NCBI GenBank assembly: GCA_035286705.1
Contig: DATECW010000030.1
Location: 1 to 63,864, forward strand
Length of the DNA stretch: 63,864 bases
Direction of reading: 5' to 3'
DNA from: Bacteroidota bacterium
GTDB taxonomy: Bacteria; Bacteroidota; Ignavibacteria; UBA10030
The first letter of the stretch is position 1. The number at the start of each line of letters is the position of its first letter. Below the pieces are notes generated by a model. That model did no database searches, was not told where the DNA came from, and saw only the letters and a list, made by a program, of their open reading frames with translations. Positions 1 to 63,864 of the stretch are shown piece by piece. The position numbers and the translations under genes were made by a program.

Positions 1-126
1 CATGGTCTCGATCTTGGGAGCCTGATTTTCACATTGAGCATTTCACGCGCCGACGTTGCTGATTTCATGCTGAAGCAACTTACCGATAATTCCTACCTTC
101 GAAAAACACCCGTTGTGGTTTATTGA
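1..126 (+). CDS. 3' end of a gene entering from upstream; the tail resembles NAD(P)H-binding (NmrA/atypical SDR-like) oxidoreductases
   Basis: Frame +1 is open from base 1 to TGA at 124-126 and reads ...SISRADVADFMLKQLTDNSYLRKTPVVVY. Motif recall only. Absent from the ORF track because the 5' end is missing. Confidence 0.3.
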   Translation, partial: HGLDLGSLIFTLSISRADVADFMLKQLTDNSYLRKTPVVVY

Positions 127-413
127 AGATTGTTCCAGGGATGAACACTGAAGGCCGACTGCCTTCAGCCAGAATGAACCAAGGAATGAAAGCATCCTTT
201 TTCATGGTCGGACAAGCAAATCCAAGAAGGAATGAAGCGATCGTAGAAATCTTTCGTTCAGGTCGCGCTCTGTACCTTTTTCCTCTGACTTTGCTGCTCA
301 TGCTGGCGACGGCAGGCTTTACAGAGGAATTCTTTTTCCGCGGGATCTGAACACGCTGCCTGCAATGACGATGTTCAGGATCGGCGGATCCTGATCAACG
401 GGTGCCATGGACT

Positions 414-767
414 ATGACCGATCAAGACAACAAGAATGACAGGAAACTCTTTCTCATCAGGACCGTTCATACGCTTATTTGGATCTTCTTTGTAAGCGTT
501 ATTGCGTATGTCGTCTATGCAGGGGTAATCGACAGGATTACATCAAGCGTGTGGATTGCCATTGGGCTCGTTGTGTTTGAGGGGATCCTTTTGCTCATCA
601 ACGAAGGGAAATGCCCTCTCACTCTGATTGCCAGCCGGTATACGGATAAAAGAGAGGATAACTTCGACATATTCCTGCCGAACTGGCTCGCAAGAAACAA
701 CAAATTCATTTTCACAGCCATTTTTGCAGTGGGGGTTGTTTTGGTGGTGTGGAGGGTGGTGGGATAG
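414..767 (+). CDS. small integral membrane protein with about 3 TM helices and a CPLT motif; function unknown
   Basis: ORF 402..767. ATG at 414 preferred over GTG at 402. Hydrophobic segments LIWIFFVSVIAYVVYAGVI, VWIAIGLVVFEGILLLI and FIFTAIFAVGVVLVVW. Confidence 0.5.
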   Translation: MTDQDNKNDRKLFLIRTVHTLIWIFFVSVIAYVVYAGVIDRITSSVWIAIGLVVFEGILLLINEGKCPLTLIASRYTDKREDNFDIFLPNWLARNNKFIFTAIFAVGVVLVVWRVVG

Positions 768-787
768 TTTGGAGTGATGTATCCGGC

Positions 788-1450
788 TTAGATCGAATCT
801 TTCTCCACCAACAGTCTATCGCAAATTGTATGGCTTAGCGTCTCACGGTGCCTTTTGCCATACCTGATCAAAACACTTCCGTCGACCGGTTCAACCGATT
901 CTATTCTGATTCTCAACCCCAGATGTAGCTGACGGCTGCTTAAGAACTTAAGAAACTCGGCAGACGCGTTTGCAACCGAGCGGAGCGTCACCGCCTCACC
1001 CGCTTTGCAGCTGCTGAGTCGATGGTATGAAGCTCGTTCCAGCTTTCCATCCTTATCAGGAATAGCCTCGCCATGTGGATCGATCGTTGGAAAGCCTAGC
1101 ATGCTGTCCATCCGCTCGAAAAAATGGGGAGCTTGCACATGTTCTATCTGTTCGGCAATGTCATGCACCTCGTCCCACCGGAAGCTCATCTTGTCAACAA
1201 GAAACAACTCTATAAGGCGATGCTTGCGGATGATCAGGAGCGCTTCCCGTCTCCCTTTTTCAGTCAGCTTGAGGGGTTTGTAGTACCGGTAGGAAACAAG
1301 TCTCTTTCTTGCCAGCTTCTTCATCATGCTGGTAACAGTGGACATCTTGATTTCAAGCTTCTTCGCGAGTGCACTGACTGTGACTTCCCTCGACTCCCCC
1401 GTCAGTGTCAGCAACGCCTTAAGATAGTTTTCCTCAGTGAGCGATTCCAT
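788..1450 (-). CDS. DtxR/IdeR/MntR-family metal-dependent transcriptional repressor with a C-terminal FeoA/SH3-like domain
   Basis: ORF 788..1504, with the start moved to the internal ATG at 1450 (MESLTEENYLKALL...). Winged-helix region SALAKKLEIKMSTVTSMMKKLARKRLV. Metal-site region RKHRLIELFL...DEVHDIAEQIEHV...DPHGEAIP. Confidence 0.85.
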   Translation of the reverse strand: MESLTEENYLKALLTLTGESREVTVSALAKKLEIKMSTVTSMMKKLARKRLVSYRYYKPLKLTEKGRREALLIIRKHRLIELFLVDKMSFRWDEVHDIAEQIEHVQAPHFFERMDSMLGFPTIDPHGEAIPDKDGKLERASYHRLSSCKAGEAVTLRSVANASAEFLKFLSSRQLHLGLRIRIESVEPVDGSVLIRYGKRHRETLSHTICDRLLVEKDSI

Positions 1451-1514
1451 AAGATCAATATACAAAGAAAATCTATTAATCGAACATGAGAGCTTGACTT
1501 TCATCGATTGTATT

Positions 1515-1530
1515 GTTAGATTATTCTAAC
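1515..1530. promoter_or_regulatory. candidate operator: inverted repeat GTTAGA-TTAT-TCTAAC in the divergent regulator/operon spacer
   Basis: Perfect 6-bp arms GTTAGA/TCTAAC seen directly. The GTTAG/CTAAC half-sites recall the DtxR/IdeR box core, but the spacing differs. Confidence 0.3.
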
Positions 1531-1579
1531 TTCATAGTTTGAATATCAAAACAACGTCTATCTGTAGAAGGAGAGGGGA

Positions 1580-2779
1580 ATGAAACGAGCGTATGCCGTT
1601 GCGATAGCAGGTGCGGCGGTTCTTATGATCATCTTCATATCGTGCGAAAAAATGGAGCCCGTTGCGCCGGCATCGGATGAGGTCCTGGATGGACCCCTGG
1701 AAAGCCTGACGTATGCGCAACGTGCACAACATCTGCGCGGTGACATAGCTTTCTTTGCTCCTTTTACTCCGCAGACAGGACTTGGGCCGGTCTTTGTAGC
1801 CACGAGCTGCGGTAGTTGCCATGCAGGTGACGGTAAAGGGCATCCGTTTACGACTCTTACCCGTTTTGGACAAACCGATAGCACCGGAAATCACTTCCTC
1901 GATCAGGGTGGTCCACAACTGCAAAACAGAGCGATACCGGCACACACGCCCGAGCAAATCCCTGCAGGAGCTACTTTTGCACGATTCACTCCGCCCATCA
2001 ACACAGGGCTGGGATTCCTAGAAGCGGTTTCAGATGCAGACATCCTGGCCATGGCAGATCCAGGCGATGCAAACGGAGATGGTATCCGGGGTGTTCCACA
2101 TTGGATCGGCCTTCCGTCATACGTGATTCCCAGACCTGGAGCCCTCACCCAAGGTGGAAGATACATCGGTCGCTTTGGAAAAAAAGGGAGCGTCTACAAT
2201 CTTCTGCAGCAAACGGCGACTGCCTATAATCAGGACATGGGCATAACATCAGACTTTGAACCCATAGATGCTCACTCGAACAATCCCGTTGATCCCGAAG
2301 TGGCGACCAATGTTGTTCACGATGTGGTGTTCTACCTGCAGACTTTGAAAGCCCCCATCCAGCGTGGTCCAACGGATCCTGAGGTGGCAGCGGGCAAGCA
2401 GGTTTTCACCTCGATCAACTGTGCGGGTTGTCATAAAACGCAGCTTACCACCGGCTATTCGAGTGTCGCTGCATTGTCCAACAAGACGTTTTCTCCCTAC
2501 ACTGATCTGCTCTTGCACGATATGGGACCCGGCTTGGATGACCATTACACGGAAGGCAGCGCGAGAACCAATGAATGGAGGACAGCACCATTGTGGGGCC
2601 TCGGGCTTGCACCAAACTCCCAGGGCGGACAGTATTTCCTGCTTCATGATGGCCGAGCGCACAGCATCGAGGAAGCTATCCTTCTGCATGGCGGAGAAGC
2701 CACAAACAGTGTGAACGCGTTCAAACAACTCTCTCCCGTCGCGAAACAGCAGCTCATCAAGTTCCTGGAAAGCTTATAA
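1580..2779 (+). CDS. DUF1111-family di-haem protein (putative peroxidase/thiol oxidoreductase-like), secreted
   Basis: N-terminal signal/lipoprotein-like sequence (LMIIFISCEK). Two CxxCH haem motifs (CGSCH, CAGCH). Family-typical C-terminus ...LLHGGEA....F..L......L..FL.SL. Confidence 0.8.
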   Translation: MKRAYAVAIAGAAVLMIIFISCEKMEPVAPASDEVLDGPLESLTYAQRAQHLRGDIAFFAPFTPQTGLGPVFVATSCGSCHAGDGKGHPFTTLTRFGQTDSTGNHFLDQGGPQLQNRAIPAHTPEQIPAGATFARFTPPINTGLGFLEAVSDADILAMADPGDANGDGIRGVPHWIGLPSYVIPRPGALTQGGRYIGRFGKKGSVYNLLQQTATAYNQDMGITSDFEPIDAHSNNPVDPEVATNVVHDVVFYLQTLKAPIQRGPTDPEVAAGKQVFTSINCAGCHKTQLTTGYSSVAALSNKTFSPYTDLLLHDMGPGLDDHYTEGSARTNEWRTAPLWGLGLAPNSQGGQYFLLHDGRAHSIEEAILLHGGEATNSVNAFKQLSPVAKQQLIKFLESL

Positions 2780-2782
2780 GGC

Positions 2783-3223
2783 ATGAAGAGAAGAGATTTC
2801 ATCAAGGCAAGCTGCATATCCTGCCTTGCCGGCGGTCTGAGTCTATCCATTCTGGAGAGCTGTAGCGCAACAAGAATGACCACGGGATCGATTCTTGGCT
2901 CCGATCTGATAATTCCTCTCGCAGATTTTGAAATGAAACAGGGTAACCGGACGCAGTTCACACAGTACGTCATTGTGCACAATGATACTCTGCAATATCC
3001 GATTTGCGTGTACCGTTTTGGCGAACATGAATACAAAGCAATCTGGATGCGATGCACTCATCAGGGCACCGAACTGCAGGTGTTTGGCGAAAGGCTGGAA
3101 TGCCCGGCTCACGGAAGCACGTTTGATAACGAAGGCAGAGTCCTCCATGGTCCGGCCGCTATCAACCTGAGAACATTTCCGGTAACAATAGAAAACAACC
3201 AACTGAAAGTCTCCCTTCGATGA
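2783..3223 (+). CDS. Rieske (2Fe-2S) domain protein with a twin-arginine signal
   Basis: MKRRDFIKAS Tat motif. Rieske ligands CTH...CPAH (CTHQGTELQVFGERLECPAHGSTF). Starts 3 bp after the upstream gene. Confidence 0.85.
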   Translation: MKRRDFIKASCISCLAGGLSLSILESCSATRMTTGSILGSDLIIPLADFEMKQGNRTQFTQYVIVHNDTLQYPICVYRFGEHEYKAIWMRCTHQGTELQVFGERLECPAHGSTFDNEGRVLHGPAAINLRTFPVTIENNQLKVSLR

Positions 3224-4455
3224 AACTACGAACCTTTCTTGTTGTGCTTGTCTCGTTGTTGCCTTTTTACAGACATGTCGAAGCACAGATCGACACCACG
3301 TTGCTGAGACATATTCCGAAGGATAGTGGGGGACAGGCTTTGAATATGGACGCTGTGTACAGTCGTTCATTCCTGAAGGTCGGGAAGTTGCCAATTTCAG
3401 TCGGCGGTTATATGGAGGCCAACTGGCAACATTTTGGAAGCGACGGCGTCTCGGATGGACATCAGTTTCAGTTCAGAAGGTTCACTTTGTTTCTGTCATC
3501 CAGCATTTCGGAACGAATCAAATTCCTGTCTGAACTTGAATTTGAAGACGGGGCAAAAGAGATTTCGGTTGAATTTGCGGCATTGGATATCGAGTTGGAT
3601 CCCCTTCTGAATCTACGAGGTGGGATGATCCTCAATCCCATCGGGGCATTCAACCAGAATCATGATGGGCCAAAATGGGAATTCGTCGACAGGCCCATAG
3701 CTGCCACCCAGATGTTGCCTGCTACCTGGAGCAACGCAGGTTTTGGGCTTTATGGAAAAGAGTACTTCGATCGCTGGTTGTTTGGGTATGAAATCTATTT
3801 GTCGGGAGGCTTTGACAACTCCATTATCGAGAATGTGGAGAACAAGACGTTCCTTCCGGCAGCGAAAGAAAACCCTGAGCGGTTTGAGGAGATTGCCAGC
3901 GGCGAACCTTTGATAACGGGAAAAGTTGCCGTTGGCCATGATGTATTCGGTGAGGTAGGCTTATCCTACATGGGAAGCGTTTACAACAAATACCAGGATG
4001 ATGGTATCATTCTTGATCACAAGCGCCGGTGCGATGTTTTTGCAATTGACTACAATACCAGGCTCCCGGGAATCGACACCCGCATCGTTGGCGAATGGGG
4101 GTGGATCTTCGTCGACGTCCCGCGTACATACTCGCAACAATTTGGCAACAGACAACACGGAGGATTTGTCGACGTTGTTCAGCCCGTACTAAGAGGCGGA
4201 CTATTCGGGTCGTCCGATGCCGTGCTGAATATCAGCTGTCGGCTTGAATATATTGATTGGAATGTGGGAAATTTCCGGGAGACCGGCGGCAACATCGCAG
4301 ACGATTTGTGGAGTATTCTTCCTGCCGTCAGTCTCAGGCCGACCGCACAAACAGTGATTCGTCTAAATTATCGTTTTCAAAAGCAGCGTGATCTCCTGGG
4401 TAATCCACCTGTCACGACAGCAGGATTCAGTTTCGGTATTTCCACGTACTTTTGA
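3220..4455 (+). CDS. outer-membrane beta-barrel, porin-like (phosphate-selective porin O/P-like pattern)
   Basis: Signal peptide. Alternating beta-strand pattern. C-terminal ...GFSFGISTYF ending in Phe. ATGA start/stop overlap with the Rieske gene. Confidence 0.6.
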   Translation: MKLRTFLVVLVSLLPFYRHVEAQIDTTLLRHIPKDSGGQALNMDAVYSRSFLKVGKLPISVGGYMEANWQHFGSDGVSDGHQFQFRRFTLFLSSSISERIKFLSELEFEDGAKEISVEFAALDIELDPLLNLRGGMILNPIGAFNQNHDGPKWEFVDRPIAATQMLPATWSNAGFGLYGKEYFDRWLFGYEIYLSGGFDNSIIENVENKTFLPAAKENPERFEEIASGEPLITGKVAVGHDVFGEVGLSYMGSVYNKYQDDGIILDHKRRCDVFAIDYNTRLPGIDTRIVGEWGWIFVDVPRTYSQQFGNRQHGGFVDVVQPVLRGGLFGSSDAVLNISCRLEYIDWNVGNFRETGGNIADDLWSILPAVSLRPTAQTVIRLNYRFQKQRDLLGNPPVTTAGFSFGISTYF

Positions 4456-4671
4456 TTCGACGAACGATCTTACTGGAACAACGTGAGACAAATTCGCACG
4501 ACTCGCATCGAAATGCAATTACAGAGAATCGTTGATTGCATGTTTGACTGACCTTCTGTGCTTGAATTCTCCGCTTCTGTTTCGTACCTTTCACTCAGAA
4601 CCCATTCCGATACGGCAACTCCGAGGAATGCATCACTTGATTCACCTTCTCAACGAAAAAGGAACACGATC

Positions 4672-5136
4672 ATGAAAGGCAATGACAAGCTTGTTGCATC
4701 GCTCAACAGTCTGCTCGCAGACGAATTGACGGCAATCAGCCAGTACATGGTACATTCTGAAATGTGCGAAAGCTGGGGATACGGCAAACTCCACGAAGCC
4801 ATCGAGAAACAGGCCAAAGAAGAAATGCATCATGCCGAGTGGCTGATCCAGAGAATTCTCTTTTTGGACGGGATGCCGGTCGTTACGAAACTCAATCCCA
4901 TGAAAATCGGGAAGAGCGTTGCAGAGATGGTCACAAACGACCACGATGCAGAGGCCGACGCGATTCGGGCCTACAACGACGCGATTGGCCTCGCACATGA
5001 AGTGAAGGACCAATCCACAGGTGATCTCCTTACGAAGATCCTCAAAATGGAAGAGGGTCACCTCGATTGGGCCGAAGTCCAGAGAACGCAGATCGAGCAA
5101 GTTGGCCTCCAGAACTACCTGGCCAATCAATCATAG
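4672..5136 (+). CDS. bfr: bacterioferritin
   Basis: ORF 4558..5136 trimmed to the ATG at 4672, which follows AAAAAGG. MKGNDKLVASLNSLLADELTAISQYMVHSEMCESWGY...EEMHHAEWLIQRILFLDG shows ferroxidase-centre and haem-Met context. Confidence 0.9.
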   Translation: MKGNDKLVASLNSLLADELTAISQYMVHSEMCESWGYGKLHEAIEKQAKEEMHHAEWLIQRILFLDGMPVVTKLNPMKIGKSVAEMVTNDHDAEADAIRAYNDAIGLAHEVKDQSTGDLLTKILKMEEGHLDWAEVQRTQIEQVGLQNYLANQS

Positions 5137-5170
5137 CCGCCTGATTTCGGAAGCGTGCTTCTTCAATACA

Positions 5171-5208
5171 CCGCCGCGCGGCATTATGCTGGGCGGCGGA
5201 TTTTTTTT
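5171..5208 (+). terminator. rho-independent terminator after bfr
   Basis: GC stem CCGCCGC...GCGGCGG followed by a T8 run (5201-5208). Confidence 0.7.
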
Positions 5209-5224
5209 CAGTAAGGAACTCACC

Positions 5225-5764
5225 ATGAGCCGTCCGACTCCCGACCGCAGCGGTCAACACGATGCACACAGGAGCATGCAAACCTCCAAGCGCGTGGCCC
5301 TCGTTGCCCACGACAACCGAAAAAAAGACCTGATCGAATGGGTCGAATGGAACTGGAGCGCTTTGCTTGATCATCAACTGATTTGTACCGGGACGACCGG
5401 CTCGCTGGTCGAACAGGCATTGGCAAAGAAGCTCGGGAAAGAGAGCGAGAAGAAGATCGCAGTCCGCAAGCTCAAGTCGGGACCCCTTGGCGGCGACCAA
5501 CAGCTGGGGGCACTCATTGCCGACGGCGAGATCGACGTGCTCATTTTCCTCTGGGATCCCATGGAGCCACAGCCGCATGATGTCGATGTCAAGGCGCTCC
5601 TGAGAATCGCAGTGCTCTACAACGTACCCACTGCCTGCAATCGGTCGACTGCGGACTTCATGATATCTTCCAATCTCTTCACAACAGAATACTCCCCCAT
5701 TCTCGTCGATTACTCCAGCTACATGCGAAGAGACGTCAAGGGAGTGAGAGACACAGGAGATTGA
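5225..5764 (+). CDS. mgsA: methylglyoxal synthase
   Basis: ORF 5021..5764 trimmed to the ATG at 5225. RVALVAHDNRKKDL...ICTGTTG...SGPLGGDQQLGALIADGEIDVLIFLWDP...PHDVDVKALLR. Confidence 0.9.
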   Translation: MSRPTPDRSGQHDAHRSMQTSKRVALVAHDNRKKDLIEWVEWNWSALLDHQLICTGTTGSLVEQALAKKLGKESEKKIAVRKLKSGPLGGDQQLGALIADGEIDVLIFLWDPMEPQPHDVDVKALLRIAVLYNVPTACNRSTADFMISSNLFTTEYSPILVDYSSYMRRDVKGVRDTGD

Positions 5765-5766
5765 CC

Positions 5767-6822
5767 ATGCGTCACTGCCTCGCACCCACTGCCGCAGCGA
5801 AGTTTGTGGTTTTCTTCTTTGTTCCCATTGTCGGTGCGGCGGCACAACCGTCTGCGGTCCCGCGAATTGTGTCCAGTGAATACCTCTTCGAGGCTCCCCC
5901 TTTTCGGGAATGTCATGCGGCTACTCTGGTCGAAACAAAGGATCACGGACTTCTTGCCGCATGGTTCGCAGGAACCGGAGAAGGGAACCCCGATGTCTCC
6001 ATTTGGATGGCTCGCAAGGATGAAAAGGGAGGGACGAAACCTCGCGTCGTTGCCGACGGTGCGATGAACGGAAGCCGATACGCGTGCTGGAATCCTGTCC
6101 TCGCGCGAGCCGCAGACAGCTCACTTCTCCTCTTCTACAAGGTGGGCCCATCACCACGGAAGTGGTTTGGAATGATGAAAACTTCCCGGGACGGAGGTGA
6201 GACATGGAGCACGCCCGTCACGCTTCCTGTTGGATTCCTTGGGCCGGTAAGAAACAAACCCGTACGACGTTCCAATGGAGATCTCCTCTGCCCTTCGAGC
6301 GTCGAAACGGACAATTCCTGGAAGATCCACATGGAGGTTCTTACCGAACGCACATTCACATGGAAAAAGATCGAGGTGGATACAAGCTCGGGATACCAGG
6401 TCATTCAGCCCACCATCCTTCATCACGGCGATCGCCGACTTCAGATTCTTTGCAGAAGCAGAAACAATGTCGTGGTGGAATCCTGGTCGGATGACGATGG
6501 AGAGACATGGAGCCCTTTGAAACCAACGGACCTTCCCAATCCCAATTCGGCCCTTGACGCCGTGGCCCTTCACGGCGGCATGCACCTTCTGGTCTACAAT
6601 CCGACACTGCGCGGCGCCGATTGGTCGGCAGGAAGGAACAGACTTTCTGTGGCTCTCTCGTCCAACGGACGGAATTGGGAGGACAAGCTAGTTCTGGAAA
6701 ACGAAAGTCGGGGGGAATTCAGCTACCCGGCGGTGATACAAACATCGGATGGATTCATCCACTTGGTGTACACGTGGAATCGGAAGAACATCAAACATGT
6801 GGTAATGAAGATTTTTCAGTAG
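5767..6822 (+). CDS. BNR-repeat exo-alpha-sialidase-like (predicted neuraminidase family) secreted protein
   Basis: Signal peptide. BNR motifs SRDGGETWS and SDDDGETWS. Family-like ...FSYPAVIQTSDGFIHLVYTWNRKNIKHV tail. TTG at 5761 or ATG at 5767. Confidence 0.75.
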   Translation: MRHCLAPTAAAKFVVFFFVPIVGAAAQPSAVPRIVSSEYLFEAPPFRECHAATLVETKDHGLLAAWFAGTGEGNPDVSIWMARKDEKGGTKPRVVADGAMNGSRYACWNPVLARAADSSLLLFYKVGPSPRKWFGMMKTSRDGGETWSTPVTLPVGFLGPVRNKPVRRSNGDLLCPSSVETDNSWKIHMEVLTERTFTWKKIEVDTSSGYQVIQPTILHHGDRRLQILCRSRNNVVVESWSDDDGETWSPLKPTDLPNPNSALDAVALHGGMHLLVYNPTLRGADWSAGRNRLSVALSSNGRNWEDKLVLENESRGEFSYPAVIQTSDGFIHLVYTWNRKNIKHVVMKIFQ

Positions 6823-6918
6823 GTGAGCAAATAAGTAGATGAGTATTTGAGTAGATGAGATTACGAATCAACGAACCAACGAATCAACGAATCAACGAAC
6901 CAACGAATCAACGAATAA
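6823..6918. repeat. 12 consecutive in-phase 8-bp units: GAGTA-type 8-mers running into 7 x ACGAAYCA
   Basis: Cores at 6825, 6833, 6841, 6849 and 6857 (GAGCA/AAGTA/GAGTA/GAGTA/GAGAT). Then acgaatca|acgaacca|acgaatca|acgaatca|acgaacca|acgaatca|acgaataa at 6863-6918. Confidence 0.9.
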
Positions 6919-6937
6919 AAGAAGCGACGAGGTCTTT

Positions 6938-7450
6938 TTGCGCAAGGTGATTCTCAATCTCGCCGTAAGTCTTGACGGATTCATCGAAGGCCCGAACGGA
7001 GAGTTCGACTGGTGCTTCACTGATCAGGATTATGGGATGAAGGCATTCATGAAGAGGATTGATGCAGTGTTCATGGGGAGAAAAAGCTACGAGGTCGTGA
7101 AGAAAATGGGAGGGGAGAATCCATATCCAAAACTGAAGAACTATGTGTTTTCCCGAACTCTCAACCATGTTGATGCTGGTTCAATCCTGGTGAACGGCGA
7201 CCTTGAACAAGAGGTAAAGGCCATTATGCATCAAAGGGGAAAGGATATCTGGCTTTTTGGCGGTGCGAGTCTTGTGACAAGCTTTGTGAACGCCAACCTC
7301 GTTGATGAACTCTGGCTCGCCGTTCATCCGCTGCTCCTGGGAGGCGGCAAGCCGCTCTTTCAGGAAATTCGCGGTCGGATCCCATTTACATTGAAAGAAA
7401 CGAAAGCCTATTCAACCAGCCTGGTCCAGTTGTTCTACGAAAAGAAGTAA
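6938..7450 (+). CDS. dihydrofolate reductase-family protein (RibD C-terminal domain type)
   Basis: RKVILNLAVSLDGFIEGPNGEFDW...FMGRKSYE...IWLFGGASLV...LVDELWLAVHPLLLGGGKPLF. TTG start at 6938, or GTG at 6947. Confidence 0.8.
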   Translation: MRKVILNLAVSLDGFIEGPNGEFDWCFTDQDYGMKAFMKRIDAVFMGRKSYEVVKKMGGENPYPKLKNYVFSRTLNHVDAGSILVNGDLEQEVKAIMHQRGKDIWLFGGASLVTSFVNANLVDELWLAVHPLLLGGGKPLFQEIRGRIPFTLKETKAYSTSLVQLFYEKK

Positions 7451-7629
7451 ACCCTCCGTGGTATTCCGGATACTCTGACTTCCACTCTTTTGCGGCGACC
7501 AACCTCTCATCGATAGACAGAGACAAGCCCTTCTTCGCCCGCGTCCCAAAGAACAGATCCCGGCTTTAATCCTTTTTCTCCTCGCTGACATCGTATATTC
7601 GATAACTCCCTCCACACAAGGAATTCATT

Positions 7630-7845
7630 ATGAACCATCGCTGCATCACCTTCAGTATTCTTTGCCTGCTGGGATGTTCCATTGCCGCCGCACATCCGGG
7701 AATAGGAATCGTCATGGACAGCAAAGGAAATGTCTATTATACAGATCTTAAACGTGTGTGGAAGATCGCACCGAACGGACAGAAAACCATTGCAGTGAGA
7801 GTTCGATGCATCAAGACAAACGGGGAAGTGCGCGTCTTCGATTAA
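7630..7845 (+). pseudogene. possible truncated remnant of a secreted beta-propeller (NHL/SMP-30-like) protein
   Basis: 71-aa ORF with a signal peptide and then HPGIGIVMDSKGNVYYTDLKRVWKIAPNGQ. It stops early, and about 120 bp downstream has no convincing ORF. Confidence 0.3.
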
Positions 7846-7963
7846 GCGGCCGCACCTCGATTTCCGCTGAGCTTCATCTTCCTTTTCCTTCCTTATTTGC
7901 CCTGCTTTCCCTCTTCCTTTCACATGAATCGGGTTTGGATGTGTCATGCGGGTGGCCAAGAAA

Positions 7964-8398
7964 TCAAGCTGTCCCTTTCGGAATCATGAAATATGAAACG
8001 GTGAGGAAGAGGAAGACCAGTCCGGTCAAAACGATCGGAGGAAGGAAGGTGAAAGTCAGCATGACGGCAAAACAAACCCCAAAAATGAGTACATTAATTC
8101 CCACAACACCTGTGAGGATTTCCACAGAGGCCTTTTTCTTCAACAGAAAAGCGTTTATGAATCCTCCAAGTGCACACACGAGGGTAAAACAGGAACTCAG
8201 GGCAATCATGATGTCCCTGGTCGATGGCTGGAATCCGCCGCCAAGGTCCTGTCTGTAGGTGCTCATGAGTTCGATAAGCTGGCGTTCAGTTTCATTTTGT
8301 GCAACCGGGGCGATGAACAAGCTCATCGCATGAACCGCTGCTGTGATCAGCTGAAAGACAACGGCGGTCCACAACCAGAATGTATGACGTTTGAACAT
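7964..8398 (-). CDS. integral membrane protein (4 TM), unknown function
   Basis: ORF 7964..8614 trimmed to the ATG at 8398, preceded by AAAGGAGAAA. MFKRHTFWLWTAVVFQLITAAVHAM... Confidence 0.6.
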   Translation of the reverse strand: MFKRHTFWLWTAVVFQLITAAVHAMSLFIAPVAQNETERQLIELMSTYRQDLGGGFQPSTRDIMIALSSCFTLVCALGGFINAFLLKKKASVEILTGVVGINVLIFGVCFAVMLTFTFLPPIVLTGLVFLFLTVSYFMIPKGTA

Positions 8399-8498
8399 GG
8401 TTTCTCCTTTGTTTCGCGCATAAGTATAGAGATTGAGTCGTTGACAATCAAGAACAGCTCTTTGGACAATTTCATATCCACCAACGCCGGGAGGTACT

Positions 8499-8939
8499 AT
8501 GAAGTACACGAACGAGGTCATCATCAATCTGCCTGTTCGGAAGGTGGTCCAGCTTTTCGACAATCCCGATAACATGAAGAAATGGATGCCTGGATTGCTG
8601 AGCTTTGAACCCATAAGCGGAAAGCCGGGTCAACCGGGGGCAAAGTCGCGGCTGAAATTCAAGATGAAGAATCGGGACGTAGAACTCATAGAAACGGTGA
8701 CAGCCAGAAACCTGCCTGAAGAATTCTCTGGGACATATGAGTGGAAAGGCATGTTCAACATTGTCAAGAACAAGTTCATATCGATTGACGAAAACACGAC
8801 CCGACATGTTGCGGAAAATGAATTTCAATTTAGTGGAATGATGAAACTGTTCGGGTTGGTGATGACCGGCGCGTTCAAGAAGCGGTCACAGGAATATTTG
8901 GATTTGTTCAAATCGTTTGCGGAGAAGGAGGGGAAGTGA
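8499..8939 (+). CDS. SRPBCC (START/polyketide cyclase-like) domain protein
   Basis: MKYTNEVIINLPVRKVVQLFDNPDNMKKWMPGL... is a typical SRPBCC N-terminus. Size 146 aa. Confidence 0.7.
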   Translation: MKYTNEVIINLPVRKVVQLFDNPDNMKKWMPGLLSFEPISGKPGQPGAKSRLKFKMKNRDVELIETVTARNLPEEFSGTYEWKGMFNIVKNKFISIDENTTRHVAENEFQFSGMMKLFGLVMTGAFKKRSQEYLDLFKSFAEKEGK

Positions 8940-9015
8940 GTGATGGAGTATATGAGTAGTGGAGTATGTTGACATTCCGCAGCGATTTCTGTAGTTTTTC
9001 AACGCCTCGTGTCGC

Positions 9016-10101
9016 ATGTCTTTCAATCCTCACCATCTCTATGGAGCGATAATGCTGACCATTCGTACTTCTGCGGCAATTGTCATCCTTGCAGTTTTGT
9101 TCTCATCCTGTTCACCGCGAGATTCGAAACCTTTATATTTTCAAAAAGATGAATCCGCTGCAGTCCAAGCAGGCGGCGTGCGGATCATCCCTATCGAAAC
9201 ACCCAAGGGCTCATTCAACGTCTGGACGAAACGGTTCGGAAACAATCCCAGGATCAAGGTGCTTCTCCTCCATGGCGGGCCGGGTGCAACACACGAGTAT
9301 TTCGAATGCTTCGAGAGTTTTCTGCCGCACGAGGGAATCGAATTCATCTATTACGATCAATTGGGATCCGCGTATTCCGATCAACCGAAAGACACAGATC
9401 TCTGGCAAACAGATCGTTTTGTCGAAGAGGTAGAGCAGGTACGACGGGCTCTGGACCTCGACAGCACCAATTTCTATCTTCTGGGACACTCCTGGGGAGG
9501 AATTCTCGCCATGGAATATTCCCTGAAATATCAAGGCAACTTGAAAGGTTTGATTATCTCAAACATGATGGCAAGCGCGCCTGAGTACGATGCCTATGCA
9601 GACAATGTGCTGGCGAAACAAATGGATCCTGAAGTCCTGAAGGAAGTGAGGAACCTTGAGGCAAAGAAGGACTTCAAGAATCCACGCTACATGGAAATTT
9701 TGGTGTCGCATTTCTACACAAAACACATCCTCCGAATGAGTCCGGAAACATGGCCCGATCCCGTGAATCGTGCCTTCGCGAAAATGAACCAGGATGTGTA
9801 CGTGATCATGCAAGGGCCGAGTGAATTCGGGCTTTCGGGAAGATTGGAACAGTGGGATAGGAAGGCCGACTTAAAGAACATCACTGTGCCTACCCTTGTC
9901 ATTGGCGCCCAACATGACACTATGGATCCCGAACATATGAAATGGATGTCGACGCAGGTTCAGAACGGAAGTTATTTGTATTGTCCGAATGGAAGTCATA
10001 TGGATATGTATGATGATCAGGAGACATACTTTGCCGGGCTCATCAGGTTCCTCAAAGAGACCGACGCGGGAAAGATGAAAACCACCTTCGACGGCAAGTA
10101 G
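9016..10101 (+). CDS. proline iminopeptidase-family alpha/beta hydrolase (S33), lipoprotein
   Basis: HGGPGATHEY oxyanion motif and GHSWGG nucleophile elbow. Lipobox LFSSCS; an alternative start at ATG 9052 gives a cleaner signal peptide. Confidence 0.85.
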   Translation: MSFNPHHLYGAIMLTIRTSAAIVILAVLFSSCSPRDSKPLYFQKDESAAVQAGGVRIIPIETPKGSFNVWTKRFGNNPRIKVLLLHGGPGATHEYFECFESFLPHEGIEFIYYDQLGSAYSDQPKDTDLWQTDRFVEEVEQVRRALDLDSTNFYLLGHSWGGILAMEYSLKYQGNLKGLIISNMMASAPEYDAYADNVLAKQMDPEVLKEVRNLEAKKDFKNPRYMEILVSHFYTKHILRMSPETWPDPVNRAFAKMNQDVYVIMQGPSEFGLSGRLEQWDRKADLKNITVPTLVIGAQHDTMDPEHMKWMSTQVQNGSYLYCPNGSHMDMYDDQETYFAGLIRFLKETDAGKMKTTFDGK

Positions 10102-10106
10102 TTCAC

Positions 10107-11522
10107 TTGGACATCCGAGATAACGTGAAAACGGGAAAAAGGCCTTCCCTGCTTCAAAAAGATTCGGTTGAGACCCTCGCCCGCCTGCTCGATGTGCTGG
10201 AGCAGGGGTTCGGAAATCTCCCCCCTTTTCGGCGCACTGAATCCGAGACTCCCGCTCTGATGGAAGTCCTCACTGAAGCTGCAGAGCGTCTGCAAAACAA
10301 CTTTCCCTATTTCCATCCTCTCTACGCCGGCCAGATGCTGAAGCCGCCCCATCCCGTCGCGCGCCTCGCCTATGCCCTCGCCATGTATATCAATCCCAAC
10401 AACCACGCGCTGGACGGCGGTCGTGCCAGTTCGGCGATGGAGAAAGAGGCGGTCGCTCACATCGCCAACATGATCGGCTGGGATATTCACCTCGGTCACC
10501 TTACAGGGGGCGGCACCATGGCGAATCTCGAGGCGCTTTGGGTCTCGGGGCAATTGAATCCCGGAAAGACGATTCTGGCTTCAGAACAGGCGCACTACAC
10601 ACACGGTCGGATTACCGGCGTCCTTGGGCTTTCTTTTGAGTTTGTACCGAGCGATCGGCGGGGCCGCATGGATGCCGACGCCCTGGAAACTCGATTGAAG
10701 AAAGGCGGAGTTGGGACCGTTGTGGCGACAATCGGGACGACGGCAACAGGAGCTGTGGATCCGCTCCCGGAGATTCTCGCGTTGAGGGAACGCTATGGCT
10801 TTCGCCTTCATGCTGACGCCGCATACGGCGGCTATTTTCGGCTCGCCGGCAATCTGTCCACCGATACAACGAAAACGTTTGAACGCCTGGGAGAAGCGGA
10901 TTCGATCGTCATCGATCCCCACAAACACGGCCTCCAGCCGTACGGCTGCGGGTGTGTCATTTTTCGCGATCCCACTGTCGGGCGATTCTACAAGCACGAT
11001 TCCCCCTACACGTATTTCAGTTCCCACGAACTTCATCTCGGGGAAATCAGTCTTGAATGTTCGCGTCCCGGCGCATCGGCTGTAGCCCTCTGGGCAACTC
11101 ACAGGCTGCTGCCGCTCAAACGCGGCGGTGACTTCGCAAAAATGCTTGAACGCTCCCGCAAGGCCGCCCTTTCGCTGTATCGCAAGATTCAATCCGCCAA
11201 ACGATTCGTCGCATCCTTCCCGCCGGAACTGGATATCCTTGTCTGGATTCCCGTCGCTCCAACCGTCAGCAAGGTCTCCTCTTTGTCGCGCTCCGTTTTT
11301 GATGAGGCCGCCAGGAACAATCTCCATCTTGCTCTGGCAGAACTGCCGACGAAGTTCTTTGACCTTCAGTCCGCCGGAATTCAACCAGATCGCGACACTA
11401 TCACATGTTTGCGTTCCGTGCTCATGAAACCGGAGCATCTCGAATGGGTTGATCGGATTTGGGAGATTCTTGAGCTTTCAGCTGAAGGGGTATTCCGACT
11501 CCATGAAGTCAGTGAAGCCTAG
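10107..11522 (+). CDS. PLP-dependent group II amino-acid decarboxylase family protein
   Basis: ...GGTMANLEAL..., HADAAYGG, and SIVIDPHKHGLQPYGCG with the PLP-lysine context. TTG start at 10107. Confidence 0.8.
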   Translation: MDIRDNVKTGKRPSLLQKDSVETLARLLDVLEQGFGNLPPFRRTESETPALMEVLTEAAERLQNNFPYFHPLYAGQMLKPPHPVARLAYALAMYINPNNHALDGGRASSAMEKEAVAHIANMIGWDIHLGHLTGGGTMANLEALWVSGQLNPGKTILASEQAHYTHGRITGVLGLSFEFVPSDRRGRMDADALETRLKKGGVGTVVATIGTTATGAVDPLPEILALRERYGFRLHADAAYGGYFRLAGNLSTDTTKTFERLGEADSIVIDPHKHGLQPYGCGCVIFRDPTVGRFYKHDSPYTYFSSHELHLGEISLECSRPGASAVALWATHRLLPLKRGGDFAKMLERSRKAALSLYRKIQSAKRFVASFPPELDILVWIPVAPTVSKVSSLSRSVFDEAARNNLHLALAELPTKFFDLQSAGIQPDRDTITCLRSVLMKPEHLEWVDRIWEILELSAEGVFRLHEVSEA

Positions 11523-11622
11523 CTTCATCCCCGGCCTTTGGTACCGATCTGATCCACGTTGATTCACCCACAATTCTCGTTATCTTTCTGCCGTCCTTTT
11601 CATTCAATCGGGAAAGATTTCC

Positions 11623-13863
11623 ATGAGCCGCATTGATATTCGATTCCGCCTCTCTTTTCTTCTGGCCGTTTTGTCCATCGATGTTGCAGCAAGCCAGACG
11701 ATCGATGTCTACAGCCGCCCCGTCCAGAAAGAGCGAACCCGCGAGTTCGATGCCCTTCATTATCATATTGAAATCTCGCTCGATGACAAGACGAATTCTT
11801 TTGAAGGCGCGACCACGGTGAGTCTGCTTCCCTTCGAGGACGGCTTCAGGCGCGCCACGCTTCATGCCGGGATGTACACGGTGAGCCGTGTCGAAAACAA
11901 AGACGGCCAGCTTCTATCATTTGACCAGCAACCGGACAAGCTCACTGTCTCTTTTCCGAAGGCATACAGCCCATTTGAAATCGTTCAGTTCACAGTCTAT
12001 TATGAGGCGAAGAACCTGACCGATTCCACAGGCCAGACACGCGGGATAAATTTCATGCCGGCCAACGCACGCCACCCCGCTCAGATCTTCACACAATCAT
12101 TTCCCCGCGGAGCCAGGAACTGGTTTCCTTGCTACGACGAGCCAAACGACAAAGCCACGATGGACATTATCGCCACCGTCCGCAGCGATTATGAACTGCT
12201 TTCAAATGGAAGGCTGGTTGCCGTGTTGGAAAACAAGAGTGAGAAGACAAAGACCTTCTACTGGTCACAGGAGCTCCCTCACTCCACCTACCTCTCGGTC
12301 ATCATGGCCGCCCCCTACACGGTTGTCCGGGACTCGCTGGGTCCTCTCCCCGTGAACTATTGGGTGTACCCGAGCGACGTGAAGTACGTCGCGAGCACGT
12401 TCCCCCGCACGCCGGAGATTATCGCGCTGTTCAACAAGGAATATGGATTCGATTATCCCTGGGCAAAGTACGATCAAGCCACGATTGCGGGAATCGGGGG
12501 AGGGGCCGAATGCACTTCAGCATCGGAACTGGGTGAAGGAGTGATGCACGACGAGCGGGCGGTGCAGGATTTTTCCGGATACGGATGGCTCATCTGTCAT
12601 GAAGCCGCGCACCAATGGTGGGGAGATCTGATTACCTGCCGCGACTGGACTCACACATGGCTGAACGAGAGCTTTGGAACGTATTCGGAAGTGATGTTCG
12701 CCCTGCATGATAAGGGAGAAAACGACGCAGCTGTGAATGTTCTCGGAAAGAAAAACGATTACCTGCGAGAAGCCCACACGCGCTATATGCGCCCAATCGT
12801 ATTCGATCGATGGAACCAGCCAAACGACAATTTCGACCGGCACACCTACCAAAAAGGGGCCGTTCTCATCCATCATTTCCGATGGCTTCTCGGTGAGAAG
12901 GACTTTCATTCCGTCATGGCCAGTTTTCTGAAAAAATACGCTTACAAGGCGGCGGACACGAAGAATTTCATGGCCGTGGTTAATGAAGTCACGGGAAAGA
13001 ACATGGACTGGTTTTTCGAGGATTGGTTTTTCCGGCCGGGTCATCCGGTCTTTGACGTGAGGTATCAGTGGAACGAACGAAAGAACATGATCCACCTGAC
13101 AGTGAACCAGATTCAGGATACGGCCAACGGGAGACCCGTTTTTCGGAGTCCCCTGGACATCAAGATCGTCGATACAAAGGGATTACGAATCCATCATGTG
13201 ACGCTCCAGAAGCGAAACGAAACGTTTGAGCTCCCGTCAAAAGGAAAACCTTTGCTCGTGCGATTTGATGAGGGAAATCATTTGCTCAAGGAGTGGACAT
13301 TTGAGAAAACAACGGATGAGCTGTTGTATCAGCTGAACAACGATGATGTGACAGGGAGAATGTGGGCCATTGAACAGTTGGTTGACAGAGAAGATAAACG
13401 GATTTTCGGTGCACTCAAGGAAGCGGCAATGAATGACTCATTCTGGTCGGTTCGTCGCGATGCGCTGTACCGTCTGGCGGGATTTCGGGGAGTTGTCCAA
13501 ATGGACCTTGACCGCGGGCTCATCCCGCAGAGCAGACTCGACAGCGTGCACATGATTCCAGGCATCGATCGCTCGTCAATGCTGGCATTATTCAAAAGAA
13601 TGGCCGTTGACCCTCATTCCCAGGTGCGTGCTGCAGCCGTGTATGGACTCGGAAACCTGCAGGCCCGTGAAGAGATCGCTTTTTTGAAGAATCGGTATCG
13701 GAAGGATGACAGCTACGTGGCGCAGGGAGCGATTCTTCGAGCCCTCGGGAAATGCGGGGACAAGTCTGTGATCGATCTGCTGAACGAGGCATCTCAATCG
13801 GATTCTCCGCGGAATGTTCTCAGGAACGCGGCACAATGGGCACTCGCCCAGCTGGGCTCATGA
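11623..13863 (+). CDS. M1-family zinc aminopeptidase with C-terminal HEAT-like repeats
   Basis: HEAAHQWWGD...WLNESFGTY (HExxH-x18-E). Signal peptide. C-terminal repeats SFWSVRRDALYRL and HSQVRAAAVYGLGNL. Confidence 0.85.
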   Translation: MSRIDIRFRLSFLLAVLSIDVAASQTIDVYSRPVQKERTREFDALHYHIEISLDDKTNSFEGATTVSLLPFEDGFRRATLHAGMYTVSRVENKDGQLLSFDQQPDKLTVSFPKAYSPFEIVQFTVYYEAKNLTDSTGQTRGINFMPANARHPAQIFTQSFPRGARNWFPCYDEPNDKATMDIIATVRSDYELLSNGRLVAVLENKSEKTKTFYWSQELPHSTYLSVIMAAPYTVVRDSLGPLPVNYWVYPSDVKYVASTFPRTPEIIALFNKEYGFDYPWAKYDQATIAGIGGGAECTSASELGEGVMHDERAVQDFSGYGWLICHEAAHQWWGDLITCRDWTHTWLNESFGTYSEVMFALHDKGENDAAVNVLGKKNDYLREAHTRYMRPIVFDRWNQPNDNFDRHTYQKGAVLIHHFRWLLGEKDFHSVMASFLKKYAYKAADTKNFMAVVNEVTGKNMDWFFEDWFFRPGHPVFDVRYQWNERKNMIHLTVNQIQDTANGRPVFRSPLDIKIVDTKGLRIHHVTLQKRNETFELPSKGKPLLVRFDEGNHLLKEWTFEKTTDELLYQLNNDDVTGRMWAIEQLVDREDKRIFGALKEAAMNDSFWSVRRDALYRLAGFRGVVQMDLDRGLIPQSRLDSVHMIPGIDRSSMLALFKRMAVDPHSQVRAAAVYGLGNLQAREEIAFLKNRYRKDDSYVAQGAILRALGKCGDKSVIDLLNEASQSDSPRNVLRNAAQWALAQLGS

Positions 13864-13934
13864 CAAAGCAAGAATAATCCGGCCTTTTCCACGCCCGCCG
13901 GTGGAATAGCGGGGCGCCCACCGACGAACCTTTT

Positions 13935-14792
13935 TCATCTCTTCAAAAACTCACTCCGCAGTTGTGTGTAGACTTCCGCCAGCTGATCGATTTCTTTTTC
14001 ATATTCGTGCAGATTGATCTCCCCTTTAAGCGCTCCACCAGCTTTTTCATCCAGGTCGTCCAGAAGACGGACCCATTCCTTCCAGGCAGGGAGTTTGTCC
14101 AACCGGTTTGGATACAAACGGTTGAATTCCTCGACCATGTAATGCTGCGTGCGGTTGATCGAGAAAGATCCTTTTTCGTCTGCCGCAAAGACAACAAAGG
14201 GAACGATCATATCCTCGGAAATCGGATCGAGCGTGAATCGTTTGCCAAATCCGGCGCGTGCCTCCAACCATTCCCTTGTCCCGACGATCCCGATGGAGGG
14301 ATCTGCCGGAAACCACTCACCGGCCTTGGCGTCAAAGATTTCGATCCAAACGTGATCATTATGATGACGGCCAAAAACCGAAAAACGAAGCCCTTTCTGT
14401 TTTACCATGTCATGTGCAGTGACACCTCGTTGGGGCGTTTCCTTGTGGATATTGATCTCCCGAACCCGCCTCATTCTCATGTTCATTTCCTTCATCGCGG
14501 CCACCGCCACCATGGCAAGTTCGTTGCAGTTTCCTCCCCCCCGGTCGATGATCTCCTGAACCGTCCGTTGTTTGTAGTCCGTCGACTTCCATTCGAAGTG
14601 TTCGGCAAGCCACTTGACAATCATTTGCGCCTGCCCAAGCTCTGATTCTGCCTCCTTCGAGACCTCGCGCGCAAACGCTTTCAGGTCCGCTTTCGCCAGG
14701 CCATAGAGGTCCCGATCCCGTGCGGACTGAAGTTGTTCCTGGGCGCAGGCCACACCCGCCAGGACCATAAATGCCAGAAGTGAATTCATCAT
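13935..14792 (-). CDS. transglutaminase-like cysteine protease-fold protein, secreted
   Basis: ORF trimmed to the ATG at 14792, after an AAGGAAAAGGA-type SD. Signal MMNSLLAFMVLAGVACAQ. Cys-His-Asp context GGGNCNELA...HVWIEIF...FPADP. Confidence 0.7.
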   Translation of the reverse strand: MMNSLLAFMVLAGVACAQEQLQSARDRDLYGLAKADLKAFAREVSKEAESELGQAQMIVKWLAEHFEWKSTDYKQRTVQEIIDRGGGNCNELAMVAVAAMKEMNMRMRRVREINIHKETPQRGVTAHDMVKQKGLRFSVFGRHHNDHVWIEIFDAKAGEWFPADPSIGIVGTREWLEARAGFGKRFTLDPISEDMIVPFVVFAADEKGSFSINRTQHYMVEEFNRLYPNRLDKLPAWKEWVRLLDDLDEKAGGALKGEINLHEYEKEIDQLAEVYTQLRSEFLKR

Positions 14793-14918
14793 CCTTTTCC
14801 TTGACCCAGTTTCACTTCTTAGACCTGCTTTTCCGGAAAACGTTGTGAGTGGAACCCCCGAGAAAGAGAAGGGGGTGACGGGAAACAATAAATTCTCAGG
14901 ACCGTTTTGAAATGAGTT

Positions 14919-17720
14919 CTATTCCTTCTTCTGTTTCTGGTCCTCGATCCTGTATTCTTTTTTTTCCTTTTGGTCCTTCACCATGTCTTGAGGATTGTCA
15001 ATACCGGGCGATTCCCTCATCGCTTTCCAGTCGAACTCCTCATCAAGGGGCGTGAGGGCCTTTTGAGGATCGAAAATTCTCGGATCGGCAGGAAGAGCGG
15101 TATAGGGGGTAAAATCCGGGCTCTCAGTAAACATATCTGAAAGGTCTGTGGCGCCGGCGTCGTACTGGTTCAGATAGGGCAAGCCGAGAATATTGAAGAA
15201 CGTTTTGAAGATACTCCCAAAACTGTAATGGACCTTGCTGACGTAATTGCGTTTCGCATAGGGTGAAACAACCATGAGGATACTCCGGTGTGCGTCAATG
15301 TGATCGACGCCGTTCTGTGCGTCATCCTCCGTGATCACGATTGCCATGTTGTTCCAATACTTCGTATGAGACAGGAATTCCACAATCCTTCCGACGGCAA
15401 GGTCGTTATCCACCATGTAACTTTCACGGAACGGATAACCCGCCTGCGGCCTCTCGCCCGCCCCGTGATCGTTCGGAATAATGACGGTGAGTACCTGAGG
15501 CAGGGACGATCCTCCTTCACCCCATTTCTCATTGAACTCCCTGATGAACAGGCTCACGCGGAACTGATCCGGGATAGCCATATTGTAGGTGGGATAGATT
15601 CTCGACGTTCGATCAAACATCGGCGCGGGAACAGGATAGTTGACGAAGTGTCGCACCCCCGCCTTCTTGAACGTTTCGTTGTAGAACGCCGGTTCGAACA
15701 TCAGTCCAAAGCCGAAGTTGAAGAAATCGACGTCGTTCCTGTCCATGTGTTCCCAAAGAGATCCCGCCTCGTTGTAGTCCTCCGGATAGATGGCTCCTGC
15801 CGAGCCGGTCATTGCCAGGCTCCCGGGCGCTTTGAGATTGGCTCGATATGATCTGTTTTCACCGTAGCTTGCAGGAGCTGTCGTTTCAACCCACTCGTTT
15901 GGATAGGTGTTCACGAGCCAGCGATGTCCATCTGCTGAAACATCGGAGTCGACATAGAAATTATCCGCAATCGAAAACCGCCGCGCGAGTTTCAGGTGGT
16001 TTGCCATGACCGTTGCATCCTTCACGGTCGCCGTCTTCTTCCTATTCGAAAAGGTGACATTCTTTCCATACCGGGCGAGCGAGGCATCACCTTCCGCGTT
16101 TTCCAGCTGGCCGAAGACTTCATCATAGGTTCTGTTTTCTTTTGAGATGAACACCAGGTGCTTGATCGGCGTTTCCCGTTCACCACCATACAACGGAACG
16201 GGATTTCTTCCGCGCTCAATTCTCTTGTTATCGATCGATTCGATTTTGAAGTTGTTTGCAATGACCCGTTCCGTCAACCCGGCTAGCTCGCGGTCGGCGG
16301 GGACATCAAGCACCGAAATAGTCCCTTTCATGAGATTGCCGATATATGTTCCCTCAGGCCCGGCAACATATGTTCTTCCGCCGTTCGGCCCGCTCCCGTA
16401 TCCTTTAGCGTTCGTCACCACCAGCTTCTTCCCATCGGCGGTAACCTTGAGTTTTGCGGGGAACCACCCGACCGGCACGTGGCCGATGACGCTGAATGTC
16501 GCAAGGTCGATGATTCCCACCGCATTGATACCCGCTTCAGCGACATACAGTCTTGTTTCGTCCGGTGATACCGCAAGTCCGAAGGGAATCACACCGCGGA
16601 AATGTTTTACCGCATCATGCGGCTTCAAGGCGATCTCATGGACTATCTTGTCGTTCCGTATGTCGATGACCGAAATATTATCGTTGTTGCCGTTGCTGAC
16701 AAACACATGGGTCGATGTCGCTGCAATGGAGTTCGGACTCGATCCTCCCACTGCAGGAATCCCTTCCACTTTTTCACCGACGAGAACTCCCGTTTTGATT
16801 TTGGCTGTTACCGAAGCATTCATCGGATCCTTGACTGAAACCACCCAGACGGAAAATGATTCAGGAACATTCGGATCTCCAAGGCCCGGAACATCGAGGG
16901 AGTCAACGCGGGTGCCTTCTTCCATTTCCTCCGAACCAAACGCAAAAGGGGGAAACTTGAGTGCCTTGTCAAAGTCACGGGTTTCTTCAATCGTGCCGAT
17001 CTTTTTGTATTCGAACATTCCAACGTTGGCGACATAGACTTTGTCTTCGCTTGGCGACAAGGCGATGCCGAATGGATAACGCCCCATCGGCACACTCCTG
17101 ACCACTGATCGTTGTCTGACATTCGCGATCACAAGCCGAAAGTTTGTCTGGTCGACAGCATAGAGGTATTCGCCATTCGATGTCAGCGCCATGTCCCCGA
17201 TGTACCCGTCAGAATATCGCATGCCGTCGGCAGAAACCGAGCAATCGATCGAGTCAAGTTTGGCCCCCGTGTAAGCACTGAAGAGGTAGATCCTGTTTTC
17301 CTGTCCTCCAGCCACATAGACAATCGAACCATCCTGCGAAATGGCGAGGCCCATAAAGACAGATGCCAGAACACCCTTATCCGTTGAGGGTCCCGGAGGT
17401 ACCTGGCGGACTATCGGATCGCTTCCAAGAATGTCCCGGACAATCGAAATGGAGATGGGCGAGACTCCGGAGTTTGCTGTCACGGCGATCCCTCCGTCGC
17501 TGCTCAGAGCCAATCCAAAAGGATGCGGCGCCACTTCGATCGATCTGCCCACGGGCGTAAGAAGTCTGCCATTGGGAATGACGGTTGTCCCTTTGCGGTC
17601 TATCGTTGTGTAGGATGACCCCGCAGGGGCCGATATCATGGTGACACGATCCTGGGTGGAATTGCAGGAAAAGATCAGTGTGACAGGAAGCAGCAGAAAG
17701 ATTTGTCTCAACGTTCTCAT
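14919..17720 (-). CDS. fusion of an N-terminal YVTN/YncE-type beta-propeller with a C-terminal phosphoesterase (phospholipase C/acid phosphatase AcpA family) domain
   Basis: Lipoprotein signal (LIFSCNS). Repeated ...LYVAN/VYVAG... propeller blades. Phosphoesterase start LVFISKENRTYDEVFGQ and IIPNDHGAG. Confidence 0.8.
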   Translation of the reverse strand: MRTLRQIFLLLPVTLIFSCNSTQDRVTMISAPAGSSYTTIDRKGTTVIPNGRLLTPVGRSIEVAPHPFGLALSSDGGIAVTANSGVSPISISIVRDILGSDPIVRQVPPGPSTDKGVLASVFMGLAISQDGSIVYVAGGQENRIYLFSAYTGAKLDSIDCSVSADGMRYSDGYIGDMALTSNGEYLYAVDQTNFRLVIANVRQRSVVRSVPMGRYPFGIALSPSEDKVYVANVGMFEYKKIGTIEETRDFDKALKFPPFAFGSEEMEEGTRVDSLDVPGLGDPNVPESFSVWVVSVKDPMNASVTAKIKTGVLVGEKVEGIPAVGGSSPNSIAATSTHVFVSNGNNDNISVIDIRNDKIVHEIALKPHDAVKHFRGVIPFGLAVSPDETRLYVAEAGINAVGIIDLATFSVIGHVPVGWFPAKLKVTADGKKLVVTNAKGYGSGPNGGRTYVAGPEGTYIGNLMKGTISVLDVPADRELAGLTERVIANNFKIESIDNKRIERGRNPVPLYGGERETPIKHLVFISKENRTYDEVFGQLENAEGDASLARYGKNVTFSNRKKTATVKDATVMANHLKLARRFSIADNFYVDSDVSADGHRWLVNTYPNEWVETTAPASYGENRSYRANLKAPGSLAMTGSAGAIYPEDYNEAGSLWEHMDRNDVDFFNFGFGLMFEPAFYNETFKKAGVRHFVNYPVPAPMFDRTSRIYPTYNMAIPDQFRVSLFIREFNEKWGEGGSSLPQVLTVIIPNDHGAGERPQAGYPFRESYMVDNDLAVGRIVEFLSHTKYWNNMAIVITEDDAQNGVDHIDAHRSILMVVSPYAKRNYVSKVHYSFGSIFKTFFNILGLPYLNQYDAGATDLSDMFTESPDFTPYTALPADPRIFDPQKALTPLDEEFDWKAMRESPGIDNPQDMVKDQKEKKEYRIEDQKQKKE

Positions 17721-17864
17721 TGTCTTACCTCGGCTGTCGGTTCGCTGAAATGTAACAGGCTCTGCACGTTAATACAAGACACTTTATTCACAAAGCAAAA
17801 TAGGAATTTCTCGCGATTTCTGTTCTGCTTTTTTCACTTGAAAGCCGCCAAGCAGGTTGGTACT

Positions 17865-18842
17865 ATGAACCAGGTTCTTCTCACCAATCTGACCGGCAGG
17901 TGCTTTGTGAAACACAAGAACTTCATTGGTTGGACAGCCGTTTCGATCTCAACGCTCTTTGCTTCCCTGTGGGCATTTTGGGGCGCAATCGAGAATTTTC
18001 ATGAGGGATGGTATTTCGAATCGTTCTGGGAGAATGTTGCCCTCATGTTTGTTCAGTACGTTCCCTGGTCTCTTGGATTTGTCGTGCTTGGGATTGTCTC
18101 TCTCCGTTGGCCGCGCATAGGAGGGAGTATCTTCATTCTCATCGGAATTCTTCTTCCGACACTTCTCATACGGACCTTTGCCGCTGTTTTCTTCATTGCG
18201 TTGCCGCTAGGGACAGTCGGTCTCCTCTTTTGGTTCGGGCAGCCTGAACCAGGAATCTGGGCCTATCGAACCGTCGTCGGAGTTCCCCTCGCCGTCCTCA
18301 TCGGATTCAGCATTGAACCTGCGTATCGGGTCTCAGGACGGGTTGACGACGGACACTATGGAGCTCGCATCATTGAAGGAAATGGAGTCACATTGCTGTG
18401 GGCTCCGGAAGGACCGGGTTGGCCAGCTCACTGGAGTCAGTTCAAAGCGGGCACATGGGACAGTGCGATGAAAGTTTGCCGGTATCTCACCGAGGATGGC
18501 ACTGCATTGGCTGACACGGCCGTCAATTTCTGGAGACTTCCCACGGTTGACGAAGCCGTGCGATCGCTGGTTCGGCACGGGACAAACGCGGGCGGCACGT
18601 GGGAACCATCATCGCGCGAACCGTCCTACGAAGTCATACCGGACAAAGAGTCTCCGCTGTGGAAAGTCCATTCGCCCATGATCTACTGGTGGACTTCAAC
18701 TGAGGTGAATGACTCGGTGGCGTATCGGATTGCCTACAACGGCGGAGTCCACGCCATGCCAAAGAAGATTCGGATGGGTGATTTTGGATTTCGGGCGGTG
18801 CGAACTGTGACGCCGTCACCTCCAGAGGTCGGCGTCCGTTGA
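17865..18842 (+). CDS. membrane protein (N-terminal multi-TM region) with a C-terminal DUF1566 (Lcl C-terminal-like) domain
   Basis: ORF 17703..18842 trimmed to the ATG at 17865. TM helices in the first ~180 aa. C-terminal FWRLPTVDEAVRSL...YWWTS...FGFRAVR pattern. Confidence 0.6.
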   Translation: MNQVLLTNLTGRCFVKHKNFIGWTAVSISTLFASLWAFWGAIENFHEGWYFESFWENVALMFVQYVPWSLGFVVLGIVSLRWPRIGGSIFILIGILLPTLLIRTFAAVFFIALPLGTVGLLFWFGQPEPGIWAYRTVVGVPLAVLIGFSIEPAYRVSGRVDDGHYGARIIEGNGVTLLWAPEGPGWPAHWSQFKAGTWDSAMKVCRYLTEDGTALADTAVNFWRLPTVDEAVRSLVRHGTNAGGTWEPSSREPSYEVIPDKESPLWKVHSPMIYWWTSTEVNDSVAYRIAYNGGVHAMPKKIRMGDFGFRAVRTVTPSPPEVGVR

Positions 18843-18959
18843 AAACCCCGCAAGAGAGCCCACAGCCATCCCACCCGGAGGTAGGTCGGTGTTTGCGCCG
18901 ACTTCCGGGCAAACATGTCGCTATGACAGCGACCCACCAGATGAAAAGGAGGATGATTG

Positions 18960-19184
18960 ATGAAGGATATCAAACGAAGCGCAAGAATGGCCCTCGGCCT
19001 TGGTGTGCTTTCTCTCTTTGCACTTGGGGCGAGTGTTTTTGCCCTCAATGACATCGCCCGAGGAGAACCCGACCTGACGATCGAGTGGGCCGTGCTCAGA
19101 GTCGCCGCCCTCATTATCCTCATGTTCATCGCATTGTCATTTGTGATCCTCACCAGGATCCTTCGGCTCCCTCACGAAAAGTGA
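18960..19184 (+). CDS. small two-TM membrane protein
   Basis: ATG at 18960 lies 7 nt after AAAGGAGG. MKDIKRSARMALGLGVLSLFALGASVFAL...VAALIILMFIALSFVIL. Confidence 0.5.
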   Translation: MKDIKRSARMALGLGVLSLFALGASVFALNDIARGEPDLTIEWAVLRVAALIILMFIALSFVILTRILRLPHEK

Positions 19185-19466
19185 CTGTAGAAAAAATAAA
19201 CGCCTTCATGAGAACGACAAAGAAACTCAAAACAAAGCTCGAGAAATGGTATTCATGGGATCATATCATTCTGGACGGGACTCATGAAGCTGCCGGACGA
19301 TATTCCTTTCCCCGTCATGATATTCCTCTTTTGGCTTGTCCTTCATTCCCGTCAACGGCGATCGCGGAGTGCCTGAGCACACTCGCAACTTTTTGCCGGC
19401 ACATTCCTTTCCAACTTTTGACCGACGTCACACTCTTCAAGCATCCCACTCGGTAGTACTCGGAGC

Positions 19467-19495
19467 TTGACATTCGCAAGCCGGAAAGTTACATT
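19467..19495 (+). promoter_or_regulatory. sigma70-like promoter candidate (TTGACA-17 nt-TACATT) upstream of the giant gene
   Basis: TTGACA at 19467-19472 and TACATT at 19490-19495. It is unknown whether this organism uses this consensus. Confidence 0.25.
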
Positions 19496-19747
19496 AGGGT
19501 GCATAGGGAGGCAATCCCTTTTAACCCACCTCGCTGTAAGTATTAAAACAAGAGAAGAACTGTACGATGACGCTCAGGGGAGCATGTCGGAATTGCGTTT
19601 TTTCCCATTTTCCTGTCCAACGACGCTCTCCAATGCCAACGCCGGCATGCAGTTCCTATTCGACCGTTCGTTTTGAATCCTTCGAAATCACGTTTGTCAT
19701 AAAAAGTTAGATCTTCCATCACTAATCAAATCTCAGGAGAAGCAATC

Positions 19748-22700
19748 ATGAAGATTGCTCGTTCGTTATTGATCCTCGTTTCCGTTCTCGCTGCCGGCGC
19801 GACCGCACAAACCAATGTCGGTGGTTCAATCAACAAGGATTCAACGTGGACTTTGTCGGGGAGTCCTTACATTGTCACCAGCGACTTATCCCTGAACAGT
19901 CCATTCACGCTTACCGTCGACTCCGGGGTGGTTGTCCGTTTCCAGGCCAACACAAACTTGTACGTCAACGGTACGGCGAGTCTTGCGGCCCGTCATGCGA
20001 GATTTACATCTTCGAAAGACACGGCCGGGGGCTCACCGGCCAAAGGGGATTGGGCATTCATTCAGATCGGGAACAATTCGGCCGCCACAGCGACCTTCGA
20101 CACATGTGTTATCCTGTGGGGCGGAACTACTTCGTTCCCGTCAAACAATCCTTCTCTCTATGTCTATGGCGGAACGGCAGCCCTGCGAAACAGCATCGTC
20201 TCTTCGAAGAACCATGGAGTCATGGTCGACGGCGGAACCACGACGATAGAGAACTCCAACATTTCTGATTGTGATTGGCCCGCGTCATACTACCGTCAGG
20301 GGAACCTCATATTCGAGGGATCTAACATTCTGACCGGGGCCACGCACAACGGCATCCTCATTCTTTTTGGTTCATCTTCAGGCGCCTTCACTCTTGATAC
20401 GGTGAGTGTCCCCTATGTCTTCAATACAAACTTCACAGTGAATTCCGGAAGTACGCTCAACGTCCCAACGGGTAGCGTTGTTAAATTCACCAGCTACAAC
20501 GGACTTGTTGTCAACGGAGCCCTCGTCGCCAGCGCTGCCGAGGGAAACACCATCACGTTCACGTCATACCTGAACGATAACGCAGGAGGCGATACGAATG
20601 CGGACGGCGCTCTTTCGGCGCCCACCGCAAGTATTTGGGATGGTGTTACGTTCAATGATGCAAGTGCCGACTCGTCAAGCATCATGAAACGGTGTGTTGT
20701 GAGCTGGGCCGGATACTATCAGAAGGGCGGCATTTCCCTCTATAACGCAAGTCCGACCATCGACAGCTGCTCGATGACGAACAACTACTACGGCGTCATG
20801 ATGCAAGGAACATCGAGCCCGAACTTCTCCAACAATGACATCGGCACGAGCACTGTCGTTCCGATTGCTCTCTCGTTTTCTGCCAATCCCTTGTTCCTGA
20901 ACAACTCGTTCTCAGCGTCGGACAATCAATACGATGCGATCGGTATTCTCTCAGAGACGGTTGTCGCCAATTCCTACCTCCCGATTCGCTCTGTAACATC
21001 GATTCCCAATGTGACATACTTGATGCTCGGGTCCGTGACCATCCCCCCTGCATACACCCTCACGATTCAGCCGGGAGTGGTGATCAAGTCCTACAATTAC
21101 TACAATCGACTTATTGTTCAGGGAAAGATCGTCGCCCAGGGTACATCCGACAGCACGATCGTCTTCACGTCGGTTCACGACGACCAATACGGAAATCCGT
21201 TCGATACAAACAAAAACGGGAATATTACCAACCCAACGCGCGGAGACTGGGGCGGAATTACACTTGAGTCGACAAACGATACCACGTCAATCATCAAGTA
21301 TTGCGTCCTTCGATATGGCAATACGCCGAGTGCTTATTACAACGGCGTCTATACGCAGGGACTCATCACCCTTATCAACACGACCGCCACTATTGAAAAC
21401 GACACCTTGACGGACAACGTCTACGGCGTTTACGCATTTCTGGTCTCAAAGCCAAAGATCGGAAACTGCGTTTTTGTCAATTCACAGTTTACTCCCGTCG
21501 CAATGTCGATATCGGCGAATCCTACGTTCACCGGCTCTAATGTAATGCTCAACCCGGGATTGCGGGCACTCGGCATTATTGGGCATGCTGTCTCCTCAAA
21601 CGGGACGGTTTACAGACGGGATTTCGCCGGGTACACCAACATTACGTATGTCGTGCTGGACGATGTGACGATCAATTCGGGCACGTTTGTTACTGTTGAA
21701 CCCGGGGTCGTCATGAAAATGAATCCGAGCGCGGGCATTTACGTGAACGGGGGATTTTCAGCCAAGGGTACGATTGCGAACGGACAGGTGTACTTTACGT
21801 CAATCAAGGATGATAACATCGGGAATCCTCTCGACACGAACGGTGACGGACTCGCAACCGCCCCCGACCAGGGGAACTGGTATACCATCCGGTTCCAGGA
21901 TACCAGCGTCGACTCGGCCTGCGTCCTTGACAGCACCGTTATTCAGTATGGAGGAAATGCCAGCTATGGAGCAGTGACGCTGACCAACTCCAATGCGACC
22001 ATCAAGAATTCTCTCCTCGCCCAATCGTACTACTACGGTGTCAAATGTGAGGGGAACTCTGCTCCGCAGATTGCCCGCGTCTCGTTCGAGAGCAACAGGC
22101 TTGATCCGATTGCGATGTCGCTTCTCTCGAATCCCATATTCACCAACATTACGTTCAACGCGAACGGTACCAGCGGCATCAGGATTTTGGAAGGAACCCT
22201 TTCCTCGAACGCGACACTGAACAAGCGGGATGTCGCCGGAATCACAAACATTGCCTACATCGTCGACAACCTGACCATCGCACCGAGCGCGACACTGACC
22301 ATCGCTCCCGGCGTGGTCATCAAATTCAATTACTATTACTACGGGATTGATGTGCAGGGCGGCCTCAGGGCTGAAGGGACAGCGACGCAGAAGATCGTCT
22401 TCACGGCTCTTGCGGACGACTCCAACGGCGGCGACACAAACAACGACGGCAGTTCAAGCTCGCCGAGCAAAGGTGCATGGAACAGCATTGACTTTCAGAA
22501 CTCCAGTATCGACACAGTGAATTCGCTCAAGAATTGCATTGTGCGATACGGCGGCGGTTACAACTACAGCAACGATTATGGGATGATGCGCATCTACAGC
22601 GCTCATGTCGCAATCGACAGCTGCGATTTCACACTGAGCAATACGTCCGGTATCGGCATCTTCGGGAGCGCCAATCCGTCGATTACAAACACGGACATCA

Positions 22701-25000
22701 CCGCTGTAAACTACACTCCGATCACCATGAGCATGTTTTCCACACCCACCTTCGGGAATAACACCATCCTCAATGTTGGGTACACGGCCATTGGGATCAA
22801 ACCCGAGACGTATTCACAAAACGCGACGGTACCCCTTCGCAACTTTGGCGGATACACCGGCATCACGTACGTGCTCTGGGGAAATATCACTGTGAACTCA
22901 GGGACGGTGCTCACGATTCCTGCAGGGGCGGTGTTCAAGAATTACGGGTTCTCTGTTGATGGCACCCTGAAGGTCATGGGGACGTCTGGCAACCCGGTCG
23001 TCTTCACCAACCTCCGCGATGACGACTATGGTAATCCAACGGACACGGAGCAGAACGGTTCTGCCACAAGCCCGTACATCGATAACACCTATCGGATCTA
23101 CTACAGCGACCAGAGCATCGATACGGCTGATGTCGTTCAATACGCGGTGATTCGGTATGCAACTTATGGTATCGACCTCCAGCAGGCCGCTCCAAGCATT
23201 TCAAACTGTGCGTTTTCGGAAAACGATTGGGGAGTGAGATTGAGCGGAGTCTCCGGTCCGACGATCAATAACTGCACATTCGACAATCTCGACGATGCGC
23301 CGATTCTCATGTCCCTTGCAGCGAATTTCACGCCAACAGGAACGAACGTCATCAGCGGAACGACTTACAGAGCGTTGGGGATCGTGAATGAAACTCTCGC
23401 CGGCGATGCAACGATGACCAAACGCAACTTCGCAGGCGTGAATAACATCCCCTACCTGGTCTCGGGCCTTACTGTTGGAACGAGTTCCACGCTCACCATT
23501 CAGCCGGGCGTGATCGTCAAGTTCCGCCAGTACTACGGCATGAACATCCAACGCGGACTCCTGGCAATCGGAGGAAGCCATCCCGACAGCACGATCGTCT
23601 TCACATCTGAGCGGGACGACTTCTACGGCGGCGACACGAACGCAGATTCAAATGCCACGGCGCCGAGTTCGGGTTATTGGGGCACCATCACATTCGAAGA
23701 CCTCTCGTACGATCCCGATTGCAGGATCGAGCACGCCGTCATTCGATACGGAGGTTACAGCTATGCCGGACTCAGGATGGTCAATGCAAGTCCGACAATT
23801 CTCTACACGTCCATCCGCGACAATTACAAAGGAATCCGGGCGGAGGGTTCTTCCAATCCCGTTGTGAACTACTGTGACATCTACAAGAATACGTACTGGG
23901 GCGTCGAAAACGTCAACAAGACGTTCACGATCAACGCTCAATGGAATTGGTGGGGAGTCAATAGCGGGCCGACCGTTACCGATGTTTCCCCGGGAACTCC
24001 CACAGGATCGGCTTCAACGGTTACGACAGCCGTCGATTTCAGTAATTTCCTGGCCTCGGGCGCCGATCAGCCGCTGGCCGGCGATGTCAGCTTGAGCGGC
24101 AATATCCAGGCGTTCGACGCATCCCTGATCTTGAAATGGCTTGCTGACAACGTAGCCAACCCGTTGAATCCACTCCAGCAAAAGGTTGCGGATGTCAGCG
24201 CTCAAGGGGGCATCACCTCCATGGATGCGTCTCTTATCCTTCAATACGTGGTCGGCAAGATCCCCATCTTCCCCATCGAGTTCAATCGCAGCATTCAGGG
24301 TCCGCAGTCAGGAAAGGCCCAGAGCGTTGCAGGCTCGATTGCCCTGAGCAGCGGCAGCGTCGAACGAGGCAAGCAGGTGACGGTCACACTCAATGCACAG
24401 GGACTTGCCGATCTCTACGCGGCGGGCATGGAATTGGGATTCAATCCAGAGGTTCTTCATCCTGTTTCCGTCCAGGCCGCCGGATTGGCGCAGGGAACGA
24501 TGTTTGAATACGGTGTCAAGGAAGGCCGGCTGAATATCTTCTTTGCTTCCTCAGAACCACTGAAGGGCGACGGCAGCCTTCTGACGATCACCTTCGAGGC
24601 GAACAAAGACGCCCGCGGCTCGCTCGACGAGCCGATCACGTTCAACAGTGTGACGTTGAATGAGACCAACGCCTCGGCACAGGCATCAGCCGGAACAATT
24701 AGCGTAAAAGGCCGCCCAGTGACGTATCAGCTGCATCAGAACTATCCGAATCCCTTCAATCCGTCCACGGTCATTTCGTACGAGGTACCGAACGACGGCG
24801 AGCATGTCCGATTGGAAATCTACAGTCTCAGCGGGCAGCTCGTGAGGGTCCTGCTGGACAAAGAGGAAGCGGCAGGTGAATACAAGATTACATGGGATGG
24901 ACGCTCCGACAACGGAAGCCGCGTCAGTTCTGGAATGTATCTCTATCGGATCAAGGCAGGGTCGTTCGTCAGTGTCAAAAAGATGATCATGGTGAAATAA
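19748..25000 (+). CDS. 1750-aa secreted protein: seven ~200-aa parallel beta-helix modules, dockerin-like repeat pair, cohesin-like module, T9SS C-terminal sorting domain
   Basis: AGGAGA SD 8 nt upstream. Signal peptide ending AGATAQ. Seven recurrences of the block xVFTS..DD..G.(D/P).DTN..G....P..G.W..I.F......(C/A)V(I/L)RYG. WNWWG motif. C-terminal QNYPNPFNPSTVISY. Confidence 0.9.
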   Translation: MKIARSLLILVSVLAAGATAQTNVGGSINKDSTWTLSGSPYIVTSDLSLNSPFTLTVDSGVVVRFQANTNLYVNGTASLAARHARFTSSKDTAGGSPAKGDWAFIQIGNNSAATATFDTCVILWGGTTSFPSNNPSLYVYGGTAALRNSIVSSKNHGVMVDGGTTTIENSNISDCDWPASYYRQGNLIFEGSNILTGATHNGILILFGSSSGAFTLDTVSVPYVFNTNFTVNSGSTLNVPTGSVVKFTSYNGLVVNGALVASAAEGNTITFTSYLNDNAGGDTNADGALSAPTASIWDGVTFNDASADSSSIMKRCVVSWAGYYQKGGISLYNASPTIDSCSMTNNYYGVMMQGTSSPNFSNNDIGTSTVVPIALSFSANPLFLNNSFSASDNQYDAIGILSETVVANSYLPIRSVTSIPNVTYLMLGSVTIPPAYTLTIQPGVVIKSYNYYNRLIVQGKIVAQGTSDSTIVFTSVHDDQYGNPFDTNKNGNITNPTRGDWGGITLESTNDTTSIIKYCVLRYGNTPSAYYNGVYTQGLITLINTTATIENDTLTDNVYGVYAFLVSKPKIGNCVFVNSQFTPVAMSISANPTFTGSNVMLNPGLRALGIIGHAVSSNGTVYRRDFAGYTNITYVVLDDVTINSGTFVTVEPGVVMKMNPSAGIYVNGGFSAKGTIANGQVYFTSIKDDNIGNPLDTNGDGLATAPDQGNWYTIRFQDTSVDSACVLDSTVIQYGGNASYGAVTLTNSNATIKNSLLAQSYYYGVKCEGNSAPQIARVSFESNRLDPIAMSLLSNPIFTNITFNANGTSGIRILEGTLSSNATLNKRDVAGITNIAYIVDNLTIAPSATLTIAPGVVIKFNYYYYGIDVQGGLRAEGTATQKIVFTALADDSNGGDTNNDGSSSSPSKGAWNSIDFQNSSIDTVNSLKNCIVRYGGGYNYSNDYGMMRIYSAHVAIDSCDFTLSNTSGIGIFGSANPSITNTDITAVNYTPITMSMFSTPTFGNNTILNVGYTAIGIKPETYSQNATVPLRNFGGYTGITYVLWGNITVNSGTVLTIPAGAVFKNYGFSVDGTLKVMGTSGNPVVFTNLRDDDYGNPTDTEQNGSATSPYIDNTYRIYYSDQSIDTADVVQYAVIRYATYGIDLQQAAPSISNCAFSENDWGVRLSGVSGPTINNCTFDNLDDAPILMSLAANFTPTGTNVISGTTYRALGIVNETLAGDATMTKRNFAGVNNIPYLVSGLTVGTSSTLTIQPGVIVKFRQYYGMNIQRGLLAIGGSHPDSTIVFTSERDDFYGGDTNADSNATAPSSGYWGTITFEDLSYDPDCRIEHAVIRYGGYSYAGLRMVNASPTILYTSIRDNYKGIRAEGSSNPVVNYCDIYKNTYWGVENVNKTFTINAQWNWWGVNSGPTVTDVSPGTPTGSASTVTTAVDFSNFLASGADQPLAGDVSLSGNIQAFDASLILKWLADNVANPLNPLQQKVADVSAQGGITSMDASLILQYVVGKIPIFPIEFNRSIQGPQSGKAQSVAGSIALSSGSVERGKQVTVTLNAQGLADLYAAGMELGFNPEVLHPVSVQAAGLAQGTMFEYGVKEGRLNIFFASSEPLKGDGSLLTITFEANKDARGSLDEPITFNSVTLNETNASAQASAGTISVKGRPVTYQLHQNYPNPFNPSTVISYEVPNDGEHVRLEIYSLSGQLVRVLLDKEEAAGEYKITWDGRSDNGSRVSSGMYLYRIKAGSFVSVKKMIMVK
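24080..24259 (+). other. dockerin-like duplicated segment within the giant protein (aa 1445-1504)
   Basis: GDVSLSGNIQAFDASLILKWL and ADVSAQGGITSMDASLILQYV, two 12-residue loop-plus-helix repeats about 35 aa apart. Confidence 0.55.
24329..24712 (+). other. cohesin-like module within the giant protein (aa ~1528-1655)
   Basis: GSIALSSGSVERGKQVTVTLNAQGLADLYAAGMELGFNPEVL...GSLLTITFEANKD...ITFNSVTLNE, the same pattern as the three modules in the next gene. Confidence 0.55.
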
Positions 25001-25040
25001 TCCACCGTTGCTCATCATACGACACTGAAAGGATAAATCC

Positions 25041-27344
25041 ATGAATCCGAGGTTGAAACATCTTCTCATCGCATGCATCCTGATCCTGGGGGCGCATGCG
25101 GCCGCAGAGGCCGGGCCCATACGGCTGGCCTTCCGGAACATGACTGTTGTCGGCGGGACGACGTTCCTCGTTCCTGTCCATGTCGACAGCTCGTTAACCG
25201 GATTGAATGTGATTTCCTATCAGCTGGATATCTCGTTCAATTCCACCTATCTCACATACGACACCGTGATCACAACGGGATCCATGACCGAATCATGGAC
25301 GTACGTGGAAGGGAATGTTCCTTCCGCCGGCAGACTTCTCGTGGCCGGGAGCGGAGCAACGGCGCTGAGCGATACAGGTCGGCTCGTCTTTCTCCGGTTC
25401 AAGGCGAAAGTACCTGCCTCCATCGTCGGCACGAGCATTTCATTTTACGCCGGCACAACGTTGCTCAACGAAGGCGGGATCGCCCTCTCACTTGTGAACG
25501 CCACAATCACTGTCAATGTCCCGCCGTTCATCACGGTCTCACCCAACACGGCGGTTCTGACACGGAATGACACACAACAGTTCACGGTTTCAGGCGGCAC
25601 GGGACCGTACACGTGGACAACGACAGATCCGGCCAAAGCGACCATCAACGCATCGGGCCTTCTCACTGCCACCAATCCGGGTTTTGTGCAGGTAGTCGCT
25701 GCCGACGCATCGGCAGTCAAGGATACATCTGGTCTCATAGAAATTCGCGGGATGAAGTTGTCTGTCCGAGATAGCAGCGTCTATCAGGGACAGATTCTTG
25801 ATCTGTCGATTCTGTCCACCGATGTAACGGGACTCGGGATTACCTCGGGTCAGCTGACCGTTACATTCAATCAGAGTCTCTGGACTGCGACGGACGTGCT
25901 TGTTGCAGGCACCATTCTCGCTTCGGCCTCGCCCGAATTCTCTGCAAGCCCGGGGAAGGTCTCTGTCTCCTTTGCGGGAATCTCTGCCATCAGCGGATCG
26001 GGCACCCTGCTCAAGATCCGACTGCAGGCAACGACTTCGACTTATGGAACATCGACCATCGGATTCCAAAATGTCGTCTTCAATGAGAATCTTCCTGCGA
26101 ACACGCAGAACGGATCCGCGGGCGTATTGCAGCTTGCCACCGTGAATGTCACTCCGGGAGGTACACTAAGTCTCCTGAAGGGAGATTCCCTACAGTTCTT
26201 CGCATCGAGTGGTACAGCCCCATACACGTGGAGCGTTTCTGATTCTTCGAAGGCCGCGATTTCTTCAACCGGAGTGCTCACAGTCCTCCGCGGGGGATCG
26301 GTCAAAGTGACCGTCCGCGATTTCAACGGTGCATCGGGGACGAGCGGAACAATCAACCTCTATGACTTTCGCCTGACCGTACCCACCTACTCACAGCTGG
26401 TCATGACGGCATCTGATACGACGGTTGAACTTCCTCTGCTCGTCACTGCCAATGACACCGGGTTCTTTGCATTCCAGTTCAAAGTCACGTATGGAACGGG
26501 ATACTACCTGAAACTCGACAGCATTCTTACCGACGGAACACTGGCGACAGGCTGGAATGTGGTCCCCGGGTATTCGAGCGGAAATGTTCAGATTGCCGCG
26601 GCGACCACCAATGCGGTGATGTCCGGCGGCACACTGATCAGGCTGCGATTTGCGGTTCCCGATTCGACCCCAAGGCCATCGACGACGTACATCAATCTCA
26701 CGAACGTCCTGTTTAACGAGGGCGCGCCGATTCCGCTGATCGAAAATGGATGGCTGCAGATTCGATCAACAAATGCGAAGCCTTCACTCTCCTTTCAGAC
26801 TCCCTCCTCGTTGGATTCAGTCGAGGCCGGAGCGACGCAGGAATTCTCCGTTTCCTCGTACGATCCGGACGGCGACGCCTTGACGTACACCTGGAAAGTC
26901 AACGGCACTGCCGAACAAACGGGGAGTTCCTCAAGCTTCTCACGCGCGTTCGCGAATCCGACTGACAGCATCAATGTCACGGTAGTATTTCAGGACCCGT
27001 GGGGATTGAAGGACAGCGCGTCGTGGTGGTTCAAAGTGTACGTGATCACCGGGGTCACTGAAGAGGATCCTACGCTTCCCCGCGGATTCGCGCTTCTTCA
27101 GAATTATCCGAATCCCTTCAATCCGTCGACAGTGATCAGCTTTCAGCTGTCAGCGATCAGCAGGGTGAGGTTGAGTGTGTACAACATCCTTGGCCTGGAG
27201 GTGGCTGTGGTTGCTGACGGGACATTGCCAGCGGGGATGCATTCCTTCCGTTGGGATGCATCGGGATTTGCCAACGGGACATACTTCTACCGTTTGCAGG
27301 CAGGTGAGCATTCACAGACTCGCAAGCTGGTTTTACTGAAATAA
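25041..27344 (+). CDS. 767-aa scaffoldin-like surface protein: 3 cohesin-like modules alternating with 2 Big_2-like modules, a PKD-like module, and a T9SS C-terminal sorting domain
   Basis: Signal peptide. Cohesin-like aa ~25-159, 238-366 and 443-574 (each ...V.V......L.....(Y/F)Q(L/F)...(F/Y)....L.......G.L(V/L/I)(F/K/R)(L/I)R(F/L)...). Big_2-like ...QFTVSGGTGPYTWTT... and ...QFFASSGTAPYTWSV.... C-terminal QNYPNPFNPSTVISF. Confidence 0.85.
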   Translation: MNPRLKHLLIACILILGAHAAAEAGPIRLAFRNMTVVGGTTFLVPVHVDSSLTGLNVISYQLDISFNSTYLTYDTVITTGSMTESWTYVEGNVPSAGRLLVAGSGATALSDTGRLVFLRFKAKVPASIVGTSISFYAGTTLLNEGGIALSLVNATITVNVPPFITVSPNTAVLTRNDTQQFTVSGGTGPYTWTTTDPAKATINASGLLTATNPGFVQVVAADASAVKDTSGLIEIRGMKLSVRDSSVYQGQILDLSILSTDVTGLGITSGQLTVTFNQSLWTATDVLVAGTILASASPEFSASPGKVSVSFAGISAISGSGTLLKIRLQATTSTYGTSTIGFQNVVFNENLPANTQNGSAGVLQLATVNVTPGGTLSLLKGDSLQFFASSGTAPYTWSVSDSSKAAISSTGVLTVLRGGSVKVTVRDFNGASGTSGTINLYDFRLTVPTYSQLVMTASDTTVELPLLVTANDTGFFAFQFKVTYGTGYYLKLDSILTDGTLATGWNVVPGYSSGNVQIAAATTNAVMSGGTLIRLRFAVPDSTPRPSTTYINLTNVLFNEGAPIPLIENGWLQIRSTNAKPSLSFQTPSSLDSVEAGATQEFSVSSYDPDGDALTYTWKVNGTAEQTGSSSSFSRAFANPTDSINVTVVFQDPWGLKDSASWWFKVYVITGVTEEDPTLPRGFALLQNYPNPFNPSTVISFQLSAISRVRLSVYNILGLEVAVVADGTLPAGMHSFRWDASGFANGTYFYRLQAGEHSQTRKLVLLK

Positions 27345-27364
27345 AGCTTCCGCAACTCTTTTCA

Positions 27365-27400
27365 AGCCCGCCCCGCAATGCGACGGCGGGCTTTCTTTTT
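27365..27400 (+). terminator. rho-independent terminator after the two-gene T9SS unit
   Basis: AGCCCGCC-12 nt loop-GGCGGGCT followed by TTCTTTTT. Confidence 0.75.
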
Positions 27401-27458
27401 GGGGGATGATTGAAGAATACCCTTACTTTTTTGGACTTGTTTTCTCATCTTCTGTCAC

Positions 27459-28487
27459 ATGAAATCAGTTCGTCTGGTTACAACCGGCACTCCCCTTCAG
27501 CAGCAGGATACAGAAATCCCCGATCCGGGCGAATTCGAGGTTCTTGTCCGGGTCAAGGCCGCGGGGATCTGTCATTCAGACACCCACTACCGATCAGGCC
27601 TTTCATCTGCCGGGCCGTTACCGCTGACGCTCGGACATGAGGTCGCGGGAACCGTTCAAAAGATTGGCAGCCGCGTGAAAAATGTGAAGATTGGAGATCG
27701 CGTGTGCCTCCATTATCTCGTTACGTGCGGCACATGCGAGTACTGTCGCAAGGGCTTCGAACAATTCTGCGTTCGCGGATCGATGCTGGGCAAGCACAGG
27801 CATGGCGGGTATGCCGAGCATATTGTCGTTCCTCAGCGCAACGCGGTTCCCCTCCCTGCTGAAATCCCTTTCGAACACGGAGCAATCCTGATGTGTTCCT
27901 CCTCGACCTGCCTTCATGCCCTCAAGAAAGCGCGCCTCCAGCCGGGCGAGGTCGTGGCTGTCTTCGGTGCAGGCGGACTCGGCATGTCGGCGATCCAAAT
28001 TGCGCGGGCTCTCGAGGCATCGGTCGTCTACGCGATTGACATCAACAAAGACCGGCTTTCGCTCGCCGAGAAGCTCGGGGCCGTTCCGATCCTCGCAGAC
28101 AGGCAGGATCCCGTTGCGGCACTGCGCGCCATGACCTACAACCGCGGTGTCGATGTGGCAATGGAGCTGGTCGGATTGCCCCAAACGGCCCGCCAGGCCG
28201 TGCAATCACTTGCCATTCTCGGCCGCGCCGTCATGGTCGGCCTCGGCCGCGAGCCGTTTGACGTCCAGCCCTACACTGAGCTCATAGGCCGGGAAGCGGA
28301 GATCATCGGATCATCCGACCATCTTCTTTCGGAGCTTCCCGAGCTGTTCGATCTCGTCCGCAGGAAAAAGCTTAACCTCGAAAGCATCGTCACGGACACT
28401 GTTCCGCTCCACGAAGAACCCATCAACCGCGCGCTGGACGAACTGGAACGATTCGGTCGAGGCGTGCGCACCGTTATCGTTCCATGA
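27459..28487 (+). CDS. zinc-dependent alcohol dehydrogenase (MDR family)
   Basis: GICHSDTH and GHEVAGTV zinc ligands. Structural-zinc CGTCEYC. GAGGLG Rossmann motif. Confidence 0.9.
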   Translation: MKSVRLVTTGTPLQQQDTEIPDPGEFEVLVRVKAAGICHSDTHYRSGLSSAGPLPLTLGHEVAGTVQKIGSRVKNVKIGDRVCLHYLVTCGTCEYCRKGFEQFCVRGSMLGKHRHGGYAEHIVVPQRNAVPLPAEIPFEHGAILMCSSSTCLHALKKARLQPGEVVAVFGAGGLGMSAIQIARALEASVVYAIDINKDRLSLAEKLGAVPILADRQDPVAALRAMTYNRGVDVAMELVGLPQTARQAVQSLAILGRAVMVGLGREPFDVQPYTELIGREAEIIGSSDHLLSELPELFDLVRRKKLNLESIVTDTVPLHEEPINRALDELERFGRGVRTVIVP

Positions 28488-28604
28488 ACAAGGCAATTCG
28501 GAAGAACAACAACGCCGAGCTGATCCCCGGGTTTCTCTCAGAGGCCATCCCATGAGTACTCAGCACCATGCCGAACTGGTTCAGCCCCCGCATTTTGGCG
28601 TGTA

Positions 28605-28682
28605 ATAGACCCCGAACTCCCGAACAAAAACGTTTCGGGACAGGCAAGTTCGGGGGGACACATGAGCGTTTCTTGAGATGAG
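28605..28682. repeat. copy A of a ~78-bp nested-palindromic intergenic element
   Basis: Nearly identical to 33135-33210 (atagaccccgaactcccgaacaaaaacgtttcgggacaggcaagttcgggg...gagatgag). Ends 16 bp from the stop codon of the minus-strand gene 28699-29331. Confidence 0.9.
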
Positions 28683-28698
28683 CAATAGACATCCCCCA

Positions 28699-29331
28699 TC
28701 ATTTCAGAAGCGTCATTCTCTTCCGGGCAACTACCTGATTGTGCGAGGCATCGGTCACAGTCAATTGATAGACGTATACTCCGCTGGCGAGCGACAATGC
28801 ATCCCACGTCTCCTGATGATAACCGGGCGGCTTCTCCCCCACGATCACGCTGCCGACGTTTTGTCCAATCAGATTGAACACGTTCAGATTCACTTTGCTG
28901 TTTACAGACAACTGATAACTGATGACTGTCGCAGCGTTGAACGGATTGGGATAGTTCTGAAACAATTCAAACTTGTCGGGCGCAGCCACCGAAACAACCA
29001 TCTCCTTCCTCCATGATTGCCCGTTCGGCAACGAGACTGCAAACACCAATCTGTGCTCCTCCCCGACCGGTGCAGTTCTGTCGACAGAAAACGTATATGT
29101 GATCGGTTTTTCGGAATTCCCCTCCAACGACGGAATGGATTCCTTCCCATTCGAGAAAGTAATCCACGAAGGGATACTCATGATTTCGATGGTGACCGAC
29201 CGGGCCTCCACCGGAGATTCATTCTTCACAGAGAGTTCCAGAGTATTTCCTTCCGATGCAAAGGGAAGAATGACAGTCTGTCCCTGCAGCGATGAGAGCA
29301 GGAGAAACGGCAACAAGGCAAGTGTTTTCAT
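28699..29331 (-). CDS. small secreted protein with a T9SS C-terminal sorting domain
   Basis: ORF trimmed to the ATG at 29331. Signal MKTLALLPFLLLSSLQGQ. C-terminal FQNYPNPFNAATVISYQL...GVYVYQL. Confidence 0.75.
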   Translation of the reverse strand: MKTLALLPFLLLSSLQGQTVILPFASEGNTLELSVKNESPVEARSVTIEIMSIPSWITFSNGKESIPSLEGNSEKPITYTFSVDRTAPVGEEHRLVFAVSLPNGQSWRKEMVVSVAAPDKFELFQNYPNPFNAATVISYQLSVNSKVNLNVFNLIGQNVGSVIVGEKPPGYHQETWDALSLASGVYVYQLTVTDASHNQVVARKRMTLLK

Positions 29332-29603
29332 ATGACCCCCATAGGATTGGATTTGAACAGCGATCGGGAAGCGGAAGACCGGAGAATGAATGAACCCCCT
29401 TTGGCATGGAAGGACCCCCGGAACACTCAACGCTTCGCCTTATCGCCGAGTGGACAGCCAACAGTAAGAGATTTCTTTTCAAATGTCAAGGCGAGTGTGA
29501 AAATCAGCCGTTACGTCGTCCTTGAATCTTCAGTCCCGTGTTTCTATTTTTCCTGGAGTCACGAAAATACAAAGTCCGAGTCCGCAAAAGAGATTGGAAA
29601 GAA

Positions 29604-30296
29604 ATGAAAACAGCACTCATCACCGGGGCAAACAAAGGGATCGGATTTGAGATCGCACGGCAACTTGCAGAGGCAGGTTTCGAGGTGATTCTCTCCGGAA
29701 GAAACCGGAAGGCGGTCGAAGAAGCGGCCGAACGATTGACCAGGGACGATTATAGCGTTACTTCCCTTACAATGGATGTTTCGAATTATCAAAGCATCCG
29801 GAGCGCGTTTGAGAACATCGCCCAACGCGTCTCCCGGCTCGACGTTCTTGTCAATAATGCCGGCATTCTCCTCGATGAATCGATGAGCATCCTGAAGACT
29901 TCTCCGGAGATTGTTCACGAGACTCTCGACACAAACACACTTGGCCCTCTGTTCGTCACGCAATTATTCCTTCCGTTGCTGGGAAAGGGGAGCCGGATCA
30001 TCAACATCTCGAGCGGGGCCGGTGAAATCTGTCACGGCATGAGCTCCTATGCGCCGATCTATAGCATCAGCAAAACTGCCCTCAATGCAGTCACCTGCCA
30101 GCTTTCCATTGGTTTGTGGGGAAAGGGGATCGCAGTCAACGCAGTGTGTCCGGGGTGGGTCAGGACGTCCATGGGCGGAGTGATGGCATCTCGCTCGGTC
30201 AAAAAGGGTGCCGAAACGGCATTGTGGCTGGCAACAGAGGCACCAATCGGCGAAACGGGAAAATTCTGGCGCGACAAACGGACCATTTCCTGGTAG
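29604..30296 (+). CDS. short-chain dehydrogenase/reductase (carbonyl reductase-like SDR)
   Basis: ORF trimmed to the ATG at 29604. TGANKGIG cofactor motif, NNAG, and the YSISK catalytic Tyr-x3-Lys. Confidence 0.9.
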   Translation: MKTALITGANKGIGFEIARQLAEAGFEVILSGRNRKAVEEAAERLTRDDYSVTSLTMDVSNYQSIRSAFENIAQRVSRLDVLVNNAGILLDESMSILKTSPEIVHETLDTNTLGPLFVTQLFLPLLGKGSRIINISSGAGEICHGMSSYAPIYSISKTALNAVTCQLSIGLWGKGIAVNAVCPGWVRTSMGGVMASRSVKKGAETALWLATEAPIGETGKFWRDKRTISW

Positions 30297-30388
30297 TTGG
30301 TGTATACTTGAATCTTGAGCGGGCCGTGCTTAGATTGTCAGTCCCGGGGGCACCTCCCCGTTCGCAATATCACTCAAGGAGGCCAGCA

Positions 30389-32029
30389 ATGAAGCATCTT
30401 CTCGTCACAATCCTTTTTTGTGTCACTTCAACCACTCTCCTCTCCCAGGAATCGGTCGTTTCCGGAAAGCTTGTTGGATACGACGGCAAACCGATTCAGA
30501 AGGCAAACGTGGATCTGTACCGCATGAGCGATCGGTCAAAGGCCCTAGTGTCCGTCGAAGCGGGGACAGATGGTTCATATAAAGTTTCAACAAGTGAACA
30601 GGGAATGCTTCGTCTCCAGTTCTCCGGTGCCAATCACATGTCCAGCAACGTCCCCCTTCTTGCCGAAAAACCTGCACACGTGGGAATGAACGTTCGGCTT
30701 GCGGCCTATCCCTACAAAGAGACAATCGATGCACCGCAGATAATCGGCGATTTCAACAATTTTGCTTTTGCAAGTCCAAAGGAAATGACAAAGCAGGCGG
30801 ACGGGACGTTTGCTGCGGAATTCGCAACCGACAAATCCGAATTCAAGTATCAGATTGTCAACGTGCTCGATGAGCAGCGAAGTATCAACGGGACGCAATC
30901 GGAAAAATATGAATACGACGGGGGTGGAGACTATCAGTCTGTCGTTACACCAAGGGATGGGAAGGTCACGATCGTTTTTGATCCGCGAAAAGTCATTCGT
31001 TCAAACGCAGGTCAAAAGCTGACATTTGATGAGAAAAGCAAAGCCGCTGAACAGTTCATGGCCGCCTACAACGAAGTGATGGATGTACAGCAAGCGGCTC
31101 TGAAAGCCAGAATGGAATTTCAGAAATCCGGCAAGGATATGAAGACCTTCCAGTACGATGCGTCAGGACCCCTCAAGTCCCTGGAGGGGAAGATCGGCAA
31201 AGCGCGCGATTCCTACAGCAGGCAACTCCTCCTCATGCAGTACCTCGGCGTTTCTCCGTTGGCGAAGGAAGGAGTCGATTCGATGCTCATCCGTCGGGCC
31301 CTCAAGGAAATCCCGGTGGAATCGGGACTCTGGTCGGTCTCTCCCGGGCTTATTCTTTCTGCAATGGCCCGTGCGGGCACGAAATTCGATACAGAAGCCT
31401 ACCTGGACGGATTTCTCAAAGGGAACAAGGACAGGATGCTCAAATCGATGATCCTTTTCAATCAGATGATGGACGCAAGAATGCAGCAGAAGGACGCACA
31501 ATACAAAAAGTACTACTCGCTTCTTGTGGGTGAATATGGAGATACACAGTATGGGCAAATGACGAAACAGAGATTCACTGTGGAATCGGCCATTGCTGTC
31601 GGGAAGAAGGTTCCTTCGTTCAAGCTCGCTTCGCTCGATGATGCAACCTCGACAGTATCAAACGATCTCCTGAAGGGAAAAACCACGCTTCTGGATTTCT
31701 GGGCCGTCTGGTGCGGCCCCTGCATCGGGGAGATGGACAATATGCACAAGGCCTACGAGCGCTTCAAAGGAAAGAACTTTCAGATCATCAGTTTCTCTTT
31801 TGATGCAAAGCCTGAAGACGTCACGCAGTTCAGGGGGAAGAAGTGGAAGATGCCATGGCTTCATGCTTTTGTAGAAAAGGGCTTTGAAAGCGACCTGGCA
31901 AAACGATTCGAGGTGATGGGAATTCCCAAGCCGATTCTGGTGGATGGAGAGGGGAATATCCTGGCACTCGAAACCGACCTGCGGGGAGAAACACTCGAAA
32001 AGACGCTCGAGAAGTTTTTGGGGAAGTAA
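30389..32029 (+). CDS. secreted multidomain protein with a C-terminal TlpA/ResA-like thioredoxin-fold (thiol:disulfide oxidoreductase) domain
   Basis: ATG at 30389 follows AAGGAGG. Signal peptide. N-terminal carboxypeptidase-regulatory-like VVSGKLVGYDGKPI. C-terminal LLDFWAVWCGPC active site. Confidence 0.8.
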   Translation: MKHLLVTILFCVTSTTLLSQESVVSGKLVGYDGKPIQKANVDLYRMSDRSKALVSVEAGTDGSYKVSTSEQGMLRLQFSGANHMSSNVPLLAEKPAHVGMNVRLAAYPYKETIDAPQIIGDFNNFAFASPKEMTKQADGTFAAEFATDKSEFKYQIVNVLDEQRSINGTQSEKYEYDGGGDYQSVVTPRDGKVTIVFDPRKVIRSNAGQKLTFDEKSKAAEQFMAAYNEVMDVQQAALKARMEFQKSGKDMKTFQYDASGPLKSLEGKIGKARDSYSRQLLLMQYLGVSPLAKEGVDSMLIRRALKEIPVESGLWSVSPGLILSAMARAGTKFDTEAYLDGFLKGNKDRMLKSMILFNQMMDARMQQKDAQYKKYYSLLVGEYGDTQYGQMTKQRFTVESAIAVGKKVPSFKLASLDDATSTVSNDLLKGKTTLLDFWAVWCGPCIGEMDNMHKAYERFKGKNFQIISFSFDAKPEDVTQFRGKKWKMPWLHAFVEKGFESDLAKRFEVMGIPKPILVDGEGNILALETDLRGETLEKTLEKFLGK

Positions 32030-32051
32030 CAGGTTTCAAAGCCACAATCGA

Positions 32052-32097
32052 AAGTCCGACATCCGCGAAAGCATTCCCTCACGCTGATGTCGGACTT
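32052..32097. terminator. hairpin between convergent genes (bidirectional terminator candidate)
   Basis: 12-bp arms AAGTCCGACATC / GATGTCGGACTT separated by 22 nt. Confidence 0.6.
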
Positions 32098-32102
32098 CTG
32101 CC

Positions 32103-32981
32103 TCAGACGGATTCGGCAGCCTCGAGGGTATTGGAGAGAAGCATCGCAATCGTCATTGGTCCCACACCACCGGGAACCGGTGTGATTGCCTTTGCGACAG
32201 CGCTTGCAGATTGAAAATGAACGTCGCCGACGATTCGATAACCCTTCTTCGCAGAGCGATCGTCGACCCGGTTCGTCCCCACATCCACCACCACCACGCC
32301 CGGCTTGAGCATGTCTCCCGTAATCGATTCCGGACGACCCATGGCTGCTATGAGGATATCGGCGCTTTTGGTGTACGGGCGAAGATCTTCTGCTCCCGTA
32401 TGAGCAACCGTAACGACCGCATTTGCGCCAAGCTGCTTTTGAAAGAGAATATTGGCTACCGGCTTTCCAACAATGTTGCTCCGCCCAACCACCACCACGT
32501 GCTTCCCTCCCGGATCATTGCCGCTCCGGATGAGCAGTTGCTGAATTCCCGCCGGTGTGCACGGTTTGAATCCTTTTCCCCCCGTCACCAGCTGGCCGAC
32601 GTTCCATGGATGAAAGCCGTCTACATCTTTCTTCGGGTCGATCGACTCGATCATCACGTGTTCACGGATTTGTGACGGCAGGGGAAGTTGTACGAGGATT
32701 CCATGGATTTTGGGGTTTTCATTGAAGCCTCGGATCATTTCGAGAAGCTTCTGTTCGGACGTTTCCTTCGGCAACTTCTCCGTCACAGAGTAGAACCCCG
32801 CTTCAGCACACGCCTTCCCCTTCATTCCCACATAGGATTGTGATGCCGGATTGTCGCCGACGAGGATGAAGGCCAGCCCGGGAGTGATACCCCGTTGTTT
32901 CTTCAGTTCTTCCGTTTTTCTTTTGACATCGAGGCGAATTTCAGCTGCGATCGCCTTTCCGTCAATAATTTGTGCCGGCAT
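32103..32981 (-). CDS. folD: bifunctional methylenetetrahydrofolate dehydrogenase/methenyltetrahydrofolate cyclohydrolase
   Basis: MPAQIIDGKAIA...PGLAFILVGDNPASQSYVGMK...GILVQLPLP...CTPAGI...VVVGRSNIVGKP...PVPGGVGPMTIAML. Confidence 0.95.
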   Translation of the reverse strand: MPAQIIDGKAIAAEIRLDVKRKTEELKKQRGITPGLAFILVGDNPASQSYVGMKGKACAEAGFYSVTEKLPKETSEQKLLEMIRGFNENPKIHGILVQLPLPSQIREHVMIESIDPKKDVDGFHPWNVGQLVTGGKGFKPCTPAGIQQLLIRSGNDPGGKHVVVVGRSNIVGKPVANILFQKQLGANAVVTVAHTGAEDLRPYTKSADILIAAMGRPESITGDMLKPGVVVVDVGTNRVDDRSAKKGYRIVGDVHFQSASAVAKAITPVPGGVGPMTIAMLLSNTLEAAESV

Positions 32982-33067
32982 GATTTCGCGCTATGTGATG
33001 GGACACTGAAAAGCACAGAAAGCAACTGAAATACACGTGACTAGAAGCCGTCTCAAAAACACGCTGC

Positions 33068-33210
33068 GTCATGCTGAACTTGCCTGCCCCGAATGTCGTT
33101 GTTCGGGGGTTCAGCATCCACTTCTTGGCCTGTCATAGACCCCGAACTCCCGAACAAAAACGTTTCGGGACAGGCAAGTTCGGGGGACACATTCGCGTTT
33201 TTGAGATGAG
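33068..33210. repeat. copy B of the nested-palindromic element, extended form with long-range inverted repeat
   Basis: 33135-33210 matches copy A. In addition, GAACTTGCCTGCCCCGAA (33075-33092) is the reverse complement, with 1 mismatch, of TTCGGGACAGGCAAGTTC (33164-33181). Ends 2 bp from the ymdB-like stop. Confidence 0.9.
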
Positions 33211-33212
33211 TT

Positions 33213-34010
33213 CTAAATAAAACTGGGGAAGATCACTTGCTCGATCTTTGTCGCCTTTCCCGTGTCGCGGTCAACCTGGACATAAACGGCGCACAACCGC
33301 ACATCATCGCTTGCCATTTCGAACTTGTGAGGGGTTTGTGTAAGAAATCGCCGAATGGCGACCTCTTTTCGCATGCCGATGACTGAATCATACGGACCGC
33401 TCATTCCCACGTCTGTGATGAACGCGGTCCCTTTCGGCAGGATCCGTGCATCCGCAGTCGGGACATGCGTGTGTGTTCCCACGATGGCGCTCACCCTTCC
33501 GTCCAGATGCCACGCGAGGGCCATTTTTTCTGCAGACGCTTCGGCATGCATGTCGATAAACAGAACTTTCGTGTCGTTAGCCAACTTGCTGACAGCCCAA
33601 TCGGCCGCCTTGAATGGGTCGTCGATGGGCTGCATAAAGGTTCTGCCCTGCAGGTTGATCACTCCCACCTGCCCTTTTTCCTTCAGGTCATAGAGGACAA
33701 TGCCCTGACCGCTGTTTTCCCTGGGATAGTTCAAAGGACGAAGAATGTTCCGTTCCTTTGCAAGCAGCGCTCTGGTTTGCCACCGATCCCACAGATGGTT
33801 TCCGGTGGTAATCACATGCGCGCCCAAACCGAAGAGGGTCTTCGCGTCTTCTTCGGACACGCCCTTCCCATCGGTCACATTCTCCCCGTTCACAACGCAG
33901 AAATCGACTTCGTATTTCTGCAGATACGTTTTCAGGAGTTTTTCGACGAGTTGCAGGCCGGGTTTACCGACGATATCGCCGACAAAGAAAATGTTCAGAA
34001 GATTTGACAA
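33213..34010 (-). CDS. ymdB: YmdB-family metallophosphoesterase (2',3'-cyclic-nucleotide phosphodiesterase-like)
   Basis: FFVGDIVGKPG, VVNGENVTDGKG, ITTGNHLWD, LRPLNYP and GTHTHVPT motifs. TTG start at 34010. Confidence 0.85.
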   Translation of the reverse strand: MSNLLNIFFVGDIVGKPGLQLVEKLLKTYLQKYEVDFCVVNGENVTDGKGVSEEDAKTLFGLGAHVITTGNHLWDRWQTRALLAKERNILRPLNYPRENSGQGIVLYDLKEKGQVGVINLQGRTFMQPIDDPFKAADWAVSKLANDTKVLFIDMHAEASAEKMALAWHLDGRVSAIVGTHTHVPTADARILPKGTAFITDVGMSGPYDSVIGMRKEVAIRRFLTQTPHKFEMASDDVRLCAVYVQVDRDTGKATKIEQVIFPSFI

Positions 34011-34322
34011 GGAGTGTCTTCCATCAGCATTGGAGAATGCAATATAAGGAAAAAAGGGGGGGGAAACGGATAGAAAAAACCACTACGACGATGTTCTCGA
34101 AGATCTTTGTTCCGTTACCTCAAGACTATGCCATCGAATCGAATTCGACGGCTCTCATTCCATGGCAAAGTCACAATCCCGCTTTGCGGGATTGAGGATC
34201 CACTCAGGGCTATTAGACGTCCGTTTGAACGGACGGCGGCCAGACCAAACTCCTTTAATTGGGTCAACGTTCAGGGCGGATGTATAGACCGAAATGCGGG
34301 GGCACTTCACAACATCTCCGGC

Positions 34323-34874
34323 TCACCGATGCCGCAGACGGAGAAACCGTCTGAGGACAAATCGGTCGAGCAGTGCGAGAACCAATATGGAAAAGATCGT
34401 CATCGAAAGAATTTTGGATTCTTCGGTCGCGGTCTGACTGGTCATCGTTTGACTCATGCGACCGGTTTCCTGAGTCAGAACCTGTTCCATCTGGGTGTAG
34501 TAGTCTGAGAAGAGCTTTGAGAGCGATGACTGATCGGAAGTCCCGCCAGAACCCGGGAGAAGAGTCAGTGCGAATCCCACAACACCCAGGACAACGACCA
34601 TGGCAAGCATTTTTCCCGTACCCCCGAGGAAGCGAAAGATCCACGTTTCCTGGGAACCCGGATCAATGGTTTCCATGACGCTGCGGGTAAACCTCGTTGA
34701 TGTTTTCACCACCGGTGCTTCCTTCGCCGCCCGTGCCATCGACCGTTGGATCGCCACTTCACGGGCGCACCGGGGACATGCAGCCGCATGACGGGCCAGA
34801 GCATCCGTTCCCTCTCCGATACTCCCGTCGGCGAGGTCCTGCACTTGCTTATAGTTGAGGTGTGACATTGCCAT
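34323..34874 (-). CDS. anti-sigma factor (zf-HC2 type), single-pass membrane protein
   Basis: Start moved to the ATG at 34874, 4 nt after the sigma gene stop. H-x3-C-x2-C motif RHAAACPRCA. One TM helix (MLAMVVVLGVVGFALTLL). Confidence 0.7.
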   Translation of the reverse strand: MAMSHLNYKQVQDLADGSIGEGTDALARHAAACPRCAREVAIQRSMARAAKEAPVVKTSTRFTRSVMETIDPGSQETWIFRFLGGTGKMLAMVVVLGVVGFALTLLPGSGGTSDQSSLSKLFSDYYTQMEQVLTQETGRMSQTMTSQTATEESKILSMTIFSILVLALLDRFVLRRFLRLRHR

Positions 34875-34878
34875 CTCC

Positions 34879-35565
34879 TTAACGAAACGCCGCGGCAATT
34901 TTGCCCGTGGCGATTTCGACATTCTCCTGCAGCCTTCCTTCTATTGCTTTCTGAAGCAGAAGGCGGGCCCGAAACAGTTTGGCCTTCACCGTTCCCAGGG
35001 GCATACCGGTCACGGAGACAATCTCATCGTAACTCATTTCATGAAGGAAGAACATTGTGACAACGCTGCTATACGTCGCCGGCAAGCGATTGATCTCATC
35101 GACAACAACACTTCTCATTTCGGATGATTCAAGCTGCACATCCGGACCAGGTTCGGCATCAGGCAGCTCCCGTTTCATTTCCTCTTCGTTGTCGCTGATG
35201 GAAATGTGAATGTCCTCCCCCTTCTTGCTGAGGGCCGTGGAGCACACGTTGTAGACAATTCGGTAGAACCATGTGGAGAAACTCGATCGCCATTCGAATC
35301 TGCTCAACGCGTTGAAGGCGCGGAGAAACGCATCCTGGAGCGCCTCTTCGGCCTCCTCGCGGTTCTTGAGCATGCGCACAGCCAGGGTCATGGCCCGGTC
35401 CTTATGACGATTGACAAGCTCGGAAAACGCCTTCTTGTCGCCCGCAAGGACGCTTTCGATTATTTCCTGGTCAGTTTTGGCCAATTTCGGTTCCGTACGC
35501 GTTCCCTTTCTTAGACCCCAAAATCGCGCTTCGGGTTTCGTTTGGACGTGAAACCCTGGGGGCAT
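34879..35565 (-). CDS. ECF-type RNA polymerase sigma-70 family factor
   Basis: Region 2 ...AFSELVNRHKDRAMTLAVRML.NREEAEEALQDAFLRAF.... Region 4 ...VVTMFFLHEMSYDEIVSVTGMPLGTVKAKLFRAR. The true start may be the TTG at 35484. Confidence 0.85.
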   Translation of the reverse strand: MPPGFHVQTKPEARFWGLRKGTRTEPKLAKTDQEIIESVLAGDKKAFSELVNRHKDRAMTLAVRMLKNREEAEEALQDAFLRAFNALSRFEWRSSFSTWFYRIVYNVCSTALSKKGEDIHISISDNEEEMKRELPDAEPGPDVQLESSEMRSVVVDEINRLPATYSSVVTMFFLHEMSYDEIVSVTGMPLGTVKAKLFRARLLLQKAIEGRLQENVEIATGKIAAAFR

Positions 35566-35627
35566 TCTTCAGGTCAAAGTTACTAAAGGACTGGAACAGA
35601 GACAAACGCCCAAGAAAGGATAATTGT

Positions 35628-35981
35628 ATGGAACCAGCAGCTGTTGTATTCATAGTCTTCGGATCGGTCGGATTCGTTCTTTATACATGGATCCAATCCC
35701 GTCACAAGGAACGGATGTCCATGATCGACAAAGGGGTCAAAGCATCGGAATTGAAGGGATCAATTTTCCCTGATATTCTTCGTCCGAATCCGCTCTCCAG
35801 TCTGAAATGGGGATTGCTGGCGATGTTTGTTGGAGCAGGATTGATTGTTGCCAACATCCTCGACCGATACTTCTACTTCCACGAGTCGGTCTATTTTGCC
35901 AGCATGTTGATCGCTGGTGGCATTGGGCTGGTGATTTTCTACTTCGTTGCTTCAAAGAAGATGAAGGATGAGAGTTTGTAG
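35628..35981 (+). CDS. small membrane protein of the type often found beside ECF sigma genes (DUF6249-like)
   Basis: MEPAAVVFIVFGSVGFVLYTWIQSRHKERMSMIDKG... with 3-4 TM helices. Family name from recall only. Confidence 0.55.
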   Translation: MEPAAVVFIVFGSVGFVLYTWIQSRHKERMSMIDKGVKASELKGSIFPDILRPNPLSSLKWGLLAMFVGAGLIVANILDRYFYFHESVYFASMLIAGGIGLVIFYFVASKKMKDESL

Positions 35982-36010
35982 GCAACCCCAATTCGCGCGA
36001 ACATGAACGC

Positions 36011-36040
36011 AAGAAGCCCTGAACTGCAGGGCTTCTTTTG
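36011..36040. terminator. hairpin plus T-run between convergent genes
   Basis: AAGAAGCCCTG-aactg-CAGGGCTTCTT followed by TTG TTT. Confidence 0.7.
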
Positions 36041-36063
36041 TTTGAATCTGCGACTCTCGGAGG

Positions 36064-39000
36064 TTACTTCGTCAGCACAAACTTCTTGCTTATCGATTTC
36101 CCTCCAAAATCCAGCTTGTAAAAATACACACCGCTCGGGAGCTTCGAAGCATCGAACATCGTCTCGTGTGATCCCGCCTTCATGGTTCCGTTGACCAACT
36201 CTGCCACAGCTCTTCCGAGCAGGTCATAAACCTTCAACGTGACATTTCCATCTTCTGGGAGCACAAAGCTGATCGTGGTGGAGGGATTGAAGGGATTAGG
36301 GAAATTCGATATCTCTAATTGACCGCTACCCGTCGTTGCCGATGCTGTGACGCTTCCTTCCAAACCAACCTTGCTGATTCCCAGAATAGCCAGCGTCGCA
36401 TCATCGATTGAAGAGCCGTGTTTGGTTAAGAGTTCAGCCAGATATTTGTCGGAAGTCTCCTTCTGGCTCACATCGAACCATTTGAGAGTAGCGAGACACA
36501 GCAGGGCATTCTTCTCGTTCTCGCTGTTTGGATATTTCTGAGCGATATTTAACGCCACATTCTCACACTCAGCGAAACGGTTCGTAGCGGCATACATTCC
36601 CATAAGGACTTCCGATGCTGCAAGGCCCAGTTCGCCTTCAGTGCTTGTGTATGACTCAACAAGAGGCACAATCGATACATCGTTGGCTGTCCGGGATAGC
36701 TCGAGCAGTCCCACCATTGCCCTGACCCGAAGCCGCTCCTCAGTTGATTCCTGTATTATCTGTGAATAAAGGTCTTTTGAGATGGTATGGTCACCGCGCA
36801 GGAAAGCGGCAACGGCGGTTTCGAGCTTTGCGGTCTTTTCGCCCATGGTCGGAGTCGGGACGGCTGCTGCCACTGCTTCACCACCTCCACCCTCGGGGCA
36901 ATTTTGTGACTGAAGCGCATAGTCGGCATATAGGTAGGAGGTGCCATCAACATACAACTGACCTGGAGGGACAGGATAGACCCCCCACCAGTTCCCCTCC
37001 GCCAGAATGTAGGAGTATGCCACAGAACTCGCCTTGAGCTGCGTCGATGAGTCAATCTTGTTGCACGCTCCGTAGTAGTGAGGAGAACCCTGAGTGAAAT
37101 TATAATCTCCAAAGTAGATGGTGGAATGGTTGTTCGCCCGGATGCCGTGGAGGTTGGTGTATACGGAATTCTGGCCGGCAAAAGCTTCATAGTCGCCGGT
37201 CCAGTTCGTTGTGACAGAAGCATAGTTCTCGCAGTAGACAGTGAAAATCCCGCCCCGAAGCGCATTGCTACCGACTCGTGGGGCATTCGAGTTATAAACG
37301 ACTATTTGCCCGTAGGCGCTGGGAGAGCCGTTGTTCTGAATACTATTGGAGATGACAACAGGGCAGCCAGTGCCGTTTCCGCTGGCCACGACCCCGTGAT
37401 AGAAGTTATTCCTGATGGAATTTGACTGAATTCTCGGTGAGGAGTTCCCCTGAATGACAATGCCGTTGCCTGCACCAAGGTCCTTGATCGTCGAGCTGCT
37501 GATCAATCCGGTTGAACTTGATGCAAACCGCACGCCGTTGGAGGCGCCACCTTGGCCCTGAATAGTTGTAAAGGTCACAGTGGGATTGGAACCATAGAAT
37601 TGCAGTGCTCCGTTTGAAGAGAAGTTGGCGTTGTCAACCGTGCAATGGTCCATTGTGAAGGAGCTGACATTCGTCACTTTCACCGGTTCCGTGGCATAAG
37701 AAATCGTGCAATAGGTGAGCGAAGATCCATTTGCGCTGGAGCCGCTAAACTCAAGGCCTGTCCATGAAGAGCCGCTCTTGGTGAAGGTTATCCTCTGGCC
37801 TGATAAGCCGTTGGCAACGAGCACTCCATTCACAACAAGCTTTGAGCCGTTGGGGAACTGAAGAGTTGTCCCGGGACTCAAGGTGAGGGTTGCACCTGAA
37901 GCAACGGTGACTGTTCCAGCCATGGTGTAAGTTCCGGCGGGGATGGTGACGCTGGTGGTGATGTTTGTTGTTGAATAGTTGGCTGTGATGGATGCGCCAG
38001 AAGATGTGAACACGACCGCAGCGGAATCATACCCATTAGCTCCCGGTCCCGCATCTTGTAATGTGGCTCCGCTTTTTGTCCATCCCTGAAAGAAGGCATG
38101 GTAGCTTTGGCCTTGGACTTGTTGGATGTTCAGGGCGCGGACGGAGTAGTAAGGCGGAGTCCACGCGGGCGGGCCGCTTTGATTCAAGAATACACCTTGA
38201 TGGCTTTGACCTGTGCTGAGATCGAATGAAGCTTGCGAATACCATGCGGCATCCTGATGGCCGCGGTTTCGCATGCCATAGGGGGACTCGTTGAGGTCGA
38301 TGTACCACGGGTCGCGAAATTCAACGCTGCCTCCTGTCAACGAAGTCTGGATTGTCGCATTGGAGGCCGAATTGAATTGGGATCGTATCTGGGTCACTCC
38401 GGGTTGGATGGAAAAATCCCTGTGATTTTTGACGTCTGAGTCGGTATTCCATGTGTTGTGTTTTTCAGTGGAACCGCTCTTAAACGCCTGCAGGGCGCGA
38501 ATGACTTCTGTTGTATTGCTCTCCATGAGGACAGATTCACCCGCGCTATAATCAGAAAAGGCACCTTGATTCCATCGTCCTAGTTTGCCAAAAGAGGTGG
38601 ATGAAACGTCTTTCTGATCCATAGTAACCAACTGATAGTTTTGCGGGATTAGCGTCGCAGTCGTGAGTTCGCGGAAGAAAGTCTTCCTTACGTTGCCAGT
38701 CGTGTTTTCCATCCATAATGCATACGCTTTACCGAGACGGGAGAAAAGTCCGTGATAGTCTCCAACAAAGCCTTCGGTCCCAAGCGTCGTGAATCCCCCT
38801 GACTCTCCCACGATAGTTTCCGTAAATGAAGCAAAACCGTTGGTCGAGTACCGAAACTTCGAGTAGATTGGAATGCTTTGGTCAGGTCCGCTGGTAGAGT
38901 AATACAGAACTGAGATGACACCTCCAACATCAATGCTGATGGCTGGCATCCACTGATCACCAGATGATCCGTCAACAGTCACGTTGCTACCCCATGTCAG

Positions 39001-39939
39001 AGAACCATTTTGATTCCGTGTTGCTTTTAGATATACGATGTCAGCTGTCCCTGATTGTTTGTTGGCCCAGGCAACGTAGAGGTCTGCTGTGATGGGATCA
39101 ACAGCTAGGCGAGGAAAACAATCTGCTCTTGTTCCAGTTTTCACAAAGTAACTCGAGCCGGATCCATAAGAGCCAATCTGCGAGACATCGACGGATTTCT
39201 CAAACTCAAAAGTCGAACCGCCGTCCGCCAGCCCATAAATATGGATCTTGCGGACTGGTAGCTTGTCGGGATCCATCTCTGCCCATGCAAGGTAGAGTTT
39301 TTCGTACCTGTCCACAATAACATATGTACCATGTTCATGTTCAGTCAGCGATGGGGACGCCAGGGAAGAAAAACTTGAGCCGCTGTCAGAGGACTTGACA
39401 ACCTCAATTACGCTCTCTCCTGTTGAAGAATAGAATTTTGAATAGGAGACAAAAACATCAAACACTTGATTGATATTTCTTACAGGACTGATTGCCAGCC
39501 AAGGCTTGTCAATATTGTATTCGCTGGACAGTTCCTTGACGATCTGCCTCAATGACCAGGAGGCACCGCCGTCGGTTGATTTCTTGATGTAGACGGAGCG
39601 ATCATCAAAGATTTGATAAACCAAATAGGCAACGCCGTCAGGGTCAAAGGCAACAATTGGATCTGCGCCGCCAAAAGTCTGACTCAAGGTATCGGTACCA
39701 CCCCAGGTGATTCCGCCGTCGGTCGAGTAGTAGCATCCGATCGCTTTTGTTTGTGATCCCTCATCGGTAATTGCTGTTCCAATGAGATTCTTCGAGTTGG
39801 TGGGATTGACCCAAATGTGTGTCTCCATTTGGTCTCTCGTGCTCGGGTAAATTAGTGTCTGCGCGTAAAGGTGCGAATTCACCAGAATCAGAAGCCCCAA
39901 GAATAGAACAGGCTTTGATGTGCCGTGTGGATTTTTCAT
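36064..39939 (-). CDS. 1291-aa secreted protein: N-terminal BNR/sialidase-like propeller, central beta-helix region, helical (TPR-like) region, T9SS C-terminal sorting domain
   Basis: ORF trimmed to the ATG at 39939, after AGGAGAGG. Signal ...LILVNSHLYAQ. BNR-like STDGGITWG, STDGGASWS and SSDSGSSFS. Beta-helix run (...NNFYHGVVASGNG...). C-terminal SNFPNPFNPSTTISF...GVYFYKL. Confidence 0.85.
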   Translation of the reverse strand: MKNPHGTSKPVLFLGLLILVNSHLYAQTLIYPSTRDQMETHIWVNPTNSKNLIGTAITDEGSQTKAIGCYYSTDGGITWGGTDTLSQTFGGADPIVAFDPDGVAYLVYQIFDDRSVYIKKSTDGGASWSLRQIVKELSSEYNIDKPWLAISPVRNINQVFDVFVSYSKFYSSTGESVIEVVKSSDSGSSFSSLASPSLTEHEHGTYVIVDRYEKLYLAWAEMDPDKLPVRKIHIYGLADGGSTFEFEKSVDVSQIGSYGSGSSYFVKTGTRADCFPRLAVDPITADLYVAWANKQSGTADIVYLKATRNQNGSLTWGSNVTVDGSSGDQWMPAISIDVGGVISVLYYSTSGPDQSIPIYSKFRYSTNGFASFTETIVGESGGFTTLGTEGFVGDYHGLFSRLGKAYALWMENTTGNVRKTFFRELTTATLIPQNYQLVTMDQKDVSSTSFGKLGRWNQGAFSDYSAGESVLMESNTTEVIRALQAFKSGSTEKHNTWNTDSDVKNHRDFSIQPGVTQIRSQFNSASNATIQTSLTGGSVEFRDPWYIDLNESPYGMRNRGHQDAAWYSQASFDLSTGQSHQGVFLNQSGPPAWTPPYYSVRALNIQQVQGQSYHAFFQGWTKSGATLQDAGPGANGYDSAAVVFTSSGASITANYSTTNITTSVTIPAGTYTMAGTVTVASGATLTLSPGTTLQFPNGSKLVVNGVLVANGLSGQRITFTKSGSSWTGLEFSGSSANGSSLTYCTISYATEPVKVTNVSSFTMDHCTVDNANFSSNGALQFYGSNPTVTFTTIQGQGGASNGVRFASSSTGLISSSTIKDLGAGNGIVIQGNSSPRIQSNSIRNNFYHGVVASGNGTGCPVVISNSIQNNGSPSAYGQIVVYNSNAPRVGSNALRGGIFTVYCENYASVTTNWTGDYEAFAGQNSVYTNLHGIRANNHSTIYFGDYNFTQGSPHYYGACNKIDSSTQLKASSVAYSYILAEGNWWGVYPVPPGQLYVDGTSYLYADYALQSQNCPEGGGGEAVAAAVPTPTMGEKTAKLETAVAAFLRGDHTISKDLYSQIIQESTEERLRVRAMVGLLELSRTANDVSIVPLVESYTSTEGELGLAASEVLMGMYAATNRFAECENVALNIAQKYPNSENEKNALLCLATLKWFDVSQKETSDKYLAELLTKHGSSIDDATLAILGISKVGLEGSVTASATTGSGQLEISNFPNPFNPSTTISFVLPEDGNVTLKVYDLLGRAVAELVNGTMKAGSHETMFDASKLPSGVYFYKLDFGGKSISKKFVLTK

Positions 39940-40089
39940 TTGCCTCTCCTTTCGAATGGGTCCGCGGTCGCATTTCTTGTGGTTTTCACGTATTATGGGC
40001 ATAGTTGAAAAATGGATGGCGAATTCCCATCGCCACATTTCTACCGTTCCATTTCTTGTTGCCATCTACCATCCCGGTGCTGGCTTTTT

Positions 40090-41358
40090 CTACTGCCGCA
40101 AGCCCACAATGGCCAGCGCCCTGTCCCCATCGAATCCTACCGCGACAATCATATTCTGCCGTATTGACATCGAGGAATATGATCCGTTTGGAAGACTAGG
40201 CAAATCTGATCCTGTGTAGTACTTCCATGTAGAGCCGTTGTAATGAGCCAGATAGCCAAAGTCGCCGGCTACGACAATATCGTTTTTACTGTCTCCCCGA
40301 ACTCTGCGTGTGTAGATGAGGGGGAGCTCCGTCACCTCCTTCCATGGGTCATCACCCATTTTGGTGTGAACGCCACCGCCTGCGGTGAATACAAGCGTTG
40401 GATCTTCAAACCAAACCGAATGCACTCTGCGACCCGTGCCCCAGGGTATGGAATCAACTCCGGTCTCACCAACACGAAGAATCATATGTTCTCCGAATTG
40501 AGCAACATATGACACCGCAGCCAATACCCAATCGGTTGTCCCCCACACATCCTGAACATCCACACTCGTTCCGCTCTCAACCTTTGTCCACGTGCTCCCG
40601 TTGAAATGCGCGAGCGAGCCACCGTCTCCGACGATGTATGTGTCTTGCCCGTTTCCCCAGATCTTGTTTACTCGATACGCTCCCCAGACTCCAGGAGGAA
40701 TCGGCATTTCTACGAACTGGATGCCGTTCCAATGAATCACGCCATTACCCCCGAACCAGATATCATCTGCTCCCTTGTCAAACACCGCCTGGATGGGATG
40801 AACGAACTGTTGGCCCTGATAATTGTATGGCAGCCTCTGAAGAGTCCATTTTGTGCCGTTCCATATGGCAAGGTTGTATCGGAGCGGATCAATCTGCCCT
40901 GTTGAATCTTTCAAATAGATCTCTCCTACAGCGTAAATCAGCGTATCGTTGACGATTGCAACGTCATTTAACACACTGCTTGCCCCATCCCCCAAGGTGT
41001 CAATCGTCCACATAAAGTTATGACTCGTCGTATCGGGACCGTGGTTTGTCGTATCAGCAACGATTCTGTCAGGTGGGACGCCGACGTCTTTGCAGGAGGG
41101 GAGGAAGAGGAGGGAGAAGAAAAGGATGATGGATGGTGGAAGATGGAAAATGGAAAAAGAATGCGGGTGAGAGAGAGATCGAGAGCGAGATTGAGATCGA
41201 GGTTGAGAGCGCGGCAAACCCTTGCTTCGCAAAAACAGGAATGGGAGGAATCTCTTGGGTTTCACGGTAACCCCCACGGATACAGGCACACCTTGACTGT
41301 AATTGGAGCTACAAGAAATGTGCCTCTTTCCGGCGGGAGAAAACCGTTTTTTTTTCAT
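40090..41358 (-). CDS. beta-propeller lipoprotein (BNR/Ycf48-like repeats); start codon uncertain
   Basis: Lipobox LFLPSCKD at codon ~88. Repeated ...W.GG.G.(I/L)(A/I)H(W/F/Y)NG..W... blades. The only ATG is at 41358, and aa ~40-75 are encoded by phased low-complexity DNA. Confidence 0.6.
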   Translation of the reverse strand: MKKKRFSPAGKRHISCSSNYSQGVPVSVGVTVKPKRFLPFLFLRSKGLPRSQPRSQSRSRSLSHPHSFSIFHLPPSIILFFSLLFLPSCKDVGVPPDRIVADTTNHGPDTTSHNFMWTIDTLGDGASSVLNDVAIVNDTLIYAVGEIYLKDSTGQIDPLRYNLAIWNGTKWTLQRLPYNYQGQQFVHPIQAVFDKGADDIWFGGNGVIHWNGIQFVEMPIPPGVWGAYRVNKIWGNGQDTYIVGDGGSLAHFNGSTWTKVESGTSVDVQDVWGTTDWVLAAVSYVAQFGEHMILRVGETGVDSIPWGTGRRVHSVWFEDPTLVFTAGGGVHTKMGDDPWKEVTELPLIYTRRVRGDSKNDIVVAGDFGYLAHYNGSTWKYYTGSDLPSLPNGSYSSMSIRQNMIVAVGFDGDRALAIVGLRQ

Positions 41359-41564
41359 TTCTTACACCTTCCAAAACTGGGAGTTATTACAATTGACAAG
41401 AACAACCGTTTCTCATCCGGGGAAAAACTCCCGGGACAAATGTACTTGCGGCATGCGTGAAACTCACCGGAGACGTGTGACGGCAGCGTCGCCATAACAT
41501 TCAAAGAGCCAGATAGTCTCCAATCCGGCTCTTTGTTTTCTTTCTTATCGCATTTCTTCTGCTC

Positions 41565-42446
41565 TCAGAGACTCTTCTTCAAGAATGCCACCGTCCGCGG
41601 CCATGCCTTTTGCGTCGCGCGCATATTTGCTCCCTCCCTGCCTGTTTGTTGTCTCAAGAATCCGTGCCCCGCGCCTTCATAGATTTCCACGTCATAGGTC
41701 TTCCCCAACTTCTTCATTTCCTTCGAAGCAGGCTCAATAGTAGTGTTCACCCGCGCGTCATCAGCGCCGTAAAGCCCGAGCACCGATGCCGTGATTGCGG
41801 AGAGACCTGACGCCTCGGGTGAGGAACCATAATAGACGACTGCAGCATTGAGTCCCGGCTGTGAGACGGCATAAGCATAGCTGTTCGATCCGCCCCAGCA
41901 GAATCCCATCGTCGCCACCTTTCCGTTTGCAGACGGGATTTTTTTTGCATAGCCAAATACCCCGTTCAGACGCTTCGTCGTCTCTTCCGGAGAGAGGCCT
42001 CTGATAAGCTTCACAATGTCGTCCCGGCTTCGAACCGAATCCGTGCCTCCTCCTCCGGGGCCCATTCCTGAAATCAGGTCCGGGGCGACTGCAATGAAAC
42101 CGTCGGCTGCAAGCTGATCCGCGACCGCTCTGATCCAGTCGGAAAGCCCATAGATCTCATGGATCACAATAACGACTCCCGCCTTCTCTTTGCGCTCGGG
42201 ATAGACAATCCAGGTGTTGATCTTGTCCTTCGTGCCGGGGATTTCGATCGATGCAAATTCACCATGGCGGGGGGATGCTTCGAGTGCAGCTTTGGCATTT
42301 GATTCGCCGGCGGGAAGCTTCGGATCTTTCAATGTCTGCTCCTGCTGTGCGGCTGCACCGGCACCATGATGTGCATGCTCCTGCCCGAGAGCCGGAAGCA
42401 CAGCTGCAAAAAAAGCAATTCCTGTCATCCAACGGTGAAGTTTCAT
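41565..42446 (-). CDS. dienelactone hydrolase-family protein, secreted
   Basis: ORF trimmed to the ATG at 42446, after GGAGGAAAT. Signal peptide. VIVIHEIYGLSDW, GFCWGG nucleophile and GAGHGF. Confidence 0.85.
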   Translation of the reverse strand: MKLHRWMTGIAFFAAVLPALGQEHAHHGAGAAAQQEQTLKDPKLPAGESNAKAALEASPRHGEFASIEIPGTKDKINTWIVYPERKEKAGVVIVIHEIYGLSDWIRAVADQLAADGFIAVAPDLISGMGPGGGGTDSVRSRDDIVKLIRGLSPEETTKRLNGVFGYAKKIPSANGKVATMGFCWGGSNSYAYAVSQPGLNAAVVYYGSSPEASGLSAITASVLGLYGADDARVNTTIEPASKEMKKLGKTYDVEIYEGAGHGFLRQQTGREGANMRATQKAWPRTVAFLKKSL

Positions 42447-42617
42447 CTGGATTTCCTCCTTCGATTGGCGTGAGAATGAAAAGCTAGGCAAATAGTAATC
42501 TACAATCAATTCCGACCTTTGACAAAAGCGTTGACCACAGAGGTCGTAGAGAATGGTCTCCTGTCATTCGTCCCATGTCAGTTGACTCAGGGGAAAAAAA
42601 TCATTATCAATGTGCTG

Positions 42618-43484
42618 ATGACAGTCCCGGATCCGAAACAACTTCCCCATTTGCTCAAGCTTCTCGACGACGACTCTCCTGTGGTTCAGGAAACGATCGT
42701 AAAGGAGCTTCTGGCTTTTGGACCATCGCTTCAGCGTGAGCTGGCCCGTTTGAAGATCACCCTCAGCAAGGATCAGCAACAGCTTATTACCCGCCTGCTG
42801 GACGAGCATAACCAGAAGTGGTTGCGCGACCTGTGGCCGACCCTTCGCGACATCGAAGACGACAAGGAAATGCTTGAATCCGCCCTCGGCTGGATCGCCG
42901 AATTCCAGCATGGACGCGCCTATCCGGGCAAGCTGACGGAACTGCTGGACAAGCTCAGTGAGGAATTCGAATCGGCCAACCGAAAACAAGATGCGTTGAC
43001 ACTTGCGCATTTCTTGTTTACAAAGAAACAGCTCCGGGGGACGGAAGCGGATTACTACAATCCTCTCAACAGCAACCTTGTCTACGTTATCGAGCAAAAG
43101 AGGGGAATTCCCATCAGTCTCGCGGCAATCTACATTTTGGTAGCGGCACGACTCGGTTTCGACGTCGAAGGTATCAACCTCCCGGGCCATTTTCTAGCGC
43201 GGGCGTCTGTCGGAAAACAGAACTACATCGTGGATTGCTTCAAGGGAGGACGCTGTCTGGATGTGAATGATCTCATCACTTTGAACAACGGGGCCCTTCT
43301 CCCGCTTTCGGACCTGCTGCAGCTCGAGTGTGACGCCACGGCCATCGTGGCCCGAACCTTGAGAAATCTTGTTCATGCGTATGAACAAGAGCAGAGCACG
43401 AGCAACGCGTCGTTCATGAAGGAACTGCTTGTCATCGTAGAAGAGGAAGGGCCTGATCCGGAAGGAAACGAGGAAGAGGAATAA
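42618..43484 (+). CDS. transglutaminase-like (SirB1/Transglut_core2-type) protein with an N-terminal HEAT-like segment
   Basis: ATG at 42618. ...VIEQKRGIPISLAAIYILVAARLGFDVEGINLPGHFLAR... core. Acidic C-terminal tail. Confidence 0.65.
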   Translation: MTVPDPKQLPHLLKLLDDDSPVVQETIVKELLAFGPSLQRELARLKITLSKDQQQLITRLLDEHNQKWLRDLWPTLRDIEDDKEMLESALGWIAEFQHGRAYPGKLTELLDKLSEEFESANRKQDALTLAHFLFTKKQLRGTEADYYNPLNSNLVYVIEQKRGIPISLAAIYILVAARLGFDVEGINLPGHFLARASVGKQNYIVDCFKGGRCLDVNDLITLNNGALLPLSDLLQLECDATAIVARTLRNLVHAYEQEQSTSNASFMKELLVIVEEEGPDPEGNEEEE

Positions 43485-43597
43485 CAGAAAGTTCGGAGTT
43501 CGTGGTTGGTGGTTCCCCCCTGCTACCTTTTATCAGTCCTTCATTTCCCCATCCCGAGAGACTTTTTCGTTCTTCCCTCTCTCCCTTCTCCCGCTCG

Positions 43598-44158
43598 CTA
43601 CTGCTTCTGGATCGATTCGATCATCGCATAGAATTCCTTCTCGTTCCGTTCGATGACCGATGCCGGTGCGGTGAACTTGAAGAAGACGTCTCCCTCGGGT
43701 GCATTCACAATCGCGCCCAACAGTTTATATGCGGGTTTCTTGCCCTGCGATTCCATGAGAGCGCCGCCGGGTGCAAGATAGGTACCACTGATTCGCGCAT
43801 ACACGACTTCGATCCCGTTGATGGTTGAAGTCGTTTTCTGAGCCTCGCTCGCACCTTCGAATTGAGACCCCCAGCGTTGGATGTTCGCATCGACATCGCC
43901 CCCCTGGTCTTTCCCGAAATAGAATACACTGCACTCCCCGGGTTCAACATCTTCGAGGCCTGACGATATGACGTAGGTCATCACTCGCATAGGCATTTCA
44001 TGCGCCTTGTCCCACTTCATCGGATAGGACCAGGAAATGCCGGCAATCGATTTTTCTTCTTTGGTCAGCTCGGACGATGCCGGGGGGGACGACTGTTTCT
44101 CGGTGCAGCCAAGAACCATGATTGAGGCAACAAGACTCAAAGCAGCGATGACCTTCAT
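43598..44158 (-). CDS. lipoprotein, unknown function
   Basis: ORF trimmed to the ATG at 44158, after AAGGAGAA. Lipobox IMVLGCTEK. Confidence 0.6.
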   Translation of the reverse strand: MKVIAALSLVASIMVLGCTEKQSSPPASSELTKEEKSIAGISWSYPMKWDKAHEMPMRVMTYVISSGLEDVEPGECSVFYFGKDQGGDVDANIQRWGSQFEGASEAQKTTSTINGIEVVYARISGTYLAPGGALMESQGKKPAYKLLGAIVNAPEGDVFFKFTAPASVIERNEKEFYAMIESIQKQ

Positions 44159-44180
44159 GAAATCATTCTCCTTGTGACAA

Positions 44181-45305
44181 TTATGACTCAGGCTGGAACC
44201 GCTCCACCTCGTCGAGGACGGTTTGGACAATCTCTTCTTCCTTGACTCTCTTTACAAGTTCCCCTTTACGATACAGGATTGCGACGCCTTTGCCCGCGGC
44301 AATGCCGATGTCCGCCTCGCTGGCTTCACCGGGTCCGTTCACGACACAGCCGAGCACCGCAATTTTCACGGGTTTCTTCACGCCGGCGAGCTTCTCTTCG
44401 AGTTGAGCCATAATCCCGAACAGGTCTACTTCCAGGCGTCCGCAGGTCGGACAGGCAATCAACTCGATGTTCCGCGAGGCCATGCCGAGAGATCTCAGGA
44501 TCTCCTTCCCCACCTCCACCTCCTTCACGGGATCATCCGTCAGGGAAACGCGGATGGTATCGCCGATACCTTCTGAGAGGAGCGATCCGATTCCGACAGC
44601 CGACTTGATCGTTCCCACCTTGGTTGTCCCGGCCTCGGTCACGCCGAGATGCAACGGGATATCGGTCCTCTGAGCCACAAGGCGATAGGCCTCGATCATG
44701 AGCTTCACGTCGGTCGATTTCACAGAGATGATCACATCGTGAAAATCGAATTCACGACAGATCTCCACATGGCGCATGGCGCTTTCAAACAGTGCTTCCG
44801 GGGTGGGATATCCGTGCTTTTCCAGAATATCCTCTTCAAGCGAACCCGAGTTGACTCCGATGCGAATCGGAATTCCCTTGTTTTTTGCCGCGGTCAGAAC
44901 CTGACGGATGCGATCCTTCGACCCGATGTTACCCGGATTGATCCTTACTTTGGCAACGCCGGCTTCGACCGCTTTGAGGGCAAAAATATGATTGAAATGA
45001 ATGTCTGCAACGATCGGCAGCGGCGATTGTTTGACAATCTCCTTCATTGCTTCGGCCGCTTCTTTGTCGTTCACGGTCACGCGCACGATATCGCAGCCCG
45101 CCTCGGCGGCCGACACAATCTGGCCAACAGTGCCCTGAATATCGTCCGTTTTTGTCTTTGTCATCGTCTGAACGGAAATCGGAGCATCCCCACCAACGGG
45201 AACGCCGCCTACGCGCACTTGCCGCGTTTTCCTCCGCACCCCGACTTTGTACGTCTGGTGAGGCCGGGAATCGGTGACTTCGAGAATAGGAAGTTGTTCG
45301 CTCAT
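44181..45305 (-). CDS. ispG: 4-hydroxy-3-methylbut-2-en-1-yl diphosphate synthase
   Basis: ...VGGDAPISVQTMTKT...RVTVND...RINPGNIG...ACPTCGR...GCVVNGPGE. Confidence 0.95.
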   Translation of the reverse strand: MSEQLPILEVTDSRPHQTYKVGVRRKTRQVRVGGVPVGGDAPISVQTMTKTKTDDIQGTVGQIVSAAEAGCDIVRVTVNDKEAAEAMKEIVKQSPLPIVADIHFNHIFALKAVEAGVAKVRINPGNIGSKDRIRQVLTAAKNKGIPIRIGVNSGSLEEDILEKHGYPTPEALFESAMRHVEICREFDFHDVIISVKSTDVKLMIEAYRLVAQRTDIPLHLGVTEAGTTKVGTIKSAVGIGSLLSEGIGDTIRVSLTDDPVKEVEVGKEILRSLGMASRNIELIACPTCGRLEVDLFGIMAQLEEKLAGVKKPVKIAVLGCVVNGPGEASEADIGIAAGKGVAILYRKGELVKRVKEEEIVQTVLDEVERFQPES

Positions 45306-45315
45306 GCCATGCTCG

Positions 45316-46236
45316 CTAATTCAGTTTCTTGCTCGCTTCAAAGAGGATCTTCTTCTCCTCTTCCGTAAGGTTCTGATACCCCGAGCGGCCGATCTTGTCC
45401 AGGATTTCATCAATTCTTTTCTGAACCTCAGCATGTTCATTCTTTTTCTCCCCTGAACGGTCGTCGGTTCTCCCCTCGTTGATGTCGAACACCTTCGCGT
45501 CGATCACATCATCATCATGTTCCGGGCGCGGAGCAAACAGCCCGTTCCACCACCATCCGACCCGTTGAAAAAATGCATGGCCCGGGACTCGTCTCATGTC
45601 AAAGAGGAGATACACATAGCCGGCGAGGGCTCCGCCGAGATGAGCGAGATTTGCCACGTCGGTCGGCTGACCCAGGGAAAACAAACCGAGCACGATCAGC
45701 ACAATGACGAAATACTTCACTTTCACCGGGATGAGGAAATAGAGGTAAATGTAACGGTCCGGAAACATCATGCCGAAAGCCACGAGGACGCCGTACACCG
45801 CACCCGATGCTCCGATCACCATCGAGGGACGATCCAGGACGGGCGCCAGAACCAATTGCGCGATTCCGGCAACGACCCCGCACATGAGATAGAAGAGAAG
45901 AAACTTCTTTGGGCCCCACAAGTGCTCAATCTCCATCCCGAACATCCAAAGCCCAAAGAACATGTTGAAAAGGAGATGCATGATTCCTGCGTGCATGAAC
46001 TGATACGTGATCAATTGCCAGGGAAGGAATCCATCACCGAACGGCAGAAGAGCAAAGTATTGATAGATGAGGGGGGCAAGCGGGTAACCGTCCAGTGTAA
46101 ACGAGCCGAAAAAATTCATCAGAACGAACACGACGGCATTCGTGATCATCAGCCATTTGATGACAAGCGGAAAGAACGAGAACCCGCCAAACATCGAGGG
46201 CCGGTAGAAATTGCGTTGATTGTAGTTATAAGACAT
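45316..46236 (-). CDS. rhomboid-family intramembrane serine protease with a C-terminal cytoplasmic extension
   Basis: Motifs FMHAGIMHLLFNM, GASGAVYGV (catalytic Ser) and AHLGGALAG (catalytic His). Confidence 0.85.
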   Translation of the reverse strand: MSYNYNQRNFYRPSMFGGFSFFPLVIKWLMITNAVVFVLMNFFGSFTLDGYPLAPLIYQYFALLPFGDGFLPWQLITYQFMHAGIMHLLFNMFFGLWMFGMEIEHLWGPKKFLLFYLMCGVVAGIAQLVLAPVLDRPSMVIGASGAVYGVLVAFGMMFPDRYIYLYFLIPVKVKYFVIVLIVLGLFSLGQPTDVANLAHLGGALAGYVYLLFDMRRVPGHAFFQRVGWWWNGLFAPRPEHDDDVIDAKVFDINEGRTDDRSGEKKNEHAEVQKRIDEILDKIGRSGYQNLTEEEKKILFEASKKLN

Positions 46237-46325
46237 TATAATTGAAGATTGTTGATTTCAAATTTCTTGATTTCAAATTGGATCGCCGATTGTCAATGCT
46301 ACAACAATCGTCCATCGAAATTCGT

Positions 46326-47525
46326 TCAGTGTTTGTCGTTCAATGCAGCCACTCCGGGAAGCACTTTGCCTTCGAGAAGCTCTAACGAGGCACCCCCACC
46401 CGTAGAGACGTGGGAAACGGACTTCTCCAGCCCCGCTTGAACAATAGCTGCCGCCGAGTCTCCTCCCCCTACAATCGTGGTAGCACCGGATTTGGTGACA
46501 TCTGCAAGAACCTTTGCGATGGCTGTCGTTCCCGCGGCAAACTTCTGCATCTCGAAAACGCCCATGGGACCGTTCCACACAACCGTTTTGGCCTTCGCGA
46601 TCTCGGCAGAAAAGTGCTTCACCGTTTCCGGTCCGATATCCATCCCCTGCCAATCGCCCGGTATCGCCCGCACATTGACGGTCCGCGTCGAAGCGGAGTC
46701 ATCGAATTTATCGGCGATGACACAATCGGACGGAAGGTGAATCTTGACATTGTGTGCCTTCGCCTGCTCCATGATCGACTTGGCGAGGTCTACCTTGTCG
46801 GCTTCGAGAAGCGATTTGCCGATTTCCAGGCCCTGCGCCTTGTAGAACGTGAACATCATACCTCCGCCGATCAGAAGCGCGTCAACCTTTGACAGAAGAC
46901 TCTGAATGACGTCGATTTTCCCCGAGATCTTTGCACCCCCGAGGATGGCGACAAACGGGTGGGCTGGATTTCCCACGGCCCGTCCCAGATAGTCGAGTTC
47001 CTTGCGCATCAGGTATCCTGCCACGCAAACCTTCAGGTGCTTTGTTACACCCTCGGTTGAGGCGTGAGCCCTGTGGGCCGTTCCAAATGCATCGTTGACA
47101 TAGACATCACCGAAAGAGGCCAGCTCCTGCGCGAACTTCGCGTCGTTGGCTTCCTCCTCCGGGTGAAACCGGAGGTTCTCAAGCAACAGACATTCACCAT
47201 CTTTCAATGCCTTCACCATGGCCGCGGTATCAGCGCCGATACAGTCAGGGGCACACTTGACCGGTTTGCCAAGAAGCTTCGACAAATGCTCCGCAACGGG
47301 CTTCAGACTGAATTCGGGTTTCGGCTTTCCTTTGGGACGTCCGAGATGACTCATGAGGATCGCCCGTCCACCATCGTTGAGAATCTTCTTGATGGTCGGC
47401 AGCGACTCGACAATCCGCGTATCGTCGGTGATGTGCTGTTTATCGTTCAGCGGGACATTGAAATCCACGCGAACGAGGACACGTTTCCCTTTCACAGAAA
47501 TATCATCAACGGTCAATTTGTTCAT
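46326..47525 (-). CDS. pgk: phosphoglycerate kinase
   Basis: VRVDFNVPL...RI...LPTI...[11 protein letters not shown]...[13 protein letters not shown]...GGGDSAAA...STGGGASLE. Confidence 0.97.
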
Positions 47526-47540
47526 GACATACTCCTTGAG

Positions 47541-47580
47541 AAGAAAAACGGGCTGGACCCGGTCTTCAGTCTCAGCCCGT
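47541..47580 (-). terminator. hairpin plus T-run between gap and pgk (intercistronic terminator/attenuator candidate)
   Basis: On the minus strand, ACGGGCTG-17 nt-CAGCCCGT followed by TTTTTCTT. Confidence 0.55.
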
Positions 47581-47603
47581 CATCGTCGTCGCAGTTCAGA
47601 GAA

Positions 47604-48629
<1,026 letters not shown>

Positions 48630-48723
48630 TCAGAAATGAAAAAGTCGAGAAAAAGCGGAAAAAACAGAAGAAAAAGCACTACAAGGTAGAGAGAATTGGA
48701 AGGAAAGTCAAGAAAAGCAGATA

Positions 48724-48771
48724 GTGGTTGGTTGATTGGTTAACTGGTCAAATGGTTAATTGGTTCAATGG
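48724..48771. repeat. 8-bp phased direct repeats (TYAAWTGG x5 plus a partial unit) abutting the comF-like stop codon
   Basis: ttgattgg|ttaactgg|tcaaatgg|ttaattgg|ttcaatgg at 48732-48771. Confidence 0.9.
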
Positions 48772-48772
48772 T

Positions 48773-49477
48773 CTATTCCGCCAGGGCAAGAGATGCAGCA
48801 ATGACCCGCTCAAATCCTGCTTTGTGAAGCGCTTCTCCGCAGGCAACGATCGTCGCACCTGTTGTGACGACATCGTCCACGAGAATGCAGGTTCCACCCA
48901 AAGGAACATGCGAGCTTTCAGGAATCGCGAACGCATCCTCGACATTCTTCTTCCTCTGCTCCTGATCAAGCTTGGTTTGTGTCTGCGTGTATCTGCTGCG
49001 CCGAAGAATGTCGGTGCGAACCGGAATACCCGTCACATCGGAAATCCCCCGGGCGATCATGTCCGCCTGATTGAATCCGCGTTCTCTCATTTTTACGCGA
49101 TGAAGCGGAACCGGCACGAGACACTCCGCCTTCATTCCGGATTTCTGAAAAACATTACCCAATTCGCGTCCCATCAATCGGCCGATCGATTTGAATCCGT
49201 CATATTTCAATGCATGGGCAAGTGCCTGAAAAACACCCTCTTTTTCAAAGAGAAACACAGATATGAGCCCGGCAATGACCTCGGATTCGACAAGACGGTC
49301 GCGGGTCTGACAAAAAAGAGGATGTGCGGAATGCAGCCTCGGAATGGAATTCCAGCAAGAAGTGCAAACGTGACGTTCCGTGTCTAAAAGAAGATTGCTG
49401 CACGCCAGACAGGTTGGAGGAAAGATGAAGTCGAGGAATGGTTTGAGTGTCCCCCGCACTGCATTCGTAAGATCCAC
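48773..49477 (-). CDS. comF: ComF-family phosphoribosyltransferase-domain protein
   Basis: N-terminal Cys pairs (PPTCLACS...CTSC). PRTase loop ILVDDVVTTGATI. GTG start at 49477. Confidence 0.8.
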   Translation of the reverse strand: MDLTNAVRGTLKPFLDFIFPPTCLACSNLLLDTERHVCTSCWNSIPRLHSAHPLFCQTRDRLVESEVIAGLISVFLFEKEGVFQALAHALKYDGFKSIGRLMGRELGNVFQKSGMKAECLVPVPLHRVKMRERGFNQADMIARGISDVTGIPVRTDILRRSRYTQTQTKLDQEQRKKNVEDAFAIPESSHVPLGGTCILVDDVVTTGATIVACGEALHKAGFERVIAASLALAE

Positions 49478-49487
49478 TGGTTCCCCC

Positions 49488-49677
49488 CATGAAGTAGTGG
49501 AGTAGATGAGTAGTTGAGTATCTACAACCCGGATTGCTAATCTACTGATTTATTGATTTGTTGATGTTGATTCTTTCATCGTTCCTGTACTATTCATTTT
49601 TGACTTCTGACTTCTGACTTCTGACTTCTGACCTCTGACTTCTGACCTCTGACCTCTGACTTCTGACCTCTGACCTC
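49488..49677. repeat. three successive phased repeat blocks: GAGTA-type 8-mers, TGATT-type 8-mers, then 11 x TGACYTC heptamers
   Basis: GAGTA-type cores at 49492, 49500, 49508 and 49516. TGATT cores at 49546, 49554 and 49562. Heptamers at 49601-49677 are exact in phase (4 x TGACTTC, then a mixed TGACCTC/TGACTTC run). Confidence 0.95.
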
Positions 49678-49681
49678 TGTC

Positions 49682-51721
49682 TCACCTCTTCCCCTCCAGC
49701 CTCTCAATCTCATCCCTCAATTCAGCTGCTCGTTCAAACTCGAGGTCTTTTGCAGCCCGTTTCATTTCCGTTCGCAGTTCCTCGAGCAGGTCATTCTTCT
49801 GATCTTTTGTGAGATACTTTACCACGGTGTCGGACACCATGGCCGGCCGACGTTCCCTGCGCGCGTCCCTCTGTGCTTTCACATCGGCAACCGCGGTGGC
49901 CGCCAACACTTCCTCCACGCTTTTGTAGATCGTTTCAGGCGTTATTCCATGATCCTGATTGTACTGAAGCTGTTTTTCGCGGCGCCGATTTGTTACTTCA
50001 ATCATCCGTTGCATCGATCCCGTCAGCGTATCGGCGTAGAGGATCACTTTTCCGTTCACGTTCCTTGCTGTCCGTCCCGCCGTCTGGATGAGCGAACGCT
50101 CTGAACGAAGAAATCCCTCCTTGTCGGCATCAATAATTGCAACGAGCGAAACCTCGGGAAGATCCAATCCTTCCCGAAGGAGATTCACTCCCACGAGTAC
50201 GTCAAACTCGCCGAGACGAAGGTCCCTGAGTGTCTCAACGCGTTCAAGCGCGTCAACTTCGGAATGGATGTATCGTACCTTGATTCCGATCTCCAGGAGA
50301 TACTCCGTCAGGTCTTCTGCCATCCGCTTTGTCAGCGTCGTCACCAGCACGCGTTCTTTTCTTTTCGCGCGGTCGCGGATTTCCGCAATGAGGTCATCGA
50401 TCTGGTTTTTGCTTTTTCGAATCTCCACTGCCGGATCGACCAATCCCGTGGGGCGAATGACCTGTTCCACCACGACTCCCTTGCTTTTCTTGAGCTCGTA
50501 ATCGCCCGGCGTTGCGCTGACATAGAGCACCTGGTTGACCATCGATTCCCATTCTTCAAATTTCAGGGGGCGATTGTCAAGAGCGGAGGGAAGTCGAAAA
50601 CCGTACTCGACAAGCGTCTCTTTCCTTGACCGGTCTCCATGATACATGGCACCGATCTGAGGAACCGTCACGTGGGATTCATCGATGATTGTCAGAAAAT
50701 CGTCGGAAAAATAGTCCAGGAGGCAGTAGGGACGGGACCCGGGGGGTCTTCCGGAAAGATGGCGCGCATAGTTCTCGATGCCCTGGCAATAGCCGACTTC
50801 ACGAAGCATTTCGAGGTCGAAACGAGTTCGCTGTTCGAGCCGTTGCGCCTCGAGGAGTTTCCCCAATGATCGCAATTCCTCAAGCCGCTCCCTCAATTCA
50901 GTCTGGATGGAACCCATCGATCGTTCGATCGTTTCTCGCGAAGTAACAAACTGTTTGGCAGGATAGATTACTTCATACTCTGTTTCCGCCAGGATTGCTC
51001 CGTCGGTTTTGTTGATGAGAGAAATCCGATCGATCTCATCGCCGAAGAACTCGATCCGCAGAGCTTCCTCGTTTTCAGAACCGGGGATAATTTCCACAAC
51101 GTCCCCCCTGACCCGGAACGAGCCCCGGGTGAACTCATAGTCGTTTCGAACATAGAGCAGATCCAGAAGCCTTTTCAGAATCGCGTTGCGCGTAATCTTT
51201 TCCCCCTTCTTCACCACGAGCGTTTGCCCGATCCATTCCTCCGGCGCGCCGATGCCGTAAATGCAGCTGACCGATGCAACGACGATCACGTGAGGATCGC
51301 CGCTCAGAAGAGCGCTCGTGGCACGGAGTCTCAGCCGGTCGATTTCATCGTTGATCGAAGCATCTTTTGCAATATAGGTATCTGAGGTCGGGACGTATGC
51401 TTCCGGCTGGTAGTAATCGTAATAGCTGATGAAGAACTCCACCCTGTTTTTCGGAAAGAACCCTTTGAATTCCGCATAGAGTTGGGCAGCGAGGGTCTTG
51501 TTGTGCGACATCACCAGCACTGGCTTGTCAAGAGTTGCAAGCACGTTGGAAACGGTGAAGGTTTTTCCGCTTCCCGTCACGCCGAGAAGAGTCTGATGCC
51601 GGTCGCCCCGTTTCAGACCCTCGATGAGTTCGCGAATAGCCGTCGGCTGGTCGCCGCTTGGTTTGTAATCTGATATGAGTTGGTAAGGCAATGTGGTTTG
51701 TCCGACGGCTTCCCGCGTCAT
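49682..51721 (-). CDS. uvrB: excinuclease ABC subunit B
   Basis: ...[10 protein letters not shown]..., DESHVT, helicase motifs, and the C-terminal UVR domain ...[13 protein letters not shown]. Confidence 0.97.
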
Positions 51722-51789
51722 CCCCGCGAAAGCGGGGAAAGCGGGAACGGCGGTCAGCTTTCAGTTTTTCAGTTGTCAGGTTTCAGTCG

Positions 51790-52518
51790 TCAGGTTCCAG
51801 GAGGTTTCTGTCCTGGGGGTCTGGGGGGCTGAACCGGCTGCGCAGGTCTTGGCTGTTGGATCGGAGCCTGAGGCGGCCTCGGTTGTGGAGGAACGCCCTG
51901 GGGAGGTTTCGGGACCGGGGGAACCGTTTGTGCAGGCTTGGGTTGTTGAGGTGCCGCAGGAGCAGTCCGAGGGGCGGCCTCAACCGCAGCAGGGGGATGC
52001 ACAGCGGCCGGCGGTGTCGCCTGAGGGGCCGCCGCAGGGGAAGGTTGAGCTTGCTGTTGAGCCGGGGCTTGTTCCTCCGGCGCCTGACTCCTGGCAATGA
52101 ACAAGAATGCATCCGAAACGAACTCCGCTGCGTTGGTTACAAACGAATCCGGAATGCCTTTCTTGAACTGGTCGAACATGAACGGATTTCCACCCGCGGA
52201 AATACTGGAGTTTGGATTGATCACGATCGACCGCGTTGCACCGGAGCATGACAGATTCACTTTGGTCTTCACATTGGGGAAGATCGCGTCGATGACCGGT
52301 TCGATCACCACGGGATGCCCCATGACTTTCATAGAGCCCACGTCCTGACACTCGACGTCGACGTTTTGACTCTTCATGAAGTTGAGGGCCTCCAGCACGA
52401 CTTTCTGCGTGATGACCGAGACCTCGGTGGCAATTCCGCGCATTCGTTCCCGTTCATTGACGAACTTCGTCCACTCCTTGACAGCATTCATCAGCATGGT
52501 TTTCGACGCTTCGTTCAT
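51790..52518 (-). CDS. hypothetical protein: ~140-aa globular N-terminal part plus ~100-aa Pro/Ala/Gln-rich tail
   Basis: ORF 51790..52752 trimmed to the ATG at 52518, after GGAGGAG. The upstream NEPTNGR-repeat part is judged non-coding repeat DNA. The tail reads ...APQQPKPAQTVPPVPKPPQGVPPQPRPPQAPIQQPRPAQPVQPPRPPGQKPPGT. Confidence 0.55.
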   Translation of the reverse strand: MNEASKTMLMNAVKEWTKFVNERERMRGIATEVSVITQKVVLEALNFMKSQNVDVECQDVGSMKVMGHPVVIEPVIDAIFPNVKTKVNLSCSGATRSIVINPNSSISAGGNPFMFDQFKKGIPDSFVTNAAEFVSDAFLFIARSQAPEEQAPAQQQAQPSPAAAPQATPPAAVHPPAAVEAAPRTAPAAPQQPKPAQTVPPVPKPPQGVPPQPRPPQAPIQQPRPAQPVQPPRPPGQKPPGT

Positions 52519-52577
52519 GACTCCTCCGATGGTCGTGTTTTCCAATATACGGGATGGCGGGATTTGATTCAAGGGTT

Positions 52578-52740
52578 GGAGTATTTGAGTAGTTGAGTGA
52601 ATGAGCAAGGAACGAGCCAACGATCGTTCTTTCGTTGGTTCGTTGTTTCGTCCATTCGTTGGTTCGTTGTTTCGTCCATTCGTTGGTTCGTTGTTTCGTC
52701 CATTCGTTGGTTCGTTGTTTCGTCCATTCGTTGGTTCGTA
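52578..52740. repeat. phased repeat block in a divergent spacer: GAGTA-type 8-mers, then AACGA 8-mers, a symmetry point (CGATCG), then about 4.7 x 24-bp units (3 x 8 bp, TTCGT core)
   Basis: Cores at 52579, 52587, 52595, 52603, 52611 and 52619. 24-mers cattcgttggttcgttgtttcgtc at 52653, 52677 and 52701, with a variant at 52629 and a partial unit at 52725. Confidence 0.95.
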
Positions 52741-52776
52741 ATTGCGTTCCACACAATCCTTTCGTACGTTTTGCCC

Positions 52777-53112
52777 GTGAATCGACTTCTCCTTATCCTC
52801 TTTTGTTGCGCCACCATGACGGGGTGGTCTTGCGGGGATCGCAATGACTACACCCCGACGGAAGCAGACAAGCGCATCATCCGCGCTTATGCATCTCTTG
52901 CACTCCTCTACGACTCCTTCCCTTCAACCCAAGCACAAGACAGCGTAGCCATCTACGGTCGTAAGGCTGATTCTGTCCTTACCGAGTTTGGCCTTTCCCG
53001 CGATGAATTCCGCAGGGAGTTCGAGAACCTGATCAATACACCGGAACGCTTTCAGCCGTTGTTTCAGGAACTTTCGTCGGAAATCCAGAAGGAAATGCAA
53101 AAAAGGCGTTAG
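52777..53112 (+). CDS. small lipoprotein, unknown function
   Basis: ORF 52597..53112 trimmed to the GTG at 52777 (VNRLLLILFCCATMTGWSCGD lipobox). The upstream part is repeat DNA. Confidence 0.5.
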   Translation: MNRLLLILFCCATMTGWSCGDRNDYTPTEADKRIIRAYASLALLYDSFPSTQAQDSVAIYGRKADSVLTEFGLSRDEFRREFENLINTPERFQPLFQELSSEIQKEMQKRR

Positions 53113-53170
53113 CTGCGCTGTGCACACGGTTGTTTCCACCTGAAATCACTGAACACACGAGGACATTACT

Positions 53171-53914
53171 ATGGAATGGTTGTGGGATCCCCAGATATGG
53201 ATTGCCTTGCTGACTTTGACAACCCTCGAGGTTGTCCTCGGCATCGACAATATTATCTTCATCACCATCCTTTCGGAAAAACTGCCTCCCTCACAGCAGC
53301 AGCGTGGAAGGACAGTCGGGCTTTCGCTTGCGATGTTCATGCGGATTGGTCTGTTGTTCTCAATCACCCTGATTATGAGGCTTGTTGAACCGTGGTTCCA
53401 GATTGTGGGGCAGGAGATTTCGGGGCGGGATGTTATTCTTATTGCGGGTGGACTGTTTTTACTCGCCAAATCAACATTCGAGATTCACGGAAGTCTTGAG
53501 GGGAGCGGAGAGCACGGTACCACAACCAGAAAATCCTCTTCGTTCGCCAGCGTGATCGTCCAGATTTTGCTGCTGGACATCGTCTTCTCCCTGGATTCGG
53601 TGATCACGGCGGTGGGGATGACGAATCAGTTGGGGGTCATGATCACGGCAGTCGTCATTGCCGTCATCCTCATGCTTGTCTTTGTGAAATCCGTCAGCAC
53701 GTTTGTGCAGGAGCATCCAACGATCAAGATGCTGGCGCTCAGTTTTCTTCTTCTTATTGGTGTCTCACTCATTGCTGAAGGATTTGACCAGCATATCTCG
53801 AAGGGATACATCTATTTTTCAATGGGATTCTCGGTCTTCGTTGAAATGCTGAACCTCCGGCTACGGAGGAAGGCCGCCGCTCCGGTGCAGCTGAGGTCTC
53901 CGTCGATCAAATAG
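53171..53914 (+). CDS. TerC-family integral membrane protein
   Basis: ...TLEVVLGIDNIIFI... and ...LLDIVFSLDSVITAVGM..., the paired TerC signature repeats. Confidence 0.85.
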   Translation: MEWLWDPQIWIALLTLTTLEVVLGIDNIIFITILSEKLPPSQQQRGRTVGLSLAMFMRIGLLFSITLIMRLVEPWFQIVGQEISGRDVILIAGGLFLLAKSTFEIHGSLEGSGEHGTTTRKSSSFASVIVQILLLDIVFSLDSVITAVGMTNQLGVMITAVVIAVILMLVFVKSVSTFVQEHPTIKMLALSFLLLIGVSLIAEGFDQHISKGYIYFSMGFSVFVEMLNLRLRRKAAAPVQLRSPSIK

Positions 53915-53948
53915 CGACATCCTCTTTCCAGCAGAAGAGGCCTTGTTA

Positions 53949-54017
53949 AACCACCGCAAGGAACACAAAGTATCACAACCGTTATTCACCCTTTGTGCGC
54001 TTAGTGTCTTCGTGGTT
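53949..54017. repeat. imperfect palindromic intergenic element (CACAAAG / CTTTGTG arms)
   Basis: AACCACCGCAAGGAACACAAAG ... CTTTGTGCGCTTAGTGTCTTCGTGGTT. Confidence 0.7.
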
Positions 54018-54130
54018 CGTTTTTCCCCGAGCCATGATGAGTTTTTCTCATCGTTGAAAGTATCTCAGAAATGCTCTACATTGGTCTACTGCTGTCCCAC
54101 CTCACCCAACTTCTCTCAGGAGTATTCTCA

Positions 54131-56821
54131 ATGAAACGGTCATCGTTGTGCGTCTTTCTCATTCTTTCTCTGGGTCTCGTATTTCCTGTCTTGGCTCAGC
54201 TGCCTCCTCTGATTGACCGGGAAATCTTTTTCGGCGACCCGGAAATTTCGGGTGCCAAGATCTCGCCGAACGGCAAGCACATCACCTTCATGAAGCCGCT
54301 CAATAACATCCGGAATATATGGATCAAGGAGCGCGGGGAAAGCTTCGAACAGGCACGCCCACTCACCGCTGATTCCACGCGGCCGGTTCCGGGATATTTC
54401 TGGTCGCAAGATTCCCGCACCGTGCTCTTCGTTCAGGACAAAGGAGGCGATGAGAACTATCGGGTGTATGCGGTCGATCCAACGGTCCCCGGGTCCCCGG
54501 TTCCTCCTGCGCGGGATCTGACTCCTCTTGAAAAGGTCCGAGCTATGATCATCGATGTCCCCAAGGACACTCCGGACGAGATCATTGTCGGCCTCAATGA
54601 CCGGAATCCCCAGCTGCACGATGTATATCGGCTCAACCTGACGACCGGTGAGCGAATATTGATTCGAAAGAACGAGGAGAACGTTGCCGGTTGGACGACA
54701 GACCTGAAGGGGAATCTCCGGCTTGGTATCCGTCAAACATCGGACGGGGGGACAGAGATCCTGAATCTCGATGGAAACAAACTCACCTCCATTTATTCGG
54801 TCTCTTCAGTCGAGTCGGCCTCACCGCTGCGGTTTCTGCCGGATGGGAAGAGTTTCTATTTGATCACGAACAAGGGGAAGAATCTCGACAAGACCGAGTT
54901 GCAGTTGTTCGATTTAAAGACCGGGAAAACGAAATCCATTGAGCGCGACCCGAAGAACGAAGTGGATTTCGGCGGTGCAATCTTTTCCGATCTCACGAAC
55001 GAACTGCTGGCAACGTACTATCTCGGAGATCGCGTTCGTATTTATCCCAAACAAAAACAGTTCGCGAATGATTACGAGACCATGAAGAAGGCACTTCCTG
55101 AAGGCGAACTGGGCCTTGTTTCGCTCACCGAAGACGAAAACACATGGCTGGTCTCCGTGTCCCGCGACGTTGACCCGGGTTCTGTATATGTATTCGACAG
55201 AAAGACCGGCAAGGCGGAGCTCCTGTATCGTTCGCGCCCCAACCTTCCAATCGAGCATCTTGCTCCCATGAAACCGGTTCGCTACAAGGCACGCGATGGT
55301 ATGACCATCCCCGCCTATCTCACGCTTCCGAAAGGGACGCCCGGAAAAAACCTCCCTACAGTGATGTTCATTCATGGCGGGCCGTGGGGAAGGGACACCT
55401 GGGGTTACAACAGCATCGCGCAATTTCTCGCCAACCGCGGGTACGCAGTCCTCATGCCAAACTTCAGGGGATCGGCAGGATACGGCAAGAAGTTCCTGAA
55501 CGCCGGCAACAAGGAGTGGGGAACCGGCTCGATGCAGCATGACATCACAGACGGAGTCCGCTACCTGATCAAGGATGGTATTGCCGACGCCAAGAAGATC
55601 GCCATTAGCGGGGGATCCTACGGCGGCTATGCAACACTTGCGGGACTCGCTTTCACACCTGATGTGTATGCAGCAGGATTCGACATCGTCGGGCCCTCGA
55701 ATATCATCACGCTGCTCAATTCCATTCCTCCCTACTGGGCTCCGATCAAGAAAATCTTTTCTGTGAGAGTTGGGGATCTCGAAAACCCGAAGGATGTCGA
55801 GATGTTGAAGAAACAATCACCGCTCAATTCCGCAACGAAGATCACAGCACCCCTCTTTGTAGTCCAGGGAGCGAACGATCCGAGGGTCAACAAAGCCGAA
55901 TCGGATCAAATTGTGGTTGCGCTTCGTGATCTGGGCCGGCAGGTCGAGTACATGGTTGCTCCCGATGAAGGACACGGATTTGCGGGAAAGGAAAACCGGC
56001 TGGCAATGTTTACCGCCATGGAACAGTTCTTCGTCAAACACCTGAAGGGCCGTGTGCAGGAATCGGTTTCACCCGCAGTTCAGGAAAAACTCAAGGCCAT
56101 CACGGTCGATATTACGACGGTCACCCTGCCGAAACGGGAACCAACAGAATCATCTCCATCGGCGATGTCACTCTTTGACGGCGCGAAGCTCCAAGCGACG
56201 ACTTCAACGTTCTCAACAAAGCTCTCAATGATGGGCCAGGAACTGAACCTCTCCAGCACGCGCACCGTGGCCATGTCGATGCATGCGGGCAAGCCCATTT
56301 GGAGGGTCATTGAGCAGGCTTCAGGGCCGATGGGATCCATCGCCGACACCACCGATCTCGACGCAAAGACCCTGCTCCCCGTTCGGCGCGCCGCCTCGCA
56401 GGGAGGTGGCACACTCATCCTCGCGTTCACGCCAGATTCAGTCAGCGGGACGATCGCAGGAGGCGGGATGGAAATGCCTGTCAGCATCAAGATTGACAAA
56501 CCCGTTCTTTCGGACGGAGCAGGCTCAGAGCTCGCGCTCAGCACCCTCCCTCTTGTCGAAGGATACAAGGCCTCGATTTATGCTGTGGATATCATGAAGG
56601 GAAAAGCGAAGGAAATGTCACTGCATGTGACGGGAGCCGAGACGATCACGGTGGCTGCCGGAACATTCCAGACTTTCAAGGTGGAGCTCCAGTCAGTCGA
56701 CGAGAGCGGGGCGGGTGTGACGATCTGGTTCCACCGCGATGATCGCCGCACGATCAAGGTTGAGACCAAGCTTCCGGCCCAAATGGGCGGAGGCGTATCA
56801 ACAACGGAACTCGTGAAGTAA
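54131..56821 (+). CDS. S9-family serine peptidase (prolyl oligopeptidase/dipeptidyl aminopeptidase type) with an extra ~250-aa C-terminal domain
   Basis: ATG at 54131. Signal peptide. N-terminal propeller. GGSYGGY nucleophile, ...QGANDPRV... and PDEGHGF. About 250 aa lie beyond the normal end of the hydrolase domain. Confidence 0.85.
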
Positions 56822-56838
56822 CAGTCTCTCCAAAGAGG

Positions 56839-56875
56839 AAAGGTGCCTTCGCTGGTGCGAGTGCACCTTTTTTAT
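56839..56875. terminator. hairpin plus T-run between convergent genes
   Basis: AAAGGTGC-16 nt-GCACCTTT followed by TTTTAT. Confidence 0.6.
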
Positions 56876-57252
56876 TGTAGTGAATTCTCTCTGTACGTCT
56901 CTTCCAGATAATACCTGCGGAGTTGTCTGCCGAGATACCCGACCACGAGGGCAATCACTCCGATATCATCGAGATACCCTACGAACGGAGCGACATCGGG
57001 AATGGAATCGAGTGGGATGATGAAATACAGGAGCGCGCCGGCTGCAAGAGCTTTCTTTCCCCAGTGGACCTCAGGGTCACTCATGAACCGGAAGAGAGCC
57101 AGCACATCCGCCACCAGGCCCAGCCTCCTGTTGACCTTCGTCAGTTTTCCCGGAAGGTTTTCACTGACGTAGGCCGCCTTCTCCCTGAATTCCGATTCAT
57201 CCTGGATGGAGAACTCATCACCAAGAGGTTGGTTCGGTCCGGCTTTCTTCAC
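56872..57252 (-). CDS. DUF1232 (YkvA-family) membrane protein
   Basis: LLYFIIPLDSIPDVAPFVGYLDDIGVIALV signature. GTG start overlaps the upstream stop (GTGA). Confidence 0.75.
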   Translation of the reverse strand: MKKAGPNQPLGDEFSIQDESEFREKAAYVSENLPGKLTKVNRRLGLVADVLALFRFMSDPEVHWGKKALAAGALLYFIIPLDSIPDVAPFVGYLDDIGVIALVVGYLGRQLRRYYLEETYRENSLQ

Positions 57253-57728
57253 TCATCCACCTGCACATCGAATTGCACGATATCATAGGCCATCTTGGTG
57301 TCCAACGCTGCGAAGACAATCCCGAGGAACACCGAGATCATACCAGCCAAAAAGACAACGATGACCAGTGTGTCAAGACGCATCCCTCCGATGAAGAAAT
57401 CTGCGCCGATGAGGAGCGACGTTACAATGAACAAAGCGACGGCAGCAATATAGCACATGAGTGAGTTTCTCACCTGAATGGCTCTCTTCAATAATCTTGC
57501 GAGCTGGCGGGCAATGCTCTCGATTCTCTGACTTTCTTCGAATGTCAATCCCTTGTCTCCCGCGCGAACCCGCAGTTTCCGTTTTTCTTCATTCAATGAT
57601 CGAATTCTACTCAGGACCGTCGAGAATTTTGAATTGATGCCCAGCATGAGCAATCCGCATGCGCTGATCATGACCGCCGGCGCGAGAATCAGCTGGATAG
57701 CTTCGATGACTGAAATGCTTTGTGGCAT
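57249..57728 (-). CDS. DUF2721-like membrane protein
   Basis: ORF trimmed to the ATG at 57728. ...LILAPAVMISACGLLMLGINSKFSTVLSRIRSL.EE... then two more TM helices. Family name from recall. Confidence 0.65.
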   Translation of the reverse strand: MPQSISVIEAIQLILAPAVMISACGLLMLGINSKFSTVLSRIRSLNEEKRKLRVRAGDKGLTFEESQRIESIARQLARLLKRAIQVRNSLMCYIAAVALFIVTSLLIGADFFIGGMRLDTLVIVVFLAGMISVFLGIVFAALDTKMAYDIVQFDVQVDE

Positions 57729-57735
57729 TGGTACC

Positions 57736-58734
57736 TCACATCTTGATGATTTCACCCATGATAACCGGTGATTCCTTCTTCTTTCGAAGCGTTGCCATGA
57801 CCTTGTCAACCTGCGTGGGCGATGTAATAAGGACAAGTCCCACTCCCAGATTGAATGTCCGGCGCATGTCTTCCTCCGGTACCGCTCCCGCCGATTGAAT
57901 CAGACGAAAGATGGCCGGGCGTTTCCACGCAGACCAATCGATCCGCAATCCCACCCCTTTCGGGACAATCCGCATCGTGTTCCCTTCAATACCTCCACCG
58001 GTTACGTGGGATATGCCTTTGATGGTGAATTTCGTCAAGAGAGGATAGACCGATTTGAAATAAGAACGGTGAATCCACATCAGAGCATCTCCCAGGGTCG
58101 TTCCAAGGTCGTCGAAATATTCATTGATCGAATATTTCTCAAGAAGCACCTTACGTGCGAGCGAGTATCCGTTCGTGTGCAATCCTGTCGACGGCAGTCC
58201 GATCAATATGTCTCCCTTTTTGACCGTTTTGCCATTCACGATCTTCTTCTCATCCACCACACCGATAATGGTGCCAGCGAGATCGTACTCGTCGCTGTCG
58301 TACATCCCGGGCATTTCCGCGGTTTCTCCTCCCACAAGCGAACAACCATTCTCCCTGCATGCTTTGACAAATCCTTCTATGACTTTTTCACCGACATCCG
58401 GCGAAAGTTTTCCGGTACCAAAATAATCAAGAAAATAAAGAGGCTTTGCACCGCATACCAGAATGTCATTGACACAGTGATTGACCAGATCCTGCCCAAC
58501 CGTGTGGTGACGCCCCATCGCAAATGCGATTTTAAGCTTCGTGCCGACACCGTCCATGCTTGAAACCAGAACCGGGTTTCGGAAGCCGGGAAATCGCGCC
58601 CGATAGAACGCTCCAAACATTCCAATATCGGCAAGAACATTCTTGTTGAACGTGGAACGGACGGCGGGCTTAATGCGCCGAACCAGTTCCTCACCGGCAT
58701 CGATGTCGACGCCGGCCTCTTTATACGTGGGCAT
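57736..58734 (-). CDS. purM: phosphoribosylformylglycinamidine cyclo-ligase (AIR synthetase)
   Basis: YKEAGVDIDAG...DGVGTKL...HCVNDILVCGAKPLYFLDY...GGETAEMPG...GLHTNGYSL. Confidence 0.95.
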   Translation of the reverse strand: MPTYKEAGVDIDAGEELVRRIKPAVRSTFNKNVLADIGMFGAFYRARFPGFRNPVLVSSMDGVGTKLKIAFAMGRHHTVGQDLVNHCVNDILVCGAKPLYFLDYFGTGKLSPDVGEKVIEGFVKACRENGCSLVGGETAEMPGMYDSDEYDLAGTIIGVVDEKKIVNGKTVKKGDILIGLPSTGLHTNGYSLARKVLLEKYSINEYFDDLGTTLGDALMWIHRSYFKSVYPLLTKFTIKGISHVTGGGIEGNTMRIVPKGVGLRIDWSAWKRPAIFRLIQSAGAVPEEDMRRTFNLGVGLVLITSPTQVDKVMATLRKKKESPVIMGEIIKM

Positions 58735-58967
58735 GGATTACTCTCAATGGCGTTGCCAGAAGATACTCGTTTTTCACGCTGGGAACAAATCCTCTATGAA
58801 CGACTGGGACACGGAAACGACACAGAAAAACAAACAGAAACAACACAGCGCGTCAATCCGTCGTTGTTTCGGTTTCTTCAGTGGAAATCCGTTTTCTCAT
58901 TTCCCAGTGAGAAAAACTGTATCACTTAAGAAAAGAAGGTAGTGTATCAGTTTGCTCGCCCAGCGAA

Positions 58968-59051
58968 TTTCACAGAGAGCCACGGAGAAAGCAAGAGAGT
59001 TTCACAGAGAAAACACCTCTCTGTGTCCCTCTGTGGAACTCTGTGGAATGC
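58968..59051. repeat. imperfect palindromic intergenic element (CACAGAG / CTCTGTG arms)
   Basis: TTTCACAGAGAGCCACGGAGAAA...TTTCACAGAGAAAACAC | CTCTCTGTGTCCCTCTGTGGAACTCTGTGGAA. Confidence 0.7.
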
Positions 59052-59149
59052 TTTCTTTCCAATGTGAAACACTACCAAAAAGAATGAATCCTTGCGTGTC
59101 TGAGCCGGCTTCTTTATATTATTCCGTTTCTCATCATCACCACGACATC

Positions 59150-59827
59150 ATGGCAACCGCAACTCTCCAAGGAACTCCCACTCCGCTGACAATTCCCAAG
59201 ATCATTTGCGTCGGGCGGAACTATGCGGAACATGCAAAGGAAATGAAAGCCGACGTCCCCACGACGCCGGTGCTCTTCCTGAAGCCCCCCACTGCCGTCG
59301 TGCACAACCACGGCAGCGTTGTCATCCCCCCCGTTTCCAGGGAACTCCATCACGAAGTGGAAATGACAGTCCTGATCGGCAAGGGAGGGAAGAACATCAG
59401 CCGCGAAAAGGCGATGGAGCATATCGCCGGATACGGAATCGGACTCGACATGACGCTCCGCGATTTGCAGAGCGATGCGAAGAAGAAAGGACTCCCGTGG
59501 TCGGTAGCGAAGGGATTCGACACTTCCGCCCCGCTCTCAGACTTCGTTCCCGCCGCATCCGTCGCGAATCCGCATCAACTGACCGTGGAACTCACGGTCA
59601 ACGGATCTGCCCGGCAAAAAGGATCCACCAGCGATTTCATCTTCAAACTCGATCAGCTGGTTTCCTCGATTTCCCAAATCTTCACTCTCGAACCCGGTGA
59701 CGTCATCTTCACCGGCACTCCCGAAGGAGTCGCGCAAGCAGTGGCGGGCGACACCCTTCTTGGCAGGCTCCTGGAGCCCTCGGGTAAAGTGCTCGCAACA
59801 ATTATGGCCCACGTCGAAGAGGCATGA
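59150..59827 (+). CDS. fumarylacetoacetate hydrolase (FAH)-family protein
   Basis: ORF trimmed to the ATG at 59150. KIICVGRNYAEHAKE..., FLKPPTA, HHEVEMTVLIGK, and DMTLRDLQ...WSVAKGFD...GDVIFTGTPEGV. Confidence 0.85.
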   Translation: MATATLQGTPTPLTIPKIICVGRNYAEHAKEMKADVPTTPVLFLKPPTAVVHNHGSVVIPPVSRELHHEVEMTVLIGKGGKNISREKAMEHIAGYGIGLDMTLRDLQSDAKKKGLPWSVAKGFDTSAPLSDFVPAASVANPHQLTVELTVNGSARQKGSTSDFIFKLDQLVSSISQIFTLEPGDVIFTGTPEGVAQAVAGDTLLGRLLEPSGKVLATIMAHVEEA

Positions 59828-60201
59828 ACAAGGTTGTCCATTTCCTGAGTAATTACCGGAACGCAATCCTGGCCTGGGTTGCGATTGCCGGCCTCGTCGT
59901 TCTCGGCATCGAACTGGGTGTCGACAAAACGGTGATCGGTTTCGTGGTGTTGATCATCGGCCTTGCCGGTGAGGCGTTCGCCGCCCTTGGGGCATGGATT
60001 GCTCTGGTACCATTCATCGGACCGCTGGTTGTCAAGGTCCTCGCTCTCCCATTCTTCTGGCTTCTGAACGGGATCGGGTATCTGGCTTCGATCGTGGCAA
60101 TTAAGAAGGGGTATGGGAAGGACGTGGTCAACTATCGCGTGCTCACCATCACGCTCCTCGTCGGAGTAACCATCGGATATGTGCTCGGGAAGCTTGTCTG
60201 A
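59824..60201 (+). CDS. small 4-TM membrane protein, unknown function
   Basis: ATGA overlap with the FAH gene stop. Hydrophobic helices throughout. Confidence 0.5.
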   Translation: MNKVVHFLSNYRNAILAWVAIAGLVVLGIELGVDKTVIGFVVLIIGLAGEAFAALGAWIALVPFIGPLVVKVLALPFFWLLNGIGYLASIVAIKKGYGKDVVNYRVLTITLLVGVTIGYVLGKLV

Positions 60202-60297
60202 CATCCCGAAATCTTTGCATTTTTGTGTCGTGATGATTACCTTCCATTCGCAATTGATTATTGACTTTCAGTAGTCCTTCTTCCTCCCGGAGATCCA

Positions 60298-61107
60298 ATG
60301 GGCAAGATTGTCGCGGTAGCAATCCCAAAAGGCGGCGTCGGCAAGACCACGACTGCGGTCAATCTCGCGGCATCCCTCGCAGTTTTTGAAAAAAGGACAC
60401 TGCTGATCGACACGGATCCTTTTGGCGCCTGCAGTCTTTCACTTGGGTTCACGAAAGAGCGGACAGTCGGCGGCTTGTTCGAAGTGTTCAATTTCACGCA
60501 TTCGATGTCGCAGGTCATCCACCGAACCGAGATTGCCTTCCTCGATTTTGTTCCATCGAACGTCCACACTACGCAGATGGAAGAGAGGTACATGAAACTG
60601 GCTGAGAACAGGACCATTCTCAAGAATTCCCTCCGCATGGTTGTTCCCCATTACGATTACATTATTATCGACTGTCCCCCCTTTTTGCGCGGGCTGACCA
60701 CCAATGCTCTCACCTGCGCCGATTCCACGCTTATTCCCTTGAAGTCCGGTCATTTCTCGCTTGATGCAATGGACAAACTGGTCAAGTACATAGACTGGAT
60801 CAGAGAGGTTGCCAATCGTCCTCTCGCCCTGGAAGGCATTGTGCAAACCATGTATGAGCCCAATACAAAGGTCACAGACATTACCGAGCGCGAACTGCAG
60901 CTCCATTTCCGGAAACACATGCTCAAGACCGTCATTCCGAAAAACACTCAGCTGGTCGAAGCATCCTTTTACGGAAAACCGGCGGTGCTCTTCAACGCAA
61001 ACTCCAAGGGAACACTGGCATATCTTCAGCTTGCCCGGGAGATCATTGAACGAAACAGTGTTGCGGCTCAGGAAACCCCCGCATTGACCCAAACACAGAC
61101 AGGGTAA
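60298..61107 (+). CDS. parA: ParA/Soj-like deviant Walker-A ATPase (divergent)
   Basis: KIVAVAIPKGGVGKTTTAVNLAASLA, LLIDTDP, IIIDCPP, and a Soj-like C-terminal ...KGTLAYLQLAREII. The usual DPQGN segment reads DPFGAC. Confidence 0.8.
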   Translation: MGKIVAVAIPKGGVGKTTTAVNLAASLAVFEKRTLLIDTDPFGACSLSLGFTKERTVGGLFEVFNFTHSMSQVIHRTEIAFLDFVPSNVHTTQMEERYMKLAENRTILKNSLRMVVPHYDYIIIDCPPFLRGLTTNALTCADSTLIPLKSGHFSLDAMDKLVKYIDWIREVANRPLALEGIVQTMYEPNTKVTDITERELQLHFRKHMLKTVIPKNTQLVEASFYGKPAVLFNANSKGTLAYLQLAREIIERNSVAAQETPALTQTQTG

Positions 61108-63401
61108 TGCGCAGAACGGCGAACGTTCTCTTCGTGTGCGGTCTTCTCGTTCTTGCGTATTCCTTCCTCTCTTCATCGCTTTCCCCCCTTTCGACCTTCG
61201 ACCCGGCGGGCGATCTTCCCGACCGGATCGACGATGTCTATCTGAATTTTGATTCCCTCAGAACAGACCTTGGCGATTACGCCTGGCCGACCGATGCCAG
61301 CAGGAAGATGAGTTCCGCGTTTGCGTCGTTCCGCACGATGCACTTTCACGCCGGGATTGATATTTCCACGAATGGCAGAATCGGGTATAAGGTTCTTGCC
61401 TCCAGAGACGGCTACGTATCGCGGATTTCAGTTTCTCCCTATGGATACGGAAAAATGCTGCACGTGAAGCACCGGGACGGATTTACGACCGTCTATGCCC
61501 ACCTCAGAGGATTCAGCACGGACATCGAAGCGTATGTCAGAGAACAGCAATACAAGAACGGACTCTATGGCCTTGAAGCGACATTCGATGAAGCGATCTT
61601 CCCTGTTTCGAAAGGAGAGGTGATCGCTTATACGGGCGATACGGGAGTCGGACCGCCGCATTTGCATTTCGAAATCCGCGACGAAAGCCTGAATCCGCTC
61701 AATCCCCTGCTTTGTCCCGCCTTCGCGGCAGCGATCACCGACACGCGTTTTCCCGAATTCCAACAGGTAAGCTTTGCCCCGTTCGACTATGCTTCCCGCA
61801 TCGACGGCAGCGCGGCCCCCGTGGTGCAGAATGTCCATAAGCGCAGCAACCGCAAATACACTCTTCCACGCGTCGTTCACCTCAACGGATCGGTCGGCAT
61901 CAGCGTCAAGGGATCCGACCAGAACAACACAACATGGCAGCGTAGCAGCGTGTACCGCTATGAATTGCATATTGACAGCACACTCCTGTTCACCTCGACG
62001 CATGATCGCTTTTCAGCAAAAGAGACCGAGCAGATCGCCATCCATTACGACTGGTCTTTCGTGCAATCGGGGGAAGGGAGATTTCAAAAGTTATTTCTTG
62101 AACCGGGCAACAATCTTCCTCTGTATTCGCGGCTGCCTGAACGTGCGGGCGTTCTGGTTTCTTCTTCATTCACCCGCGGGGAACACCAGATACGGATTGT
62201 GGCCAGCGATATTGCGGGGAACGCCTCGGAACTGACTGCTGTGGTCGTGTTTGACGAACCACCTTCCATCGATGTTCGGAGAATCGAAGAACGGTTTGTG
62301 CTGATTCCACAATCGTCCGACGACCTCCAATCGGTCACTATCGGCTCCAAACTGCCCGGGCGAAAAAGCTGGAATCTCAGAACGTATGATCCAACGGCCC
62401 TTGCCTCGACCGCGGATGGATATGTTTTGCCGATTGATCCGCACAGCCCGCGTCTCATTAGAGTCAGTGCACTTGATAATCAGGGGTCACAATCATATCC
62501 GATCTTCTTCGCTCCGGCGACTTCACGATCGAGCAATACCTCTCTTACTCTGAAAAAGGAATTCCTCCGTGATTACCTTCTGGTAGCGATCACCTCGCAT
62601 CTCCCGTTCACGTTGCGTCCTTCCCTGTGGATCATCGACAAAGAGAGCAAAACACTGGCGGATATCAATGCAGCAGATGAACGAACATACGTGGGGACGA
62701 TTCCTCTCAACTCCGTGTCGGGAGGAACCGTTCGGCTCGAAGCAAACGGCATGGTGAATGAAACGTCGGTCAGTGCTTTCGACGAGTTTTCCCTTTTCCC
62801 CATCACGCCGGAAGAAGGCGGGACAATCGTTGTGGGGAACGGCGAGTTCACGATTGATTTTCCTGCCTCCGGGGTATACCAGCCTTTCTATTGCAGAATT
62901 GAGAAGAGTGATGGCGGATATACGGTTTTGCCGAGGGATGTACTGCTCAATCACGGTGCAACCGTTTATTTCCGCGGCCCTGCGACGGAGGACCCCGGCG
63001 CGCTTGGACTTTACCACGCAGATCAGGGAGGGTTTGACCTTCTCTCGAAGACGCAGGAGGAGGGTGTGTTGAAAGGAAGAATAAGAAACCTGTTGGGTGA
63101 TTTTGCCATCAGGGAAGACTCCACCGCGCCCGCGATTTCAAGTTTCCTGGTCCGCATTTCACAAGGGCGCCTCCGTCTCGCCGCCCGTCTTCATGACAAA
63201 GGATCAGGTGTCGATGCGGCGTCGATTCGCATGACACTCGACGAAACAATGTTGATTGCGGCGTATGACCCATATAATCACCGTCTCGAGTTCGACGAGC
63301 CGTTTTCCCTCCCAGCAGGGGCACATGTCGCACGAATCGAAGTGACCGACAGAATGGGCAACGGCACATCGATGGCAAAGACATTCCACACCTCCCGCTG
63401 A
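61107..63401 (+). CDS. M23-family metallopeptidase (LytM domain) with a ~500-aa C-terminal extension
   Basis: TAATG overlap with the parA-like stop. N-terminal TM/signal. HAGIDI...DGFTTVYAHL...GDTGVGPPHLHFEIRD zinc-ligand pattern. Confidence 0.8.
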   Translation: MRRTANVLFVCGLLVLAYSFLSSSLSPLSTFDPAGDLPDRIDDVYLNFDSLRTDLGDYAWPTDASRKMSSAFASFRTMHFHAGIDISTNGRIGYKVLASRDGYVSRISVSPYGYGKMLHVKHRDGFTTVYAHLRGFSTDIEAYVREQQYKNGLYGLEATFDEAIFPVSKGEVIAYTGDTGVGPPHLHFEIRDESLNPLNPLLCPAFAAAITDTRFPEFQQVSFAPFDYASRIDGSAAPVVQNVHKRSNRKYTLPRVVHLNGSVGISVKGSDQNNTTWQRSSVYRYELHIDSTLLFTSTHDRFSAKETEQIAIHYDWSFVQSGEGRFQKLFLEPGNNLPLYSRLPERAGVLVSSSFTRGEHQIRIVASDIAGNASELTAVVVFDEPPSIDVRRIEERFVLIPQSSDDLQSVTIGSKLPGRKSWNLRTYDPTALASTADGYVLPIDPHSPRLIRVSALDNQGSQSYPIFFAPATSRSSNTSLTLKKEFLRDYLLVAITSHLPFTLRPSLWIIDKESKTLADINAADERTYVGTIPLNSVSGGTVRLEANGMVNETSVSAFDEFSLFPITPEEGGTIVVGNGEFTIDFPASGVYQPFYCRIEKSDGGYTVLPRDVLLNHGATVYFRGPATEDPGALGLYHADQGGFDLLSKTQEEGVLKGRIRNLLGDFAIREDSTAPAISSFLVRISQGRLRLAARLHDKGSGVDAASIRMTLDETMLIAAYDPYNHRLEFDEPFSLPAGAHVARIEVTDRMGNGTSMAKTFHTSR

Positions 63402-63496
63402 GCTACGACGGTACCGGAACGCTCCGGCAGGCTTTCCTTTTTCCCTCCTTTTGACTAATCTTCAAGCTTCAACCACCATTCTCCGACGGGACAACC

Positions 63497-63864
63497 ATGG
63501 GAAAAAAGGACGAGCGCATCGACGCATACATCAACAATGCAGAGGACTTTGCCAAACCGATCCTCCGCCATCTTCGTTCAATCGTGCACAAAGCCTGCCC
63601 GAATGTGGAAGAGACCATGAAGTGGAGCTTCCCGCATTTCGATTACAGGGGTGTCATGTGCAGCATGGCCGCATTCAAAGCTCATTGTGTTTTCGGGTTT
63701 TGGAAGGCACCCATCATAAAGGATCCCCACAAGCTCATGAACAAGACCGGAGCGGGAGAGGCGATGGGTCATTTTGGACGGATCGGCAGCATCAAAGACC
63801 TGCCGAAGGCCGGCATTCTGCTCTCTTATGTCAGGGAGGCCGCAAAGCTCAATGAGGATGGAAT
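63497..63864 (+). CDS. DUF1801 (YdhG-like) domain protein, 3' end beyond the window
   Basis: ATG at 63497; the frame is open to the window end. MGKKDERIDAYINNAEDFAKPILRHLRSIVHKACPNVEETMKWSFPHFDY.GVMCSMAAFKAHC.FGFW. Not in the ORF track because no stop is reached. Confidence 0.65.
   Translation, partial: MGKKDERIDAYINNAEDFAKPILRHLRSIVHKACPNVEETMKWSFPHFDYRGVMCSMAAFKAHCVFGFWKAPIIKDPHKLMNKTGAGEAMGHFGRIGSIKDLPKAGILLSYVREAAKLNEDG

Follow-up and report, generated by a model that had tools for sequence, protein, structure and literature searches.

Organisation of the Locus

Two open reading frames lying on a common strand and 40 bp apart, referred to below as the cassette, were found in the window, that is, in the whole stretch of 63,864 nucleotides of Bacteroidota DNA that was analysed; their coordinates agree with those of the first-pass annotation of this DNA.

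19748..25000, + strand: gene 1, secreted beta-helix/dockerin/cohesin/T9SS-CTD protein, 1750 aa (ORF list; Pfam, NCBIfam)
25001..25040, + strand: intergenic spacer, 40 bp, without a terminator (sequence, terminator scan)
25041..27344, + strand: gene 2, secreted Coh-Big_2-Coh-Big_2-Coh-Ig-CTD protein, 767 aa (ORF list; Pfam)
27364..27401, + strand: probable intrinsic terminator, 9-bp GC-rich stem and inner 3-bp stem, then TTTCTTTTT (sequence, fold energy)

The lack of a terminator in the spacer is consistent with co-transcription of the two genes. Downstream of gene 2, a hairpin (27364-27393) is followed by a T-run, so that the terminator that had been called clean (27365-27400) is probable, but its fold energy (-25.8 kcal/mol in a 66-nt context) is just modestly better than that of shuffled sequences (z -1.9), and it was missed by the consensus scan because of its compound loop.

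The Product of Gene 1

The modules of the first protein, from the N- to the C-terminus, are the following.

19748..19807, + strand: Sec signal peptide, aa 1-20, MKIARSLLILVSVLAAGATA followed by QTN (read by eye from the sequence)
19811..24037, + strand: seven tandem right-handed beta-helix modules of ~200 aa, aa 22-1430 (self-alignment, Pfam)
24077..24283, + strand: type-I-like dockerin, aa 1444-1512, two Ca-loop plus helix repeats (Pfam PF00404, PDB profile, AF2)
24350..24703, + strand: cohesin, aa 1535-1652 (Pfam PF00963 47.6 bits, AF2, Foldseek)
24743..24997, + strand: T9SS type A sorting domain, aa 1666-1750 (PF18962 36.5 bits as a slice; TIGR04183 37.4, cutoff 23)

Gene 1 encodes a rod of ~1400 residues, made up of seven beta-helix modules and followed by one dockerin and one cohesin. 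The predicted signal peptide displays a basic n-region, a hydrophobic core and A-T-A preceding the predicted cleavage site, a pattern also found in the orthologs. Pfam Beta_helix matches seven stretches of the full protein (130 bits), together with NosD; taken module by module, Beta_helix is matched by all seven and NosD by two of them, TIGR03804 (para_beta_helix) being matched as well, and the self-alignment, in which the modules are 22-38% identical to one another, agrees with the seven modules proposed at first reading. Modules 2-7 share the motif FTSxxDDxxGxDTNxDGxxxxPxxGxW, which is degenerate in module 1. The 14 Cys of this region make up seven pairs, two residues per module, while the mature product of gene 2 contains none, a distribution that fits an extracytoplasmic location.

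As judged from sequence profiles and from the predicted structure, the gene 1 dockerin is a real dockerin homolog. Dockerin_1 (PF00404) scores 22.8 bits over aa 1444-1501 in the full protein, just below the cutoff of 22.9, and 29.2 bits when the segment is searched as a slice; the module aligns end to end, over 69 residues, with the A. cellulolyticus ScaB dockerin 4UYQ_B (E 6e-6), and its helices are predicted by AF2 with a pLDDT of 93-98, so that the tandem type I pattern recognised by the first-pass annotation at aa 1445-1504 has been confirmed. Family-wide conservation is seen at loop positions D1/S3/N5/D12; in 30 family members it covers the residues of the Ca loops and, in the helices, the near-symmetric positions A/S10, Y/F11, L17 and Q/K18. 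Ca-ligand position 5 of repeat 2 is variable, which may make the second Ca site an atypical one. The beta-sandwich that follows had been described as cohesin-like; it is modelled with a pLDDT of 96-98, and its top Foldseek matches are all cohesins, the first being the Archaeoglobus fulgidus cohesin 2XDH (TM 0.78, E 1.6e-12). Real cohesin and dockerin homology is supported by Pfam, by PDB profiles and by the AF2/Foldseek model.

The Product of Gene 2

The second protein also carries a signal peptide, which precedes the modules listed here.

25113..25520, + strand: cohesin 1, aa 25-160 (Pfam 27.8 bits; family profile 6KGC_A E 4e-4, 2XDH E 5e-3)
25527..25712, + strand: Big_2 Ig-like module 1, aa 163-224 (PF02368 30.8 bits, cutoff 22.8)
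25734..26126, + strand: cohesin 2, aa 232-362 (Pfam 36.3 bits; family profile 6KGC_A 1.2e-7, 2VN5_A 3.7e-7, 2XDH 3.6e-6)
26139..26351, + strand: Big_2 Ig-like module 2, aa 367-437 (PF02368 31.3 bits)
26370..26774, + strand: cohesin 3, aa 444-578 (Pfam 22.0 bits, sub-cutoff; family profile 2XDH 5e-8, 6KGC_A 4e-5, 4UYP_A 5e-5)
26808..26990, + strand: Ig/PKD-like spacer, aa 590-650 (PKD 20.6 bits, PKD_4 19.8 bits, both sub-cutoff)
27105..27332, + strand: T9SS type A sorting domain, aa 689-764 (PF18962 35.7 bits; TIGR04183 39.2 bits)

Gene 2, of which more than 185 homologs were found, encodes a string of three divergent cohesins (27-31% identity) separated by Big_2 Ig domains, as had been read from the sequence. 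The single-sequence score of cohesin 3 lies below the Pfam Cohesin cutoff of 24.1; nevertheless, solved cohesins are the sole matches of the family profiles of all three. The PKD-like module, present in the closest relatives only, is sub-threshold in Pfam (PKD cutoff 23.5) and is supported as an Ig/PKD-like domain, being modelled as beta strands with a pLDDT of 85-92. The AF2 model of the chain is all-beta (pLDDT 89.1) and resembles as a whole generic multi-Ig stalk proteins; the term scaffoldin-like is applied to it by analogy.

Predicted Export and Surface Anchoring

Both proteins bear recognisable Sec signal peptides and type A T9SS sorting domains, the Por_Secre_tail/TIGR04183 matches being above cutoff in each case. 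The first-pass annotation had both partners anchored by T9SS: in this window both are indeed T9SS cargo, but the picture cannot be generalised, since about half of the gene 2 homologs listed have no T9SS tail in their precomputed Pfam domains and a recognisable sorting domain was found in none of four tail-less homologs inspected; dual anchoring is thus not universal. T9SS cargo may, moreover, be released instead of anchored (PMC10202324). In Porphyromonas, cleavage of the CTD and anchoring to A-LPS are established (PMC8545088), and TfsA/TfsB provide a precedent for a two-gene, T9SS-dependent surface layer (PMC4175972). No T9SS machinery genes were found within the 64-kb window; further CTD cargo is encoded in it.

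Conservation of the Gene Pair

Gene 1 and gene 2 are adjacent in 11/11 relatives examined, among them MAGs labelled Ignavibacteriae, Bacteroidales and Cloacimonetes, and their flanking genes differ and are unrelated; across these distant lineages the two genes are inseparable, in keeping with the two-gene unit proposed earlier. The gap between them is 25-75 bp, with the exception of a Cloacimonetes locus (L093) in which an extra cohesin gene of 279 aa is interposed. Identity of gene 2 falls across the 11 relatives from 79% to ~30%; in each cassette examined gene 1 has an ortholog (1754-1960 aa), in which one strong dockerin lies ~300 aa before the C-terminus. Of all the modules the dockerin is the best conserved (57-86% identity among relatives), whereas the cohesins share 26-53% identity in the more distant relatives, that of gene 1 being the least conserved (26-40%); this difference indicates selection on a binding function.

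Proposed Assembly and Alternative Explanations

Once exported by Sec and translocated by the T9SS, the proteins would lose their sorting domains and, by analogy with what happens in Porphyromonas and Tannerella, would stay on the outer surface; there the two probably join via their cohesin-dockerin modules, without plant-degrading enzymes. The single, Ca-dependent dockerin of gene 1 would plug into a cohesin, either its own neighbour, in cis or head-to-tail between copies, as favoured by the AF2 model, or one of gene 2, as favoured by operon linkage; since one dockerin is available to four cohesins that share 23-31% pairwise identity, these cannot all be equivalent sockets for it. The outcome would be a non-covalent heteromeric surface structure displaying the beta-helix rod. 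Gene 1 does carry both a dockerin and a cohesin, as first noted; the chains or lattices that this might allow are a possibility only.

The AF2 models of the Doc-Coh tail and of gene 2 are single-chain predictions. For the tail, a pTM of 0.78 with only ~200 residues of the 271-residue construct ordered suggests that the dockerin is fixed relative to the cohesin, and the model points to its packing against gene 1's own cohesin, a possibility touched on just briefly at first reading. It could be, then, that the dockerin binds its own cohesin only, forming a compact unit before the sorting domain, that the gene 2 cohesins recruit other dockerin-bearing T9SS cargo from genes elsewhere in the genome, and that the two proteins are co-expressed with no direct binding between them; in one variant (P0294), indeed, Doc-Coh is duplicated as a unit, the same dockerin subtype occurs with a CTD on other passengers (an alpha/beta hydrolase, P0371; a NosD-like protein, P0396; a 913-aa protein, L022), the dockerin profile matched 16,757 representative proteins, and divergent gene 2 cohesins are expected for different specificities. 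We consider this explanation rather unlikely: unless the two are functionally linked in a direct way, their unbroken adjacency in the cassettes is difficult to account for, an obligate cis pair would not be expected to combine the most conserved module with the least conserved one, and the intrachain contact could equally reflect intermolecular contacts. Still less probable is that the cohesin- and dockerin-like domains are spacers or stalks that no longer bind, in independent T9SS surface proteins which are neighbours by chance. Non-cellulosomal modules of this kind occur widely and have for the most part not been characterised (Peer et al. 2009, cited in PMC13487519), gene 2 folds like a stalk protein and the second Ca loop is atypical; however, within a cassette of 2500 residues no segment is better conserved than the dockerin, whose Ca-loop and helix residues are invariant, adjacency is kept across phylum-level distances, and a defined Doc-Coh arrangement is predicted.

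A cellulosome proper was rejected because neither GH nor CBM is present, the cohesins are divergent and the payload is a generic beta-helix. Pfam/NCBIfam searches and neighbour inspection revealed neither glycoside hydrolases nor CBMs in the cassette and neighbouring genes, in agreement with the initial reading, and the published definition demands a dockerin-fused GH (PMC13487519), which also weighs against a cellulosome-like, polysaccharide-degrading complex where a beta-helix enzyme of the pectate-lyase superfamily (lyase, hydrolase or epimerase) is docked on a cell-anchored scaffoldin. Many PL and GH families are right-handed beta-helices, AlgG C5-epimerases give weak, non-significant matches (E ~0.2), a GH18 gene lies ~8 kb from one ortholog cassette (L003), and for Cloacimonadota a scaffoldin anchored by a CTD, together with enzymes that bear dockerins, has been inferred (PMC8542988); yet no PL, GH, CE or CBM family matches either protein at E <= 1, the beta-helix modules gave no significant match in searches of PDB and enzyme-family profiles, the near-equivalence of the seven repeats speaks for an array with a structural or binding role rather than for a single catalytic cleft, and CAZyme genes neither flank the cassette in this window nor recur across relatives, making such a complex improbable. 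The rod is most likely an adhesin, a polymer-binding element or a coat, a non-enzymatic role proposed solely from the absence of enzyme signatures in its sequence.

Comparison with Known Systems

The modules are homologous to those of clostridial type I pairs (A. cellulolyticus ScaB dockerin/ScaC cohesin, 4UYP/4UYQ; C. cellulolyticum, 2VN5; C. acetobutylicum, 6KGC): all four cohesins match solved cohesins by profile or fold, the dockerin, like those with a dual binding mode, consists of a near-symmetric duplication, and gene 2 is a multi-cohesin protein. Unlike clostridial cellulosomes, the cassette has no dockerin-fused glycoside hydrolase and no CBM, belongs to a Gram-negative host, with T9SS sorting domains replacing SLH or sortase anchoring, contains cohesins of low mutual identity within gene 2, bears Ser, instead of Asp/Asn, at loop position 3, offers one dockerin for four cohesins, and places that dockerin next to a cohesin on one polypeptide.

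In Tannerella forsythia, the tfsA and tfsB genes are adjacent, and to our knowledge their products are devoid of cohesin or dockerin modules. TfsA and TfsB, like the present pair, are two large surface proteins with T9SS sorting domains, which co-assemble into a T9SS-dependent surface layer (PMC4175972); a lattice of the gene 1/gene 2 products would be hypothetical, and the likeness drawn here is one of architecture.

Non-cellulosomal, non-catalytic parent proteins carrying cohesin and/or dockerin modules were described by Peer et al. 2009 (summarised in PMC13487519); the A. fulgidus cohesin is also the best profile match of gene 2 cohesin 3. As far as that summary goes, the cassette is distinguished by its bacterial FCB lineage, T9SS sorting domains, fixed two-gene operon and seven-module beta-helix payload. 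For another FCB-group bacterium, Ca. Stygibacter (Cloacimonadota), Williams et al. 2021 inferred, likewise from sequence only, a cellulosome-like complex with a cohesin protein ending in a conserved surface-attachment domain and dockerin-bearing secreted proteins (PMC8542988); the present cassette, too, occurs in a Cloacimonetes MAG. There, however, a 3755-aa scaffoldin carries CBM2/CBM3 and dockerins are found on GH18, GH57 and peptidases (PMC8542988); in the cassette neither CBMs nor enzymes are present, the dockerin is borne by a beta-helix protein that has a cohesin and a CTD of its own, and what defines the system is the conserved gene pair.

Non-cellulosomal cohesin-dockerin modules had been reported earlier, as had a scaffoldin of Cloacimonadota anchored by a sorting domain, and the main new result is the synteny of the gene pair; on balance, the evidence leans towards an operon of two genes that is conserved in bacteria of the FCB group (Bacteroidota sensu lato, Ignavibacteria-like) and would encode a non-cellulosomal cohesin-dockerin surface assembly.

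Organization of the two-gene cassette

The cassette is composed of two open reading frames lying on the same strand 40 bp apart, gene 1 (19748-25000, 1750 aa) and gene 2 (25041-27344, 767 aa); a terminator was looked for in the 40-bp gap and none was seen, and the coordinates and two-gene layout proposed in the first-pass annotation stand unchanged. The features discussed in the text are the following (CTD, type A C-terminal sorting domain for the T9SS, or type IX secretion system):

14919-17720, minus strand: 933-aa beta-propeller and phosphoesterase protein, upstream neighbour
17868-18842, plus strand: DUF7670 and Lcl_C-like membrane protein, upstream neighbour
19811-24037, plus strand: seven beta-helix modules of about 200 aa (gene 1 aa 22-1430), from self-alignment and profiles
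27364-27393, 3' of gene 2: GC-rich hairpin followed by a T-run, from sequence and fold energy
28699-29430, minus strand: 243-aa ORF with a type A CTD
36064-40065, minus strand: 1333-aa ORF with a type A CTD and a weak BNR-like N-terminal match

The hairpin 3' of gene 2 had been described as a clean terminator; hairpin and T-run are indeed present, but for the 66-nt segment containing them the fold is no more than a modest improvement on shuffles (z -1.9), which makes a terminator plausible, not proven. The remainder of the 64-kb window is ordinary core chromosome (uvrB, pgk, gap, ispG, folD, purM). The two upstream neighbours are probably unrelated to the cassette; the beta-propeller and phosphoesterase gene adjoins it elsewhere only in the closest relative (contig L001).

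The beta-helix region of gene 1

The seven modules of gene 1 are mutually 22-38% identical, and the PbH1-type repeats detected by profile place them among the right-handed parallel beta-helix repeat proteins: Pfam Beta_helix (PF13229) scores 130 bits over 7 stretches and matches all 7 modules, TIGR03804 (para_beta_helix) lies above its cutoff (28.5 bits) and NosD matches two of the seven (38 bits). The region (aa 22-1430) contains exactly 14 cysteines, two per module, and the motif FTSxxDDxxGxDTNxDGxxxxPxxGxW, with the acidic stretch DDxxGxDTNxDG followed by PxxGxW, recurs in six modules, being absent from the degenerate first one; each module may possibly hold one disulfide and one Ca-binding loop. 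No catalytic beta-helix subfamily (PL, GH28, AlgG and the like) was found for gene 1 at E ≤ 1 in Pfam and NCBIfam; the module profile gave nothing significant against the PDB (the best match being the AlgG epimerase, E about 0.2) and generic matches only, without a functional lead, against Pfam. Lacking a catalytic family and a significant PDB match, the payload is best described as a generic right-handed beta-helix array.

Structural properties of the dockerin and cohesin modules

The dockerin proposed in the first-pass annotation is borne out by profile and modelling data. Dockerin_1 (PF00404, cutoff 22.9 bits) matches gene 1 aa 1444-1512 with a borderline 22.8 bits in the full-length protein and 29.2 bits as a slice, and a profile search of the PDB retrieves 4UYQ_B, the ScaB dockerin of Acetivibrio cellulolyticus (E 6e-6), in an alignment spanning 69 residues and including the GKIxxFPxE tail. 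The module contains twice a segment of about 22 residues in which an EF-hand-like Ca loop (ligands 1, 3, 5, 12) is followed by a helix; in the AlphaFold2 (AF2) model the expected helices are formed by residues 61-72, 81-87 and 97-107 of the construct (pLDDT 93-98). Among 30 family members the consensus of loop 1 is D1-V-S3-L-N5-G6-x-I/V8-Q-A-Y/F-D12, with N or S at position 5, and that of loop 2 is D1-V-S3-G-x5-G/A-G7-I8-T-A/S-Y/F-D12; since the residue at position 5 varies in loop 2, the second Ca site may be atypical. Each loop is followed by the same A-S-L-I/V-L-Q/K, so that the putative recognition positions are nearly symmetric between the repeats, as is likewise the case in dockerins with a dual binding mode. 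This is the only dockerin of the 64-kb window; no second one was found.

The cohesin of gene 1 (aa 1535-1652), which had also been anticipated, scores 47.6 bits with PF00963 and is modelled with pLDDT 96-98 as the nine-stranded beta-sandwich (jelly-roll) of the cohesin fold; its top 50 Foldseek matches in the PDB are all cohesins (target-normalised TM up to 0.79), at the head of which stand 2XDH, a non-cellulosomal cohesin of Archaeoglobus (E 1.6e-12, TM 0.78), and type I cohesins of, among others, C. cellulolyticum, C. thermocellum and A. cellulolyticus. The three cohesins of gene 2 give 27.8, 36.3 and 22.0 bits with PF00963 as single sequences, the third falling under the cutoff of 24.1; family profiles of 16 sequences each match solely solved cohesins among the significant PDB hits (E < 0.01), with best E values of 4e-4, 1.2e-7 and 5e-8 for modules 1, 2 and 3, so that all four proposed cohesins have a significant profile match, module 3 through its family profile. 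Pairwise identity among the four is only 23-31%. For the complete gene 2 product the AF2 model is confident and all-beta (pLDDT 89.1, cohesin modules 90-96) with a pTM of 0.47, a low value that is expected of a beads-on-a-string chain; whole-chain Foldseek retrieves generic multi-Ig strings only and is uninformative on single modules. As for the Ig-like modules assigned to gene 2, both Big_2 modules lie above the Pfam cutoff, while the PKD-like one falls below it and is present in the closest relatives only.

Secretion

Both proteins had been proposed to be T9SS cargo, and both combine a Sec signal peptide, read from the sequence, with a type A CTD: TIGR04183 scores 37.4 bits in gene 1 and 39.2 in gene 2 (cutoff 23), and PF18962 scores 29.5 and 35.7 bits on the full-length proteins (cutoff 27). 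In gene 1 the signal peptide reads MKIARSLLILVSVLAAGATA and is followed, after cleavage, by QTN; the predicted cleavage, ATA|Q, leaves an N-terminal Gln (aa 21, 19808-19810) found at this place in several orthologs too, as described by the "Q-rule" of Bacteroidetes (PMC5837995). None of the T9SS machinery genes (SprA/Sov, PorK/L/M/N, PorU/V) is found within the 64-kb window; indirect support for their presence in the organism comes from the at least two other CTD-bearing ORFs of the window (28699-29430 and 36064-40065) and from its FCB affiliation. Proteins clustering with the UvrB of the window at 90% identity or more carry the label "Bacteroidota bacterium". As these two ORFs also end in type A CTDs, CTD-dependent export is, on this sequence evidence, evidently used widely by the organism. 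The tripeptide D[ST][AILVMT] is the O-glycosylation sequon of Bacteroidetes; it is mildly enriched in gene 2 (25041-27341; 8 occurrences against 3.4 expected from shuffles, p about 0.014), and its enrichment in gene 1 (11 against 7.5) is not significant. The surface retention of T9SS cargo has precedents: in Porphyromonas the CTD is cleaved and the cargo attached to A-LPS (PMC8545088), and in Tannerella the S-layer of TfsA and TfsB depends on the T9SS (PMC4175972); release into the medium also occurs (PMC10202324).

Conservation and distribution of the cassette

Co-occurrence of the two genes in relatives, named as a test in the first-pass annotation, was found throughout: when gene 2 homologs of 79, 60, 42, 38, 44, 38, 38, 37 and 37% identity are taken as entry points, all contigs examined carry a gene of 1750-1960 aa with the beta-helix, dockerin, cohesin and CTD layout directly upstream, while the flanking genes are otherwise unrelated. 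The gene 1 ortholog of L001, called as 528 aa, is not a truncated gene; a 100-N scaffold gap lies at L001 8220-8319 and the reading frame runs on across it. The reverse route, from the dockerin, independently led to a beta-helix, dockerin and CTD protein (P0356) with a gene 2-like gene 25 bp downstream, the product of which is 30% identical over aa 20-577. Carriers are labelled, among others, Ignavibacteriae, Bacteroidales (JAADJA01) and Candidatus Cloacimonetes; since two of the contigs (L007 and L086) apparently come from one organism, about 10 independent lineages are counted. A single strong dockerin, placed some 300 aa before the C-terminus, is present in every ortholog of gene 1.

A profile scan of genome contigs with the gene 2 ortholog alignment returned 79 loci and one true cassette (L007, an Ignavibacteriae MAG), because matches to the ubiquitous sorting-domain motif NYPNPFNP swamped the rest, these matches revealing in which phyla this CTD is in use; a word-indexed homolog search with the dockerin alone returned fragments of at most 125 aa, without architecture information. 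With a limit of E ≤ 1e-3, the exhaustive dockerin-profile search gave 16,757 representative proteins; among the 150 best of these are at least 28 clusters (at the 50% identity level) of proteins of 1450-2300 aa with the gene 1 layout. Where a match contains both dockerin and cohesin it is, with virtually no exception, the tail of a beta-helix protein, starting with "...NWWGxNxGP", and a promiscuous dockerin, cohesin and CTD tail carried by many passenger types was rejected on this ground. The dockerin-profile search also retrieved proteins made largely of tandem dockerins (P0278, P0289, P0284, P0280), for example with 10 Dockerin_1 matches in 762 aa.

Variations of the tail are found: P0294 carries a beta-helix with a dockerin-cohesin-dockerin-cohesin tail and a T9SS CTD, and related dockerins followed by a CTD occur on an alpha/beta hydrolase (P0371), on a NosD-like protein that adjoins no cohesin gene (P0396) and on a 913-aa protein with an unannotated N-terminal region of 620 aa (L022 53-2794). 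In a Candidatus Cloacimonetes MAG (L093 1265-9929, GCA_021108055.1) the cassette has three genes: the orthologs of gene 1 and gene 2, of which the latter has three cohesins and no sorting domain, are separated by the gene of a small cohesin protein (279 aa) that weakly matches the CTD-like FlgD_ig at its C-terminus. The proposal that both partners are anchored through T9SS agrees with the CTDs present on both proteins here, but does not extend to the whole family, as about half of those gene 2 homologs that were listed are without a T9SS tail according to precomputed Pfam domains; in the four checked (P0071, P0064, P0077, P0058) no type of T9SS sorting domain can be recognised. At locus L088 (8001-10382) the gene 2 homolog has no sorting domain and the adjacent gene 1 retains its own CTD.

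Possible partners of the dockerin and mode of assembly

Two partners can be considered for the gene 1 dockerin. Contact with its own cohesin, whether in cis or, just as well, head to tail from one copy to the next, is favoured by the model that AF2 gives for aa 1395-1665 of gene 1, which reaches a pTM of 0.78 despite about 44 disordered residues; as placing the cohesin alone would give about 0.45-0.5 (our own calculation, not taken from coordinates or PAE), the dockerin must be fixed relative to the cohesin in this model, which is also the only, and indirect, indication of a putative Ca2+-dependent binding. Two observations favour a partner in trans, on gene 2: the strict operon linkage, and the uneven conservation of the gene 1 tail, in which the dockerin is very conserved (57-86% identity, more than any other module of the cassette) and the cohesin evolves fast (26-40% in more distant relatives, less than any other module), with the gene 2 cohesins in between (29-53%).

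The best-supported description is that of a conserved, probably co-transcribed and T9SS-exported, non-cellulosomal putative cohesin-dockerin surface assembly displaying a beta-helix rod. A more ambitious reading, to which we give only about one chance in four, is that the cassette builds a previously unrecognised Gram-negative surface structure, an S-layer-like or fibrillar coat occurring FCB-wide, in which non-covalent cohesin-dockerin plugs would join beta-helix rods exported through the T9SS; the dockerin-cohesin tail of gene 1 would polymerise head to tail, the three distinct cohesins of gene 2 would cross-link or anchor the chains, and gene 2 proteins without a sorting domain would be kept on the surface only through the plug.

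Comparison with cellulosomes and significance

A cellulosome is defined by a scaffoldin bearing at least two cohesins and by one or more glycoside hydrolases fused to a dockerin (PMC13487519). Gene 2, with three cohesins, corresponds to the former; a dockerin-fused glycoside hydrolase is not found within the 64-kb window, the dockerin protein of gene 1 having no PL match and, as the first-pass annotation had also noted, no GH or CBM, and, judged from its sequence, the cassette is for this reason not a cellulosome under the published definition. Among FCB organisms, the closest analogue in print is the cellulosome-like complex inferred for Ca. Stygibacter, which combines enzymes that carry dockerins with a scaffoldin that carries a CTD (PMC8542988). 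The component families are all known, and cohesin-dockerin modules outside cellulosomes and in T9SS organisms have already been published; no description was found in the literature of this conserved two-gene cassette, nor of a dockerin-cohesin-CTD tail on a seven-module beta-helix protein. The cassette is well defined and widespread, with a mechanism and a function reached by inference.

Cohesin-dockerin pairing, a tool much used in synthetic biology, is known from textbooks as the way in which Gram-positive cellulosomes are assembled. Here the plug-and-socket modules belong to Gram-negative FCB bacteria, in which a tightly conserved cassette of two genes, spread over dozens of deep sequence clusters, combines them with type IX secretion and with an apparently non-enzymatic beta-helix payload. 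If the binding is true, the natural role of cohesin-dockerin pairs would extend to the architecture of the outer-membrane surface; the four mutually divergent cohesins and the very conserved dockerin would represent new orthogonal parts, and a handle would be gained on thousands of annotations such as "hypothetical", "cohesin domain-containing" and "Ig-like domain-containing" in the genomes of uncultured Ignavibacteria, Bacteroidota and Cloacimonadota.
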